Assembly (NCBI GenBank): GCA_030390025.1
Contig: CM059432.1
Span: 99,946,001 to 100,010,000, forward strand
Reading direction: 5' to 3'
DNA length: 64,000 bases
Source: Squalus acanthias
Lineage: Eukaryota
Shown here in pieces: positions 1 to 64,000 of the stretch. Positions within the stretch are counted from its first letter, which is position 1. Every line of letters starts with the position of its first letter. The notes beneath the pieces are model-generated. The model made no database searches and was not told the origin of the DNA. It saw only the letters and a list, made by a program, of their open reading frames with translations. The translations under genes and the position numbers were made by a program.

Positions 1-1039
1 AGTCAATTTATACAAGTAAAACAAATAGCAGCATGCCTTTTATGGGCCTCCTTCCCTCGGGGTCTAAAAGCTGTGTGGGCAACATGTTGACGGAATATAA
101 ACAAGACACAGACATTAAAGTCGGCTGAAGCCTCCCCAGGAGTCACTGGTGTGGGAAGGCTATCAGCTCTCCCTGGCTTCCACTAGGGAGTTAAAATCCA
201 CCCTGGGAGTCTGTTCTGCATATCTACTATGGAGGAAAAAGGTACAATTTCTAACCTTGATTGAGAATGATTGATATTGAATGTGTAGATGTAAGCAGCT
301 AAATTAACTTAGATTGTGAGTGCAGATCTACAGAACATATAGCTCTGGATCAAGTTCTTTTTTCTAATGAATATATACATTTTAGGAAAAAATAGTTCTT
401 GTAAGACATACTAGAGTACAGAGTTGCAAAATAATGTCACAAGGAAATACTCCTAATTATATGCGTCTTTTATTTAAAAGGAATGGAACTGCACCAATGG
501 ACTTAAGTAAACTACAAACTAAAACATGTTCTTCATTCGATTAATCTACCGGCGTGGAGTTACCGCAAGGGGTGCAATCGGCAAAATGCGTCCAGAATGC
601 GCTGGAGACTGTGTCGGTTTTGTCAAGGTGAAGTTACGCCCAAGTTTCCATGCAAACTCATTAGCATAAGCCCGAATGTAAAATCTCCCATGAACCAGCG
701 CAAGCAAGCAGCGTAATCGATCGTAATCGATTGGTGACTGGAACAGAGCATCTTCCAGCATCACAAAGCAGAGTGGGATTGCCAGTAAATGAGCTATTCT
801 TCAACTGACTGATTTAATGCTCTTGGTCTTACTTTGTAATTGACTGCTGATCACAGCTGTCTTTAACTAATCATCAGTTTGGAGTCAGGACCAAACGTGG
901 CACCGAAGCAAAGGAGAGTAAGACTTCCCGGAGAAGATAATCTCACTCCACTGTACATTGGTGTTCGGTTGGGCCTTGACATCTGATTTATACTCCTGAT
1001 TTTACTTTTGGATGACCGACTGGTGGAGCGCATTGGTCG

Positions 1040-1522
1040 GCCGCCCATTCTGGCGGGGAGCAGGTCCCCGCGATTTTGAGGCCCCGGACTCATTTAAATC
1101 TAGCAGGCGACTTGCAGTGCGCCAAACAGACTTCCCAGTGCAGATCACCTGATTGGGTCCTCAAATTCAGGCCAGCAAGAAAAGTTGCGGGGGGCGGTGG
1201 GCGGAGGGATTGTCATCACGGAGGGTGGGGATCCTAGGGCGGTATCGGCCCAGATTATTTTTGTGGGCCCTGGAGGACACCAGAACCTGGGGGACCGGTT
1301 TCGACCTAAAATGGCAATCAGATTCCTGTTTACACCAAAGGTGCAGATTTCCATATTAAAAGGAGCCAATCGCTTGAAACAGGTGGGCACTTTGCGCACT
1401 CTGTGGTAGGCGCCTTTCAAAATGGAGCCAGCCACATCGCCGGTGTTAATAAGGCTATAGCCCCATTTTGAGGCTATTACCGCCCCCTTAATGCTAGGCA
1501 AAGGCTGTCAAAATTGACCCCC
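1040..1522. mobile_element. GC-rich non-autonomous DNA transposon (Harbinger-like MITE) remnant
   Basis: GC-rich block ending AAAATTGACCCCC, similar to the GGGGGTGATTTT-type TIRs of other MITEs in the window; left end not identified. Confidence 0.35.
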
Positions 1523-1639
1523 AAAATGTTGGTCTGAGTTAGAAACCACATTGAACTGATGCTAAACTTTTAACTTGTAACACCAGCTATCAACACATTT
1601 AAAAACCCATCAAATTAGCATTGTAGATCATCTATCAAG

Positions 1640-1810
1640 GAATGGGTGAAAACTTGTAGTTGCAGATTGGCCGCCCGTTATACACCCCACATCGATTTTA
1701 CTTTCCCTTGGAATCAATGGTAAAGAAAATCAGGCAGGGTAAATACTGTAATGGGTAGCCGATCAACTACCACCAGATTTCTGCCCCCACCAAAAGTAAA
1801 AATTACCCAC
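1640..1810. repeat. Short palindromic (hairpin) MITE-like element
   Basis: Imperfect inverted arms around a centre near 1712 (GATTTTACTTTCCCTTG ... CAATGGTAAAGAAAATC). Confidence 0.35.
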
Positions 1811-2095
1811 ACGTTTCCTCAGACAGAATATACTGGAAACATTCAGTAGGTCTGTCAGCATCTGTGGTGGGAACAGATTGCATGTACAATGAATAGCTTT
1901 GCAATATGGTGCACCTTTTTCTTAAGTTTTAATTAAATCATCAATAACAAACTAAGATAGCCAGGCACACATCTTCCAAACAGTAGTGCACATAAACCAT
2001 TTACTCTGAAATGCAATTTACCTAATTTGATAAACAGTTGGGAAATGTATAATACTCCACATTTCCAATATTACTGCTCGGTAATAATGTAGCTT

Positions 2096-5030
2096 TTTTA
2101 AAATTCAATCACGGGATATGGGCGTCGTTGGCAAGGTGAGCACTTATTGCCCATCCCTAATTGCCCTTGAGAAGGTAATGGTGAGCCGCCCTCTTGAACT
2201 GCTGCAATCCCTGTGGTGAAGGTACTCCCACAGTGCTGTTAGGGAAGGAGTTTCAGGATTTTGACCCAGCGATGATGAAGGAATGGCGATATATTTCCAA
2301 GTCAGGATGGTGTGAGACTTGGTGGGGAACTTGGAATGAAGGTGATCCCATGCGCCTGCTGCCCTTGTCCTTCTAGGTGGTAGAGGTCACGGGGTTGGGA
2401 GGTGCTGTCGAAGAAGCCTTGGCGCGATACTGCAGTGCATCATGTAGATGGTACACAATGCAGCCACTGGTACGCCAGTGGTGGAGAGAGTGAATGTTTA
2501 AGGTGGTAGATGGGGTGCCAATCAAGTGGGTTGCTTTGTCCTGGATGGTGTCGAGCTTCTTGAATATTGTAAGAGCTGCACTCATCCAGGCAAGTGGAGA
2601 GTATTCCATCACACTCCTGAATTGTGCCTTGTAGATGGTGGAAAAGCTTTGAGGAGTCAGAAGGTGAGACACTCGCCACAGACTACCCAGCCTCTGACCT
2701 GCTCTTGTAGCCACAGTATTTATGTGGCTGATCCAGTTAAGTTTCTGGTCAATGGCGACACCCAAGATGTTGATGGTGGGGGATTCGGCAATGGTAATGC
2801 CATTGAATGTCAAGGGGTGGTGGTTGAATGTCAAGGGGTGGTGGTGGTGGAGATAGTCATTGCCTGGCACTTGTGTGTTGCGAATGCTACTTGCCACTTA
2901 TCAGCCCAAGCCTGAATGTCGTCCAGGTCTTGTTGCATGCTGACACGGAATGCTTAATTATCCAACGAGTTGCAAATGGGACTGAACACTGTGCAATCAT
3001 CAGCGAACATCCCCACTTCTGACCTTATGATGAAGGGAAGGTCATTGATGAAGCAGCTGAAGATGGTTGGCCCTAGGACCCTGCCCTGAGGAACTCCTGC
3101 AGCGATGTCCTGGGGCTGTGATGATTGGCCTCCAACAACCACAACCATCTTCCTTTGTCCTAAGTATGACTCCAGCCAGTGGAGAGTTTTCTCCCCGATT
3201 CCCATTGACTTCAGTTTTACTCGGGCTCCTTGATGCCACAATCAGTCAAATGCTGCCTTGATGTCAAGTGCAGTCACTCTCACCTCACCTCTGAAATTCA
3301 GCTGTTTTGTCCATGTTTGGACCAAGGCTGTAATGAGGTCTGGAGCCTAGTGGTCCTGGTGGAACCCAAACTGAGCATCGGTGAGCAGGTTATCGATGAG
3401 TAAGTGCCAGCTTGATAGCACTGTAGAAAACACCTTTCATCACTTTGCTGGTGATTGAGAGTAGACTGATGGGGCGGTAATTGGCCGGATTGGATTTGTC
3501 CTGCATTTTGTGGGCAGGACGTACCTGTGCAATTTTCCACATTGTCGGATAGATGCCAGTGTTGTAGCTGTACTGGAACAGCTTGGCTTGAGACGCGGCC
3601 TGTTCTGGAGCACAAGTCTTCAGCATGATAGCCGGGATGTTGTCGGGGCCCATAGCATTTGCTGTATCCAGTGCATTCAGCCGTTTCTTGATATCACGTA
3701 GAGTGAATCGAATTGGCTGAAGACTGGCTTCTGTGATGGTGGAGACCTCAGGAGGAAGCTGAGATGGATCATCCACTCGGCACTTCTGGTTGAAGATGGT
3801 TGCAAACGTTTCAGCCTTGTCTTTTGCACTCGCGTACTGGGCTCCTCCATCATTGAGGATGGGCATATTCATGGAGCCTCCTCCTCCCATTAGTTGTTTA
3901 ATTGACCATCACCATTCACGACTGGATGTGACAGGACTGCAGTTCTGCAGTTCTGCAGATCTGATCTGTTGGTTGTGGGATCACTTAGCCCTGTCTATAA
4001 TATGCTGCTTCCGCTGCTTAGCTTGCATGTAGTCCTGTGTTGTAGCTTCACCAGGTTGGCACTTCATTTTTAGGTGCACCTGGTGCTGCTCCTGGCATGC
4101 TCTTCTACACTCCTTATTGAACCAGGGTTGGTCCCCTGGCTTGATGGCAATGGTAGAGTGAGGGATATGCCGGGCCATGAGGTTGTGGTGGAATACAATT
4201 CTGCTGCTGCTGATGGCCTACAACGCCTCATGGATGCCCAGTTTTGAACTGCTAGATCTGTTCTGAATTTAGCACGGTGGTAGTGCCACACAACACAATG
4301 GAGGGTGTCCTCAGTGTGAAGATGGGACTTCATCTCCGCAATGACTGTGCGGTGGTCACTCATACCGATACTGTCATGGACAGATGCACCTGAGACACGT
4401 AGATTGGTGAGGACGAGGTAAAGTCGGGTTTTCCTTCGTGTTGGTTCTCTCACCACCTGCCGTAAGTTCAATCTGACAGCTAGATCCTTCAGGACTCGGC
4501 CAGCTCGGTCAGTAGTGGTGCTACCGAGCCACTCTTGGTTATGGACTTTGAAGTCCCCCACCCAGAGTATGTTCTGTTCCCTTGCTACCCTCAGTGCTTC
4601 TTCCAAGTGATGTTCAACATGGAGGAGTACTGGTTCATCAGCTGATGGAGGGCAGTAGGTGTTAATTAGCAGGAGGTTTCTTTGCCCATGTTTGACCATG
4701 AGACTTCATGGGGTCCAGAGTCAATGTTGAGGACCCTCAGGGTCATTCCCTCCCGACTGTATACCACGGTGCCGTCACATCTGGTGGGTCTGTCCTGCTG
4801 GTGGGACAGGACATACTCAGGGATGGTGATGGAGGAATATTGGACATTGGCTGAAAGGTATGATTCTGTGAGTAAGGCTATGTCAGGCTATTGCTTGACT
4901 AGTCTGTGGGACAGCTCTCCCAATTTTGGCACAAGTCCCCAGATATTAGCGCGGATGACTTTGCAGGGTCAACTGGACTGATTGTGCCTTAGTCGTGTCC
5001 GGTGCCTAGGTCGATGTCGGATGGTGTGTC
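2096..5030 (-). mobile_element. Degraded non-LTR retrotransposon (CR1/L2-group, APE endonuclease + RT), LINE family A
   Basis: Fragmented ORFs with APE motifs (YCPPS, GDFKVH, SDH) and RT motifs (NYRPISLLS, GVPQG, FADD); 3' tail near 2096; same family as 16128-17884 and 51170-54428. Confidence 0.9.
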
Positions 5031-5164
5031 CATTTAACCCCAACAATAATTTACTGACTAATAACCTTTCTGCAACTTTGTTGTATTTTTTTTACTTTTG
5101 GAAATTTAGAATTTTCAACATGTATTGTTGATTTAAATTCATGGAGTAAGAAGGATAATAGTGG

Positions 5165-5701
5165 ATAATAAGGCTGTGGGCCCCGACAACATCCCGGCTG
5201 TCGTGCTGAGGAATTGTGCTCCAGAACTAGCCGCGCCTCTAGCCAAGCTGTTCCAGTACAGCTATAACACTGGAATCTATCCGACAATGTGGAAAACTGC
5301 CCAGGTATGTCCTGTCCACAAAAAGCAGGACAAATCCAATCCGGCCAATTCCTGCCCCATCAGCCTACTCTCAGTCATCAGCAAAGTGATGGAAGGTGTC
5401 ATCGACAGTGCTATCAAGTGGCACTTACTCACCAATAACCTGCTCACTGATGCCCAGTTTGGGTTCCGGAAGGACCACTCATCTCCAGACCTCATTACAG
5501 CCTTGGTCCAAACATGGACAAAACAGCTGAATTCCAGAGGTGAGGTGAGAGTGACTGCCCTTGACATCAAGGCAGCATTGGACCGATTGTGGCATCAAGG
5601 AGCCCGAGTAAACCTGAAGTCAATGGGAATCGGGGGGGAAACTCTCCACTGGCTGGAGTCATACCTAGCACAAAGGAAGATGGTTGTGGTGGTTGGAGGT
5701 G
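5165..5701 (+). mobile_element. LINE family A RT fragment, opposite orientation to its neighbour
   Basis: ORF 5161-5805 with KAVGPDNIP...QFGFR...ALDIKAA RT motifs. Confidence 0.88.
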
Positions 5702-7619
5702 AACCCCCTCTTAGGGCGCTAAAGGGAGGTGCAAAGCAACCCAATTTTTCTCCCAATAACTTTAATCAGCATATCAGTTCATACTTTTTGACTGTTCAAA
5801 GTTAACAATCGCATTTCACATTAGCTTTAAAAATCGCATCATTATCCAAAGCTTAATTAATACCCCAAATTAACCTATGTTACATTTTATTCATATTAGT
5901 ATTTGTTAGGTCAGCAATTTTATCAAAAAATTAACTTCCCCTTCTTTTAACCTTACAAATTTTCCTTCCTTGTACATCTGTTAAGGACAGAAGGTACTAA
6001 TGTAAATTTTGGATATGCAGCCACACATCTCAATTATCCAGGATATTACGTTCCATTGGCTTTATAACAATTAACTGACAGGTCCAGAAACATGTTTTTC
6101 CAGCAAGTTTGTTCAATTTGTGCACTTCTCAATGCTCCACAGAATGGATTGAAGAGCTAAGATACACAGATACTAACTAACACTCTTGGTTTTAATAAAT
6201 TATTCTCTTCTGACACTGCAAGATTAGAATTTAGAGAAATAATTTTGGAAATGTAAGTGACATGATGATACACCTTAGTAATATTTTGTTATGGTCATTT
6301 ATCCACTCTAACCTCATAGTTTCTGAGCATAGAATGGGGGTCAACAATAACATTTGCAATGTCTCCAGTCTAGTTCACACTTCCAACACTCCTGTGCACC
6401 TATTCTCCACACTTCATTAATTGCCAAGTTCTACTGAAGTACTTGGCACAGTGTGATACCAACAAAAACTGTCTTTTAGCAGAAGAAAAGTAGGTGATGT
6501 GTGGAACACTGGACAGGTGCCAATCATTCAGCTGCACCATGTTGCCCCTATTACCTTATCAATGCATATTCTGTAGTCTAAAAACATCAGGCTATACTTT
6601 AATAAGTGTGTTATGGCTATCATAAATAAAATTATCCATTCTAGAAATTCACTGATCTCCCAACGCAGTCTATAATCCCAATTATCCATAGCTACAGATG
6701 GTTTAACTTCATATCTGTTCACACAGTAACTTGATAAAAGAGAGAAGGGGATTATACACCACTCATGTCAAAAGTAGCAACAGCATTTCCCTGGCCATAA
6801 CCCACAGCTGATAACTTAGCATTCTCTTTGGTTATACATGACTGTCAGATACAAAAGAAGAATATTTTCTAGTAGGCGTTGCTCCCAAACAAACACTTAA
6901 TGCACTTGTATTAAATTCTTTGGGTTAATGCCTGCATTAAAAAAATGCACGGATGAATTTAGTATAAGCAGTGTTCGTACAAGAACAACATGGTTTGGAA
7001 AATTATTCCCCTGGAACACAAACAAGCAGACTGATTTTCTCTTAAATTCAAAAATGAAAACATTATTATTTATGCTCACGACATAAAACCCAGGATTGGA
7101 ATCAGCAATTTTGTTCCTGGTTCACAGCAGGCTACTGGAAACATGTCTTAGAAAGCTGAAGTAACAAAACTCTGAACTCTATTACATGGTTAAAGTAGAA
7201 AAAGAGTTCGTTTATACTTCTAATTATATTTTGATCTCTCTCATGAACCATAAAACCTGAAAGCTGTAACAGATGCTCAAATTAAGGAGTTAGTACTCAT
7301 AATGTACATACACTTCGGTACAGCAATTGTTGCCCTCAGTTACATTTGTACTCTGACAAATATAGAATTGTCAATTGCAAAAGAACAAAGTCAGATTTAT
7401 GTTCCATGGTCCTTGATCTCATAACATACAACAGAGATCATGAGAGGACGCTACATCAGTATTGCATTCCATTCTGGTGATTTACACACTGGAATAAAAG
7501 AGGGAGGAATAAAATAATTGGAAAATTGCTTTGGTTAAACTAATTAAAAGCAAGCAATTATTGTTTCTAAAATATGTCAGTTTTGTTAAATGACTTTGTT
7601 GAAAGAAAAAAGTAATTGA

Positions 7620-7822
7620 ATTGATAGAGCACCTTTCACGACCTCAGGACGTGCCAAAGCACTTTACAGCCAATGAAGTATTTTTTGAAGTGTAGTCACT
7701 GTTGTAGTGCAGGAAATGCAGCAGCCATTTTACGCACAGCAAGGCCCCACAAATAGCAGTGATATAATGACCAGATAATCTGTTTTAGTGATGTTGGTTG
7801 AAGAATAAATATTTGCCAAGAC
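7620..7822 (-). mobile_element. SINE/L2 3'-tail fragment (SacSINE1-like)
   Basis: Matches the 3' half of the SINE at 14545-15007. Confidence 0.7.
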
Positions 7823-8309
7823 ACCATACACTGCCCAGAACAATATTTTAAGACCCCAATTTGCATACAATAATGAGGCTCCTGCAAAGTAGACATTGAA
7901 ATGCAGGCAGTGGGGTATCCACTCAGTTTGATCTTCCTACGGCAGCGGGTTGCGAGCAGCTCCAAGAAAATTCCTGACCAAATGTTTATTTTCTTTAGTT
8001 TCAAATTGATCTGATCTTCCTGTTCATCCATGGAATCCAAGCCTTTATACACTGCAGTTAGTCCACACTGGAATATACTTGATTCATGCCCTTTCTGTCT
8101 AAATATTTTCCATATTAATGAAGTAAGAGTATTCTTCTGAGGTTACCGTTAAGCTACAATGGTGGAGTAGAGTAGAGGAAGCTTTATTCTGCTATATCTA
8201 ACCTGGGAGTGCTTGATGACAACACTGGGTGCCAGACATGGTAAAAATAGTAAATGTTCCATTTCAAATCATTGATAATGCTCATCTTGATGAGTACAGG
8301 AAAGCATCA

Positions 8310-9690
8310 AAAAAGGTCTCATTTATTTCCAACACCAGATCTGTGATTGGTCACCTTGAAGGCAACACCTGATTTCTGATTGGCCCCTTAGAGGACAAGA
8401 CACACCCAGCAGTTTATCTGGAATGTGTAATTAGATCCTGCCTGCCTAAGTAATCAAGTACTTTGCAAAGTGTAATTCAAGCCATTCTGACTGCCTTGCT
8501 TGAGACAGAACAGAACTCACATACAACAGACAGGGGCTCATCCTTGTGGGTTAAGACTTTCTCCCGCCACCCCCAAACAAGTTCCTGCCCCCCCAACAAG
8601 TTCCTAACCTTCCTCCCACCCCTGAGTTTCTGACCTTTTCCCTCCCAACAAGTTCCCGACCTTCTCCCCTGCCCAAGTTCCTGACCTCCCCACCTTCAAG
8701 TTCCTGACCTTCTTCCCCCGCTCAACTTCCTGATCTCCTCCCCCAGCCTGAGTTCCTGACCTCTCCCCCACCCAAGTTCCTGACCTTCTCCCCCTGCCCA
8801 AGTTCCTCCCCCGTAGGTTCCTGACCTTCTCCCCATGCCCAAGTTCCTCCCCCCAGGTTCCTGACCTTCTCCCCCTGCCCAAGTTTCTCCCCCCCAAGGT
8901 TCATGACCTTCTCCCCTGCCCAAGTTCCTCCCCCCCAGGTTCCTGACCTTCTCCCCCTGCCCAAGTTCCTCCCCCGCAGGTTCCTGACCTTCTCCCCCTG
9001 CCCAAGTTTCTCCCCGACCCCCACCCACCCCCAGGTTCAGGACCTTCTCCCGTCAACAATTTCCTGACATTATCCCCCCCACCCTCCATAGATGGGGCAT
9101 CGTTTGTGGGTCATGGATTGTTAACAGGTTTATTGTGTATGAAGTGAATAGTGACAGTGTCATGCCTTCTGGATTCCGTCCAGACCAATGATGTCACCTA
9201 CCACACATGCACCGAGCTTTACGAGAAATCAACCAGGTCTAGGGGGAGGAGAGGGAGAACGTGGAGCGAGTGTAAAGGGGGTGGCATTGGAAGAACGTGA
9301 TCTGTCTTCCCATCTGGATCATGTTCTCTCTCTCACCCTTCTCTCTCCCCCATTCGGATCCCCTCTCTCTCTCTCTCCCCTTGTCCCCTTCTTTTTTCCC
9401 GATCCCCCCCTCTCTCTCTCTCCCCCTTCCGATTCCCTCTCTCTCTCTCTCTCCTCCGATTCCCTCTCTCTCCCCCCTTTCGATCTTCTCTCTCCCCTTT
9501 CGATCCTCTCTCTCCCCCCCCCACCCGGACCACCCCGGCCACCAACGGATCCCCTGACCTTCCCCTTAAGGAGCCAAGGAAAGCATGGCTCACGGTGCAG
9601 GTCGCAACGGTTGGGTAATGCGCATGCACGGCTCCGGGATACCGCACACATGCGCAGAAAGCCGCAAAAATGTTCGTGTAGATAATCACA
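8310..9690 (+). mobile_element. Unclassified dispersed repeat (copy 1) with internal minisatellite and CT-rich tract
   Basis: Unique blocks ~8310-8560 and ~9090-9330 match 44140-44690 in reverse complement. Confidence 0.7.
8560..9085. repeat. Minisatellite, unit ~20/39 bp (AAGTTCCTCCCCC / AGGTTCCTGACCTTCTCCCCCTGCCC)
   Basis: Tandem degenerate units visible directly. Confidence 0.9.
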
Positions 9691-9737
9691 GTGAAAATTA
9701 ATCTGATTTGGTGTACAGAATAATCAATCTGCCATTG

Positions 9738-12085
9738 TCATAGAGTCATCGAGTCATTACGGCATAGAAGGAGGCCATTCGGCCCATCGAGTCCATGCCA
9801 GCTCTCTGTGGAGCAATCCAGTCAGTCCCATTCCCCCACTCTATCCCCATAGCTCTGCAAGTTTATTTCCCTCAAGTGCCTATCCAGTCTCCCCTTGAAA
9901 ACATTGAGGGGGTGATTTTGTCAATGGGGGTGCATTGGAAGCGGGACTGCTGCTTGTCGGGTTTTAGTTCCGCCTCCATTGACTTGTGGCCAACCCACGC
10001 TATTTTCCCATGATTGACCTTGTTAAGCCCCCCCAGAAAATGGGGATACTCCTCTTATCTGCCTGTTTAACTGCCTATTAACAGGCAGTTAAGTGGCTGT
10101 AATCCCCTTCCCGCCTCCAGGAGATGGGACCCGGCGCGGGACGGCTACCCGCCTCCTGGGAAGATGGCACGGAGGCGGATTGGGGACGGGATGGGTACCC
10201 GCCCCCAGATTCTGCCATTTTCCCGGCAGTCCCGCCTCCAAACCCGCCTCCCCAGGGCTGGCAAAATCCAGCCCTGAGTGTCTCCGTTTCCACCACTTCC
10301 GTCGGCAGCAAGTTCCAGGTCCTCACCACTCGCTGCGTAAAAAAGTTTTTCCTCACGTCCCCCCTGTATCTCTTGCCCAAAACCTTAAATCTGTGTCCCC
10401 TAGTCCTTGTACCATCAACTAGTGGGAACAGCCTTTCCCCGTCTAGTCTATCCAAACCCGTCATAATCTTCTAAACCTCTATCAAATCACCCCTCAACCT
10501 CCTTTGCTCTAATGAAAACTCAATACCTCTATTTATGAAGCCCAAGATCCCATATGCTTTGTTAACCACTCCCTCAATATGTCCTGCCACCTTCAGGGAC
10601 CTATGCACATTAACTCCCAGGTCCCACTGCCCCTGCACACTCTTCAAAACTGTGCCATTAAGTATATATTGCCTCTCCCTGTTCCTTCTGCCAAAATGCA
10701 TCACCTCACACTTCTCTGTATTAAATTCCATCTGCCACTTGTCTGCCCATTCTGCTAGCCTTTCTATGTCCTGCTGCAGTCGATTGGAATCCTCCTCACT
10801 GTTTGCCACACCCCCAAGTTTGGTGTCATCGACAAATTTAGAAATTCTACTCTGTATTCCAATATCCAGGTCATTTATATATGTCACAAAAAGCAGTGGT
10901 CCCAGCACTGACCCTTGGGGAACACCACTGTCTACCATCCTCCAGTCTGAAAAACAGCCATTTACCACAACTCGCTGTTTTCTATCATTAAGCCAATTCC
11001 TTATCCAAGCGGTCACTGACCCACCTATTCCATGAGCCTCAGTTTTGTTAACCAGCCTTTGTGGTACTTTGTCAAACGCCTTCCAAAAATCCATGTAGAC
11101 AACATCCATTGCATTCCCTTCATCAATCCTCCCTGTCACTTCATCAAAAAATTCAATTAGATTAGTCAAACACGATCTGCCTTTTACAAATCCGTGTTGG
11201 CTCTCCTTAATTAGCTTAAACCTCTCCAAGTGCCCGTTATACCCTTTCTTGAACAATGGTGTCACATTTGCCACTTTTCAATCCTCAGGCACCTCCCCCT
11301 CATCTAGGGAAGATTGGAAAATTATGGCAAGTGCTTCCGTTATTTCCTCCCCCAATTCCCTTCACAACCTGGGATGCAAGCTAGCTGGACCAGGCAACTT
11401 ATCCACTCTAAGCATACCCAGCTTTTCTAGTACATCATGTCTATCAATTTTCACCCCTTCCATTGCTTCTACCTTTTCCACTTCTACCGATATTTTGTCA
11501 GCATCCACCTCCTTAGTAAACACCGATACAACGTACTCATTGAGTATTCTAGCTTTTCCCTGCGCCTTTAAGCATATATCACCTTCTTTGTCTCTAATAG
11601 GCCCCACCCCGTCTCTTACTACCTGCTTACTGTTTACATGCTGGTAGAAGATTTTTGGGTACCCTTTTATGTTAACCACTATTCTACTCTCATATTCTCT
11701 CTTTGCCAATCTTATTTTCATCTTCACTTCCCCTCTCAACTTATTGTATTTGGTCTGCTTCTCCCTTGAAGAATTCACCTGACATGCATCATACACCCTC
11801 TTTTTTTGTTTCATCATCTGCTCTATCTCCCTCGTCATCCAAGGAGCCCTTGCTTTGGTTCCCTTACCCTTCCCTCTTGTTGGAATGTACCTAGCCTGTA
11901 CTTGGAACATCTCCTCCTTAAAGATCACCCATTGTTCTGTTACAGTTTTTCCTGTCAGTCTTTGGTTCCATTTTACCCTGGCTAGATCCTTTCGCATCCC
12001 ATTGATGTTAGCCCTATTCCAGTTTAGAAGTTCCACTCTAGATTGTTCCTTGCTCCTCTCCATTGCTGATCTAAATCTTATGATA
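9738..12085 (-). mobile_element. CR1 LINE ORF2 remnant (5'-truncated, internally deleted)
   Basis: ORFs 10471-11274 and 11362-12063 with CR1 motifs (SQHGFVKGRSCLTNLIEFF, SGVPQGSVLGP, KFVDD, RTRGH); 3' (TCATAGAG)-type microsatellite tail at 9738. Confidence 0.92.
9908..10274. mobile_element. Harbinger-type MITE inserted in the CR1 3' region
   Basis: Imperfect TIRs GGGGGTGATTTTGTCA / TGGCAAAATCCAGCCC; 3-bp TSD TGA (9905-9907, 10275-10277). Confidence 0.8.
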
Positions 12086-12155
12086 TGTTTGGTGTGAAAA
12101 TAACTATTTACAAAATGACCAACATAGCTTTCACCGTTAGAAAGAAAATTATAAT

Positions 12156-12847
12156 GGCCCAGATATTCCGATCCCTATGGGTGAGTACGCGCTGTGTACC
12201 CACCCATAGGGTTATCGGAAATGCCGGTATCAGGCATGCACAGCGCATGCGCTGAAAACTGGCATTTCCGATCTGTCAAGAATGGTCTTGACATATCCTT
12301 CGGCTGCCCTGGAGGAGGGCCTCTGCAAGCGGATAGTTCCGCTTTTTGGAGACCCTCCGCCCGCAGAAAACCCTTACAATTCTTACGCCAGGATAAGAGT
12401 TGAAAAAAGTAAAAAAATAATTTTTTTCATTGATTTATCATTGAAAAATAATTTGAAAAATGGTAAGTTTATTTTTAGCCCCGTAAAAAACTTTAATTAT
12501 TTTTTTCAAAAAATTAAATTTTTGTTTAAAATACTTAATTTATTGTAATTTCAAGTCATTTTCAAAATGTGATGTCTTTTTTTATTTAAAGTTTTACTAT
12601 GTTTTTTCATTGATCTCCATTTATATATTTGACAGGTCTTCCTGTGATTGGCTCCCCATGGCCCACGTGATCCCAGGGACGCTGCGAACTACATGCGCCT
12701 CTGGGATACGTGGGCCCTGCGCATTTCAAGTTTGGTGAGGCCCAGGAGCGGAAGTGTGTGCGTCTGGGAGCCCTCAGGTAAGGGCACAGATTTTTCCATA
12801 TCGCAGTCCTCTACCAGCAGGAGGCCTGTGATCGGGAAATACGGGCC
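12156..12847. mobile_element. Harbinger-type MITE
   Basis: Imperfect TIRs GGCCCAGATATTCCGATC / GATCGGGAAATACGGGCC; 3-bp TSD AAT on both sides. Confidence 0.8.
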
Positions 12848-13607
12848 AATATTAATTATACCCCTTTTGTTGCGGCAGTTTTATATTCTAATAGTTGGTG
12901 TACGTTTTGACATATTGCTTTCATTAGAGCTTCTGCTTGAGCAATATCAAAAGTACATACTTATTTAAGTCTACCTTTGTTGTATATGAGCCAGTGGCTA
13001 GGTTTTGCACTATGACATGAGTGTGAGCTGCTTAATCAGGCACATGAACTTTACATCTTATGAGAAATATGATAATTATTTTAGAATATTTGAATTTTTC
13101 TGCAAAATTTCCTTTCAAGTATTAATAGATGGAGTGTGTTGTTGATGCTATGATTTCTGTCTCTTTTGATATTTACATTAAGTTGATTAATTGATTCCTA
13201 GCTATCCCAAGGGGGCATTAATAATGACTAATAACTCTGAAAATGTCTCAAATCTTTGGAAAGAAATAATGTCAGTCAACATGAGAAGGAATATAGATTG
13301 AGTAGGGTCACCCTTGTTCATGAACAGGTTAGTTCCCATGTCTTGGATTAACAATGGTTGCTATATATCCCTAATGATCTGCTGAAACAATTAGGCTGAA
13401 TATTATCTCCATGCTAGACTGTAAGTAAGCCATACATAGATTAAATTGAATGCTTTAGAAGCCTCAGATTATTTGTCTCTGACTGTGGAGTAGAAAAGCT
13501 GATATTCTGTATTAACAGTAAAATACTTATTTGTGTGTCGCTCAAAACTTTGCCAAATTATAAGATAAGTCACAGCAAAAATCAGATGACTGCTACATAG
13601 ACATAAT

Positions 13608-14271
13608 GGGGGTGATTTTAAACTAGCGGCCATCCATTTTGCGCCTTAAAAAAATGATTGCCAGCAGTTAACAATCGTGGGAGAACCTACCATTGTGCTA
13701 AAGCCTGCCGGATACAATATTCAGGCAGGCCTATAAATAAGTGACCTGCCTGTTTCCGTGGGAAGGCTGCTTAAATATGCAAATTGGGTTTCAATACCTA
13801 TTATCGGACCCTGATTGTAATTTTCATGTACAACTGAGCGGACAATGCGAAATGCATGATCCAAACAATTGAAATAGGTGCTGAGCGGCCTAACCCGTGG
13901 TCCTTCAATGGACTGCTGCTGACTGCTAAAGTGAAGGCACTAAAATCTTTTGGGAAGAAATTTTGGGGGGCAAGGGGAGCAGGAGTGCTCCTCCCCGCTC
14001 CACAGAAGCACTGCAAACCGCTGCTGGCCCATGTTTGATCCCCTCTGGGATCAACTCCCCCTTCACTGGCCCAACCTGCCGACCTGAAAGGATAGCAGCT
14101 GGCTGATTTCATTCCACCACCGACAAGCAGCTCACTGGCGGCATTCAAATAAGATCCTAGCCTGAAAATGATTCGGGCCTCCCAATGCCAGCTTTGGGGG
14201 GGAGGAGGGAGTCAGTGTGCCCACTCCATCAACTTCGTAGCTATTTCAGTCAGAACTGCAAAATCACCCCC
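13608..14271. mobile_element. Harbinger-type MITE
   Basis: Perfect 12-bp TIR GGGGGTGATTTT / AAAATCACCCCC; TSD not conserved. Confidence 0.72.
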
Positions 14272-14544
14272 GAGTAACTTCAAGGTTTGCTGAAGGACTA
14301 CGAATTGACTGCTGTATACTGCCTCGTAGCATTGCTCGGGATCTCATAAGTAAGGTTTTCCATCTCACTAATGATATCTTGATCATGCAATTTACATGTG
14401 GCATTAATATTGATTTTGAGTTTTGTTGGATATGACAGAATCTGTTTTTAGGAGATCCTGGAGGATCTGTGATTGAAACAATTTTACAATGTTTGTTCAG
14501 AACTGCAGTTCTTGCACAAAAACATTGCGAGAATACTAAAAAAA

Positions 14545-15007
14545 AGAAAGACTTGCATTTATATAGCGCCTTTCATGACCACCAGACGTCTCAAAGTGCT
14601 TTACAGTCAATGAAGTACTTTTGAAGTAAAGTCACTGTTGTAATGTGGGAAACGCGGCAGTCAATATGCGCACAGCAAGCTCCCACAAATAGCAATGTGA
14701 TAATGACCAGATAATCTGTTCAATGATGTTGGTTCAGGGATAAATATTGGCCAGGACACTGGGGATAACTCCCCTACTCATCTTCGAAATAGTACGATGA
14801 GATCTTTTACGTCCACCTGAGAGAGCAGATAGGGCCTCGGTTTAACGTCTCATCTAAAAGACGGCACCTCCGACAGTGCAGCACTCCCTCAGCACTGCAC
14901 TGGAGTGTCAGCCTAGCTTTATGTGCTCAAGTCCCTGGAGTAGGACTTGAACCCACAACCTTTCTGACTCAGAGGCAAGTGTGCTACCAACTGAGCCACA
15001 GCTGACA
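14545..15007 (-). mobile_element. Full-length tRNA-derived SINE with L2-type tail (SacSINE1/DeuSINE-like)
   Basis: Minus strand head has A box TGGCTCAGTTGG and B box GGTTCAAGTCC; tail ...GCGCTATATAAATGCAAGTCTTTCTT is shared with L2 3' ends in the window. Confidence 0.85.
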
Positions 15008-16127
15008 CTATTAAGCTGATAACATGCAAATGCATGCAAAAAGCCATATTTAATATCATAGTGATGGAGCTCGCCAGATGTTGAAATTTTAAATGTAATT
15101 TAGAAAAGTATATGCTGTTTTTACTCCTTTGAGAGCAGATGCTTCTTATGGTTAGCAGTCTTATCACTTGGATTTAAACCAACACCTGGAGAATCTGATG
15201 CTGGAAGTTATATTGCTGACAGGTCAATTAATAGCAGTCGAGATCTTAATGTTAGGCTTCAAAGCATGTAGGGATTGGTCCTCCAAGTTTAGCACAAAAG
15301 TGAAGCTCATATCAATAAATTTGTTTCAGGAAAACTTTAATCTGATCACTGCAATTTTTTTAAGAGACAACAGCAGTTAGTTTGAGCTGAAAGCAAACAG
15401 TCCAGGCATTGAAGTTTGCATTATTCCACACATGTGAAGCTTCTCATGTTTAGTTATGCTCAGTGAGCCATGCACACAGCAGACATCTCCCCCTCAAACA
15501 TTGCCAGCAACAAGATCACCACAATATATATCATAAACATTGCCAGCATTGCAACAGTGACACGACAGCTGCTGCTGTTAAATTAGCCAAACAGGAAGCT
15601 CAGCCTAGAACAAATAAATGATAAAAAGGCAAGGGTTGCCAGATCCAGATTTATTCATTCACGAAAGTAAATAAGTAACTTAGATAAAGGAGTTTTACCG
15701 CAGAAAATTGCCATTAGTGTAATCAATATCATTTCCTCAAAGATCTCTCTATACATGTACTTTGTTAAAAGCTTCTAAAATCCAGATTTAATATGGTGGG
15801 TTATTAGCATTCAAATACTTAACAGATTTTCTGAAATTCCACTCTGCTATTTTTGAGGAGGTGTTAACTTGTTTAACATAAATGCCTTATTACATCTGCT
15901 TAAATAGCTGAGGAAAGAATCCTATAATATAATTTCAGGATCTAAATATTATCTATTATATGTAAAATTGAGAGATTGTCAGGCACGAGATGGTTTAGTA
16001 AGTCAATAGGCATATCCAAATTGACAGAACTTAAGGGCAGAATTCAATTAAGATAGAGATCGTCATTTGGTTAAGAAAGTGTTTGCAAAATAAATGTGCA
16101 TTTTTAGCTACTTTTGTAAGAGGGCAA

Positions 16128-17884
16128 ATGTTCTTCCATGTTGAACATCACTTGGAAGAAGCACTGAGGGCAGAAGTGACACAGAATGTACTCTCGGTAG
16201 GGGACACCAAAGTCCCACACCAAGAGTGGCTCGGTAGCACCACTCCTGAAGGACATAGCTGCTAGACTGGGCTTGCAGCAAGTGGTGAGAGAACCAACAC
16301 GAGAGAAAAACTTACTTGACCTTGTCATCATCATCCTACTTGACCTAGTCCTCATCAATCTACCTGCCGCAAACGCATTTGTCCACGAGTGTGTTGGTAG
16401 GAGTGACCACCACACAGTCCTTGCGGAGACAAAATCCCGTCTTTACATTGAGGACACCCTCCATTGTGTTGTATGGCACTACCACCATGTAAATGGGATA
16501 GATTCAGAACAGATCTAGCAGCTCAAAACTGGGAATCCATGAGGCGCTATGGGCCATCAGCAGCAGCAGAAGTGTATTCCACCACAATCTGTAACCTCAT
16601 GGCCTGGCATATCCCTCACTCTGCCATTACCATCAAGCCTGGCAACCAAACCTGGTTCAATGAGAAGAGAAGAGCATGTCAGGAGCAGCACCAGATGTAC
16701 CTGAAATTTAGGTGCCAACCTGGTGAAGCTACAACACAGGACTACATGCATGCTAAACAGCTGAAACAGCATGCTATAAACAGAGCTAAGTAGTCCAATG
16801 ACCAACAAACCAGATCAAAACTCTGCAGTCCTGCCACATCCAGTCGTGTATGATGGTGGACAATTAAACAAAGAAAGAGAGGATGAGGCTCCATGAACAT
16901 CCCCATCCTCAATGATGGCAGAGCCCACCATGTGAAAGCAAAAGACAAGGCTGAAGCATTTGCAACCATCTTTAGCCAGAAGTGCCGAGTGGATGATCCA
17001 GCTCGGCCTCCTCCTGAGGACCCGACCATTACAGATGCCAGTCTTCAGCCAATTCGCTTTACTCCACGTAATAAACAAAAGAACATAAGAATTAGGAGCA
17101 GGTGTAGGCCATATGGCCCCTCGGGCCTGCTCCGCCATTCAGTAAGATCATGGCTGATCTTCGACCTCAAGTCCACTCCATATCCCTTGATTCCCCTAGA
17201 GTGATATCAAGAAATGGCTGAGCGCACTGGATACAGCAAAGGCTATGGGCCCTGACAACATCCCGGCTGCAGTGCTAAAGACTAGTGCTCCAGAACTAGC
17301 CATGCCTCTAGCCAAGCTGTTCCAGTACAGTCACAATATTGGCATCTACCTGACAATGTGGAAACTTGGGCAGGTATGTACTGTACTAAAAGCAGGACAA
17401 ATCCAATCCAGCCAGTTCCCACTCCATCAGCCTATTCTCAATCATCAGCAAAGTGATGGAAGGTGTCACTGACACTGCTATCAAGTAACACTTACTTACC
17501 AATAACCTGCTCACTGATGCTTAGTTTGGGTTCCGCCAGGGCCACATGGCTCCAGACCTCAGTATAGCCTTGGTCCAAACATGGACAAAAGAGTTGAATT
17601 CCAGAGGTGAGGTGAGAGTGACTGCCCTTGACATCAAGGTAGCATTTGACTGAGTGTGGCATCAAGGAGCCCTAGTAAAATTGAGGTCAATGGGGATCGG
17701 AGGGCAAACTCGCTACTGGCTGGAGTCATACTTAGGACAAAGGAAGATGGTTGTGGTTGTTGGAGGCCAATCATCTCAGCCCCAGGACATTGTTGCAGGA
17801 GTTCCTCAGGGAAGTGTTCTACGCCCAACCATTTTCAGCAACTTCATCAATGAGCATCCCTCCATCATAAGGTCAGAAGTGGGA
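16128..17884 (+). mobile_element. LINE family A fragment (APE to RT), interrupted at ~17070-17200 by a short CR1 3' end
   Basis: ORF fragments 16273-17905 homologous to 51425-54141; inserted GAACATAAGAA-tailed CR1 piece splits ACTCCACG|TGATATCAAG. Confidence 0.88.
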
Positions 17885-18409
17885 AGAATTGAACTTGCCA
17901 TCTAGAGATAAATTATATGATACAAGTTCTTCCTAGGTAACAGAACTTGATGCAACTTTTAATGTGGTGTTAGTTATTGAAACTGGTGCTAAAGTTGTTT
18001 TAAACTCCACTTCACTGTTTACGGTAAGCACTGTATCATTGACGAAAAGAAGTTCTCTGATCAACGGGTGTTGGATATTGCTTTTTCCTCTAAGGCTATT
18101 AACGTTTTCATTCTGATCTTGTATGGAATAATATACCTTTGGCACGAGATAAGAAAGCATAATGAAGCATCAGAGAGAAGATTTACCAAGGAGAAAAACA
18201 CATCCCTGTTTGACACCACTGCAAATTCCAAAGCTGTCACATTGATTACCATCATACTGGATTGTAGCTTTCATACTGTAAGACTATCAATATGTTTTGT
18301 ATTATTTTTATTTCTAACAAAGACAGAACAGTAACGTAGACAGTATTGGTTTATATCATATTCGCGAAAAGCTTGTCTTTTTCCCACAATGATGCTGATA
18401 ACATATATA

Positions 18410-20197
18410 GGGGGAAAAATTCAGTTGGTTGCGCCTCCCGTTAGCGCCTTAAGAGGGCGCTAATGGGGCGCAAAGCATCTAGCGCCCAGGCGCGGCGACA
18501 TTTACGCCACTCGCGAAATTAACAAGACATTTTGCGGCGGCGCTAAACACTACCGCCACGATCTCCTGCGCCGGCAGATCGTGACATCAGTCGAGTGCGC
18601 AACGCCCCGGTATCGTCCCGGAGCAGATATTGAGTGGCGCCCCCTGCCTTACCGCCTGACGCTAGCAACGACAGGTTGAGGGGAGCGTTTTGCAGTCATG
18701 AAGGGACTGGGGGAGCGCTATTTAAAGGCGACCGCTTCCTGGGGGAGAAATTCAGTATCGCCCCATTTGGGGCGCAATTATCGGCCGGGCAAAAAGATTA
18801 GCGCCTGGCGCTAATTATCGCCACCGACTGCAAACTTGACTTTTATCGCCCCTGGAGGTGATTGGAGCGCTAAATCAGGCGCTTCACACCTGTCTTAAGG
18901 CGCAAAGGCCGAGGAGCGAGGCGCTACCTCAGAGCGCTGGCGAAGCTCATGTGATGTCAGTCAGCAATGGAACACACACACAATGGCACCGGCCAGTTCT
19001 TAAAGGGGATGGTTGATCTTGCTTTCCATCCACATCCTGCTCATTGCAGCCTTGAATCCCGGCCTGGAGACACCTGCACATCAAATCTGCTGGAAAGAAC
19101 AATGGAGAGTACCAGGGAAAGAGCTTAGAGTGCAGCCCCCACAATCACTTCTAAATCGATACAAGGAATGGCAAATCAAAATGAACCTGCAAAGTGCTGC
19201 TCAGTACCCAAAACTCCTTCACACAGCGTTGAATCTCTCCAGAAGTCTCTCTCTCTCTCTCTCAGAATGCGTGGTTCAAAAATGGCACCAATAATAAAAG
19301 GCAGGAAGCGGTCGCCTTCAAATAGCGCTCCCCCAGTCCCTTCATGACTGCAAAACGCTCCCCTCAACCTGTCGTTGCTAGCGTCAGGCGGTAAGGCAGG
19401 GGCGCCACTCAATATCTGCTCCGGGACGATACCGGGGCGTTCCACACTCGACTGACGTCACGATCTGCCGGCGCAGGAGATCGTGGCGGTAGTGTTTAGC
19501 GCCGCCGCAAAATGTCTAGTTAATTTCACGAACGGTGCAAACATCGCCACGCCTGGGCGCTAGATGCTTTGTGCCCCATTAGCTCTCTCTTAAGGCGCTA
19601 ATGGGAGGCGCAACCAACTGGATTTTTCCCCCCCTGCCTTTTATTGTTGGTGCCATTTTTGAACCACGCATTCTGACAGAGAGAGAGAGAGACTTCTGGA
19701 GAGATTCAACGCTGTGTGAAGGAGTTTTGGGTACTGAGCAGCACTTTGCAGGTTCATTTTGATTTGCCATTCCTTGTATCGATTTAGAAGAGATTGTGGG
19801 GGCTGCACTCTAAGCTCTTTCCCTGGTACTCTCCATTGTTCTTTCCAGCAGTTTTGATGTGCAGGTGTCTCCAGGCCGGGATTCAAGGCTGCAATGAGCA
19901 GGATGTGGATGGAAAGCAAGATCAACCATTCCCTTTAAGAACTGGCCGGTGCCATTGTGTGTGTGTTCCATTGCTGACTGACATCACATGAGCTTCGCCA
20001 GCGCTCTGAGGTAGCGCCTCGCTCCTCGGCCTTTGCGCCTTAAGACAGGTGTGAAGCGCCTGATTTAGCGCTCCAATCACCTCCAGAGGCGATAAAAGTC
20101 AAGTTTGCAGTCGGTGGCGATAATTAGCGCCAGGCGCTAATCTTTGCGCCCGGCCGATAATAGCGCCCCAAATGGGGCGATACTGAATTTCTCCCCC
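18410..20197 (-). mobile_element. Non-autonomous Harbinger (~890 bp), outer copy
   Basis: TIRs GGGGGAAAAATTCAGT / ACTGAATTTCTCCCCC; TSD ATA (18407-18409, 20198-20200); ends homologous to the ends of the Harbinger at 24678-41318. Confidence 0.9.
18741..19632 (+). mobile_element. Non-autonomous Harbinger (892 bp), same family, inserted inverted into the outer copy
   Basis: TIRs GGGGGAGAAATTCAGT / ACTGGATTTTTCCCCC; TSD CCT (18738-18740, 19633-19635); near-identical to outer copy in reverse complement. Confidence 0.92.
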
Positions 20198-20920
20198 ATA
20201 AACTTTTAAAACATAGGCTTCTGATCACAGCAGAAGGTAGTGTAAGGCAGGCAATATAACAGGCAATGTGCTGCTATGAGAAGAGCATCAAAGGTTGTTT
20301 ACAATAAAGCTATGGCTCAGAGAAATCAATGATAGGAAATAACAGTACAGTATGAAAAGTCAAGGGGCCTCTTATCTCTGTTTGGCAATTGGTTTGAACA
20401 ACTGGGTGGTCATAAAACATCAGATGGTGTTGCATTCAGTAGGAAGAGAACCATAAAGGAAAATGGTATAAAAGAGATGCAATGTTTGGATGTTGAGGGT
20501 GTTTAAGAGTAATATTTTGTCAATAATAAATAAAGTGAGTTAGCAAACATATTACTGTCTCTAGCTTTATGAATCTGGTGAATGGGTAAAGGACTTATCC
20601 AATAGTTTGATGAGATGGAAAGATCAAATCAGACTGAGGAGGACTGGGGGTAACCAACTTCAGCAATTGGACAAAGCCCTTTCTGCTTACCAGTTCAAAA
20701 CCTTTGTAATATCTAAGGCCATATAAAGAGGTTTTCCCTGGTCCTGACACTTCTCTTGCAGTTTCCTTAGTGCAAGGACCATGCTGATCTATCAGCAAGG
20801 AAGATCCCTGGATTCTTGGATAAACATGATCAGCAAGTGCTTGCAATCTTTTAAGAATAACCCGTGCAAATGCCTTGCCAGCAATGTTAAAGAGAGATAT
20901 TCCCCAATAGTTGTTGAAAT

Positions 20921-21840
20921 CAACAACTACAACAACTTGTATTTATATAGCGCCTTTAACATAGTAAAACGTCCCAATGCGCTGCACAGGAGTATTTTAA
21001 GACAAAAAATTTGACACCGAGCCACATAAGGATAAATTAGGACAGGTGACCAAAAGCTTGGTCAAAAAGGTAGGTTTCAAGGAGCGTCTTAAAGGAGGAA
21101 AGAGAGGTAATGAGACGGACAGGTTTAGGCAGGGAATTCCAGAGCTTAGGGCCTACATTAGTTTCCTACATTACAACAGTGACTCCACTTCAAAAGTACT
21201 TCATTGGCTGTAAAGCGCTTTGAGACGTCCGGTGGTCGTGAAAAGCACTATATAAATGCAAGTCTTTCTTTCTTTCTAGACAACAGAAGGCACAGCCACA
21301 AAGGTTGAGCGATTATGATCAGGGCTGCTCAAGAGGGCAGAATTAGAGGAGCGCAGAGTTTGTGGCGGGGATGAAAAACAATGGCTTTGGTCTTCCCAAT
21401 ATTTAATTGGAAAAAATTTCTGCTCATCCAGAACTGGATGTCGGGCAAGCAGTCTGACAATTTAGAGACCGTGGAGGGGTCGAGAGAAGAGGTAGTGAGG
21501 TAGAGCTGGGTGTCATCAGCGTACATGTGGAAACTGATGCTGTATTTTCAGATGATGTCACCAAGGGGCAACATGTAGATGAGAAATAGGAGAGGGCCAA
21601 GGATAGATCCTTGGGTGACACCAGAGGTAACGATGTGGGAGTGGGAAGAGACGCCGTTGCAGGTGATTCTCTGGCTACGCTTAGATAGATAAGAATGGAA
21701 CCAGGCGAGTGCAGTCCCACCCAGCTGGACGACGGTGGAGAGGCGTTGGAGAAGGGTGGAGTGGTCAACCATGTCAAAGGCTGCAGCTAAGTCAAGAAGG
21801 ACGAGGAGGGATAGTTTACCTTTGTCACAGTCACAGTCAC
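20921..21840 (-). mobile_element. L2 LINE 3' region fragments with an oppositely oriented SINE/L2 tail at ~21155-21277
   Basis: L2 RT motifs LLDLAAAFD, GVTQGSILGPLLF, YADDTQLY; L2 tail GCGCTATATAAAT. Confidence 0.85.
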
Positions 21841-21914
21841 AATCATTCTGATCTCCTTTGTTTTTGTACAACGGAATGGCATTGGCATCCTTCATGTCTT
21901 GCAGGCAAGCGAGA

Positions 21915-22620
21915 CAATCTGGATTTTGCATTGAGAATAACGGTGAGGCTATCAGCGTTCATCATTATTATGGAGTAAATCAGACAGCAACTTCCAGAGT
22001 CCGCACATGCACAGTTAAACACACAAATCCAGAATTTGCAGTCTTAATTACCCGGCTCTTCTACAGGCTACGCTATAACAGTATCTCACCAATAGACTCA
22101 GCATTGAAATCAATGTAAGGGCATGAAGTTGGGGCACTTACCCACTAATTACGCACTAAACACACCAGAAAAAGTTAGGTCTTGTGCATCAAGGTGTAAG
22201 TGATTTTTTAATGGCGTGATAAGTCATAATTATTGGCAAACAATCGGTCTGGCATTGAAAATTTAATTTTACAAGTGTTGGTGATTTTAAAAACTTTTTT
22301 TTAACTTTTTCTGACTTTTTTTATCTCTCTCTCTTAATCCCATCTTTCTTTCCCTCTATTTCACTTTCTGTACGCGATTTAAATCTAATTTATACTTCCT
22401 GGTTTATTATTCCTGCATATCGCAGTGAAGATTCTTCAATCTGATTGGTTGCTTGACCTGCTCACACATGCCACGGATCCCCTGTAGAGGGTGCCGCGCT
22501 GGATCAGATGCACGATGACAGCAAGTCTCTGCTCAAAAGCCCCCCAAAACTCTGTGATCAGCTGTCAGCAAGGTGAACGTCGAGTGCTGTTCCTTTGCCG
22601 CTGACTGCAAAATACGGGCC
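21915..22620. mobile_element. MITE-like element related to 12156-12847
   Basis: Ends GGATTTTGCA ... TGCAAAATACGGGCC; interrupts the RTE remnant. Confidence 0.45.
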
Positions 22621-23427
22621 ATTGTGCAGATGTTTAAGTGCAACCTGTTCTCCTTGTTTCAGTACTTCAGCTGAAATTCCATTTTTCCTGTAGCCTTTCC
22701 TAATGCTAGGGAGGTGATTGCCTTTTCATGCTCATTTATAGATGGCTCTATATCAAGCACCTTGATGATCTGAAGCCTGAAGTTTGCATTTAATGCTGTG
22801 TCATAAACAGTCGTTTCACATGGATAAAGTTCATTATAGTATTCCATCGAACGTTATATCTGCTTGTCTCTGTCAGTGATGATGTTTCCATTTGTGATTT
22901 GAGTGGTACAATCTCCTTGACTGAAGGATCTATGGCTTTATTTATTCCATCATACATACGTCTTGGGTCTCCATTTACAAAGAACATTGGTATTTTATAA
23001 AATAGGTTTAGCCAATATGATTGAGCACATTTCCTTGCTGTTTTTTGCAATTTGCTTTTAGCCATTCTGAGATTAGTACATGTCTCAGGAGAGGGATTCA
23101 TTCTATAGCAGAATAATGCTGTGTGTAATTCAATAACTGGAACCATTTCTCAGAGTATGCTGCAAACCAATCTTTATCTTGTACAGTCTTTTTACCATAA
23201 GCTAATGTTTCAGCTATGTGTATATTAGTTCTGAGTTTGAACCATACTATCTCAGCATTCGGGGGAGGCAACATCAATAACACAGCTTCTTCAAGATTCA
23301 CATTACATTGGAGACACCTTCCTTGGTCTTTTGTATTTTTGATGTTAATACATGGGCAACAACTTTGTTTGGACTGATGGAATTTCCTTAGTTAAAACCT
23401 TATTTCGCAGCATACAAGTGATGCATC

Positions 23428-23780
23428 TATGTTTAAAATGATTAAAGGAGTTGCTAGGGTAGATAGAGAGAAACTATTTCCTCTGATGGAGGAGACCAGA
23501 ACAAGGGGGTATAACTTTAAAATTAGAGCTCGGCCATTCAGGGGTAATGTCAGGAAGCACTTCATCACACAAAGGGTAGTGGAAATCTGGAACTGTCGTC
23601 CCCCAAAAAGCTGTTGTGGCTAGGTCAATTGAATTGATAGATTTTTGTTAAGTAAGAGTATTAAGGGATACAGAACAAGGCGGGTAGATGGAGATAAGAT
23701 ACAGATCAGCCATGATCTAATTGAATGGCTGAACAGACTCAAGGGGCTGAATGATCATACTCACCTATGTTCCTATATGC
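23428..23780 (+). mobile_element. CR1 3' end
   Basis: FKMIKGVARVDREKLFP...TRGYNFKI C-terminal motif and 3' hairpin/tail (CCTATGTTCCTAT). Confidence 0.85.
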
Positions 23781-23927
23781 CTTCGTGGCAGAGAGATTAT
23801 GAGAACAGCTTAGGGAGAGAGATCAAGTGGATATACACACCCTCCTTGATCTCTCTCCCCCAATAATATACATATATAAAATATATAGAGAGAGAAAGCA
23901 ATGAGAGGGGAGGGATGGGGGGAGGGA

Positions 23928-24290
23928 AGGAACATAGGAATAGGAGTCGGCCATTCAGCCTCTCAAGCATTCTTCAATTGTATCATTCAATGATTTGTAT
24001 CTTAACTCCATCTACCCGGCATTGGTTCCGTATCCCTTATTTATATCCCTTATATTTATCCAATTCCATTTTGAAAGTTACTATTGAATCTGCTTCCACC
24101 ACCCTTTCAGGCAAAACACTCCAAATCATAACAATTTACTACATTAAAAAAAATCTCCTCTTTTCCCCTCTGGTTCTTTTGCCAATTACCTTAAATCTGT
24201 GTCCTCTGGTTACCGAGCCTCCTGCCACAGGAAACAGTTTCTCCCTATTTACTCTATCAAAACCCCTCATAATTTTGTATACATTTTTAA
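23928..24290 (-). mobile_element. CR1 3' end
   Basis: YKIMRGFDRVNREKLFP...[12 protein letters not shown]. Confidence 0.85.
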
Positions 24291-25649
24291 ATTGAGTTTC
24301 CTGCCTGAACCTGGCCAGAATCACTGTCCTGGCTAGCGGACGGGAGAGGGATTTCGAACAGCAGGAGGTCACCACCGGATACCTGAGGGAACGATCCCCG
24401 GCACTGAGGTAGGTCGTTGGGGTGGTGGTGTCATTTAAAAAATTACACATTGCTGGGCCTCTTCTAGCACTGGATCCTTCTGACAGCAGCTTTCCCTGGC
24501 GTTGTCAGCACTGTGCAAGACTCATGCGGTCTGGAGTTCAAGTTGTGTCAGGGTCCAAATTCCATAGAATTACATTGAATATACAGCACAGAAAAAGGCC
24601 ATTCGGCCCAACTAGTCTGTGCTGGTGTTCATACTCCACACAAATCTCCACCCATTCTATCTACCTCATGTCACCAAGGGGGAGAAATTCAGTATCGCCC
24701 CGTTTGGGGTACAATTATCAGCCGGGCGCAAAGTTTAGTGCCTGGCGATAATTATCGCCTCCGACTGCAAACTTGGCTTTTATCACCCCTGGAGGTGATT
24801 GGAGCGCTAAATCAGGCGCTGCACACCTGTCTTAAGGCGCAAAGGCCGAGGAGCGAGACGCTACCTCAGAGTGCGGGCGAAGCTCAGGTGATGTAACTCA
24901 GCAATGGAACACAGACACACTGGCACCAGTTCTTAAAGGGGAGGGTCGATCTTGCTCTCCAGCCACACCCTGCTCATTGCAGGCTTGATACTCGTCGTGG
25001 AGAGACCTGTGCCTGAAATCTTCAGCCAAGGACTATGGAGAGGGTGAGAGAACGAGCTCAGCGCTTCATCGAGCGGGCCTTGGAGGTTATGGTTGGCGCG
25101 GTGGAGCGCCGAAAAGCTATACTGTATCCTCAGAGTGGCAGGAGGCCATTGCCGCGCGACTACAGAAGAGTGTGGAGGGAGGTGGCTCAGCACGCCTCCT
25201 CCAGGAGCATGGTGCCCAGGACCCATACGCAATGTCGCAAAAAGTTCAACGACCTCACTCGGGTCGTCAGGGTGAGTGGCTGTTTTTCAATACCTCTCCA
25301 TCCCTCCATCTCAACCTCACTCTATGGCCAGAGAGTCTTAAAACCCCAATTCCCAGCACTCATCCAAGACCTATGGCCATCTCATAAAACACACACGCAC
25401 ATTCCACACCTTGCATACATTAAGGGCTTTTCAACTATGGGAGGCACATCAGGCAAGACCATGACTGTATATTTACTCAGACGCCGTCCTTTTTCTTGCA
25501 GGCCAAGCTATCTCACAACAGTAGACAGCAGCAACGGACGGGTGGAGGGTGGCCTCAGCTGCAACCCCTCAGCGATCTTGAGGCGCGCGTCCACAGGATT
25601 GTGGCAAGCCCTGTGATCGGTCCCGTCACCCCTGGAGAGGCCGACCCCG

Positions 25650-27249
25650 TGTAGAATTCGCAATTATCGCGATTTCATTTTAATAAGGAGAAAACACAAA
25701 GTTTCGTTCAAAACAGCTTTTATTTCAGCGGAATGCTGTCAGGTTTAAATTGGACACAAGCAGCCTGTAAAATGGCCGCCGCACCGCGTGACAGAACATT
25801 CTAGACTTTTCAGCAGGCAGACAAGATGGCGTTCCAATAAACATTTTTGCAAGATCGATAACGATTCAGCACAGTGAAGACAATACACAGGACATTATGG
25901 GTTTACAGTATAAACATCGATACTGGAATCGGTCTCCCAGGTACAAAGGAAAGCCATCAAGGGCCCATCCAAAGGACATTAATATGTAAACTCCCAACGG
26001 CTCTACGATGAGAGAGCCGTTAGCAGGTAGTTATACAGGACACTTGGAAGCCCCAAACCCCTCCAGGGGGAACACCGACCGATTTAACAATGGGAGAAAT
26101 ATTAACAGGTACTCAAACATTCAGGAGTAGCCCCGAAACCCATTAAGGACAGAGATCACCCATACAGGACATTTTGGGCGCCAAACCTTAAACAAAAGAA
26201 TGGACATTGTAGTTGGGCGGGAAACGGAAGAACTGTGCACTATAATTGCAGGCCCCAAACCGTCCATTCTCTCTCTGGCCTCTTGCTCTTGCTCTTGCCT
26301 CGTGTTCTTGACTCTTGCCGCTTGTTGCTGTTATCATCGTGGCTGCTCCTGTGTAAAAGACTGTTGCAAAGACCTATGTTGGTAGCTGGCAGCGGAACCG
26401 AAGGCCCGGGATGAGATGAGATGAGATGAGATGAGAGGAGAAGAGAAGAAGACCTTATCCATCGCCACGGTCAGTAGATCCCGACCGCGCCTGTAGGTCG
26501 ATCAGCCAAGTCTTCTCGACAGGAAGTTTTCTTCTTTAACAAGACATATTGCATCAATGATAACTGGACTGTGTAAACACATCGTATCAGTGATATTGAC
26601 AACGGTGCTCCACGATTAAACTTTGAAGCCCACCAACAGAGGTCTTCACCACAGCGGACGGTCCAGCCGACTAGCCGAGCAGCAGAAGCAGTAAACAAGT
26701 GGGACCAGGAGATCTCCTGACCAACACGTGGGTGCTGCGGTGAAAAACATCCGATCAGCTATTCGGGATTTCTCCGAGTTATTACGAGTGGTGAGCATGA
26801 GTCTCGAGATCCTACGAAGCTAGTTTTAGGATAGATATTGATAGGGGAGGGTTTAAAGATTAAGGATATTTGTAATGTGTGCCCTATTTACGTTGTGCTG
26901 GTCGTTCCTCGTTTCCCTAAGAGTGATTATAACCGTTTGTAAGATTGTACTGTCATTAATCTGTGCATATGACATGTATTTCATAATTTTAAGTATCATG
27001 CAATAAAGATTTTCCATTTCGTACCGTTCAAACCAAGTCTACATGAGTTTTATCTCCATTACTGCTCTCGCATCTAAGTCCAGTGTCTAGAACCGTAAGG
27101 GAGAGTGATTCGAACCACTCACAGGGGTGTCTAGTGTTCCCAGACTGGCTGGAGACCAGGCCTAGACCCGCACTGACATACAGGCTGCACAGAGCCGCGT
27201 GAATCTCACAGGCTACGAGACACGCAGGGTCAGGAGAGAATCCCTTACA
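25650..27249 (+). repeat. 5' LTR (1600 bp, TGTAG...CTTACA)
   Basis: Direct repeat of 36628-38227 at constant offset 10978; no differences seen by eye. Confidence 0.97.
26215..26270 (+). promoter_or_regulatory. Candidate LTR core promoter: GC box, TATA-like element and Inr
   Basis: GGGCGG 26215-26220, TATAAT 26241-26246, CCATTCT (YYANWYY) with A at 26266. Confidence 0.55.
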
Positions 27250-27253
27250 GAAA

Positions 27254-29065
27254 ATGGCGACCGCGGCAGGACACTGGCAGCGAGAGGGTAGTGTGTTAGA
27301 TTTTGGAATGACTGTACGAACTGTGATGCAGGAAAAGATAGCGGATTACGTATTTGGAAAGGTTAATCTAACGAAAAAGTGGATAAGCGAATTGTTAGCG
27401 GATAAGAGCCCACTAGAGGCAGCTGAAAGGTGGACGGATAGTAAGGAGCATAAAAAGGCAGTTGAGAAAGCAGTCTGGCTTATGTGCTACAAAAGGCAGG
27501 TTCAGATTTCAAACCAGACCAATACAGCGCTAACCGCTCGAATCAAGCATCTAGAGGAGGAAATGGAGGAGAAGGTTTCTGGAGGGGAGGCGCTCATTAA
27601 GAGTTTAAATGAGTTACGCCAGGAAAGCCAGGAAGTCTCCAGTTACCTTAAAACAAGGGTAGAGTATCTCGAGTGCCAGATCACTGAAGCAAAATTAAAC
27701 GAGAGTAGGATGAAGGAAAGATGTAACCGTCAAGCTGCCCAGATAAGAACTCAAGAAGAGAGCTTAATGGGGGTTAGGTCGGCGTATAAGTTGGCCCTTG
27801 AGGATAAGTTTCAGGGAGCCGACCATAGCGCCTGCGAAAAAGAGATAGAGAGTCTCAAAAAGGCCGTGAACAATGCGAACGGCATGGTGTGCCTTATTAA
27901 TCCGTCGGCACGCCAGCCGCTAGTAAATGAGAGATTTAGAAATTCCCCACCAAGTAAAGCAGAAGAAGTAGTAGCCAGTGCGCCCTCCGCGCCACCCAGC
28001 TATTCAGAAACCTGGGTTAGGGAGGAAGCAACGGAAGAAGCAAAAGAGCCCGTTGAAAAAGAGGTAGAAAAGGGATCGTTGTATCCAGTAACGGGGATTA
28101 AAAGGGGCCCAAGCAGAAACGGTGGGGAAGAACCGGGGGATCTCCTCGGACAGCTGGTGTTGCCTCACAGTTCACATCAGCTGAGGGCCATGATAAACCA
28201 CGTAAGGAAGCTGACCGAGATAGACGACCCTTCCGTACATTTCAGGGAAGTTGAGCAAGCCGCAGCCATCAACGGCTGCGATGATGGGGAGACAGCAAAA
28301 ATGCTGCTGTTCTCATTAGATAGCTCGGTCCTTCAGTGTCTCTCAGGCGATAGCAAGAGGGGTAATAAAAGTTATGAGGAATTGAAAAATGAGGTCCTAG
28401 AAGTAGTGGGAGCGAACGACGGAGGTCCGTTTGCTAGAGTGGGACAGACAGTGCAGATGGAGGGAGAACCCCCGAAGGTTTTTGCCGACAGGCTGTGGCC
28501 AGTATATGAGCGCAGCTGTCTAGGTGCGCCCGAGCGCGAAGATGTGGAAGGCGCCGCTTTAATTCATTGGCTTAGGTGCATAATAGCCAACAGTTTACCA
28601 GCCGTTAGAGAGCAGGCAAAAGCCTGGTTCGATCCCAATGACCTCAACCTTACGGAAGAGTCGGTCTTGAATCGACTCACGTTAGGTTATCGTAATATAA
28701 GGGGTATGACGACACGTCCCTTTAAGGGAAGAGTACATGAGGTACGACCCGCAGCCCCGGCTCAAAAGGAGTGGCATCAGGAGGGTAATCGCGCCCCACA
28801 GGCAAGTCATGCCTGTTACGGGTGTGGGAAGACAGGGCACTGGCGCAAGCACTGCAGGAACCCTTGGAAGGATTCCAAGGATAAAAATCCCGCGGTCCGA
28901 ACCCAGGCGCCTGTCCCGGCTAAGGAAGCAAAGGCACCCACCTCTCCCGAAGACCTCGAAGCAGTGTTAGGAGTCATGCGCAAGATGGTTTTGAATGCGC
29001 GTGGACAGGTGGCGGTCGCAACCGGCCCCGTAGGTGCCGCAGGACCGTCTAATAGTGCCCCATGA
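27254..29065 (+). CDS. gag: Gag polyprotein (603 aa)
   Basis: Intact ORF after PBS; N-terminal coiled coil, PSAPPSY late domain, capsid-like helical region, CCHC knuckle CYGCGKTGHWRKHC. Confidence 0.92.
   Translation: MATAAGHWQREGSVLDFGMTVRTVMQEKIADYVFGKVNLTKKWISELLADKSPLEAAERWTDSKEHKKAVEKAVWLMCYKRQVQISNQTNTALTARIKHLEEEMEEKVSGGEALIKSLNELRQESQEVSSYLKTRVEYLECQITEAKLNESRMKERCNRQAAQIRTQEESLMGVRSAYKLALEDKFQGADHSACEKEIESLKKAVNNANGMVCLINPSARQPLVNERFRNSPPSKAEEVVASAPSAPPSYSETWVREEATEEAKEPVEKEVEKGSLYPVTGIKRGPSRNGGEEPGDLLGQLVLPHSSHQLRAMINHVRKLTEIDDPSVHFREVEQAAAINGCDDGETAKMLLFSLDSSVLQCLSGDSKRGNKSYEELKNEVLEVVGANDGGPFARVGQTVQMEGEPPKVFADRLWPVYERSCLGAPEREDVEGAALIHWLRCIIANSLPAVREQAKAWFDPNDLNLTEESVLNRLTLGYRNIRGMTTRPFKGRVHEVRPAAPAQKEWHQEGNRAPQASHACYGCGKTGHWRKHCRNPWKDSKDKNPAVRTQAPVPAKEAKAPTSPEDLEAVLGVMRKMVLNARGQVAVATGPVGAAGPSNSAP
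27255..27272 (+). promoter_or_regulatory. Primer-binding site, tRNA-Arg(UCG)
   Basis: TGGCGACCGCGGCAGGAC, 5 nt after the LTR end, complementary to the vertebrate tRNA-Arg(UCG) 3' end as I recall it (...GUCCUGCCGCGGUCGCCA). Confidence 0.85.
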
Positions 29066-31618
29066 CTAGAACCAGCACAGCCCGTCTACCTGTGTCCGCT
29101 CAGCTATGATGCGTGGAGGCGACCTGTGGTGGAGATGGAGGTAGAGAAACAAAAGGGCAGTTATTTGTTGGACACGGGAGCTTCTTGCACCATAATCCAT
29201 ACAGATGACCCTTTTGACTCGCCGCTATCTACCAAGGTCCCATTCACGCTAGCAGGGTTCACAGGGAAAGAACAGGCTGGCACGTTTTCCCTCCCGCTAT
29301 CCATTCGTTTAGGGACACTTCGCCTTAAGTGGAAGTGTATACTGATGGCATGGCAAAAGGGGGGTGGAAGAGGTATTCTCGGGTCCGATCTGCTAGCGGG
29401 ACACGGGATCCTCGTGGACCTCAGAAATCACTGTCTCTGGGGGGCTAAAGGTGAAAAAGGCGAGGTAATGGTAATTCAAGGGGAGGAAGAAACAGGGGTC
29501 CTGTGTACCGTACAGCCATCCGGAGGCTACGACCTCAGGCTTATGGTCGCAGATGTCCCAACGGACATGCAAACGTACGTGACAGATAATATGCACGCGT
29601 TTGCAACCCACAAGCACGATTGTGGGAGGGTGGTCGGGTTTGAGGTCAGCGTAGATGGGGACCCCATGACCCGACCCCAAAAGCAGTATAACTTCCCCAA
29701 AGAAGCAGAACCCGATATGGAGGCAGCAATGTCTTCCTTGGTGCAGCAGGGCGTGTTGAGGCCGATAGCCACACACGTGAACTCCCCATTATGGCCGGTT
29801 AGGAAGCCGGATAATTCGTGGAGAGCCACGGTGGACTACAGAGTCCTTAACAGTAACATCCCCGCCTGCGCGCCCACAGTAGCAGCAGTTGCTGACCTAA
29901 TAGGGAGCATCCCAGCGTCCGCGACCACGTTCACGGTGCTGGATATCTCGAACGGTTTTTGGTCCATCCCGCTGCGGCGAGAGGACCAGTACAAGTTTGC
30001 CTTTACGTTTAAAGGGCAACAGTACACGTGGAACTGCTTGCCACAGGGTTTCCACAATAGCCCCAGTATTTTTCACCAGTGTATGGCAGGAAGTTTAAAG
30101 GAGTTTAGTCAGCCCAATCAGATAGTACAGTATGTGGATGATTTGCTCCTATTTACGGACTCAAGGGAGGAGCACGGACCACTACTGGACGAGTTATTGG
30201 AGCTGTTAGCGAGAAAGGGTTTTAAAGTAAACCCAAAGAAAGCACGTATCGGTCAGCAGGAAGTAAAATTCCTGGGACTGACCCTACGCGCTGGGGAAAG
30301 AGCCATAGACAAAGCAAGGAGGGAGTCGGTGCAAGAATTACCGATTCCCAACAACGTAAGGGGTGTGAGGTCCTTCTTGGGACTGACCGGTTACTGCAGG
30401 GATTTTATCGAGGATTATGCGGCCACAGCGGCGCCGCTCCTCCGACTCCTCCATAAGGGAGTAGAGTGGCTTTGGGACGAGGGCTGCCAAGCAGCCTTCG
30501 AGAAGTTAAAAAGGGATCTGCAGACCGCGCCAGCCTTAGGGGCCATAGATGGGGGGAAGGAGTTTTTCCTGGAGGTAGCTGCCAGCGGAGACAGCTTAAG
30601 CGCCGTGCTGCTCCAAGAGCGTCACGGCAAGCTGAGGCCGGTTGTCTATTCATCCAGGGTATTAACGGATGTGGAGAGAAGTTTTTCCAATTGCGAAAGG
30701 CACCTTTTAGCCACGCATTGGGCTGTGAAAAGATCAGCGATCTTCACAGGGCTCTCTCCCATCACTCTCCTCACACATCACACACCAACTAAGATGCTTC
30801 TGGATGGGAGGATTAAAGACGGGACCGTAAGCAGCGCACGCATTGCGCGTTGGACCCTTCTTCTCTCCCAGTTGGACATCAGAGTAAAAGGTCTTTGCGA
30901 GCCCAGGCTTGCGGCCAATTTGGTATACCCCGGTACAGCCCACCGGTGTTCGGTGGAGGGGGTGTGGGACGTCAACATAGGTTTACGGGCCGGGATACAT
31001 CCCACTGGGCGCGAGATTTATGTTGATGGGTCTAGCACAGTATCTGCTGGCGAGCGACTCACAGGGTGTGGAGTTTATGACCCTGCGGCAGACCTTGCCC
31101 TGGCGATCAAGCTCCCTAGCACCATGAGCGCGCAGCAGGCTGAGCTGTCTGCCGTGGTGTACGTGGTAACCCACCCAGACATTTTCCCAACCCCATACAC
31201 GATTTGCTCGGACAGTATGTTCACCTGCAATTCGTGTACGGAATACCTGGCCATTTGGTCCCGCCGTGGATACACCTCCGCGGACGGGCGACCTTTAACG
31301 GTAAAGCCCTTGCTGGAAAAGATCTTAGCAGCAGCAGTAGGGGAGGAAGGGGAGATTTTCATCCATAAGGTGAAAGCTCACTCCTCCACAGAGCCCCGTG
31401 GGGAGGGCAACCGGCAGGCGGATGCGCTAGCCAGGGAGGGTGCCCGCGACGGTACTTTCTGGAACCCCTATAGAACCGGACCCATAGCAGCGGTCCGAGG
31501 TGGGGACGGGAATACCGGGAACACCAGGGTAGCATTGCCCCTAGACCTTAAGACCGTCCAAGCCCAGGATCCCGCCCTAAAAGCAGTCCTAAAAACGATT
31601 GCTGAGGGGGGCAGGTAG
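29066..31618 (+). CDS. pol: Pol part 1: protease, RT, tether (degenerate RNase H), RNase H; in frame with gag behind one UGA
   Basis: LLDTGAS; LDISNGFW, LPQGF, YVDD (30131); tether FFLEVAAS...SAVLLQ...YSSR; RNase H IYVDGS...SAQQAEL...SDS...VKAH...GNRQADALA. Confidence 0.95.
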   Translation, partial: LEPAQPVYLCPLSYDAWRRPVVEMEVEKQKGSYLLDTGASCTIIHTDDPFDSPLSTKVPFTLAGFTGKEQAGTFSLPLSIRLGTLRLKWKCILMAWQKGGGRGILGSDLLAGHGILVDLRNHCLWGAKGEKGEVMVIQGEEETGVLCTVQPSGGYDLRLMVADVPTDMQTYVTDNMHAFATHKHDCGRVVGFEVSVDGDPMTRPQKQYNFPKEAEPDMEAAMSSLVQQGVLRPIATHVNSPLWPVRKPDNSWRATVDYRVLNSNIPACAPTVAAVADLIGSIPASATTFTVLDISNGFWSIPLRREDQYKFAFTFKGQQYTWNCLPQGFHNSPSIFHQCMAGSLKEFSQPNQIVQYVDDLLLFTDSREEHGPLLDELLELLARKGFKVNPKKARIGQQEVKFLGLTLRAGERAIDKARRESVQELPIPNNVRGVRSFLGLTGYCRDFIEDYAATAAPLLRLLHKGVEWLWDEGCQAAFEKLKRDLQTAPALGAIDGGKEFFLEVAASGDSLSAVLLQERHGKLRPVVYSSRVLTDVERSFSNCERHLLATHWAVKRSAIFTGLSPITLLTHHTPTKMLLDGRIKDGTVSSARIARWTLLLSQLDIRVKGLCEPRLAANLVYPGTAHRCSVEGVWDVNIGLRAGIHPTGREIYVDGSSTVSAGERLTGCGVYDPAADLALAIKLPSTMSAQQAELSAVVYVVTHPDIFPTPYTICSDSMFTCNSCTEYLAIWSRRGYTSADGRPLTVKPLLEKILAAAVGEEGEIFIHKVKAHSSTEPRGEGNRQADALAREGARDGTFWNPYRTGPIAAVRGGDGNTGNTRVALPLDLKTVQAQDPALKAVLKTIAEGGR

Positions 31619-33567
31619 AAGGTCCGTACAGTACGGCAACCCTCTCAGTTAAGGAAGGCATGCTGTTCCGCGAGGAGCAGTGGGTTGTGCCGCAGCAGCA
31701 CAGGAGGGAATTCCTCCAGTTGGCTCACGAGGGACCAGGGGCAGGGCACCCCGGGCCCGAGGTTACCTGGCAACGGGTAGAGCAAGCGGGATGGTGGCCA
31801 GGGCTCAGGGAACAAGTCCGCGAGTTCTGTGCAAACTGTCTTGTGTGCGCTGCAAACAACCCAGACCCCCAGAAAAGGAAGGTGCCCATGGGACACGTAA
31901 GAAGGGTAGAGGGACCATGGCAGTCGATACAGATCGACTATATAGGACCCCTGCCCACCACCCAGGGAGGTTATAAGTACTGCCTCGTCCTGGTGGATGT
32001 GTTTTCCAAGTGGGTGGAAGCCTTCCCTTGTCGAACAGCTACGGCACTGGGTACAGCAAAAATCTTGGTCCGGGAAGTGTTCTCGCGGTGGGGACTCCCC
32101 CGTTTCGTGGAGTCAGACCAAGGGAGTCATTTCACCGGCCAGGTGATGCAGAACACCCTCATGCTTTTGGGCATTGAAGGGAAGTGGCACGTAGCACACA
32201 ATCCCCAGTCATCCGGGATTGTTGAACGTATGAACCGGACCCTGAAGGAGAAATTGAGGAAAGAGACTAGGAACTCGCCCCAAAAATGGGCGGAAGTTCT
32301 GCCTTTAGTCCTCATGGGGGTCCGGGCCAGTCAGTCAAAAAGTACGGGGTACTCCCCGCACGAGGTAATGACCGGCAGGCTCATGCGAACCCCCACCCAT
32401 GTGCTAGCCCCGGTGCTCACTGAGGGTCAGCTCCAGGAGATAAGCAGGGACAAGTTCGCCCAGACTCTCTTGGAGCGCCTGAAGCAAGTTTATGAGCAGG
32501 CGGCTGGGAACATGGGAAGGCAGCACCAGGGCAATCGCTTGTTGCTGGAACCCCGCAAAACGCGGGAGTGGGAAGTAGGAGACCAGGTCATGGTCAGAAA
32601 CTACGCCAGAGTAGGGAGTCTGGAACCACTGTATATGGGACCCTACAACATTGTAGACAAGGCAAGTCCCATGGTTTACGCCGTAAAAGTACCTCGGCGC
32701 ACTAAGTGGTTCCACATAAACCAATGTAAACTGTACCAGCCGGGTGCGCAAGGGAAAACTACAGGGGTAAATCCCGCCAATGGGAAAACACAGCCCCAGG
32801 TAGGACCACAAGGCACACAGGCAGGCGTAGCAGCTTGCATCAGGGGAAGGGACATCCCGGACGATCATGCAGCGTTTTTCTGGAGTTGGGGGTTAGATGA
32901 CGAGGACCCCAGGGTACCCTGGTCAGATGAGGATAGTGCAGATGAGCATAGTGATGATGACGGGTGGTTCCTGAGGAACGGTCTGGGAGGATTGGGGCCG
33001 ATAGGTAGAGATCCATACGGGGTGGACACACAAGCTGCAGGTCCCGACAGCAGGAGGAAGGAGCTAGAGGAGGCCGGGCCAGCCGCTATGTGGTTCCCAG
33101 AGGTGTGGCCGCCCGCTTTGAACGTCCAGTCCTCAGGGGAGGCAGAGTTCGCGAGTGAAGGGCCGCCTGCTGGGCCGAGCAGGGCGGGGCCCCGAACTGC
33201 CAGCCCCGAGGTTAGGGAGGCGGAGTCAGCGGAGGCGGGGCTGGCGCCTGTGATGGAACCCCAGGTCATCCCGTTGAAGGTCTCGGGACCCGGTCCGTCC
33301 GTCACGGAGCCCCCGCCCATAGCAATTCCCCGTAGGTCAAGCAGAGTACCCCAGCCCAGGAAGATGTGGTCAGGTCCACAGGCTGCCCCAGGGCGTAAGT
33401 TTCAGGTTAAGATAACCCGGGTAGAGACAGGCCACATCGAAGCAGTAACAGGCTGCGGCAGATCAGAGGAAAGGGTCAGCGCAGCAACAGGCTGCGGCAG
33501 ATCAGAGGGAAGGGTCAGTGCCCTCCCACCGTCGGGAAGAGCTCGCAGCAGCCTTCTCAGGATTTAA
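31612..33567 (+). CDS. pol: Pol part 2: integrase (HHCC, DD35E, GPY/F) with long C-terminal extension; -1 frame relative to part 1
   Basis: AHEG...GHPG...CLVC; IDYIGP, SDQGSHF, GIVERMNRTLK; YMGPY; open reading continues upstream to the G6 run at 31606-31611. Confidence 0.93.
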   Translation, partial: QVEGPYSTATLSVKEGMLFREEQWVVPQQHRREFLQLAHEGPGAGHPGPEVTWQRVEQAGWWPGLREQVREFCANCLVCAANNPDPQKRKVPMGHVRRVEGPWQSIQIDYIGPLPTTQGGYKYCLVLVDVFSKWVEAFPCRTATALGTAKILVREVFSRWGLPRFVESDQGSHFTGQVMQNTLMLLGIEGKWHVAHNPQSSGIVERMNRTLKEKLRKETRNSPQKWAEVLPLVLMGVRASQSKSTGYSPHEVMTGRLMRTPTHVLAPVLTEGQLQEISRDKFAQTLLERLKQVYEQAAGNMGRQHQGNRLLLEPRKTREWEVGDQVMVRNYARVGSLEPLYMGPYNIVDKASPMVYAVKVPRRTKWFHINQCKLYQPGAQGKTTGVNPANGKTQPQVGPQGTQAGVAACIRGRDIPDDHAAFFWSWGLDDEDPRVPWSDEDSADEHSDDDGWFLRNGLGGLGPIGRDPYGVDTQAAGPDSRRKELEEAGPAAMWFPEVWPPALNVQSSGEAEFASEGPPAGPSRAGPRTASPEVREAESAEAGLAPVMEPQVIPLKVSGPGPSVTEPPPIAIPRRSSRVPQPRKMWSGPQAAPGRKFQVKITRVETGHIEAVTGCGRSEERVSAATGCGRSEGRVSALPPSGRARSSLLRI

Positions 33568-33818
33568 AGGGGCCGCCCTGAGAACGGGCGGCATTGTAAA
33601 GTTATTAGTTTAAGGTTTTAAGTTTTAGTTTAAAGTTTTAAGTAGTTTTAATAAGGTTAAGTTTGTAGTGTTTTTAACAGAAAACGATAAAATGATGGGA
33701 GTTTTAAGGCTAGGTTTAGAGGAAGTCTATTCAGCAAACGTTGAAGTTTACGTGAGGCGAGGTCAGGGGACCCGCTCACCCTTCACAAAAGCCAGAGACT
33801 TTTTGCGAGGCTGGCTAC

Positions 33819-33838
33819 CTCATTCTATCTGATCACAG
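33819..33838 (+). promoter_or_regulatory. Candidate env splice acceptor
   Basis: CTCATTCTATCTGATCACAG| ending 13 nt before the env ATG (AGGATGG). Confidence 0.6.
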
Positions 33839-33851
33839 GAACCAAGGAAGG

Positions 33852-36203
33852 ATGGAACGACTTCTAGTTTTGCTCGTGGCAATCGGATGTGGATTGGCCT
33901 ATCGGGGCCTCACCAAGGATGTCATGGTGTTTGGATGTTCCGGGGACACGGCCCCCATCGCGGTGGATGGGACCGGAAGACGGAAGGCAGAAGGGACCAG
34001 CACCTATTTCCACAAGGGAAGGTGGCCAGGATGGCTGGGAACGAACTCAACGGAGTATTCCAGCACATCGGGGTTCGCCTATAAAGAGACTTCTTTAATG
34101 TGCCCCAAAGTACGGATCATCGCACCCAGGATCAGCGTCACCGTCGGCAAACGGATTTGTTTGACCTGCAGTGGGAATGTCCCATTGAGCCGATGGTGGT
34201 GGCTGCGAAAGCTGAGCAAAACTATGAGGAACTCTTCGGTTGAGTGGGAGCGACTGGGTAATAATACCCATCGGACAATTACGGGGACAGATGGACAAGT
34301 GAAAGTCTGTTGGGACAAATGGTGGGAACCGGATGAGGGGATTTATGTTTGTATGTGGGGGTCAAAGTACGTTTGCCCCAAAGGCATCTCCATATTCTTT
34401 ATTAACCAGTGGCAGGATAACGGACAGGGGATGAGGTGGGATGCGAGCACCAGGGGGTGCGGAGCCCCATACTCTCCGATCCCAGTAAATGCCACTGAGC
34501 TCATTACGCGCCCACGCAAAGCCCCGCCCACGATTCCGGTAGTTCTAACTGAGGAAGAAGGGTGCCCTAAAACTAGTAAGGGACCCGGGAACGGTTTGGT
34601 ACTGGTCCCCACAGACCAGATACTATTTCAGGGAGTGCATTACGCGGTGGCCTCGGTGATTTTAAATCTCACTGAGGTACGGTTACCAGAGTGGTGCCCC
34701 AAAAAGACGGAACAGTTGTACCAGGTCCTGTTGACCAAGATGTTCAGGCAATTTTACGAGTTTGATTTTGCAGAAATTGATAAGACAAGTTTATACACCG
34801 CACCGCAGGAAGTTTTGGACCAAGTAGGGAGGCAAAGAAGGGGTTTGGTGAACGATGCGTTCACTGCTTTTAACACAGGGACATCTGTGGTCAACGCTCT
34901 AGACAGTGTGGAGCTGCAGACCCAGATTAATGGTTTAAAAACACAGTTAAAGGATATTCTTACAGATGAGAATAAAGTGGTAGGGTCGGGTCTGCACGAG
35001 GACCAAGCCATGACACTCCACTTAAAGGAAATCATAGCAGAGCTGGAGAAACATGCGCGTACGGTAAATGCCCTGATTAGGGAAGATCGGAATGCATCCG
35101 ATCAAGCTGCGCAGAACGAGGTGTGCGTGCTTTACGGGGCGTGGTTACTGGGCGAGGGCCGCAGTAATTTGGAGGATTTAAAACAAGGTTTGGTTCCGTC
35201 CTGGATAAGTAACAAACACCTGCGGGCGCTCCACCCTTTTCAGAACGCATTAAGTCCGTGCCAGCTCAGGCTAGCTTCAGAAGCTTACCCAGTCCCCGTG
35301 GACTGCGGACGTTCAAACCATACTATTATGGGAATAGTATTACGCATGCCGGTTTTGGGCAACACAGCAAAGCCCGCCCCGGTGTATCGGGTAGAGAACG
35401 TTGGTGTCATTCAGGGGGGAGCCCACATTCGTTATGCAGCGGTTCCACCTTACGTCATCCGCTGGGAGCAAACGATGACAGGTACAGATCTCTCTGGTTG
35501 TCGTGGCAGGGGAGCACACATAATACTGTGCCCCCAGCACTTGAATGCCTTTTTAACACCACAGTGCGGGTTCAGAACGGCTGGCGCCAAGTCCATGAAT
35601 TGCACCATGGAGGCAATGGCACAAGATCATGTGCCTCCGCAGGTAGCATACATCGGGGGTGGAACATATTGTGTTACCACTGCAGCGCAACACTACCAGC
35701 ATGGAAACCGTAGCCGGTGTCCGGTGAGTGACAGCAGTTTCTGTTTTAAACCCAGGGCTGAAGTTCAAGTAGCACAACAGCGAATTATCCCAATCCCTGA
35801 ACCATCCACTGTTCATCTCACAGTAAAAGAGAATTTTACCGACTTGCAGCGATTTGTCGCACATTTTGGGTACCTCATTCCCCCTCTCCCTGAGCATTTA
35901 ACCAAACTTCTGAAAGCCGTCGCGGTTTCACAGAAGCATTTTTATACGTTAGAGCAGAAAACTGTCGAGATAGGTACAGACATTTTGGACATAGTGGTTC
36001 CACCGTGGTGGAATCTGTTCACGAATATTGAAGTGCCCTCATGGGTCAGAATAGCCTCCCACATTTTAGTCGTCTGTCAAGTGTTTATTGTAGTATACCT
36101 TTTGTTCATACATTGTAAAAGAGACAAGCGCCTCACCAAGCATGAGAACACGGGAGAGTGGCGAGAACGTTACGTGCGCGTGCACGATGAGAGCGCAGTG
36201 TAA
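33852..36203 (+). CDS. env: Envelope glycoprotein (783 aa): signal peptide, Ig-like domain, F-type fusion protein, TM anchor
   Basis: MERLLVLLVAIGCGLA signal; C106/W116/DEGIYVC167 Ig motif; furin site RQRR (34830-34841) followed by hydrophobic GLVNDAFTAF and heptad repeat; Cys-rich region; TM ILVVCQVFIVVYLLFI; 28-aa tail with YVRV. Confidence 0.93.
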   Translation: MERLLVLLVAIGCGLAYRGLTKDVMVFGCSGDTAPIAVDGTGRRKAEGTSTYFHKGRWPGWLGTNSTEYSSTSGFAYKETSLMCPKVRIIAPRISVTVGKRICLTCSGNVPLSRWWWLRKLSKTMRNSSVEWERLGNNTHRTITGTDGQVKVCWDKWWEPDEGIYVCMWGSKYVCPKGISIFFINQWQDNGQGMRWDASTRGCGAPYSPIPVNATELITRPRKAPPTIPVVLTEEEGCPKTSKGPGNGLVLVPTDQILFQGVHYAVASVILNLTEVRLPEWCPKKTEQLYQVLLTKMFRQFYEFDFAEIDKTSLYTAPQEVLDQVGRQRRGLVNDAFTAFNTGTSVVNALDSVELQTQINGLKTQLKDILTDENKVVGSGLHEDQAMTLHLKEIIAELEKHARTVNALIREDRNASDQAAQNEVCVLYGAWLLGEGRSNLEDLKQGLVPSWISNKHLRALHPFQNALSPCQLRLASEAYPVPVDCGRSNHTIMGIVLRMPVLGNTAKPAPVYRVENVGVIQGGAHIRYAAVPPYVIRWEQTMTGTDLSGCRGRGAHIILCPQHLNAFLTPQCGFRTAGAKSMNCTMEAMAQDHVPPQVAYIGGGTYCVTTAAQHYQHGNRSRCPVSDSSFCFKPRAEVQVAQQRIIPIPEPSTVHLTVKENFTDLQRFVAHFGYLIPPLPEHLTKLLKAVAVSQKHFYTLEQKTVEIGTDILDIVVPPWWNLFTNIEVPSWVRIASHILVVCQVFIVVYLLFIHCKRDKRLTKHENTGEWRERYVRVHDESAV

Positions 36204-36615
36204 TGGGAAAATGGCGTCACTCCCGCTCGCCACGTGCGCCGCGGAAGTTTGTACTCATTGTAAATACGTTGGAAACTCGACATGTTTAAGAGTCGGGATT
36301 TGTTTATTTTGGTGATGGTGTTGATTGTTTGGTTTTTGGGTTTTGTTTTTCCTTCCCTTGAATAAAAGACAAATATACAGGTGATGCGTGAGGTATCGGC
36401 CTGGTTACGCCGGGAAGGAAAACAAATGGTGTAAGTTTAAGGGCAAATGATGCCTACGGTGATATAAAATGTGATTTTTCTTGGGAAATGAGGACGACAC
36501 AGAGACCCTAGTGAAGTTAAAATTTATGGGATTAATTTACTGGATTCGGAGTGAAATCGAGATAAGATTGCTCACCACTGAGATTTTTGATACGATAAGC
36601 GGAGTTATTCGCATC

Positions 36616-36626
36616 AACAGGAGGGA
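36616..36626 (+). other. Polypurine tract
   Basis: AACAGGAGGGA, one base before the 3' LTR TG. Confidence 0.75.
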
Positions 36627-36627
36627 C

Positions 36628-38227
36628 TGTAGAATTCGCAATTATCGCGATTTCATTTTAATAAGGAGAAAACACAAAGTTTCGTTCAAAACAGCTTTTA
36701 TTTCAGCGGAATGCTGTCAGGTTTAAATTGGACACAAGCAGCCTGTAAAATGGCCGCCGCACCGCGTGACAGAACATTCTAGACTTTTCAGCAGGCAGAC
36801 AAGATGGCGTTCCAATAAACATTTTTGCAAGATCGATAACGATTCAGCACAGTGAAGACAATACACAGGACATTATGGGTTTACAGTATAAACATCGATA
36901 CTGGAATCGGTCTCCCAGGTACAAAGGAAAGCCATCAAGGGCCCATCCAAAGGACATTAATATGTAAACTCCCAACGGCTCTACGATGAGAGAGCCGTTA
37001 GCAGGTAGTTATACAGGACACTTGGAAGCCCCAAACCCCTCCAGGGGGAACACCGACCGATTTAACAATGGGAGAAATATTAACAGGTACTCAAACATTC
37101 AGGAGTAGCCCCGAAACCCATTAAGGACAGAGATCACCCATACAGGACATTTTGGGCGCCAAACCTTAAACAAAAGAATGGACATTGTAGTTGGGCGGGA
37201 AACGGAAGAACTGTGCACTATAATTGCAGGCCCCAAACCGTCCATTCTCTCTCTGGCCTCTTGCTCTTGCTCTTGCCTCGTGTTCTTGACTCTTGCCGCT
37301 TGTTGCTGTTATCATCGTGGCTGCTCCTGTGTAAAAGACTGTTGCAAAGACCTATGTTGGTAGCTGGCAGCGGAACCGAAGGCCCGGGATGAGATGAGAT
37401 GAGATGAGATGAGAGGAGAAGAGAAGAAGACCTTATCCATCGCCACGGTCAGTAGATCCCGACCGCGCCTGTAGGTCGATCAGCCAAGTCTTCTCGACAG
37501 GAAGTTTTCTTCTTTAACAAGACATATTGCATCAATGATAACTGGACTGTGTAAACACATCGTATCAGTGATATTGACAACGGTGCTCCACGATTAAACT
37601 TTGAAGCCCACCAACAGAGGTCTTCACCACAGCGGACGGTCCAGCCGACTAGCCGAGCAGCAGAAGCAGTAAACAAGTGGGACCAGGAGATCTCCTGACC
37701 AACACGTGGGTGCTGCGGTGAAAAACATCCGATCAGCTATTCGGGATTTCTCCGAGTTATTACGAGTGGTGAGCATGAGTCTCGAGATCCTACGAAGCTA
37801 GTTTTAGGATAGATATTGATAGGGGAGGGTTTAAAGATTAAGGATATTTGTAATGTGTGCCCTATTTACGTTGTGCTGGTCGTTCCTCGTTTCCCTAAGA
37901 GTGATTATAACCGTTTGTAAGATTGTACTGTCATTAATCTGTGCATATGACATGTATTTCATAATTTTAAGTATCATGCAATAAAGATTTTCCATTTCGT
38001 ACCGTTCAAACCAAGTCTACATGAGTTTTATCTCCATTACTGCTCTCGCATCTAAGTCCAGTGTCTAGAACCGTAAGGGAGAGTGATTCGAACCACTCAC
38101 AGGGGTGTCTAGTGTTCCCAGACTGGCTGGAGACCAGGCCTAGACCCGCACTGACATACAGGCTGCACAGAGCCGCGTGAATCTCACAGGCTACGAGACA
38201 CGCAGGGTCAGGAGAGAATCCCTTACA
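36628..38227 (+). repeat. 3' LTR (1600 bp), with candidate poly(A) signal AATAAA at 37980-37985
   Basis: Direct repeat of 5' LTR; ends CTTACA followed by TSD CCCG. Confidence 0.97.
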
Positions 38228-39694
38228 CCCGTTCGGGACAGCAATGGTAAGGTCATCAGCTTTCTCTCCTCTCTCATTCCACTTGTCCCTCACAACACTA
38301 GCCTTTGACACTTTCAATCCATCTTATTAAATCGCACCACTCCTTCCTCCCTTACTGCCCCCCTGTCCTCACGCTAAAGTCACTCTTGTACCTCCCTGCT
38401 TTCAGTTGGTCATTCACCAACTGAGGAGACGGGCCCTCAAGCTGCCAGTGGGATCGAAGCCACAGGCGAGGAGGAAGAGGAAGCTGGAGCATCAGCGCCA
38501 CCCTCTCCCGAGGAAGCCCATGCCCACACTGGGAACACGTCTTCCCTGGAGGGGAGCAGGGGGGAAGAGTCTGATGAGGGTGAAGCTCCGGGACCCAGCA
38601 GGCTGCAGCAACATGATGGGGGTAGGGAAGTTTCGGGGCCTTCTCCCCGGACGGAGAGTAGGCCAGCGAGTCCTGCTGCACTGGACACAGAGGAGGAGCG
38701 GCTCATCGCTAAAATGAACACCCAGGCGGTGGACATGCACACTCAGCTCATGGGTGCAGTGGGAAGGGTGCCCGAAAGCATTGATGCACTGGCAAGGAGT
38801 GTGGAGCACTTCGCTGTAGCACAGGCGGATGCCACGCAAATGCTTAGTGCTGCAATTCAGTCACTGACTGCCGTGATCTAATCTCAGACTGGTCTCATGC
38901 AGACTCAGATTGAGGCCACACAAGCACTGACTGCTGCCATCGTCGCTGGTTTGGCCACATTGCCCCGGGGCTCTCACCGCGCCGCAGCAGGCCAGCAATC
39001 TGTGCTTCAGCAGATTGCTCCGGATGCTGAGGTGCTGCCCCGTGGGAGTGCCAGTGTGTCAGTCGAGCAGGGAGTTGCTGTCGTCTCTCAAGATGACAGC
39101 ATTCCTGCTGCCACCACTGTCACTTCCCCATTGCACTTGCCACCGCCTGTAGCCCAGACTGCTGCCGCCCATGCAGAGTTGGTGCAGTCTGCAGCCGGGC
39201 CCTCCAGGCCCAGAGCTGGTCGAGGGCGTCCTTCAAGGGCATCTGTAGTCTCAGGATCTGACATTCAGCAGCCTTCCACCAGCCTAGCTGCAGCCACTGG
39301 GGCCCCATTATGGAGGAGCAGTAGGGTGGGAAGGGGGCAAGTGGGCAAGGGAAGGAGATCACCCTCGAAGGGCAAAAAGTAGGAGGTCTCAGGAAATGTT
39401 GGGAATGTTTTTATTAAAGGCCGAGGTTCATGTGATAACTTTTGTTTAGTGTTTTGGCCATTATCTCCAGGTTGTGAGAACCAGTTATGTTAATGAATGA
39501 TTTTTTGTGTTTGTTTCTATTAGTTTGTCATGAATAAATGACACACACAGAGTTTGTAAAATAAAAAAGTTGTTGTATTCAAAATGTACATGTTTGGCCT
39601 TTGGAATCATTGCTGCCTTGGCCGGCTATAGGGGTTGCGGGTTGCTTTCCATCATGTTGTTCTCCATGCCAGAAGCCATTTCCTGAGAAGGGAC

Positions 39695-40805
39695 CTAGAA
39701 GCTGCTTGTTATCAGTCGTTGACGGACGGCCCTTGCAGTTTCAACATTGTGGGCCTCCCTCCCGCCTTGGTGCTGCTGCTGATCATCCTCCTCCTCGTCC
39801 TCCTCCTCTTCCTCCTCCTCCTCCTCCGGTGGTGCACCAAGAATTGGTGGCATTGGCTGGGTCCTGAGGATTGCCAGGTTATGAAGAATGCAGCAAACAA
39901 CTATGAAGAGGGAGACTCGCTCAGGCAAGTACTGCAGGGCTCCTCCTGAGTGGTCCAGACAGCGGAACCATTGCTTGAGCACACTGATCGTCTGCTCAAT
40001 GATGTTCCTGGTGGCGAGATGGCTCTCATTGTACCGCAGCTCAGCAGGAGTGTTGGGGTTACGGAGCAGTGTCATCAGCCAGGTGCAGAGTGGATTACCC
40101 TTGTCCCTGAGGAGCCAACCATTTGGCTGATGTGGTGCCTGGAAAAGTTCTGGCACACCAGTCTGGCGCAGGATGAAAGCATCGTGGCTGCTGCCAGGAT
40201 AGCGGGCATTGACAGCGAGTATCAGCTGTCTGTGGTCACACAGACCAACTGGACGTTTAAGGAGTGGAACCCCTTGCGGTTTCGGAAAACCTCCGCATTC
40301 TCATGTGGTGCCTGCAATGCCACATGCGTGCAGTCAATGGCGCCCTGCACCATGGGGAAGCCCGCTATCCTCGCAAAGCCCAATGCGCGTTCATGTTGTT
40401 TGGCCCGGGTCATCGGGACAGAGATGTACTGGCGTCTCCTTTTATAGAGGGTATTTGTGACCTCCCAGATAAAGCAATGGACTGCGAACTGGGAGATATT
40501 GGCGATGTCCCCAGTAGCTGCTTGAAAGGAGCTGGTGGCATAAAAATTCAGAGCCACTGTGACCTTCACTGCCACCGACAGAGACGTCCTGGTCCTCAGT
40601 TGAGGCTACAGATCTGGCTGCAGCAGGTGGCAGAGCTCAGTGACCACCTCCTTGCTGAAGCGCAGCCTGCGCAAACACTGCTCCTCAGACAAATGAATAT
40701 AGGAGAATTGTTCCCTCTGGCCATGTTTGCCACTCTCTCTCTGCGTCTCTGATGCCTCCGATTCTGCAGGCGCAGGATGACGCCCTGAATCAGTGCAGCC
40801 CCCAT
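39695..40805 (-). pseudogene. Harbinger DDE transposase (HARBI1-like), frameshifted
   Basis: Fragments [82 protein letters not shown]. Confidence 0.9.
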
Positions 40806-42160
40806 TATCTCTTGACAATCGAAGTAATGAAGGTCAAATCCAAAAGAACCTGCAAAGTGCGGCTCAGTAGCCAAAATTACTTCACACAGCGTTGACTCTC
40901 TGCAGAAGTCTCTCTCTCTCTCTCTCAGAATCTCTCTCTGTCAGAATGAGTGGTGCAAAAATGCCTCTCACAAAAAAAGGCAGGAAGAGGCCGCCTTTAA
41001 ATAGCACTCCAGCCCCCCCGGCCCCTCACCGACTGGGAAACGTTCCAGTCTCCCTGTCGTTGCTTGCGACAGGCAGAAAGGAAGGGAGCGCCACTCAATA
41101 TCCGGTCCGGGGCGCCACCGGGGCATTGCACGCTTGACTGACGTTACGATCTGCGGGCGCAGGAGATCTGGGCAGTAGAGTTTAGCGCCACCGCAAAAAC
41201 TCTGGTCAATTTCGCGAGCGGCACAAACATCGCCACGCCCGGGCGTTAGTTGCATTGCGCCACATTAGCGCCCTCTTAGGGTGCTAACGGAGGCGCTAAG
41301 CAACCAAATTTTTCCCCCCATATCTTTCTCTTCCTTTTTCTCTCATTTACTCGTCTAGTTTGGTTTTGAAACATCTAAGCTATTTGCTTCAAGTACTTCC
41401 TGTGGTAGCGAGTTCCTCATTCTAACCACTCTCTGATTAAAGAAATTTTTCCTTTTTTCCCTATTGGATTTATTAGTAACTATCTTGCATTTATGGCCCC
41501 TAATTTTGGATTCTCCCACAGGAAGAAACATTCTCTCCACACCTACCTGTCCAACCCATTCATAATTTTAAAGACCTCTATCAGGTCATCTCTAAGCCTT
41601 CTCTTTTCTAAAGAAAAAAAGCCCCAACCTGTTCAATCTTTCCCAATAGCTGTAATCTCTTAATTCTGGTACCTTCCTTGTAAATCTTTTTTGCACTTTC
41701 TCCAGTGCTTCTATGTCCTTTTTATACACAAAGACCAGCTCTGTGCACAGCAAGTGCGGTCTGATTAGGGTGCTATACAAGTTTACCATTACTTCTCTAC
41801 TTTTGAATTCTACACCCATAGAAATAATTCCCAGTGCTTTGTTAGCATTTTTAATTGCTTTGCTAACCTGCGATGCTACTTTTAATGATGTGTTCACCTA
41901 TATTCCTAGATCCCTTTGCTCTTCTACCTCATTCATTTTCTTATTTTCTAAAGTGTAGGTGATGTTTCTGTTTTTCCTACCAAAGTGCAACACCTCACAT
42001 TTATCTACGTTAAAGTTGATTTGCCACTTAACTGTCCAGTCTGCAAGTTTTCTAATGTCTTCTTGTATTATGTTGCATTCTTCCTCTCAGTATTAGCTAT
42101 GCCCTGCAATTTGGTATCATCTGCAAATTGTGATATTGGGTTACTTGTTCCTAATTCCAA

Positions 42161-45100
42161 GGCTGGGAAATTGGACCTGTTTGCGCCGACCGTTAAGGCC
42201 AGTCTCGCTTCCGTCCATTTTGGGCAGGTCGGCAACACTGCCGTTGCCTGCGTTCACTCCAGACATTCAGATGAGCCAGATCGTGACGTCAATTGGCGTA
42301 AAACACTGAATTGATGAACGATCTGGTATTTTGGACGTTGCTGCTCCTATTAACGCACTCTCCAAAGCATGCACGACAGAACGTGAGTGCAGCAGTACAA
42401 CGGATCCTCTACCAGCGCTTCTTAAAGGGACAGACAACTTTCAGGTCAGTTTAGAATTTTGTTTTTTGTACTGGTTACTTTACATTTTATTGGAGTAGTG
42501 GCTTGTTGTAATACATTTAAAACATTGTTAAAGTGCGAAGGGAGTGCAGGGAGTGCTGTTGGATGTTTGCAAGGCTTTGGCTCTTAAAGGAAGGCTTCTG
42601 AGCACATCACTTACTCCTAGTCCTGGGGGTTCAAGTCACAGTCCCCCTTGGGCTGCAGCATGATATGGAGATGGAGCAGAGGCAGCAAAGGGGACAAGCT
42701 GCTTGCAGAGGGAGGAGGAGCAGGAAAGCAGAAGAGGAAAAAGCAGAAGAGGGAAAAGCAGAAGAAGAAGAAGTAGAAGAGGAGGAAGCAGAAGAGGAGG
42801 ACGCAGAAGGAAGGAGGTAATCCAGACAGCCCCTTTCTGGCCAGGATATCCGGGATGGAATCATCCACCTGCGGTACCAGTGAACACAATCCCAATTCCC
42901 CTTTCAACATTTGTCCCACACCTTACCTTCCCTCTGTTACTGACCATCACAGCGTCCTGTTGGCCACAATACTGAAATAAAAGCCACCACAAAGCAAACT
43001 TTCCAATCTAACTTTATCCACATATGCATCCGATATTACATCAAAAAATCAATTAATTCCCTTAGTACTGTCTTGCGTGTGCCTTTGCCTATCCTACTGA
43101 TGTCACGCAGTGCTACCCCAGTGGCTGCAGCATGGCTGGTGGAAGGCTGCTGACTTTCCAGTGGGGGACACTGCAGATGGCCTTGCTGGTTGACCTTGAG
43201 GAGCTGGTGGCTGGGAGTGTGAAATCGCGTGATGGTGTTTCTTCTTCTTCACTCTCCTCTCCCTCTTCTTAGTCAACCACTGGCTGGGCAGGCTGCATTT
43301 CTTGGGTGTGTGAAATAAGGAAGGCACAAGGGTAGGATTGTGGTGAGGGGAGGGGGGTAAAGCAAGAGGTGCATGCTTACACCATGTGCAGCGGAGGGGG
43401 GAGAGAGAGGGGATCGGAGGAGGGAGAGGGAGGGAATCAGAGCGGGGAGAGAGAGGAGGGGGAGAGAGAGGAGATGGAGAGAGAGAGAGAGAGGAGAACG
43501 CAGGGGGGAGAGAGAGGGGAGAGAGTGGGGAGATAGAGGAGAGGGAAGAGAGAGGAGGGGAGAGAGAGGAGGAAGAGAGAGGGATCAGAGGGGGATTGGA
43601 GGGGGAGGGGGATCGGAAGGGGGAGAGAGTGGGGAGATAGAGGAAAGGGGAGAGAGAGGGGAAGAGAGAGGAAGGGAGAGAGAGGAGGAAGAGAGAGGGG
43701 ATCGGAGGGGGGAGGGGGGAGGGGGGATTAGAGGGGGGAGAGAGAGGGGATTGGAGGAGGAGAGAGGGGGAGAGAGAGGAGCGGGGAGAGAGAATGGGGA
43801 GATAGAGGGGGAGAGAGAGGAGGGGGAGAGAGAGCATCGGAGGGGAGAAAGAGAAGGAATTGGAGGGGGGAGAGAGAGGGGATTGGAGGGGAGAGAGAGG
43901 AGGGGGAGAGAAAGAGGGTATCAGAGAGGGGAATTGGAGGAGGGAGAGATAGGGAATTGGTGGGGGAGAGAGAGGGGATCAGAGGTGGGAGAGAAAGGGA
44001 GAGAGAGGAGAGGGAGAGAGGATCGGAAGGGAGGGGAGGTCAGGAACTCTGGGGGAGAGAGAAGGTCAGGACTCGAGGGGGTATGGCAAAGAGCACAGAG
44101 AGCACAGTGGGGATGGGGGAAGAACGTGATTCAGGTCTAAAGGGAGGGGAATGAGAGTGAGGGCATGATCCAGATGGTAAGACGGATCACATTCTTTACA
44201 CACCGCACCACATTCTTCCTCTCCTCCCCCTAGACCTGGTTGATTTCTCGGAAAGCTCGGTGCGTGTATGGCAAGGGACATTCGAAAGTCATGACACTGT
44301 CACTATTCACTTCATACCCAATAACCCTTTTAACAATCCGTGACCCTCACACAATGCCCCATCTATGGGGTGAGGGGTGGGGAGGAAGGTCAGGAACTTG
44401 GGGGGTGGGGCCAGGAACTTGCTTAGGGGGTGGGAGAAGGTCTTAACCCGCAAGGGTGGGTCCTGTCTGTTCCAAATGAGTTTTGTTCTGTCTGGAGTAG
44501 GCAGTCAGAATGGCTCGAATTACACTTTGCAAAGTAATTGATTACATAGGCAGGGAGGATCTAATTACACATTCCAGAGAAACTTCTGGGTGTGTCTTGT
44601 CCTCCAAGGGGACCAATCAGCAATCAGATCTTGTCATCCAATGGGACCAATCAGAACTTTGGTGTTGCAAATACACACGACCTTTTAAATCAGAAGAGAT
44701 TTTGGAATGAGGGGGAAGTGGGATATGAGAAGGAGGATAACATATGAGGATACTGGCATCTTGTATTCTTTCAGCCCCACCGCTGGCCAAGGGCTCAGCC
44801 ATGTCCCGGCCAAGAATGGCCAACACTGTCTCCTCCAAGGGGGTGAGGTGAAGCTAGGAATGTGAAGTGTGCCTCATGTTTGTTGGTACAGATTGTTGGT
44901 AGGTGAGTGATAGGAAGGGGTGGTGGTGCGGGGGCTGTGCATTGAGCAGTGTGTGTGGCTAGTGGTGCAGTTGATAGGAGACGGCTTTTGAAGATGCATT
45001 CATTGACCTTGACCACTCGTCTGAAGTCATGAAGCTTCTTTGGGCACTGGAGCCAGGTTCTGTGGGTGACACTACTGGCAGTGACCGCCTCTGAGATCTG

Positions 45101-45170
45101 GTCCCACATCCTTTCTGGAGGGTCTCCTGGCCCCCAGTGGGTAGAGGACATCTCTTTCAGTTTTGACCCC
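42161..45170. mobile_element. Second, internally deleted Harbinger (transposase ends on +, Myb/SANT remnants on -)
   Basis: Left end GGCTGGGAAATT; acidic GAA/GAG-rich transposase C-terminus ~42700-42880; Myb motif WDQISEAV...RTWLQCPKKLHDF at 44795-45178 (-). Confidence 0.7.
43392..44690 (-). mobile_element. Unclassified dispersed repeat (copy 2, inverted) with expanded GA-rich tract
   Basis: Reverse-complement match to 8310-9690 unique blocks; GA-rich low-complexity tract ~43392-44040. Confidence 0.7.
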
Positions 45171-45184
45171 CTGCACAAAGCTCA

Positions 45185-45497
45185 GTAAGTGTGACTTTGA
45201 TGAGAGCCTTTTCAGTGCTGTGGCAAGGGCGGAAAGCTGATTGGAGGGATGCAAACATGGAGTTGCGGGCAAGATGGGCACGGATTTGGGTGGTGACAAC
45301 ATGTTCAAGACTTTAGAGAGGAAAGGGAGGTTGGAGAAGGGGCGGTAGTTTGCAAGGACGGAGGGGTCAATGTTTGGATTTTTGAGGAGAGGGCTGATGA
45401 CAGCAGATTTGAGGGAGAGGGGGACAGTACCTGAGGAGAGAGACATTAACAATGTCAGCTAACATGGGAGCCAGAAAAGGAAGTTGGGTGGCACAGA
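45185..45497 (-). mobile_element. L2 RT fragment
   Basis: SLSSGTVPLSLKSAVISPLLK...ANYRPFSNLPFLSKVL. Confidence 0.8.
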
Positions 45498-45899
45498 AAT
45501 TGCTTGTGAAATTTATGTATGATTCAATTTTCCACCACAAAGCCTGAATTGAAAGTACAAATCTCATGTTACAAGTGGTTTTCCTAACTTAGTCAATTAT
45601 ATGCATGCATACAATTTTTAGTTGACTAAGGTCAGAATCCTGTCCTGGACAAAGTCTTGACAACATGAAGTGCCAGTATAGGGTACATAATATACAGAAA
45701 CAAATTGACGAGATGAAATTATTCTCTAAATATCTATTTTTTAAATTCTATTGCACCAAAAGATATACTAAATTCTTACAGCTTTTGTTATGTAAGTCAG
45801 TGTTACATTCCGTCAACAGTAAAACACATTTCTGACACTTATAATGACTGTCGTACTTCACCGCTGTACATAATTGTTTCAAGCTTAATTTGCATAACA

Positions 45900-46260
45900 T
45901 CAAGGCTGCCTGGGAGGATCCAGCCACAACGAAATTCAAGGCAATAGTGAACTTGACTGGTGCAGACAATGTTGATCTGTTGAAGTGGGCTGCAGATCTT
46001 CAGGCGGCAGATGACATATTTCCCCAATAACTTCCAGGGGAAGCACAACCCTCTGAAGCACCGACAGTCAGAAAAGTTGAAATAAGACCTTCTTGGTCTG
46101 TAGACCCTAGTGAGTGTGTATGAGTGTGCAGGGATAAAATGCCTTCTATGATGCTTGACTATAAGAGCCTCTAACCTAGCTTCTTCCATAGCCTCATCGT
46201 CTTTTCCATTATAGCATAAGAATAGAGATATTCCCATTGGCAACCCTATGTCCCCAATGC
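45900..46260 (-). pseudogene. Old Harbinger transposase N-terminal fragment
   Basis: RVYRPRRSYFNFSD.RCFRGLCF and SAPVKFTIALNFVVAGSSQ. Confidence 0.6.
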
Positions 46261-46487
46261 AATGCAATAGTTAGAGCAGAGCTAAGTAAAACTAACAGCG
46301 AATGACCTGACTGAAATACTAAACAGATCTATATGCAGGCAAAGTAATATCAACCTTCAGTGGTAGCACACAAAATGGCCTCCTCAATTTAGTATCTGCC
46401 TCAGGGACACCTTCTTGGGACATGTGGGAGAAATGGGTTATCTACACACCCATGGCATGATATATATCAGGCTCCCGATGGATCTTG

Positions 46488-49280
46488 AAGTGTAATTGAT
46501 TATCACATGGTTTGTCACATGGTTTAGTATGCGCATGCTCAGTTTGCTCTGACCTAATAAAGCAAGCACATGGACTAGCAACTCATCATGTTTCTATCCT
46601 TCATTTGTTGTACACACATACATTATATTTTGGTGATGAGGATGGGATCCCAAAGCCATTTTTAGGGATCATGGAAGGACACAGTGTGCAACCTTCGAGT
46701 GGACAAGCTTAATGTGAATTTGTGACACCTAAACTGAATTTTTGTGATGTTTTACCGTTAATGCTGATGCAGAATCATCTGTGCTTCACCTTCGCGTGTA
46801 TGTATACACAGCAACAGCGGTGTTGATTCTCACAGGTACACAGGTAGCGTGCTGAGTCTCTGTTTAACGGATTGGGACAATCATGGCCGCGCCTATGGGA
46901 TTCATCGGAAGCCTCGGCACATGTGACCGAGCTCGCGAATCATTCAGTTCTTACATTGAGCGGATGGAGGTGTTTTTTAGTGCCAATACCATTATTGAGA
47001 CTGAAGGTGCAGATGAGAATGTTAAAACTCAAAATAAAGTAATTCGTGAATGGAAGAAAGCAATTTTCCTAACGGAGATCAGGCCAGATGTCTATGGAAC
47101 GTTGAGAAACCTACTCGCGCCAGGGAAAGGGAAGGATGCGGCGTTTGAAGACATTGTCGAAAAACTCGAGGACCATTTTGACCCAATGCTGTTAGAAATA
47201 GCAGAGAGCTATAAGTTTGGTAGCAGAAACCAAAAACAAAGTAAAACCATCAGTGAGTACATTGTAGCTCTTAAGAACCTGTCTTTGCATTGTAACTTGG
47301 GCACATTTTTGAATCGTGTGTTGTGAGATAAGTTTGTGTGTGGACTTGTGGATGAGCGCACACAGTTCAAGTTACTGAACACTCTGAACCTAACATTTGA
47401 CATCGCATGCAAAATTGCCCTACCTATGGAGATCGCATCTAAGAATGCTAGGGAGCTCCGTCCAACTCAAGTGACTAGTGCAGCTGAGGTCTACAGTCAG
47501 AAAGCCACCACCAAATCTAAAGCTGTGAGACCGAGTCAAAAGCATGTCGGTGAGAGCAGTTCAGTGAAATGTTATCGCTGCAATGGAAATCACTCACCAC
47601 AGTCCTGCCAATATAGAAATGTAGAAATGCAAAGTATTTTCACTACCAGAAGCAAGGCCATATTTCAACAGGTGCAGAGCTAGATCTAAAGCAGGAAGTA
47701 AGAACCATTCTAGTGGCAATGAAAGCAGTGACAACAAAAGGGAGGAGTTCACAATATTGAAGTGAATACACCTGATGTTGAAGAACTAGGCATCTACAGT
47801 ATCTATGCCACTAGCGGCAACGCAAGCAGTCGTGAGAAAGACTTCCAGACAAATCTTTTGATCAATGACCAATATATTAATATGTGTATCAACACGGCGG
47901 CGGACTGCTCTATCATGAGTAAGGACACATATGAGAGTAAGTTTAATCAAATATCACTTACAAAGAGTACCATAGAGTTAAAAACCTATTCCGGAGAAAT
48001 CCTAGAGACATGTGGACAAATGGAATGTACAGTTCAACACAATGGCCAGTCAGTAAAGCTGCCTATTATTGTAGCAAGCTACAACAACAGGCCAACTCTC
48101 ATGGGCAAAGACTAGTTGAGAAAGTTAAAACTAGACTGGAAAAACATCTTCAGTGTAGATGCTTGAAAAAAGCGACTCTACACAATGCTGAACAAGTATG
48201 AAAGCATGTTCACAGACAGTTATGAGGGCATCACTGGGTATGACGCGCATATCCACATCAATGTCTATTGTAAGGCAAGGCCGGTCCCCTATGCGTTGAA
48301 AATTCAGGTGGAGGAAGAACTAGTGAAGCTCAGAGAGAACGGAGTGCTCGTAAAAACTGACAAAAGTGAATGGCCAATTGTGGTAGAGCCCAAAGCAGAC
48401 AAAACTGTACGCTTGTGCGGTGACTACAAAGTTACTGTCAACCAAGCAGTTGACGATGAGCAGTACCCGTTACCTACATCCCAAGATTTGTATGCAGCAC
48501 TCTCTGGGTCAAAGGTTTTCCCCAAGCTTGACCTGTCGCATGCTTACACTCAGCTAAATGTTGACAAAGAGAGTCAACAGTATCTCACCATCAACACACA
48601 CAAGGGACTGTATTCATGCACCAAGCTGCCGTATGGTGTAAAGTCCTCCCCAAAAATCTTCCAGGCTGCAATGGATAAGATTTTGCAAGGAGTTCAAAAA
48701 TGTTTATGCAATCAAGACGATGTGCTGATGACAACAAGCAGTGAGAAAGAAAATTTAAAAGTGTTAGCTATAGTGTTTCAAAGGTTGAATGCTCACAATG
48801 TCAAATTGAAAAGGAGCAAATGTACTTTTGTGCAGCCTGAGGTTGTGTACCTTGGTCTGAAAGTTGATGCAAATGGCTTGCAACCAGTGAAGGAAAAGGT
48901 TGATGCTGTCAGCAATGCTCCAAAGCCACAGAACGTGTCTGAGTTAAGATCTTTCCTTGGAATGGTCCAGTACTATTCACGTTTCTTACCTGAATTAGCG
49001 ACCATGCACGAGCTCCTCAAGAAGGATGTCCAATGAAAGAGGATGAAAGCGCAACAGGAAGCTTACGACGCTTGTAAGAGAAGTCACTATGGCGAGTGCT
49101 TCCTTTTTAATTTGCGCGTAGTTTCTTTTGCTCGTTTGCTCTTTGTGAGAGTTTGCGATGCGAACGCGATTGGTTTCTCTTGGCCGTCATCCATTACGTG
49201 GCTTATGACAGCTCCCATGCCGTAGCTGGAAGCATCACACGCTAACTTAAGCTCACGCTCTGTGTCATAGTGCACAAGTC
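46488..49280 (+). mobile_element. Decayed Ty3/Gypsy (Mag-like) LTR retrotransposon, 3'-truncated
   Basis: Short LTR ~46488-46627 with AATAAA; PBS TGGTGATGAGGATGGGAT (46631, tRNA-Ser(GCU)-like with CpG decay); gag (CYRCNGNH...C), protease, RT (RLCGDYK, KLDLSHAY, LPYG) with stops and frameshifts. Confidence 0.88.
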
Positions 49281-49497
49281 CTGGCCAATATTTATCCCTC
49301 AATCAACATAACAAAAACAGATTATCTGGTCATTAGCATATTGCTGTTTCTGGGAGCTTGCTGTGTGCAAATTGGCTGCCGCGTTTCCCACATTACAACA
49401 GTGACTATACTCCAAAAGTACTTCATTGGCTGTAAAGTGCTTTGAGACGTCCGGAGGTCATGAAAGCCATTATATAAATGCAAGTCTTTCTTTTTCT
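49281..49497 (+). mobile_element. SINE 3' half (SacSINE1-like)
   Basis: Reverse-complement match to 14545-14755. Confidence 0.8.
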
Positions 49498-49607
49498 TTT
49501 ACATTTATTACAAAAGGGATCGGATGCTTTTTTAGGAGCATAATTCAGGTACAGTTTTTCAGCAGTGTATTCGAGACAGTAGCCTATAAGAACCCATTGT
49601 TCTCAGT

Positions 49608-50036
49608 TTTTTAAAATTCTTTCATGGGATGTGGGCATCGCTGGCAAGGCCAGCATTTATTGCCCATCCCTATTTGCACTTGAGAAGGTGGTGGTGAGCC
49701 GCCTTCTTGAACCGCTGCAGTCCGTGTGGTGAGGGTACTCCCAAAGTGCTGTTAGGGAGGGAGTTCTAGGATTTTGACCCAGCGACGATGAAGGATCAGC
49801 GATATATTTCCAAGTCAGGATGGTGTGTGACTTGGAGGGGAACTTGAAGGTGGTGGTGTTCCCATGTGTCTGCTGCCTTTGTCCTTCTAAGTGGAAGAGG
49901 TCGCGGGTTTTGGAGGTGCTGCTGAAGAAGCCTTGGCAAATTACTGCAGTGCATCTTGTAGATGGTACACACTGCAGCCACGGTACGCCGGTGGTGGAGG
50001 GAGTGAATATTTAAGGTGGTGGATGGGGTGCCAATC
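49608..50036 (-). mobile_element. LINE family A 3' end
   Basis: Matches 2096-2523 and 54010-54428. Confidence 0.88.
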
Positions 50037-50158
50037 CCAAATGCTGAATGGAGAGTAAAAATCCTTGATTTCTACTTGGAGAGATGGATATTTTCACTTA
50101 TTGAAGACCTTTTTAAAGAGGTTTCTAATTTTTGACTTTTCCATCGTCCATACCCCAA

Positions 50159-50554
50159 GGGGGAAAAATTGGGTTGATTTGTGCCTCTCGTTAGCGGCCC
50201 CGGGGTGCACTAACGAGGCACAAATCCCGTAGCGCCCGGGCACGGCACCGCTAACACCTCCCACGAAATTCAGCGGGAGGTTAGTGGCGGCGGTAGCTGG
50301 TAGCGTCCCGTGGCGCTGCGCTGCAGGCAATGACGTCATCGCCATGTGCAGCGCCCCACTTGCGCCTCAGCCGCAAACTTCAACTTGTGCCCCCTGACCT
50401 ATCACCGGACGATACATTTCCAGTAGCGCCCCACCTCCTGCTTGGGGCTCTACTACTGAATTTACGGCGGAGGGGTGCTAGCTTTTTTGGAGCACTATAA
50501 TTAGCGCCCCAGCGACATTTGGGCCCCAAAAGGGGCACCACCCGATTTTCCCCA
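50159..50554. mobile_element. Harbinger-type MITE
   Basis: TIRs GGGGGAAAAATTGGG / CCCGATTTTCCCCA; TSD CAA on both sides; GCGCC-rich subterminal motifs as in 18410-20197. Confidence 0.75.
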
Positions 50555-51169
50555 CAAGTTCTTTAAAATTACATTCTGAAAACCACATATTTAGATTACG
50601 TCCCATTCCATTCAAGTTTTCTCCACAAGCAGAAAAAGGATTGTTTTCACTTGAAGAATGTAAGTAAAATTTATATTCTATAACTTTGGCTGCAAATTTT
50701 TGAAATTTTTAAGGATCTTTGAGAACTCAGATGAATCTACAGCGATTCAATTAACATTAAAGTTTAACAGTCTGCCAAATTATTGTGTAACCTGTACCAA
50801 TATCTTATTACTCCACTTTGCATGCTTGCTCTTGAGTTATTCACAGCACAAATTTATGGATATCTAGATATGGAGGAAGCCCAGTTGGAGCCCAGTGTAC
50901 ACAGGATTTCCCTGTTTTGAATATCTGGCTAAGGCCCTGGAGTCCACCAGAGTTACCATATAGTTAATAATGCAGAAGTCTTCAGCAAGATTTCATGGGG
51001 GACAAAAAGAGAACAAACAAAAAGTACATGCTGTTCTTTCACCTCTGAGGCTTACTTTGGAATACAACCTGGATTGATGAGATGAAAAAATTTCTCTGCT
51101 GCAGATAAAGTCCCATGTTCCGACAAGTTTTGTAAAGGCAAATGTAATACAACTATTTACTTATCAGGA

Positions 51170-54100
51170 ATGGTAGCATAGTGGTAGTAATCCCGAGGCC
51201 TGGACTAATGATCCAGAGACGTGACTTCAAATCCCACCACGGCAGCTGGGGAATTTAAATTCAGTTAATTGAATAAATCTGGAATAAAAAGCTAGTATCA
51301 GTAATGGTGACCATGAAACTATCGGATTGTCGTAAAAACCCATCTGGTTCAATAATGTCCTTCAGGGAAGGAAATCTGCCATCCTTACCTGGTTTGGCCT
51401 ATATGTGACTCCAGACCCACAGCAATGTGGTTGACTTTTAACTGCCCTCTGAAATGGCCGAGCAAGCCACTCAGTTATAACAAACCGCTACAAAACACAA
51501 TAATAAGAATGAAACTGGAAGGACCATCCGGCATCGATCTCGGCACCAGCTATGGCCATGGGAATGGCACACCCAGCCCAGTCGACCCTGCAAAGTCCTC
51601 CTCACCAACATCTGGGGACTTGTTTGGAGAGCTGTCCCACAGACGAGTCAAGCAACAGCCTGACATAGTCATACTCACAGAATCATACCTTTTAGCCAAT
51701 GTCCCAAACTCATCCATCACCATCCATGGTTATGTCCTGTCCCACCAGCAGGACAGACCCACCAGGGGTGGCGGCACAGTGGTATACAGTCGGGAAGGAG
51801 TGGCCCTGGGAGTCCTCAACATTGACTCCGGACCCCATGAAGTCTCATGGCTTTAGGGCAAGCATGGGTAAGGAAACTTCCTGCTGATTACCACCTACCG
51901 CCCTCCCTCAGCTGATGAATCAGTACTCCTCCATGTTGAACACCACTTGGAAGAAGCACTGAGAGTAGCAAGGGCACAGAATGTACTCTGGGTGGAGGAC
52001 TTCAATGTCCATTACCAAGAGTGGCTCGGTAGTACCACTACTGACTGAGCAGGCCAAGTCCTGAAGGACATAGCTGCCAGTCTGGGCCTGCGACAGGTGG
52101 TGAGAGAACCAACATGAGGGAAAAACCTACTTGACCTCGTCATCACCAAGCTACCTTGTCGCAGATGCATCTGTCCATGACAGTATTGGTAGCAATGTCA
52201 TTGGGGAGACGAAGTCCCGTCTTCACACTGAGGACACCCTCCATCGTGTTGTGTGGCACTACCACCGTGCTAAATGGGATGGATTCAGAAGAGATCAAGC
52301 AGCTCAAAACTGGGCATCCATGAGGCGCTGTGGGCCATCAGCAGCAGCAGAATTGTATTCCACCACAATCTGTAACCTCATGGCCCGGCAGATCCCGCAC
52401 TCTACCATTACTATCAAGGCAGGTGACCAACACTGGCTCAATAAGGAGTGTAGAAGAGCATGCCAGGAGCAGTACCAGGCGTACCTAAAAATGAGATGCC
52501 AACCTGGGGAAGCTGCAACACCGGACTTACATGCATGCTAAAAAGCAGAAGCAGCATGCTATAGAGAGGGCTAAGTGATCCCACAATCAACGGATCAGAT
52601 CAAAGCTCTGCAGTCCTGCCACATCCAGTCGTAAATGGTGGTGGACCATTAAACAACTAACGGGAGAAGGAGGCTCCATGAATATCCCCATCCTCAATGA
52701 TGGTGGAGCCCAGCATGTGAGTGCAAAAGACAAGGCTGAAGCGTTTGCAACCATCTTCAGCCAGAAGTGCCGAGTGGATGATCCATATCGGCCTACTCCT
52801 GAGGTCCCCACCATCACAGAAGCCAGTCTTCAGACAATTCGATTCACTCCACATGATATCAAGAAACGGCTGAGCGCACTGGATACAGCAAAGGCTATGG
52901 GCCCCGACAACATCCCGGCTATCGTGCTGAAGACTTGTGCTCCAGAACTAGCCGCGACTCTAGCCAAGCTGTTCCAGTACAGCTATAACACTGGCATCTA
53001 TCCGACAATGTGGAAAACTGCCCATGTATGTCCTGTCCACAAAAATCAAGACCAATCCAATCCGGCCAATTATTGCCCCATCAGTCTACTCTAAATCATC
53101 AGCAAAGTGATGGAAGGTGTCATCAACAGTGCTATCAAGCGGCACTTACTCACCAATAACCTGCTCACTGATGCCCAGTTTGGGTTCCGCCAAGACCATT
53201 TGACTCCCGACCTCATTACAGCCTTGGTTCAAACGTGGACAAAGGAGCTGAATTCCAGAGGTGAGGAGAGAGTGACTGCCCTTGACATCAAGGTAGCATT
53301 TGACTGAGTGTGGCATCAAGGAGTCCTAGTAAAACTGAAGTCAATGGGAATCGGGGGGAAAATTCTCCACTGGATGAAGTCATACCTAGCACAAAGGAAG
53401 ATGGTTGTGGTGGTTGAAGGTCAATCATCACAGCCCAGGACATCGCTGTAGGAGTTCCTCAGGGCAGTGTCCTTGGCGCAACCACCTTCAGCTGCTTCAT
53501 CAAAGAACTTCCCTCCAACATAAGGTCAGAAATGGGGATGTTCGCTGATGACTGCACAGTGTTCAGTGCTATTCACAACTCCTCAGATAATGAAGCAGTC
53601 CATGCCCGCATGCAACAAGACCTGGACGATGTTCAGGCTTGGGCTGATAAGTGGCAGGTAACATTCGTGCCACAGAAGTGCCAGGCATTGACTACCTCCA
53701 ACAAGCGAGAGTCTAACCACCACCCCTTGACATTCAACGGCATTAGCATCGTCGAATTCCCCTCCATCAACATCCTGGGGGTCACCATTGACCAGAAACT
53801 AAACTGGACCAGCCACATAAATACTGTGGCTACAAGAGCAAGTCAGTGGCTGGGTATTCTGTGGTAAGCGTCTCACCTTCTGACTCACCACCATCTACAA
53901 GGCATAAGTCAGAAGTGTGATGGAATACTCTCCACTTGCCTGGATGAGTGCCTCTCCAGCAACACTGAAGAAGCTCAACACCATCCAGGACAAAGCAGCC
54001 CGCTTGATTGGCACCCCATCCACCACCTTAAACATTCACTCCCTCCACCACTGGTGTACCGTGGCTGCAGTGTGTACCATCTACAAATGGCACTGCAGCA

Positions 54101-54428
54101 ACTCGCCAAGGCTTCTTCAGCAGCACCTCCCAAACCCATGATCTCTTCCACCTAGAAGGCAGCAGGCGCATGGGAACACCACCACCTCCAAGTTCCCCTC
54201 CAAGTCACACACCATCCTGACTTAGAAGTATATCGCCGATCCTTCATCGACGCTGGGTCAAAATCCTGGAACTCCCTACCTAACAGCACTGTGGGAGTAC
54301 CTTCACCACACGGACTGCAGCAGTTCAACAATGCGGCTCACCACCACCTTCTCAAGGGCAATTAGGGATGGGCAATAAATGCTGGTCTTGCCAGTGACGC
54401 CCACATCCCATAAACGAATTTTAAAAAA
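51170..54428 (+). mobile_element. Near full-length LINE family A copy (single APE-RT ORF, degraded)
   Basis: 5'UTR, then PDIVILTES...YRPPS...DFN APE and RT (QFGFR, GVPQGS, FADD) fragments, 3' tail GGGCAATAAATGCTGG...ACATCCC. Confidence 0.9.
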
Positions 54429-54523
54429 TCTTGGGAAGGGCGATAGCACAGCCGTTGCCTGCATGCGTCGGAAGAAATCAAATGAGGCAGGTTGTGACGT
54501 CAATCACCATGTAACACTGATTT

Positions 54524-57500
54524 ACACAGGATTACATAGGATATACGCCACAGAAACAGACTAATCGGCCCAACCAGTCCATGCCGGTGTTTATGCTCTG
54601 CTCGAGCCTCCTCCCGTCTTTCCTCATCTAACTCTTTCAGCATAACCCCCTATTCCCTTCTCCGTCATATGCTTATCTAGCCTCCCCTTAATTGCATCTA
54701 TACTATTTGCCTCAACTACTCCCTGTGGTAGCAAGTTCCACATTCTCGCCACCCTCTGCATAAGGAAGTTTCTTCAGAATTCCCTATTTGATTTGTTGTG
54801 ACTATCTTATTTTGATGGCATCTAGTTATGCTTTTCCCCACAAGTGGAAACACTCTCTCTGTATCCACTCTATCAAAACTTTTCACAATTTTAAAGACCT
54901 CTATTAGGTCACCCCTCAGCCTTCTTTTTTCAAGCGAAAGAGACCCAGCCTGTTCATCCTTTCCTGATAGGTATATCCTCGCATTTCTGGTATCATCCTT
55001 GTAAATCCTTGTACCCTCTCCAGTGCCTCTATATCCTTTCTATAATATGGTGACCAGAATTGTACGCAGTACTCCAAGTGTGGTCTAACTAAGGTTGGAT
55101 ACAAATTTAGCATAACTTCACTACTTTTCAGTTCTATCCCTCTAGAAATAAACCCTAGTGCTTGGTTTGCCTTTTTTATGGCCTTGTTAACCTGTGTCGC
55201 TACTTTTAGTGATTTGTGTATTTGTACTCAGAGATCCCTTTGCTCCTCCACCCCACCCAGACTCACACCATCCAAGTAATAAGTGACCTCCCTATTTTTC
55301 CTACCAAAATGTAATACCTCACATTTATCTGTGTTGAAATTCATTTGCCAATTATATGTCCATTCTGCAAGTTTTTTAATGTCCTCCTGTAATGTGTTGC
55401 ATTCCTCCTCAGTAATGACTATACCCCCTAATTTGGTGTCATCCGTAAATTTAGAAATTGTGTTTTTGATTCCAAAGTCTAAATCATTAATATAACAGCA
55501 CTGATCCTTGTGGAACACCACTACCCACTTTCTGCCACTGTGATTAGCTATCCTTTACCCCTATTCTCTGCTTTCTGTCTTGAAGCCAGCTAGCTATTCA
55601 ATCTGCTACTTGTCTCCTGACCTTATTCATTTGTCTATTATGTGGTACCTTATCGAAGGCCTTTTGAAAATCTAGTTACATTACATCTACTGCATTACCC
55701 TTGTCTACTCTCTCTGTTACCTCTTCAAAAAATTCAATGAGTTTGGTCAAGCAAGACTATCCCTTTTGAAATCCATGCTGACTATTCATTATTATATTTT
55801 TGGCTTCTAGATGTTCTTCTATTTTCTCCTTTAATAGGGATTCCATTATTTTTCCTACCACCAATGTTAAGCTGACTGGTCGATAGTTCCCTGGACACGT
55901 TCTATCCCCCATCTTAAATATAGGTATTATATTAGTTATCTGCCAGTCCTCTGGCACTACACCTTTTTAATGAATTATTAAATATGTGTAGTAATGCCTC
56001 TACTTTCTCTTCCCTAGATTCTTTTAAAATGCATTTAGGGTTAGGGTTAGGGTTAGGGTTAGGGTTAGGTAATCCGTCTGGATCAGGGTGTTTTCCTCTT
56101 TGAGTTTGATTAGTTTATTTAATATATCTCCTCCTTTTATTTTAAATCCATTTATTTCATTACTAATATCATGATCCAATAGTCCACCTATTCTATCTCC
56201 CTGGTAAATACTGAAGCAAAATAATTATTTAATATTTCTGCCATCTTTCTATCATTGCCTATGGTATTATTCTGACTATCCCTTAATGGCCCTATTACCA
56301 TCCCAAACTTCCTTTTTTTATTTATGTGCCTATAAAATATTTTACTATTTTGTTTTATGTTCCTTGATAATTTAATTTCATAGTTCCTCTTTGCCTTCCC
56401 AATTGTTTTTTTTGACTTCTCTCCTAATCTCTTCATATTCTCCTTTATCATGCTCTCCCCTGCTGTCCACATACTTAATGTATGTCTCTTTCCTTACCCT
56501 CAATTTTCCCCTTATGGCTTTATTTATCCATTGTGTCCCATTCGATTTTTTTTTAAGCAGAATGTCTTTTTCCTGCACTTTGTTGAACACCATTTTAAAT
56601 GTTTCCCATTGCTGTTCTACGTCATTGTTTGCTAATATTTATGCCCATTTTATTTTCCCAAGTTCTATTCTCCGCCCCTCAAAATCAGCTTTTCTCCAAT
56701 CTATTACCCTAGTCTTTGTCACACTTATGTCCTTCTCAATTATTACCGTAAAGCGTATTATATTATGGTCACTATTGCCAAGATGTTCCCCTACTTTTAC
56801 TTCTGCTCTGGTTCATTCCCCATTACTAGATCCAATAGAGAATCCTTCCTTGTTGGGCTTTTTACATATTGGGTTAGAAAGGAGTCCTGTACACATTGTA
56901 GGAACTGCATTCCCTTATCCCCTTTACCTACCTCTTCTGTCCAATTAATATCGGGGTAGTTAAAATCCCCCATTATTATTATTCTATGATTTTTACTAAT
57001 TTCCCTAATTTGTTTGTATATTTCTTCCTCCACCCCCCTTCGACTATTGGGTGGTCTGTAGACTACCCCTATTAGTGTGATTGATCCTTTATTGTCTTTT
57101 ATCTCTATCCACATGAATTCTGTTTCTGTCTTGCTGATAGCTGCGTCACTTTTTTCTACTGCCATTTATGTTATCCCTAATAAGTACACCTACTCCACCT
57201 CCCCTTTTTCCTTCTCTATCTTTTCTAAAAATGTTTAGTTCCCAGTCATGATTTTTCTGTAGCCATGTCTCAGTAATCCCTACTATGTCTGGTTCCTTGC
57301 AACGCATGAATGCCTCCAGCTGTCCTGTTTCATCACGGACACTGTGTGCTTTGCTGTACAGACAGTTTAACACATTTTTAATAGCAGTTCCTTTCACTTT
57401 ATTTTTAACCATCGTTTTACTCTCCTGTTCTATTACTCTATTTATCCCCTGGCCATCAATGTCCTCCCTTACTTTACTCTTTCCTATGCTCTCCTTTCCT

Positions 57501-57960
57501 GTTTTGTTTATATTTAGGCTGGTTTCATTTCTTGTAGATCCCTCCCCCCATTTTACTAGTTTAAAGCCTTTGTCACCTCTCTATTTACCTTTTACACTAG
57601 GACACGGGTCGCATCCCGGTTCAAGTGGAGCCTGTCCCATCAGTACAGCTCCTTCCTGTCCCAGTACTGGTGCCAGTGTCCAATAAAAAGGAACCTCTCC
57701 TTCCCACTTTAGCCACGTGTTGATTCTCCTGATCTGTCTGCTTCTATGCCAATTTGCACATGGTTTGGGCAATAATCCAGAGATTATTACCCTCGAGGTC
57801 CTGCTTTTCAATTTAGCTCCGAACTCCTGATATTCCTTCAGCAGGACCTCCTCCCTGTTCCTACCTATGTTGTTTGTTCTGACATGGACCACGACAACTG
57901 GATTTACCCCCTCCCTTTCCAAATTCCTCTCCAGCTGCCTTGCGATATCCCTTACCCTGA
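54524..57960 (-). mobile_element. CR1 LINE with ORF1 (SGNH esterase-like) and ORF2 (APE-RT), degraded
   Basis: ORF1 VVVHVRTNNIG...RVIISGLLP; ORF2 PDIVGITETW, GVVYRPP, GDFNYP, NYRPVSLT, KFTDD, RPHLEYCVQFW. Confidence 0.92.
56035..56069 (+). repeat. Interstitial telomeric repeat (TTAGGG)5TTAGG
   Basis: Perfect vertebrate telomere hexamers inside CR1 ORF2. Confidence 0.95.
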
Positions 57961-58349
57961 TGCACAACATGCCATTTTGGATGTCGCCGCTCCACTGCTT
58001 GCCCTTTCCTAAACACACACAGCTGAACATGCAGTCAGCTGCACGACGAACCCCGCACCAGCGTTACTTTGAGGCAAGTTGCTTTTTGCTTTTATACTGG
58101 TTTCTGTACAGTTTATTTGATTAGTGCCTTGGTGTAAGACATTAAAAAATTTGGGAAAGCATGCAGGGAGTGCAGGAAGTGCTGCAGGATGTTGGGAAGG
58201 TGTTGGCTCTTAAAGGAAGGCCACTGAGTACACCATTTGCTCCCAGTCATGGGGGCTCCTTCTCGCGCTGCATCATTACAGGGAGATGGAGCAGAGGCAG
58301 CAAAAACAAGCTGCTCACAGATGGAGGAGGAGGAGGGGGAGGAGGGCAC

Positions 58350-59113
58350 TGCAAGATTCTAAAAACTGTAATAAAACCGCTGCTACCATGTGGAGATCGA
58401 AGTTCAGAATGAATTGTGAAATGGTTACGGACGGACTCAAAATGTAGGAGGTCAGCATGTGTTCTTTGTTTGAGAAGATACAAAATGGCGGAAGTCAGCA
58501 GGGGGTCCTTTGCCTGGTGGTCAGCATGGTCCTTTGTTTGTAAGACCACATGGACAGGAAGGAGAAACATGAGTGACGAGGAAGTCCCGCCCCCACACAC
58601 CTCACAGGAACATCAACGTGTCATGTGGAAGGAACTCCAATCAGGGAAGGTTTGGAGTGAAACTGACCTATCAGAGGGAGGCAGATGGTGATATACGAGT
58701 GGGGCCGGCAGAAAGGCCCTATAAAAGAAGTGACCCAGAGGTGGGAAATTTAGAAAGAAGAAGGAAGAACAGACGAACAAAGAAAGCTGGCCAGTCTATG
58801 TTTGCAACTTACGACTTTTCTGGATGGATCAGCCAGAGATAAAGGAGTATGTATAAAAGTAGTCGAACATAGAGCTTAGATATTGTTAAAGGGTACTTTT
58901 ATGTACGGTTAACTTGGGATAAGTTGCTGGGGAGGTACTTTTATATACGGTAAATTGGAAGCATATTGATTGCGAGAGAATGCTTCTATGCAAACTTGAA
59001 TTTTGAACTATAGTGTGAATAAAGACCAATTTTATTGATCACATACTTATTTGTCATTGTTACGCTTATTTGTAATTCTTGAGGTCCAAACACTAGTAAG
59101 AGAAAGGCTTACA
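58350..59113 (+). mobile_element. Solo LTR (764 bp) inserted in Harbinger transposase
   Basis: Termini TGCAAG...CTTACA; 5-bp TSD GGCAC (58345-58349, 59114-59118); TATAAAA ~58720 and AATAAA ~59018. Confidence 0.85.
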
Positions 59114-61185
59114 GGCACTCAGCAGGAAGCTTTACCTGCCTAGAGTCTTCAGGGAGCACTTCTCCTACCTGAAACTAAGCCAGAAGCAGTGTATTTAGAG
59201 GCTCTGCTTCACCAAGGAGGTGGTCGCAGGACTCTGCCAAATACTGGAACCAGACCTGCAGCCCCAGCGCAGGGCGATGACGGTGCTGCCAATGGCCCTC
59301 AAGGTCACCGAGGCCCTGAATTTTTTCACCAGCGGATCCTTCCAGGCTGGAGCAGTTCCCCATCTATCGCTGCTTCCGGGAGGTCACAGTGGCTCTGTAT
59401 GCCAGGAGAAGGGACTTCATTGTCTTCTCTCTGAACAGAATGAAGCAGGAGGAACGTGCACGTGGCTTTGCCAGGATATCGGGATTCCCCATGGTGCGGG
59501 GCACCATCGAATGCACACACGTGGCTTTGCAGGCACCGCATATCAATCCTGAGATGTATTGTATGCAAAGGTTACCATTCACTTAATGTGCAGTTGGTGG
59601 GGAACCACACCCAGCACATCATGATGATGAATGCCCAGTATCCTGGCAGCTGTCATGATGCCTTCATCTTGCACCAGTCCACTGTGCCAGAAATCTTCCA
59701 CGTCAAATCTGAGGGTGCCTGCTCGGCGACGAGGGTTATCCGCTCTACACCTGGCTGATGACACCCCTCCGCAACCCAACAGTTGCAGCCAGCAATCATA
59801 TAATGAGAGCCATGCTGCCATGGTAAACCTCATTGAGCAGACCATCAGGGTGCTGAAGCAACGGTTCCGCATCCTTGACCACTCGGGAGGAGCTCTCCAG
59901 TGCCTGGCGGAGCGGGTGTCCCAATTCATGGTGGTCTGCTGCATCCTTCACAATTAGTCCACCATGAGGGTGTAACCCATGGCACCACAGGGTCCGCGAT
60001 CAGCTCAGGAGGAAGAGGAAAAGCAAGAGGAAGTGGAGGAGGAATTGGAGGAGGAGGAGGAGCAAGAGGAAATGTAGAGGCAGCCTGCAAATCCCCGTTC
60101 TGGGAGGGCTTTCCATGAACGCATCATCCAACTCCGGTTCCACTGACTGAATCCCCAGATCTCCGTTGCTCAACACTTTCCCACCTTTCCATCCCTCTGT
60201 TACAGAACATCACAGTGTCCTCTTGGGCACAATGCTAAAATGAAAGTCACCACAAAACAAACATTTCAAACATAAGTTATAAATGAATAATTCCAATATA
60301 ACATTAAAAAGTCAACTAATCACTTGTGCATTCCCTTAGTGTCTATCTTTTGTGTTCCTTTGCCTATTCTATTGCTCCTACGCAGTGCCACCCCAGTAGC
60401 TGCAGCATGGCTGGTAGAAGGCTGCTGACTTTCCATGGGGGACACTGCAGATGGCCTTGCAGGACAGCTTCGAGCAGCTCTGGGCCTAGAAGGCCCGGCT
60501 GTGGACTGCACCACCTCGGCATGGGCAGCAGTAGTCTGAGTTAGCTGGCTGACAGGCAACTACAATGGCCATGGCGGAGTGGCATGGGTGGGAGTACGAA
60601 TGCTGTTATCCTGAGAGAGGACAGCAGGCTCTTGCTCCACGGAGCCACTCGCACTGCCCCGGGTGGTGCCTCAGCATTCCTAACCATCTGTTGGAGCACA
60701 GATTGCTGGACTGCTGTGAAATCCTTTCCACATTCGTAAGCTCAGCTACGATGGCAGCAGTCTGAGCTTGCGTGGCAGCAAGCTGAGCTTGCATTGCAGA
60801 CATCTGAGCTTCCACTGCAGCACTCAGACATTGGCTCGTGTCCGCCTGTGCTGCAATGGAAGTTACGACATTGCCCATCACACCCAGCATCATGGTTGGG
60901 TCCACAAGTTCTCTAATGGAGTTGCCTATCACTTCCATCCTGGAAATCATGGGCTCCAAGCTCCGCGCAAATCCCGTGCAATATTGGAGCCAGACTCCTG
61001 CATGCTCCTTGACAGTGACAAGAGGCTCTCTGGCAGGCCTACCATTGCACCAAGCATTTCTGTGTGCATGCCCATCACCCTTCTTCTGACAGCTGCCCCA
61101 TCTAAGTCATCCTCTGAGTCCTGTGCAGGAGAACTCTTGTGTGACCTCGCCCTCAGGGGAGCTGGCACCTGCGCTACCCTTTCCT

Positions 61186-62312
61186 TACTTCCAAAAGACA
61201 TCTGATAAAGTGCCACATAATAGGCTTACCAGTAAAGTTGAAGCCCATGGAATAAAAAGGACAGTGGCAGCATGGATACGAAATTGGCTAAGTGATAGGA
61301 AACAGAAGGTAGTGGTGAAAGGTTGTTTCTCGGACTGGAGGAAGGTATACAGTGGTGTTCCCCAGGGGTTGGTACTGGGACCACTGCTTTTCTTGATATA
61401 TATGAATGACTTGGACTTGGGAGTTCAGGGCACAATTTCAAAATTTACAGATGACACTAAGCTTGGAGGTATAGTTAACAGTGAGGAGGATAGTGATAGA
61501 CTTCAAGAAGACATAGACAGGCTGGTGAAATGGGCACGTGGCAGATGAGATTTAACGCAGAAAAGTGTAAAGTGATACATTTTGTTAGGACGAGCGAGGA
61601 GAGGCAATGTAAACTAAAGGGTACAATCCTAAAGGGGGTGCATGAACAGAGAGACTTGGGGGTATATGTGCACAAATCATTGAAGGTGGCAGGGCAGGTT
61701 GAGAAAGTGGTTAAAAAACCATATGGGATACTGGGCTTCATAAATAGAAATGAGAAGTCACACAACACCAGGTTGTAGTCCAACAGATTTATTTAAAATT
61801 ACAAGCTTTCGGAGCTATCGCCCCTTCCTCCGGTAGAGTTACAATGAGTGAATCTACAAAAGTTCACAGAATATAAACACAGAAACTGCAGAGATACAAT
61901 CTTTCATCTTACATCAAAGACACACCAAGAGCACAGCCAAGACAATGAGATGTGTCCCAGGGGGTCCAACGTGTCAAATCCTGATGTCTGCAGTGTTTTT
62001 TTTTGTGTTTGTTTTTTGTGTTTGTTTTTTTTGTGTTTGTTTTTTTTTAAACTGGAAAGACAGACAACGATGTCAAGTCACGTTCTGTAGCGTGACATGA
62101 ACCCGATATCCCTATTGAGGCCGTCCTCATGAGTGCGGAACTTGGCTATCAGTTTCTGCTCGATGATTTTGCGTTGTCGTGTGTCTCGAAGGCCGCCTTG
62201 GAGAACGCTAATCTCTGCATCATTCATAAATAGAGGCATAGAGTACAAAAGCAAGGAAGTTATGATGAACCTTTATAAAACACTGGCTCAGCTTCAACTG
62301 GAGTATTCAGTG
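61186..62312 (+). mobile_element. CR1 RT fragment interrupted by a Penelope insertion
   Basis: DKVPHNRL...SGVPQGLVLGP...KFTDDTK; ...GILGFINR|GIEYKSKEVM resumes after 62222. Confidence 0.88.
61749..62222 (-). mobile_element. Penelope-like element 3' fragment (GIY-YIG C-terminus plus pLTR)
   Basis: Minus strand reads VLQGGLRDTRQRKIIEQKLIAKFRTHEDGLNRDIGFMSRY; 12-bp TSD TTCATAAATAGA (61737-61748, 62223-62234); hammerhead-like motif ~61800-61838. Confidence 0.82.
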
Positions 62313-63633
62313 TGTCAAGAAGATCTTTTGCCCCACTATGGGTAGAAGACGTGTCTCCTCCTGTACACCCCCTCCACCAAGGCCGCCAGTGCTGCATCTG
62401 AGAACCGAGGTGCATGCTCTCTCCCCTGTTGAGACATATTGCTCAGCTCCTGCCACAATGAGGTACTTCTTATCACAGTACCTCCCCTTTAATAAGTGCA
62501 GAACAGCCTTTGACTCTGCAGGCAACCTTTCAATAGAGAGCAGGCTCCACATGATATTGGGCCCCCTGTTGAGCGCTGAGCCAACCAGCAGCGCGTTTAG
62601 TGCTGGGCTCAGCACTTCAATCATTGTAATGAGCAGGCAGCATGAATTTTGCATGCTGCCTGCACCACTATCAACGGGCGCGGGCAGATTGTGCATAATG
62701 ATCTCCACGCTCATTTTCAGGCCTAATCAAATTTTGCTCTCATTGTTTCAAAAAACTGTTCCAAATAAATTCTAAAGATTCATTGCCTTTACTACTTGAG
62801 CTATTCTACTTCTCCCAGTCTATGTGAAAATTAAAATCTTATTATAACCACATTGTTTCGGCTACATGCTACCTGATCTCCATGTTTATACGTCCCTCAA
62901 TACATCACTACTGTGAGGAGGTCTGTAGAAAATCCCGCTAGAGTCTTAGTCCTAAGCATAGTATTGCCACTGCCTGATCACCCTTACTGAAATACTTTCT
63001 TTTTACTGCTGATTTAAAAAAATGCTGATATTGTGTAAAAATCTCTGAAGGGAATACTTACATCCTTCAGAGTTCCCTAATGTCTGGATATATTCGTAAT
63101 CTGTTTATTTTCATGGAATTAACCAATTTAATTTCTTTTGTGTGACTCGTTTAATCCCTCTGATGGCAGATTCGGATTGATTTTCTTTTCAAGCGACAGG
63201 ATTTGGTTCAATGTTTTATTCAAATCTTTGTTGATTTTTATCCAGGGCAGCTCAGCTGAAATAGACATGGGAGTTGTGCCTGTCTCTGATACTTGAGCAT
63301 CCAATATGGGCTTTTCCTCTGGGGTATCTCTAGGAAGCAGTGAGGGCTTTGATTTTTTTTGGGTTGTTGGTTTTTATTTGACAGAAATTTCTATTTGCTT
63401 GGTTACAAAACTCTTGGAGGGATAAAATCATTGTTTCTAAATGATATAGCAGCATGTAAAATATTTTTGTGCAGTCTTTGTGATGGTTGCCAGCAGCAGA
63501 AGTGAATGATGTTGATTTGTTTGGAACATCCTATAACTAAAGATTTATCCTTCCTGCTATGACTCAGTAATGACCTGCAGTCTCTCATTTGCCTCCTGCC
63601 TTTAGTGCGAATCCATCATCGAAATTTGGGTTT

Positions 63634-63988
63634 TAGAATCATAGAATCATAGAAGATAGGAGCAGGAGTAGGCCATTCGGCCCCTCTAGCCTGCTCTGCC
63701 ATTCAATGCGATCATGGCTGATCATCCAAATTCAGTACCCTGTCCCTGCTTTATCCCCATATCCCTTGATCCCTTTAGCCTTAAGAAATATATCCAACTC
63801 CTTCTTGAATCTATTTAATGAATTGGCCTCTACTGCCTTCTGTGGCAGAGAATTCCACAGGTTCACCACTCTCTGGGTGAAGAAATTCCTCCTCATTTCT
63901 GTCCTAAATGGCTTACCCCTTATCCTTAGACTGTGACCCCTGGTTCTGGACTCCCCGACCATCGGGAACATCCTTCCTGCATCTAGTC
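63634..63988 (-). mobile_element. CR1 3' end
   Basis: [43 protein letters not shown]; (TAGAATCA)n tail. Confidence 0.92.
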
Positions 63989-64000
63989 AATTATATTTTT

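Follow-up and report, generated by a model that had tools for sequence, protein, structure and literature searches.

The 64,000-nucleotide window analysed here (Squalus acanthias, contig CM059432.1) harbors on its forward strand, at positions 25650-38227, a 12.6-kb provirus with the LTR-gag-pol-env-LTR organization. Its 5' and 3' LTRs (25650..27249 and 36628..38227, respectively) are each 1,600 bp long with TG...CA ends and consist of the same letters: their alignment revealed 0 differences, and the exact identity ends precisely at the LTR boundaries. Since two identical 1.6-kb repeats bracket gag-pol-env, a chance arrangement is excluded, and the very young age proposed in the initial annotation is borne out by the LTR comparison. 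A TATA-like word at 26928 and an AATAAA at 27002, both read from the sequence of the 5' LTR, suggest a long U3. The element is flanked by target-site duplications CCCG (25646..25649 and 38228..38231), and a short polypurine tract (36619..36626) lies before the 3' LTR. The primer-binding site (27255..27272) matches in 18 of 18 bases the complement of the host tRNA-Arg(TCG) 3' end plus CCA and overlaps the first in-frame ATG of gag (27254). These features, as well as the open gag and env and the single lesion in pol, were all found in the sequence as initially annotated, and the host, supposed to be a cartilaginous fish, is indeed an elasmobranch.

The provirus is inserted inside a Harbinger DNA transposon, of which a Myb/SANT gene part (25017..25616, forward strand; Pfam Myb_DNA-bind_5, E=1.2e-7) and a transposase remnant (39695..40300, reverse strand; Pfam DDE_Tnp_4, E=5.6e-21) were recognized, while a search for Harbinger terminal repeats found none. 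An empty-site joint, i.e., the two flanks joined across a single site, was present in contigs of all four public runs inspected (4/4). The longest contig bridging the empty site differs from the locus in 67 of 750 letters and is thus a paralogous Harbinger copy; the joint was rejected as a proof of insertion polymorphism because the flank is a multicopy transposon, and flanks joining across a single site are as expected from uninterrupted copies of the host repeat. A target preference for Harbinger is also unsupported, the flanks of 16 other copies being various repeats and satellites.

The gag gene (27254..29065) is open and encodes 603 aa from the ATG at 27254. It ends with TGA-CTAG, a stop context found in 20 of 20 copies, and pol continues in frame after this TGA. 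In the Gag sequence a coiled-coil-like N-terminal region and one CCHC knuckle can be read; a Pfam search with Gag gave no match, and its similarity to Gag of snakehead retrovirus (SnRV) is weak (E=1e-4). The first frame of pol (29066..31618) comprises protease, reverse transcriptase (RT, with YVDD), a tether (degenerate RNase H) and a second RNase H, as reflected by the Pfam matches RVP, RVT_1, RT_RNaseH/RT_RNaseH_2 and RNase_H, which corroborate the retrovirus type of pol recognized in the initial annotation; the best PDB sequence matches of this frame are MLV/XMRV-type RT-RH and foamy Pol. The second frame (31606..33567) encodes integrase (IN; H2C2, rve and SH3-like C-terminus) with a tail of about 265 aa, which is weakly constrained (pN/pS of 0.68 vs 0.29 for IN). 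The only break in pol, a frameshift at ~31606..31618 between RNase H and integrase, is absent in all nine RT-identical copies (9/9), and the frame is continuous in 16 of 20 further copies; the frameshift either occurs in this copy alone or reflects an error of the assembly. As assembled, this copy has no in-frame integrase. Of the properties used to define invading ERVs (ERVi; PMC10435555), the provirus displays identical LTRs, and the intactness of gag/pro/pol/env is interrupted in this copy by the one pol break.

The env gene (33852..36203) is open as well and encodes 783 aa from the ATG at 33852. Env consists of an N-terminal arm, preceded by a putative signal peptide, an F-type (class Ib) body and a transmembrane anchor at approximately residues 730-760, and has no CX6CC motif. 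A furin-type cleavage site RQRR (34830..34841, residues 327-330), followed by a putative fusion peptide, aligns with the basic site of SnRV Env. Confidence in the AlphaFold models of Env is moderate to low (pLDDT 61.8 and 58.5), and the Foldseek search produced 219 matches at E<=0.001, among them F proteins of hPIV3, RSV and henipavirus (best E=1.4e-10). Env is thus predicted to fold like paramyxovirus F, i.e., as a class Ib fusogen, and this predicted fold and the RQRR site agree with the F-type Env claimed initially. At the sequence level, PF00523 was matched neither by Env nor by 18 Env homologues, and a PDB sequence search with Env alone retrieved nothing under E=1; with an Env profile the best PDB sequence match was foamy Env (E=0.0016). 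An Env profile aligned to SnRV Env is collinear with it along 339 columns (E=2e-5), the direct BLASTP comparison of the two proteins being not significant (E=0.049). The N-terminal arm is probably Ig-like: a probable Ig V-like domain was delimited at 34098..34409 (residues ~83-186), where Pfam Ig_3 scored below the cut-off (E=0.014) and the arm model (pLDDT 58.5) found TREM-1 as its best match (Z 7.0) in a match list filled by Ig domains.

The genome-wide count suggested by the initial annotation revealed a large family: with at most one mismatch allowed, 2,918 LTR-PBS junctions, 1,857 env copies and 1,069 RT copies were detected, so that the ~2,900 LTR-primer junctions correspond to roughly 3,000 copies. 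The copies analysed more closely were nearly identical in RT, and of these only open segments free of indels were retained, so that the sample is biased toward intact copies; in 14 of 20 sampled copies gag, pol and env were all open. After four of 20 copies had been dropped for unresolved LTR ends, identical LTRs were observed in seven and 4-bp target-site duplications in 11 of the 16 others. The distinct flanks and distinct 4-bp duplications among the copies indicate separate integrations, and some copies sit in satellites or tandem arrays. Synonymous to non-synonymous variants common to copies were counted as 60:1 for the F body of env, 15:2 for its arm and 13:0 for PR-RT-RH (copies with stops, indels or >8% mismatch were left out), which points to strong purifying selection on env, apparently the strongest constraint in the family; this selection could partly predate endogenization. 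Additionally, there is a pol-less sister class, as 10 of 12 short copies carry one common pol deletion and retain gag and env. The initial suggestion that the element is possibly still infectious is plausible for the family. A high LTR depth in run X2, guessed to be RNA, was given no weight.

The maximum-likelihood tree of RT plus tether (44 sequences, 414 columns) placed the element inside Retroviridae without lokiretroviruses (Loki) with the support of 99.6/100, the references of all trees including two teleost-type Loki sequences only, no Odin and no ERV-L, with beta/lenti-type sequences thin or absent. In a separate comparison nine of 121 sequences were dropped for short RT. The SnRV Pol reference matches the published SnRV row and is 99% identical to the 10,688-nt SnRV genome. 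In this tree the element groups with frog and coelacanth ERVs (92/76), to which its RT is 52-54% identical, and the RT-only tree (54 sequences) reproduced the split between Retroviridae and Loki (97.3/99). SnRV, with 44.8% RT identity, is the closest named virus by this measure; it joined the wider clade of the element in the RT-only tree (82/74), whereas in the RT+tether tree it fell outside. Because of this unstable position, "SnRV-like" denotes a grade and no proven clade. The integrase is 42.6% identical to that of Loki vs 30.6% to that of SnRV, and the IN tree, with CGIN1 absent from the references, gave no resolved placement. A scan of viral contigs with the RT of the element and with fish epsilon-like Pol found no relative.

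Taken together, LTR-gag-pro-pol-env-LTR with PBS, PPT and dual RNase H and an RT inside the retrovirus clade are all as in retroviruses, and the single RNase H and the RT outside the retrovirus+Loki clade that characterize Metaviridae were not observed. The phylogeny envisaged in the initial annotation therefore confirmed that the element lies outside Ty3/Gypsy and rejected its assignment to Loki (AU test, p=6e-5). We conclude with good confidence that this is a recently integrated provirus of a large young elasmobranch ERV family within the SnRV-like (clade Huo) grade, which branches early in Retroviridae, and that it is nearest to frog and coelacanth ERVs.

That the element is a lokiretrovirus (lokiortervirus), extending this group to cartilaginous fishes, was suggested by its dual RNase H and F-like Env, to which its Loki-like integrase and the carriage of Loki by hosts of its nearest named Pol relatives can be added. 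A tether with a second RNase H is, however, common to all retroviruses; foamy viruses have both dual RNase H and F-like Env (PMC11468914) and SnRV Env aligns with that of the element, so that neither trait is diagnostic of Loki. The RT is only 31-32% identical to two Loki proteins and lacks the published Loki RT motifs, its own PQGFHNSP and YVDDLL have 0 occurrences in the consulted part of the Loki supplement, its PR-to-YxDD distance is 320 aa vs 712 in Loki, and a search of this genome for the Loki motif pattern gave 0 exact matches. With RT+tether the AU test rejected the grouping of the element with Loki (p=6e-5) and that of the element plus frog ERVs with Loki (p=0.004); with RT only, which is underpowered, direct sisterhood of the element and Loki was rejected (p=0.032) and the grouping that adds the frog ERVs was not (p=0.076). 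In the original Loki survey 0 of 6 chondrichthyan genomes were positive (PMC7947760), in accordance with the host list given in the initial annotation, and two of the species scored negative there, Scyliorhinus torazame and Chiloscyllium punctatum, have Env relatives of the element. Membership in Loki is thus very improbable and, the element being outside Loki by RT and the AU test, the host range of Loki is not extended. Lokiretroviruses (PMC7947760; PMC9040795) do share with it the basic cleavage site of an F-like Env and a related integrase, but they have a long PR-RT insert that is missing here, and the Env of the element has ~220 extra N-terminal residues compared with two Loki Env sequences. 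No extra ORF of the size of the optional Loki smc gene was seen inside the element. Very improbable, too, is an assignment to fish foamy-like ERVs or to Ty3/Gypsy elements bearing env: the Env of foamy viruses and that of errantiviruses is F-type as well (PMC11468914; 10.1101/2023.10.26.564294) and RT alone did not reject the foamy grouping (p=0.31), but RT+tether rejected both monophyly with foamy viruses (p=0.021) and a position outside Loki+Retroviridae (p=7e-5), and the second RNase H is unlike Gypsy. The in-frame gag-pol and the CCHC knuckle of the element also set it apart from foamy viruses, as stated for spumaviruses in PMC2717909.

A further reading, bolder and somewhat improbable, is that the lineage, which resembles orthoretroviruses but has a class Ib Env with an Ig-like head, is still invading shark germ lines and is common to several species. 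As an alternative to the SnRV-like grade, it is possible, if rather doubtful, that the shark, frog and coelacanth "NYNRIN-like" ERVs form their own unnamed basal lineage of Retroviridae, apart from SnRV and older than the foamy/orthoretrovirus split, as in the RT+tether tree the clade branches more basally than foamy viruses, SnRV and class I/II, IN resembles that of Loki and the best PDB match of the Env profile is foamy Env. The basal nodes of that tree are weak (49/66), though, the grouping of the element and the frog ERVs with SnRV was not rejected (p=0.27), and the layout and Env match SnRV; this interpretation differs from the SnRV-like one in rank and name only. Near-identical env in at least six organisms could also mean an older burst, by now finished, in slowly evolving sharks, and, given the copies in satellites or tandem arrays, spread might have been intracellular or by segmental duplication, with env as a passenger and the family no longer mobile. 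We consider this unlikely, since distinct flanks with 4-bp duplications mark separate integrations and env is the most constrained gene, retained even in the pol-less class.

Under the favored explanation, that of a young SnRV-like ERV family, the LTR would drive genomic RNA, from which Gag would be made directly and, as the layout implies, Gag-Pol by UGA readthrough; host tRNA-Arg(TCG), complementary to the PBS, would prime reverse transcription, and integrase would leave the 4-bp duplications seen in the copies. Env, probably translated from spliced RNA, would be cleaved at RQRR to yield the two subunits of a fusogen resembling paramyxovirus F, its N-terminal Ig-like arm being the likeliest receptor-binding part. 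Multiplication of the family would have proceeded mainly by reinfection of germ-line cells with particles bearing Env, accompanied by recombination, and the pol-less gag+env class would have been mobilized in trans by the family. Gag, Env and PR-RT-RH could be provided by the present copy in its assembled form, which would need integrase from another copy.

Among known relatives, SnRV, together with the SnRV-like (clade Huo) ERVs (PMC6001957, PMC4977317), is closest and shares with the element the in-frame gag-stop-pol layout, a coiled-coil Gag with one CCHC, the RT motif LDISNGFWSI, dual RNase H, a homologous Env body and a similar PBS start. It differs in the identity of RT and IN noted above, in its LTR (518 bp vs 1,600 bp), in its 3'ORF (no frame of such size was found after env here) and in its longer Env and cytoplasmic tail, while the family of the element comprises thousands of young copies in the germ line. 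The elephant-shark CmiERV lineage I (PMC4422223) is an SnRV-like ERV dated to ~75 My, unlike the young family described here. The frog and coelacanth "NYNRIN-like" ERV proteins are the nearest non-shark Pol (~40% over PR-RT-RH); frog Env homologues also have an N-terminal Ig-like stretch, but are only ~20% identical and come from a different host class. RT motifs common with the toad invading ERVs Bbuf.ERVi.1/6 (PMC10435555) were noticed by eye. The predicted fold of the Env body is shared with foamy Env and paramyxo/pneumovirus F (PMC11468914), whereas an Ig-like domain at the N-terminus is the putative attachment module, in contrast to the inserted RBD of foamy Env and to a separate attachment protein.

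If the bolder reading of a lineage still invading shark germ lines is true, then, considered together with SnRV, foamy viruses, Loki and the F-like matches of walleye epsilonretrovirus Env, it would make the F-type Env the original envelope of retroviruses, for which gamma- and beta-type Env were substituted later. This would speak against an independent acquisition of Env by Loki and canonical retroviruses, and against the view that all orthoretroviral Env belong to class Ia. Cartilaginous fishes would also have their first invading ERV family, a 2023 survey (PMC10435555) having found such ERVs in 0 of 13 of them. By its predicted fold, Env of the element indicates that the F-type fusogen is not confined to foamy viruses and Loki, so that the origin of the retroviral envelope can be tested on natural genes that are intact. 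Shark SnRV-like ERVs described so far date back tens of millions of years, whereas here the family is young and very abundant, with env apparently under selection. A caution follows that dual RNase H with F-like Env is no signature of Loki. The consulted part of PMC9447858, dealing with NYNRIN, contained nothing bearing on this lineage, and many frog and coelacanth gene annotations as "NYNRIN-like" represent retroviral Pol.

The provirus at positions 25650-38227 has the order LTR-gag-pol-env-LTR and is bordered at both ends by CCCG, while its two LTRs of 1,600 bp each start with TG, finish with CA and align with 0 differences over the 1,600 bp. The gag gene encodes 603 aa and stops at TGA, and pol runs on in the gag frame. 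By Pfam search the first pol frame encodes protease (PR), reverse transcriptase (RT), a tether-type (degenerate) RNase H and a second RNase H (RH), and the second one encodes integrase (IN), which implies a single break of pol at ~31606-31618; env is an open reading frame of 783 aa. The primer-binding site (PBS) is identical in 18/18 bases to the host tRNA-Arg(TCG), the genes of which are tandemly present in hundreds (461 pattern matches at ≤1 mismatch). The sequence features listed in the initial annotation (the LTRs, the CCCG target site duplication (TSD), the PBS, the polypurine tract, open gag and env and one pol lesion) were all confirmed.

The genes of tRNA-Arg(TCG), the viral primer tRNA, form together with those of tRNA-Ser(GCT) long tandem arrays with a unit of ~1,623 bp (host loci L091-L094, G000:C26 at ~39.0-42.2 Mb). 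At 27250-27272 the PBS, separated from the LTR by 5 bases, is overlapped by the first in-frame gag ATG, and word matching detected a differing sequence of this region in 1/20 sampled copies; the true gag start may be a later Met. Behind the integrase, pol ends in an acidic, proline-rich tail of ~265 aa (32773-33567) with a 39-bp repeat at 33442-33519.

The initial annotation had also attributed the element to lokiretroviruses (Loki). The Loki consensus Pols published in the Loki survey (PMC7947760) carry the motifs CPFGYSNSP and YVDDIL/YVDDVL, and the PQGFHNSP and YVDDLL of the element had 0 occurrences in 300 of the 318 pages of its supplement. The references comprised two natural Loki-type Pols picked by the Loki motif, 16 foamy-type loci, 20 gamma/delta/beta-type loci and snakehead retrovirus (SnRV, L069). 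RT identity of the element was 31–32% to Loki, 33–38% to foamy and 34–39% to gamma-type sequences, reaching 44.8% with SnRV and 52–54% with frog and coelacanth ‘NYNRIN-like’ proteins. Both ML trees, which took in only two Loki sequences and left out Odin and ERV-L, reproduced the published topology with Loki as the sister of Retroviridae and placed the element within Retroviridae, apart from Loki (support 97.3/99 and 99.6/100). In AU tests on RT+tether, grouping of the element with Loki (p = 6e-5), with the frog sequences plus Loki (0.004) and with foamy viruses (0.021) was rejected, and its grouping with frogs plus SnRV (p = 0.27) was not; RT alone gave weaker results (Loki 0.032, frogs plus Loki 0.076, foamy 0.31, frogs plus SnRV 0.60). 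The stretch from protease to YxDD comprises 320 aa in the element vs 712 in Loki, and relatives of its Env occur in two shark genomes scored Loki-negative in the survey (PMC7947760). Against a position outside Loki we count the integrase, which is 42.6% identical to that of Loki vs 30.6% to that of SnRV, with an IN tree that did not resolve the branching, as well as the shifting place of SnRV between trees and the reference set of only two Loki sequences. Considering the RT motifs, RT identity, ML trees, AU tests and the PR-YxDD distance, we reject the lokiretrovirus identity; the ‘Loki’ name was a mislabel for a young, well-preserved provirus of the SnRV-like kind. The Loki-type pol genes were in two metagenome-collection contigs (L051, L052), presumably representing fish host DNA.

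SnRV shares with the element the gag-stop-pol layout, a coiled-coil Gag with a single zinc knuckle and a primer site starting with TGGCGA; the primer of SnRV is presumably tRNA-Arg. A profile built from 39 Env homologues matched the Env of SnRV collinearly along 339 columns (E = 2e-5, 77% probability); single-sequence BLASTP of Env against SnRV Env gave no significant match. The placement of SnRV differs between the RT and RT+tether trees, and the element is best filed in an early-branching SnRV-like grade. SnRV-like ERVs are present in sharks, coelacanth and amphibians, according to PMC4422223, PMC6001957 and PMC4977317.

The AlphaFold model of Env had a mean pLDDT of 61.8, being high in the body and <50 across most of residues 1–234. 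Paramyxo- and pneumovirus F proteins filled the top of its PDB list (best E = 1.4e-10), and among predicted viral structures it matched Env of walleye epsilonretrovirus (E = 1.3e-9 and 7.8e-8) and of feline foamy virus (9.4e-5); foamy Env was also the best match of the Env profile in the PDB sequence search (E = 0.0016). In the Env sequence an RQRR site is present and the CX6CC motif absent. The N-terminal arm modelled alone gave a low-confidence beta-sandwich (pLDDT 58.5) with TREM-1 as the best match (Z 7.0, suggestive as Z is below 8; rmsd 2.9, 92 aligned) and Ig domains occupying both lists; the Env is probably headed by an Ig-like domain. An Ig-like stretch also occurs in shark and frog Env homologues, and possibly in that of SnRV, which makes it a probable trait of the lineage rather than of this family alone. 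According to PMC11468914, orthoretroviral Env is class Ia, foamy Env and F are class Ib, and N-terminal receptor modules are possible on F scaffolds; the modelled Env fits class Ib, combined with an orthoretrovirus-like gag-pol. The Envs of SnRV (L069) and walleye epsilonretrovirus (BFVD Q9WHI8, A4GTG3) gave matches to the F-type Env and appear to be likewise F-type, of which no statement was found in the papers searched.

The host genome measures 3.71 Gb. The best 40 of 2,444 candidate RT regions were scored, and 40/40 showed ~100% identity. Counted by pattern with ≤1 mismatch, the genome contains at least 2,918 LTR-PBS junctions, 1,857 env copies, 1,069 RT copies and 1,586 LTR starts of the element's subtype. 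Among 20 chromosome-scale copies taken from the top RT matches, a sample biased to intact copies, gag, pol and env were all open in 14 and pol was continuous in 16; the 16 copies with resolved ends included seven with identical LTRs (1–13 mismatches in the others) and 11 with a 4-bp TSD, different in every case. All nine additional RT-identical loci read through at the position of the pol break, which is therefore private to the window copy and represents a recent mutation there or else an error of the assembly. With 0 LTR differences, the 95% upper bound on the age is ~0.4 My if the mammalian rate of PMC7947760 is applied, or ~4.3 My with the shark rate that PMC4422223 assumes. The provirus is real, young and well preserved. 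Two copies, at G000:C3520:1495506 and 1506496, are separated by 10,990 bp, a distance that matches tandem proviruses with a common LTR.

The pN/pS ratio, obtained from 19–30 open segments per gene, was 0.09 for PR-RT-RH, 0.10 for the Env body, 0.20 for gag, 0.22 for the arm, 0.29 for IN and 0.68 for the pol tail. Env body variants found in at least two copies were synonymous in 60 cases vs 1 non-synonymous. In copies picked for identical RT, synonymous diversity was 0.047 in env and 0.0095 in RT, a fivefold difference that suggests recombination. TGA-CTAG, which we take to be a leaky stop context, is conserved in 20/20 copies. Twelve short copies (L095–L106 of the host genome) were picked by LTR spacing; ten share one deletion corresponding to 29098-32772, with the loss of protease through integrase, and in these ten the gag, pol-tail and env frames remain open; of the other two, one has the matching left breakpoint and one differs. 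These copies are a pol-less sister class of the family. The pol tail is weakly constrained, yet retained in this class, perhaps owing to env splicing signals. Selective retention of env is the accepted hallmark of reinfection, and a class that lacks pol depends on complementation in trans (mechanisms listed in PMC10435555); the constrained env would be such a hallmark for this family.

The element is a new SnRV-like retrovirus variant forming a very large recent shark family, which combines a class Ib envelope (as modelled) that probably carries an Ig-like head with a satellite class devoid of pol. The mostly open-access literature searched contained no earlier description of the family, and no report of F-type Env in SnRV-like retroviruses was found in that literature; a 2023 survey recorded invading ERVs in 0/13 cartilaginous fishes (PMC10435555). 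Near-identical env was present in 20/24 listed runs covering six coded organisms and 11 studies, and contigs of organism F span pol at ~98.6–99.7% identity; these organisms may be close relatives or reflect cross-species virus transfer. The nearest named Env relatives come from one skate and several sharks, and exons of a sentrin-specific protease of a sawshark align in collinear order with a single locus of the host genome at 75–92%; the host is, with good support, an elasmobranch. Three public sawshark gene models (P0002, P0003, P0227) join retroviral pieces to host genes, P0002 and P0003 holding Env of this family; the fusions are probably annotation artefacts.

The provirus splits a multicopy Harbinger transposon between portions of its Myb/SANT gene (25017-25616 and 38378-39382 on the plus strand), with a transposase remnant at 39695-40300 on the minus strand; a second Harbinger-like frame lies at ~60606-61106. 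The surroundings also contain decayed LINE pieces (2373-5805, 10471-12174, 51356-53094, 61090-61548) and a gag-RT remnant (46868-49036), which by their motifs we take to be CR1-type and Gypsy-like, respectively.

Follow-up and report, generated by a model that had tools for sequence, protein, structure and literature searches.

Translation of a UGA codon as sense is an established route to viral polymerases. Type II readthrough signals consist of UGA followed by CUA or CGG (PMC13517186; the context also in PMC4132726). In alphaviruses, the polymerase is made by readthrough at the nsP3/nsP4 junction, a Beier-Grimm type II signal in which UGA and CUA(G) are followed about 10 nt further on by a long stem-loop (PMC3159437, PMC13517186), and this stem, located 8-9 nt past the UGA, lifts readthrough 3- to 14-fold (PMC3159437). 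A 2026 review attributes UGA-CUA readthrough to alphaviruses and one dicistrovirus; its accessible text names no retrovirus with that context (PMC13517186). In-frame UGA gag stops with presumed readthrough are reported for the retroviruses SSSV, ZFERV and RMEV, the last being a cane-toad ERV (PMC13517186), and likewise for XtERV-S (PMC8278194). Fission-yeast Ty3/gypsy elements (Tj1, Tcry1 and Tosmo1-3) carry a conserved gag-pol TGA-CT(A/G), from which the authors infer readthrough, and Tj1 transposition requires the stop (10.1101/2022.12.06.519325). A similar UGA junction in Candida Tca2 gave no readthrough in a reporter (PMC2194720).

The window analyzed here, a 64-kb (64,000-nucleotide) stretch of DNA, contains a young provirus, a recently inserted, retrovirus-like element that belongs to a young multi-copy family and probably derives from a shark or ray. 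All of its features lie on the forward strand. Two identical 1600-bp LTRs enclose gag, pol and env: the 5' LTR (25650-27249) has TG...CA ends and 100% identity to the 3' LTR (36628-38227), which is preceded by a purine-rich tract. A 4-bp target-site duplication, CCCG, flanks the element (25646-25649 on the left, 38228-38231 on the right). The primer-binding site (27255-27272), which we provisionally assign to tRNA-Arg, begins with TGG 5 nt past the LTR and overlaps the gag ATG; a search for tRNA genes within the window found none. The gag gene (27254-29065, in a frame that extends stop to stop from 27203 to 29065) has 603 codons from its first ATG, encodes one CX2CX4HX4C knuckle and ends in TGA. 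Pfam zf-CCHC matched a skate homolog only, and not the window's Gag protein. The pol frame (29066-31618) encodes protease, reverse transcriptase (RT), tether and RNase H, and integrase (31606-33567) occupies another frame. This break between RNase H and integrase, which the sequence-only reading of this locus had overlooked, is private to the window copy: it is absent from the main contigs of four other runs, and a relative at 82% identity has pol as one unbroken frame.

The env gene (33852-36203) has 783 codons, a signal-peptide-like start, an RQRR site and a C-terminal hydrophobic stretch, and its product is possibly F0-like. For residues 230-760, the top named Atlas match was F0, at 0.93 and with 207/256 features. 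Pfam PF00523 (Mononegavirales F0) did not match the window's env, a PDB sequence search with env returned no matches, and a single-sequence AlphaFold model had a pLDDT of 33.

At the junction, CCA (29060-29062) is followed by TGA (29063-29065) and CTAG (29066-29069), so direct reading confirms the gag end as first described. As also claimed, pol continues in the frame of gag, with this single stop between them, and runs straight into the protease, for 850 codons in all. The codons at 29066-29125 translate as LEPAQPVYLCPLSYDAWRRP. The first Met is codon 24 past the stop and the protease DTG motif is codon 36; the corresponding ATG (29135) thus falls within the protease domain. Because the Pfam RVP match begins at codon 17 and a coelacanth relative aligns with pol from codon 9, the codons ahead of this AUG are part of the protease. 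The junction therefore combines a type II sequence, UGA then CUA (29063-29069), with a long in-phase frame that has no start codon ahead of its functional domain. It does not have the UAG then G of the gammaretroviral type III signal, and the element does not show the foamy virus trait of a pol start codon in a frame other than that of gag. Foamy virus (Spumaretrovirinae) Gag is not known to have a Cys-His box, whereas the CCHC motif is present in the window's Gag and its relatives.

By itself, the heptamer TGACTAG is no rarity: the window contains 4 matches, against 7.7 expected. In the whole window, 3/2822 stop triplets are TGACTAG and 14/2822 are TGACTA. Within the internal region of the element, 1/365 stop triplets, counted in any forward frame, is TGA followed by CTA, and this one is the gag stop. 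It is the location of the heptamer, rather than its occurrence, that carries the weight. Two slippery-type heptamers lie close to the junction (28718 and 29209); frameshifting there was set aside, since gag and pol coincide in frame and need no frameshift.

An extended, unbranched RNA stem-loop of about 205 nt (29075-29281) is predicted to begin 10 nt 3' of the UGA. Its folding energy is -82.2 kcal/mol (z -5.3), which 0/200 shuffles equal, and most of its pairs have probabilities >0.9. Its window is the best of 62 200-nt windows across gag-pol, although the next-strongest pol windows fold almost equally (z -4.7, -4.4 and -4.3). Window lengths of 80, 120, 150, 160 and 200 nt were tried. The 150-nt fold that the sequence-only reading had proposed as a check was less favorable to it than the 200-nt fold: windows of 80 and 150 nt yield another, weaker structure (z -2.2 and -2.5). 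The hairpin is a single-sequence prediction by tools whose scope is pseudoknot-free folding. One X4 contig of depth 3.45, too weak to count, skips 29095-29255, approximately the inside of the predicted stem. As modeled, the hairpin matches the alphavirus layout in its placement, but it is a near-continuous rod, whereas the alphavirus stem has 11-12 bp and closes a long loop. Also unlike in alphaviruses, the signal resides in an LTR element with gag, pol and env, and it is known here from sequence alone.

Junctions of the same type occur in lokiretroviruses. The published set has 24 consensuses, 14 with a separate pol and 10 annotated with a single gag-pol frame (PMC7947760). TGA-CTA-(G/A) is present at the gag-pol junction in 7/14 separate-pol consensuses and in the natural contig L001. 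The other seven (Aro, Ape, Bpe, Lch, Lca, Rca and Tfu) offer no junction that can be read: in Aro, Ape, Bpe and Lch, the consensus itself starts at the annotated pol start or slightly before it, TGACTA was not found in the published passages of Lca and Rca that were accessible, and Tfu has an X at the corresponding position. In its accessible text, the lokiretrovirus paper does not mention readthrough, leaves the TGA-CTA junctions unremarked and lists no cartilaginous-fish hosts (PMC7947760). Several of the published pol genes start at downstream TTG, CTG or ATG codons, and our analysis corrects this annotation: their gag stops at TGA-CTA, and pol follows in its frame. An 80-nt hairpin in L001 has a z of -1.9, with 10/200 shuffles as good. 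Similar hairpins in the consensuses of Ofa, Pyo, Sau and Bsp were noted on visual inspection alone and are left uncounted.

The element has a related integrase (43% to L001) and shares the tether and RNase H with lokiretroviruses, although these Pol features (Pfam RT_RNaseH and RNase_H, that is, tether and second RNase H) are common to all retroviruses. The envelopes are possibly of the same F0-like kind; comparison of the window's env with that of L001 gave a BLASTP E of 0.003 and an hhalign probability of 2.7. Judged by its RT sequence, the element is not a lokiretrovirus. Its RT motif is LPQGF, versus CPFGY in L001, and its RT groups with retrovirus-like rows, apart from L001 (split support 99), in a quick tree of 68 rows that has L001 as sole loki row and is without the named CmiFLERV/XtrFLERV references (PMC5512871). 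Among the named rows, those closest to the element are gene models from coelacanth, frog and turtle.

Programmed UGA readthrough is very probably the explanation for Pol. One unspliced RNA would yield both Gag and Gag-Pol. Most ribosomes would terminate at the gag UGA, and a minority would decode it via a near-cognate tRNA, which we propose is due to the adjacent CUAG and the long hairpin 10 nt further on. These ribosomes would continue in frame through protease, RT and RNase H, plus integrase where a copy has an intact pol frame, and the outcome would be a high ratio of Gag to Gag-Pol. We infer both the occurrence and level of readthrough and its stimulation by the hairpin; the sequence-only reading had proposed the same mechanism, and the conserved stop position and predicted hairpin leave it the best-supported one. 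Reporter assays agree with its view of UGA-CUAG as a leaky context (PMC4132726).

It had named a private nonsense mutation within a single gag-pol frame as what might refute readthrough. The window copy does have one other pol lesion, and certain relatives carry fused annotations: the coelacanth gene model P0005 (40% Pol identity) is a fused Gag-Pol and, with the 10/24 single-frame lokiretrovirus consensuses, shows that not every relative has the stop. Even so, a private mutation is largely refuted and very improbable. The LTRs are identical, and CTAG would follow a random stop by chance in ~0.1% of cases. Gag relatives at 36-52% identity, their stop positions being read from protein ends, end at the same aligned place as the window's Gag: three full-ended skate loci (52%) and two further relatives (45% and 36%) end 11-14 residues past a shared C-terminal motif, and 0/31 Gag relatives in an all-length search exceed 628 aa. 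Contigs from four runs (four organism labels, four studies) extend over the sequence on either side of the stop, and of the 755 differences the 40 best-supported include none at 29063-29069, whereas the private pol break appears as a difference in all four. Of the listed contigs, two span the junction itself; they have 3 and 9 differences, mostly outside the best 40 of 755. The conservation check on TGACTAG thus bears out the stop position in Gag relatives, and for the CTAG bases it covers those 40 differences, none of which falls there. Searches of viral contigs found no relatives. Metagenome contigs contain 79 loci at 25-34% identity; in 18/79, a script located the stop from which the protease-RT frame opens, and of these only L001 has a long upstream open frame and TGA-CTA.

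The remaining alternatives dispense with a private mutation. Pol could be translated, in the manner of foamy viruses, from a spliced mRNA whose acceptor is the AG within CTAG or another AG close by; alternatively, it could start at an AUG of its own. The RT scores 202-220 bits against Pr125Pol and peptidase A9/RT chains, which we take to be of foamy virus type, near the 238-241 bits for RT/RNase H p80 chains, presumably of murine leukemia type, and CTAG does terminate in a YAG. But only 8 of the 16 bases before the AG are pyrimidines, 40/93 regional YAG sites are equal or better by a crude score, and the alternation of CTAG and CTAAG among lokiretroviruses would shift the acceptor phase, though gag and pol stay in frame. 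Moreover, spumavirus pol has a start codon of its own, in a frame other than that of gag (PMC8278194); in the window's element, gag and pol share one frame and the first AUG falls within the protease. In run X12, tentatively taken to be RNA, no splice-like joint into the junction was among those listed, but the stretch compared excluded the LTR, and this result therefore does not bear on splicing. We therefore regard this origin of Pol as improbable. Somewhat less probable still is a non-canonical bypass of the kind argued for Tca2 (PMC2194720), whether by re-initiation, internal initiation or some other route, even though a strong hairpin could also serve initiation or packaging. A start at Met 24 would lose protease residues matched by Pfam and a relative, and bypass leaves UGA-then-CUA in eight lokiretrovirus junctions and the window's element unexplained. 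Recoding of the UGA as selenocysteine is the most remote of these readings: UGA with a 3' hairpin also occurs at some selenocysteine codons (PMC3159437), but none of the 4 Rfam matches that the whole element gave at E values up to 5 is to a SECIS family.

Readthrough of a UGA is less unusual for a retrovirus than the sequence-only reading had supposed. SSSV, ZFERV, RMEV and XtERV-S have UGA gag stops in frame with pol, as does the window's element, and only the CUAG context sets it apart: contexts reported for the aquatic retroviruses are UGAAGA, UGACGA and UGAAGU (that of XtERV-S is not among them), versus UGACUA here. XtERV-S also has a class I-type env, unlike this element. Gammaretroviruses (MoMLV, type III) likewise have one in-frame stop just ahead of the protease, which they read through to make Gag-Pol, and a 3' RNA structure, but their signal is UAG-G, a purine-rich spacer and a compact H-type pseudoknot 8 nt past the stop, in contrast to UGA-CUAG and a long predicted hairpin. 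Tj1, Tcry1 and Tosmo1-3 are fungal retrotransposons of an unrelated lineage. Our literature search found no report of UGA-CUA in a vertebrate retrovirus, and one may exist in subscription journals, Repbase, figures or bioRxiv supplements; term look-ups in the accessible text of PMC7947760, PMC9040795, PMC5512871, PMC12440569 and bioRxiv 2023.10.26.564294 likewise returned none. Thus, the general readthrough strategy is known, and the version with UGA-CUAG and a long hairpin appears to be new for vertebrate retroviruses within the literature searched.

This element supplies a retroviral case with the full CUAG and a predicted alphavirus-like stem. We tentatively raise, as an unlikely idea, that UGA-CUA with a 3' hairpin is an ancient Gag-Pol route that has been overlooked and is shared by descent between lokiretroviruses and basal true retroviruses of cartilaginous fish that keep an F0-like envelope. 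Since the signal is short and has separate origins in alphaviruses, mammals and fission yeast, convergence is no less plausible than common descent. If the route is indeed ancient and shared, the UAG-pseudoknot signals of gammaretroviruses and the frameshift signals would be later replacements. The corrected lokiretrovirus junctions have a bearing on the way in which Gag-Pol stoichiometry became established near the root of the retrovirus tree.

The gag frame reads CCA TGA CTA G at 29060-29069, stops at the TGA (29063-29065) and is then open for 850 codons more, so pol lies in the same frame, as the sequence-only reading claimed; the 20 sense codons that it quoted after the stop are also correct. 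This gag-pol stop junction is a real feature. The heptamer TGACTAG is not rare on its own, with 4 matches in the whole window versus 7.7 expected, and it accounts for 3 of the window's 2822 stop triplets. Within the element's internal region, TGA followed by CTA occurs at one of 365 stop triplets, namely the gag stop. UGA-CUAG had been put forward as a leaky context and is indeed a tested one (PMC4132726); UGA-CUA alone gives about 1.5% readthrough in the same source. We consider it highly probable that the junction directs programmed readthrough of the UGA, with assistance from CUAG and probably from a long predicted hairpin.

Folding of 200 nt from the stop gave -82.2 kcal/mol (z -5.3), and none of 200 shuffles was as stable. 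A partition function over 320 nt predicts one stem without branches, spanning approximately 29075-29281, most of its pairs having probabilities above 0.9. Shorter windows give a different, weaker hairpin; several fold lengths were tried, each a single-sequence prediction. The junction window ranks first of 62 for folding across gag-pol, with three other 200-nt windows nearly as strong (z -4.3 to -4.7). Strongly folding windows of this kind lie within pol at 30166-30766 and 31666-31966, and a strong 80-nt fold is found inside pol at 30214 (z -6.2). The UGA and predicted downstream stem match the layout of alphaviruses, in which a stem 8-9 nt past the UGA boosts readthrough 3- to 14-fold (PMC3159437).

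The junction belongs to a provirus-like element (25650-38227) with two identical LTRs of 1600 bp each, TG...CA ends and a 4-bp target duplication at the element ends. Because the LTRs are identical, we infer that the insertion is very recent. Gag has one CCHC knuckle, pol carries protease, RT, tether and RNase H domains followed by integrase, and env has 783 codons. Within 27250-27272, the primer-binding site overlaps the gag ATG, which covers its first bases only 4 nt past the LTR; therefore, the whole leader is within the LTR. A similar MAT start occurs in skate Gag and one further Gag relative. The pol frame of the window copy is interrupted between RNase H and integrase. This break is private to the copy or its assembly, because an 82%-identical relative has an intact pol and the break is absent from the main contigs of four sequencing runs. 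The integrase frame has about 270 codons beyond the region common to relatives (32740-33567), forming an acidic, proline-rich tail with a short repeat close to its end. A Myb/SANT frame (25017-25616, plus strand) is immediately left of the 5' LTR, a DDE_Tnp_4 frame (39695-40300, minus strand) is right of the 3' LTR, and the provirus appears to have inserted within a PIF/Harbinger-like transposon. The window also contains a low-complexity, GA-rich array (43400-44040) and a 41-bp tandem array (8726-9056).

Two unlikely alternatives are that the TGA is a private nonsense change and that pol is reached without readthrough. Relatives and sequencing-run data argue against the former. Three full-ended skate Gag models (52% identity) and two further Gag proteins (45% and 36%) have the same aligned end as the window Gag, 11-14 residues past a common C-terminal motif, and no Gag longer than 628 aa was found among 31 relatives in a search without a length limit. 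Four runs, with four organism labels and from four studies, cover positions 29057 and 29077, which are variable, and private changes elsewhere in the element are visible in all four. No change at 29063-29069 is among the 40 best-supported of 755 differences in the four runs, an indirect reading of these bases. A coelacanth gene model (40% Pol identity) is annotated as a fused Gag-Pol, which counts against the stop being universal among relatives, although the annotation may reflect a gene-model splice. Runs X12 and X15 have a common loose end at 29097, 31 nt past the stop, which suggests a subfamily, deleted or rearranged, whose sequence stops there. As for a separate pol start, codon 24 is the first Met downstream of the stop, and codon 36 encodes the catalytic Asp. 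Initiation at this Met would truncate the protease, because the match to the Pfam retroviral protease model begins at codon 17 and a coelacanth protein alignment at codon 9. The AG of CTAG is unremarkable as a splice acceptor (40 of 93 sites are as good by a crude pyrimidine count), and no SECIS family was found in the element.

Gamma- and epsilonretroviruses as a rule rely on readthrough, with UAG as the stop. The proposal that UGA readthrough is unusual for a retrovirus is too broad for UGA itself, given UGA gag stops reported in SSSV, ZFERV and a toad ERV, in contexts other than CUA (PMC13517186), and in XtERV-S (PMC8278194). It stands for UGA-CUA, for which we found no report in a vertebrate retrovirus or lokiretrovirus in the literature searched, which included few subscription papers. 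TGA-CT(A/G) has been described for fission-yeast Tj1, Tcry1 and Tosmo1-3 (10.1101/2022.12.06.519325), and with Tca2 such a junction need not give readthrough in a reporter (PMC2194720).

A quick RT tree of 68 rows, which had a single loki row, no foamy row with a name and a midpoint root, and left out matches covering <170 residues and most unnamed weaker matches, places the window element together with 44 retrovirus-like rows (support 99). Ty3/gypsy rows fall elsewhere in this tree, as does L001, a metagenome contig that is the element's best metagenome match. The element's nearest neighbours, weakly supported, are gene models from coelacanth, frog and turtle. Among solved retroviral RT chains, the two best-matching groups score about equally with the window RT. 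The element's integrase is 43% identical to that of L001, both falling in one unresolved group. Env residues 230-760 resemble an F0 fusion protein by language-model features (0.93), a likeness not confirmed by Pfam, hhalign or folding; env (33852-36203) may be an F0-like fusion protein paired with a retrovirus-type RT. Among cartilaginous fishes, skate, sawshark and catshark supply the named close homologues of Gag and Env, so the host is probably a shark or ray. Assignment as a lokiretrovirus was rejected on the RT placement apart from L001, and the element lacks two foamy-virus features, a separate pol start in another frame and a Gag without a Cys-His box. The junction would work like a type II (UGA-CUA) readthrough site, in an element most fittingly described as a basal cartilaginous-fish ERV, which may belong to the shark/frog foamy-like group of PMC5512871.

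L001 is itself a lokiretrovirus-like element whose env matches PF00523, and its gag frame closes with TGA CTA A, pol following in the same frame. This junction (2177-2245) has a modest predicted hairpin behind it, and L001 pol has an additional in-frame stop ahead of RNase H. In the first 300 of the 318 pages of the PMC7947760 supplement, 14 of 24 lokiretrovirus consensuses have a separate pol gene and 10 are annotated with a fused gag-pol (from 15 of 20 header mentions). Gag ends were located in six consensuses, all with TGA, followed by CTAG in Ofa, Pyo and Sau and by CTAA in Bsp, Dcl and Lro; a motif search yielded a seventh such junction, in Cne. The junction is thus readable in 7 of the 14 separate-pol consensuses, with visual inspection of the frame for Ofa and Lro. 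The authors place pol starts at downstream TTG, CTG or ATG codons (PMC7947760). The words readthrough, stop and suppress are absent from their main text, as are readthrough and stop codon from those 300 supplement pages. Common descent of the UGA-CUA signal in the window element and lokiretroviruses seems unlikely to us; convergence is the alternative. The same signal in lokiretroviruses, unremarked by their authors, adds interest to the window junction, and an F0-like env with a retrovirus-type RT, if true, would be a combination until now tied to lokiretroviruses.
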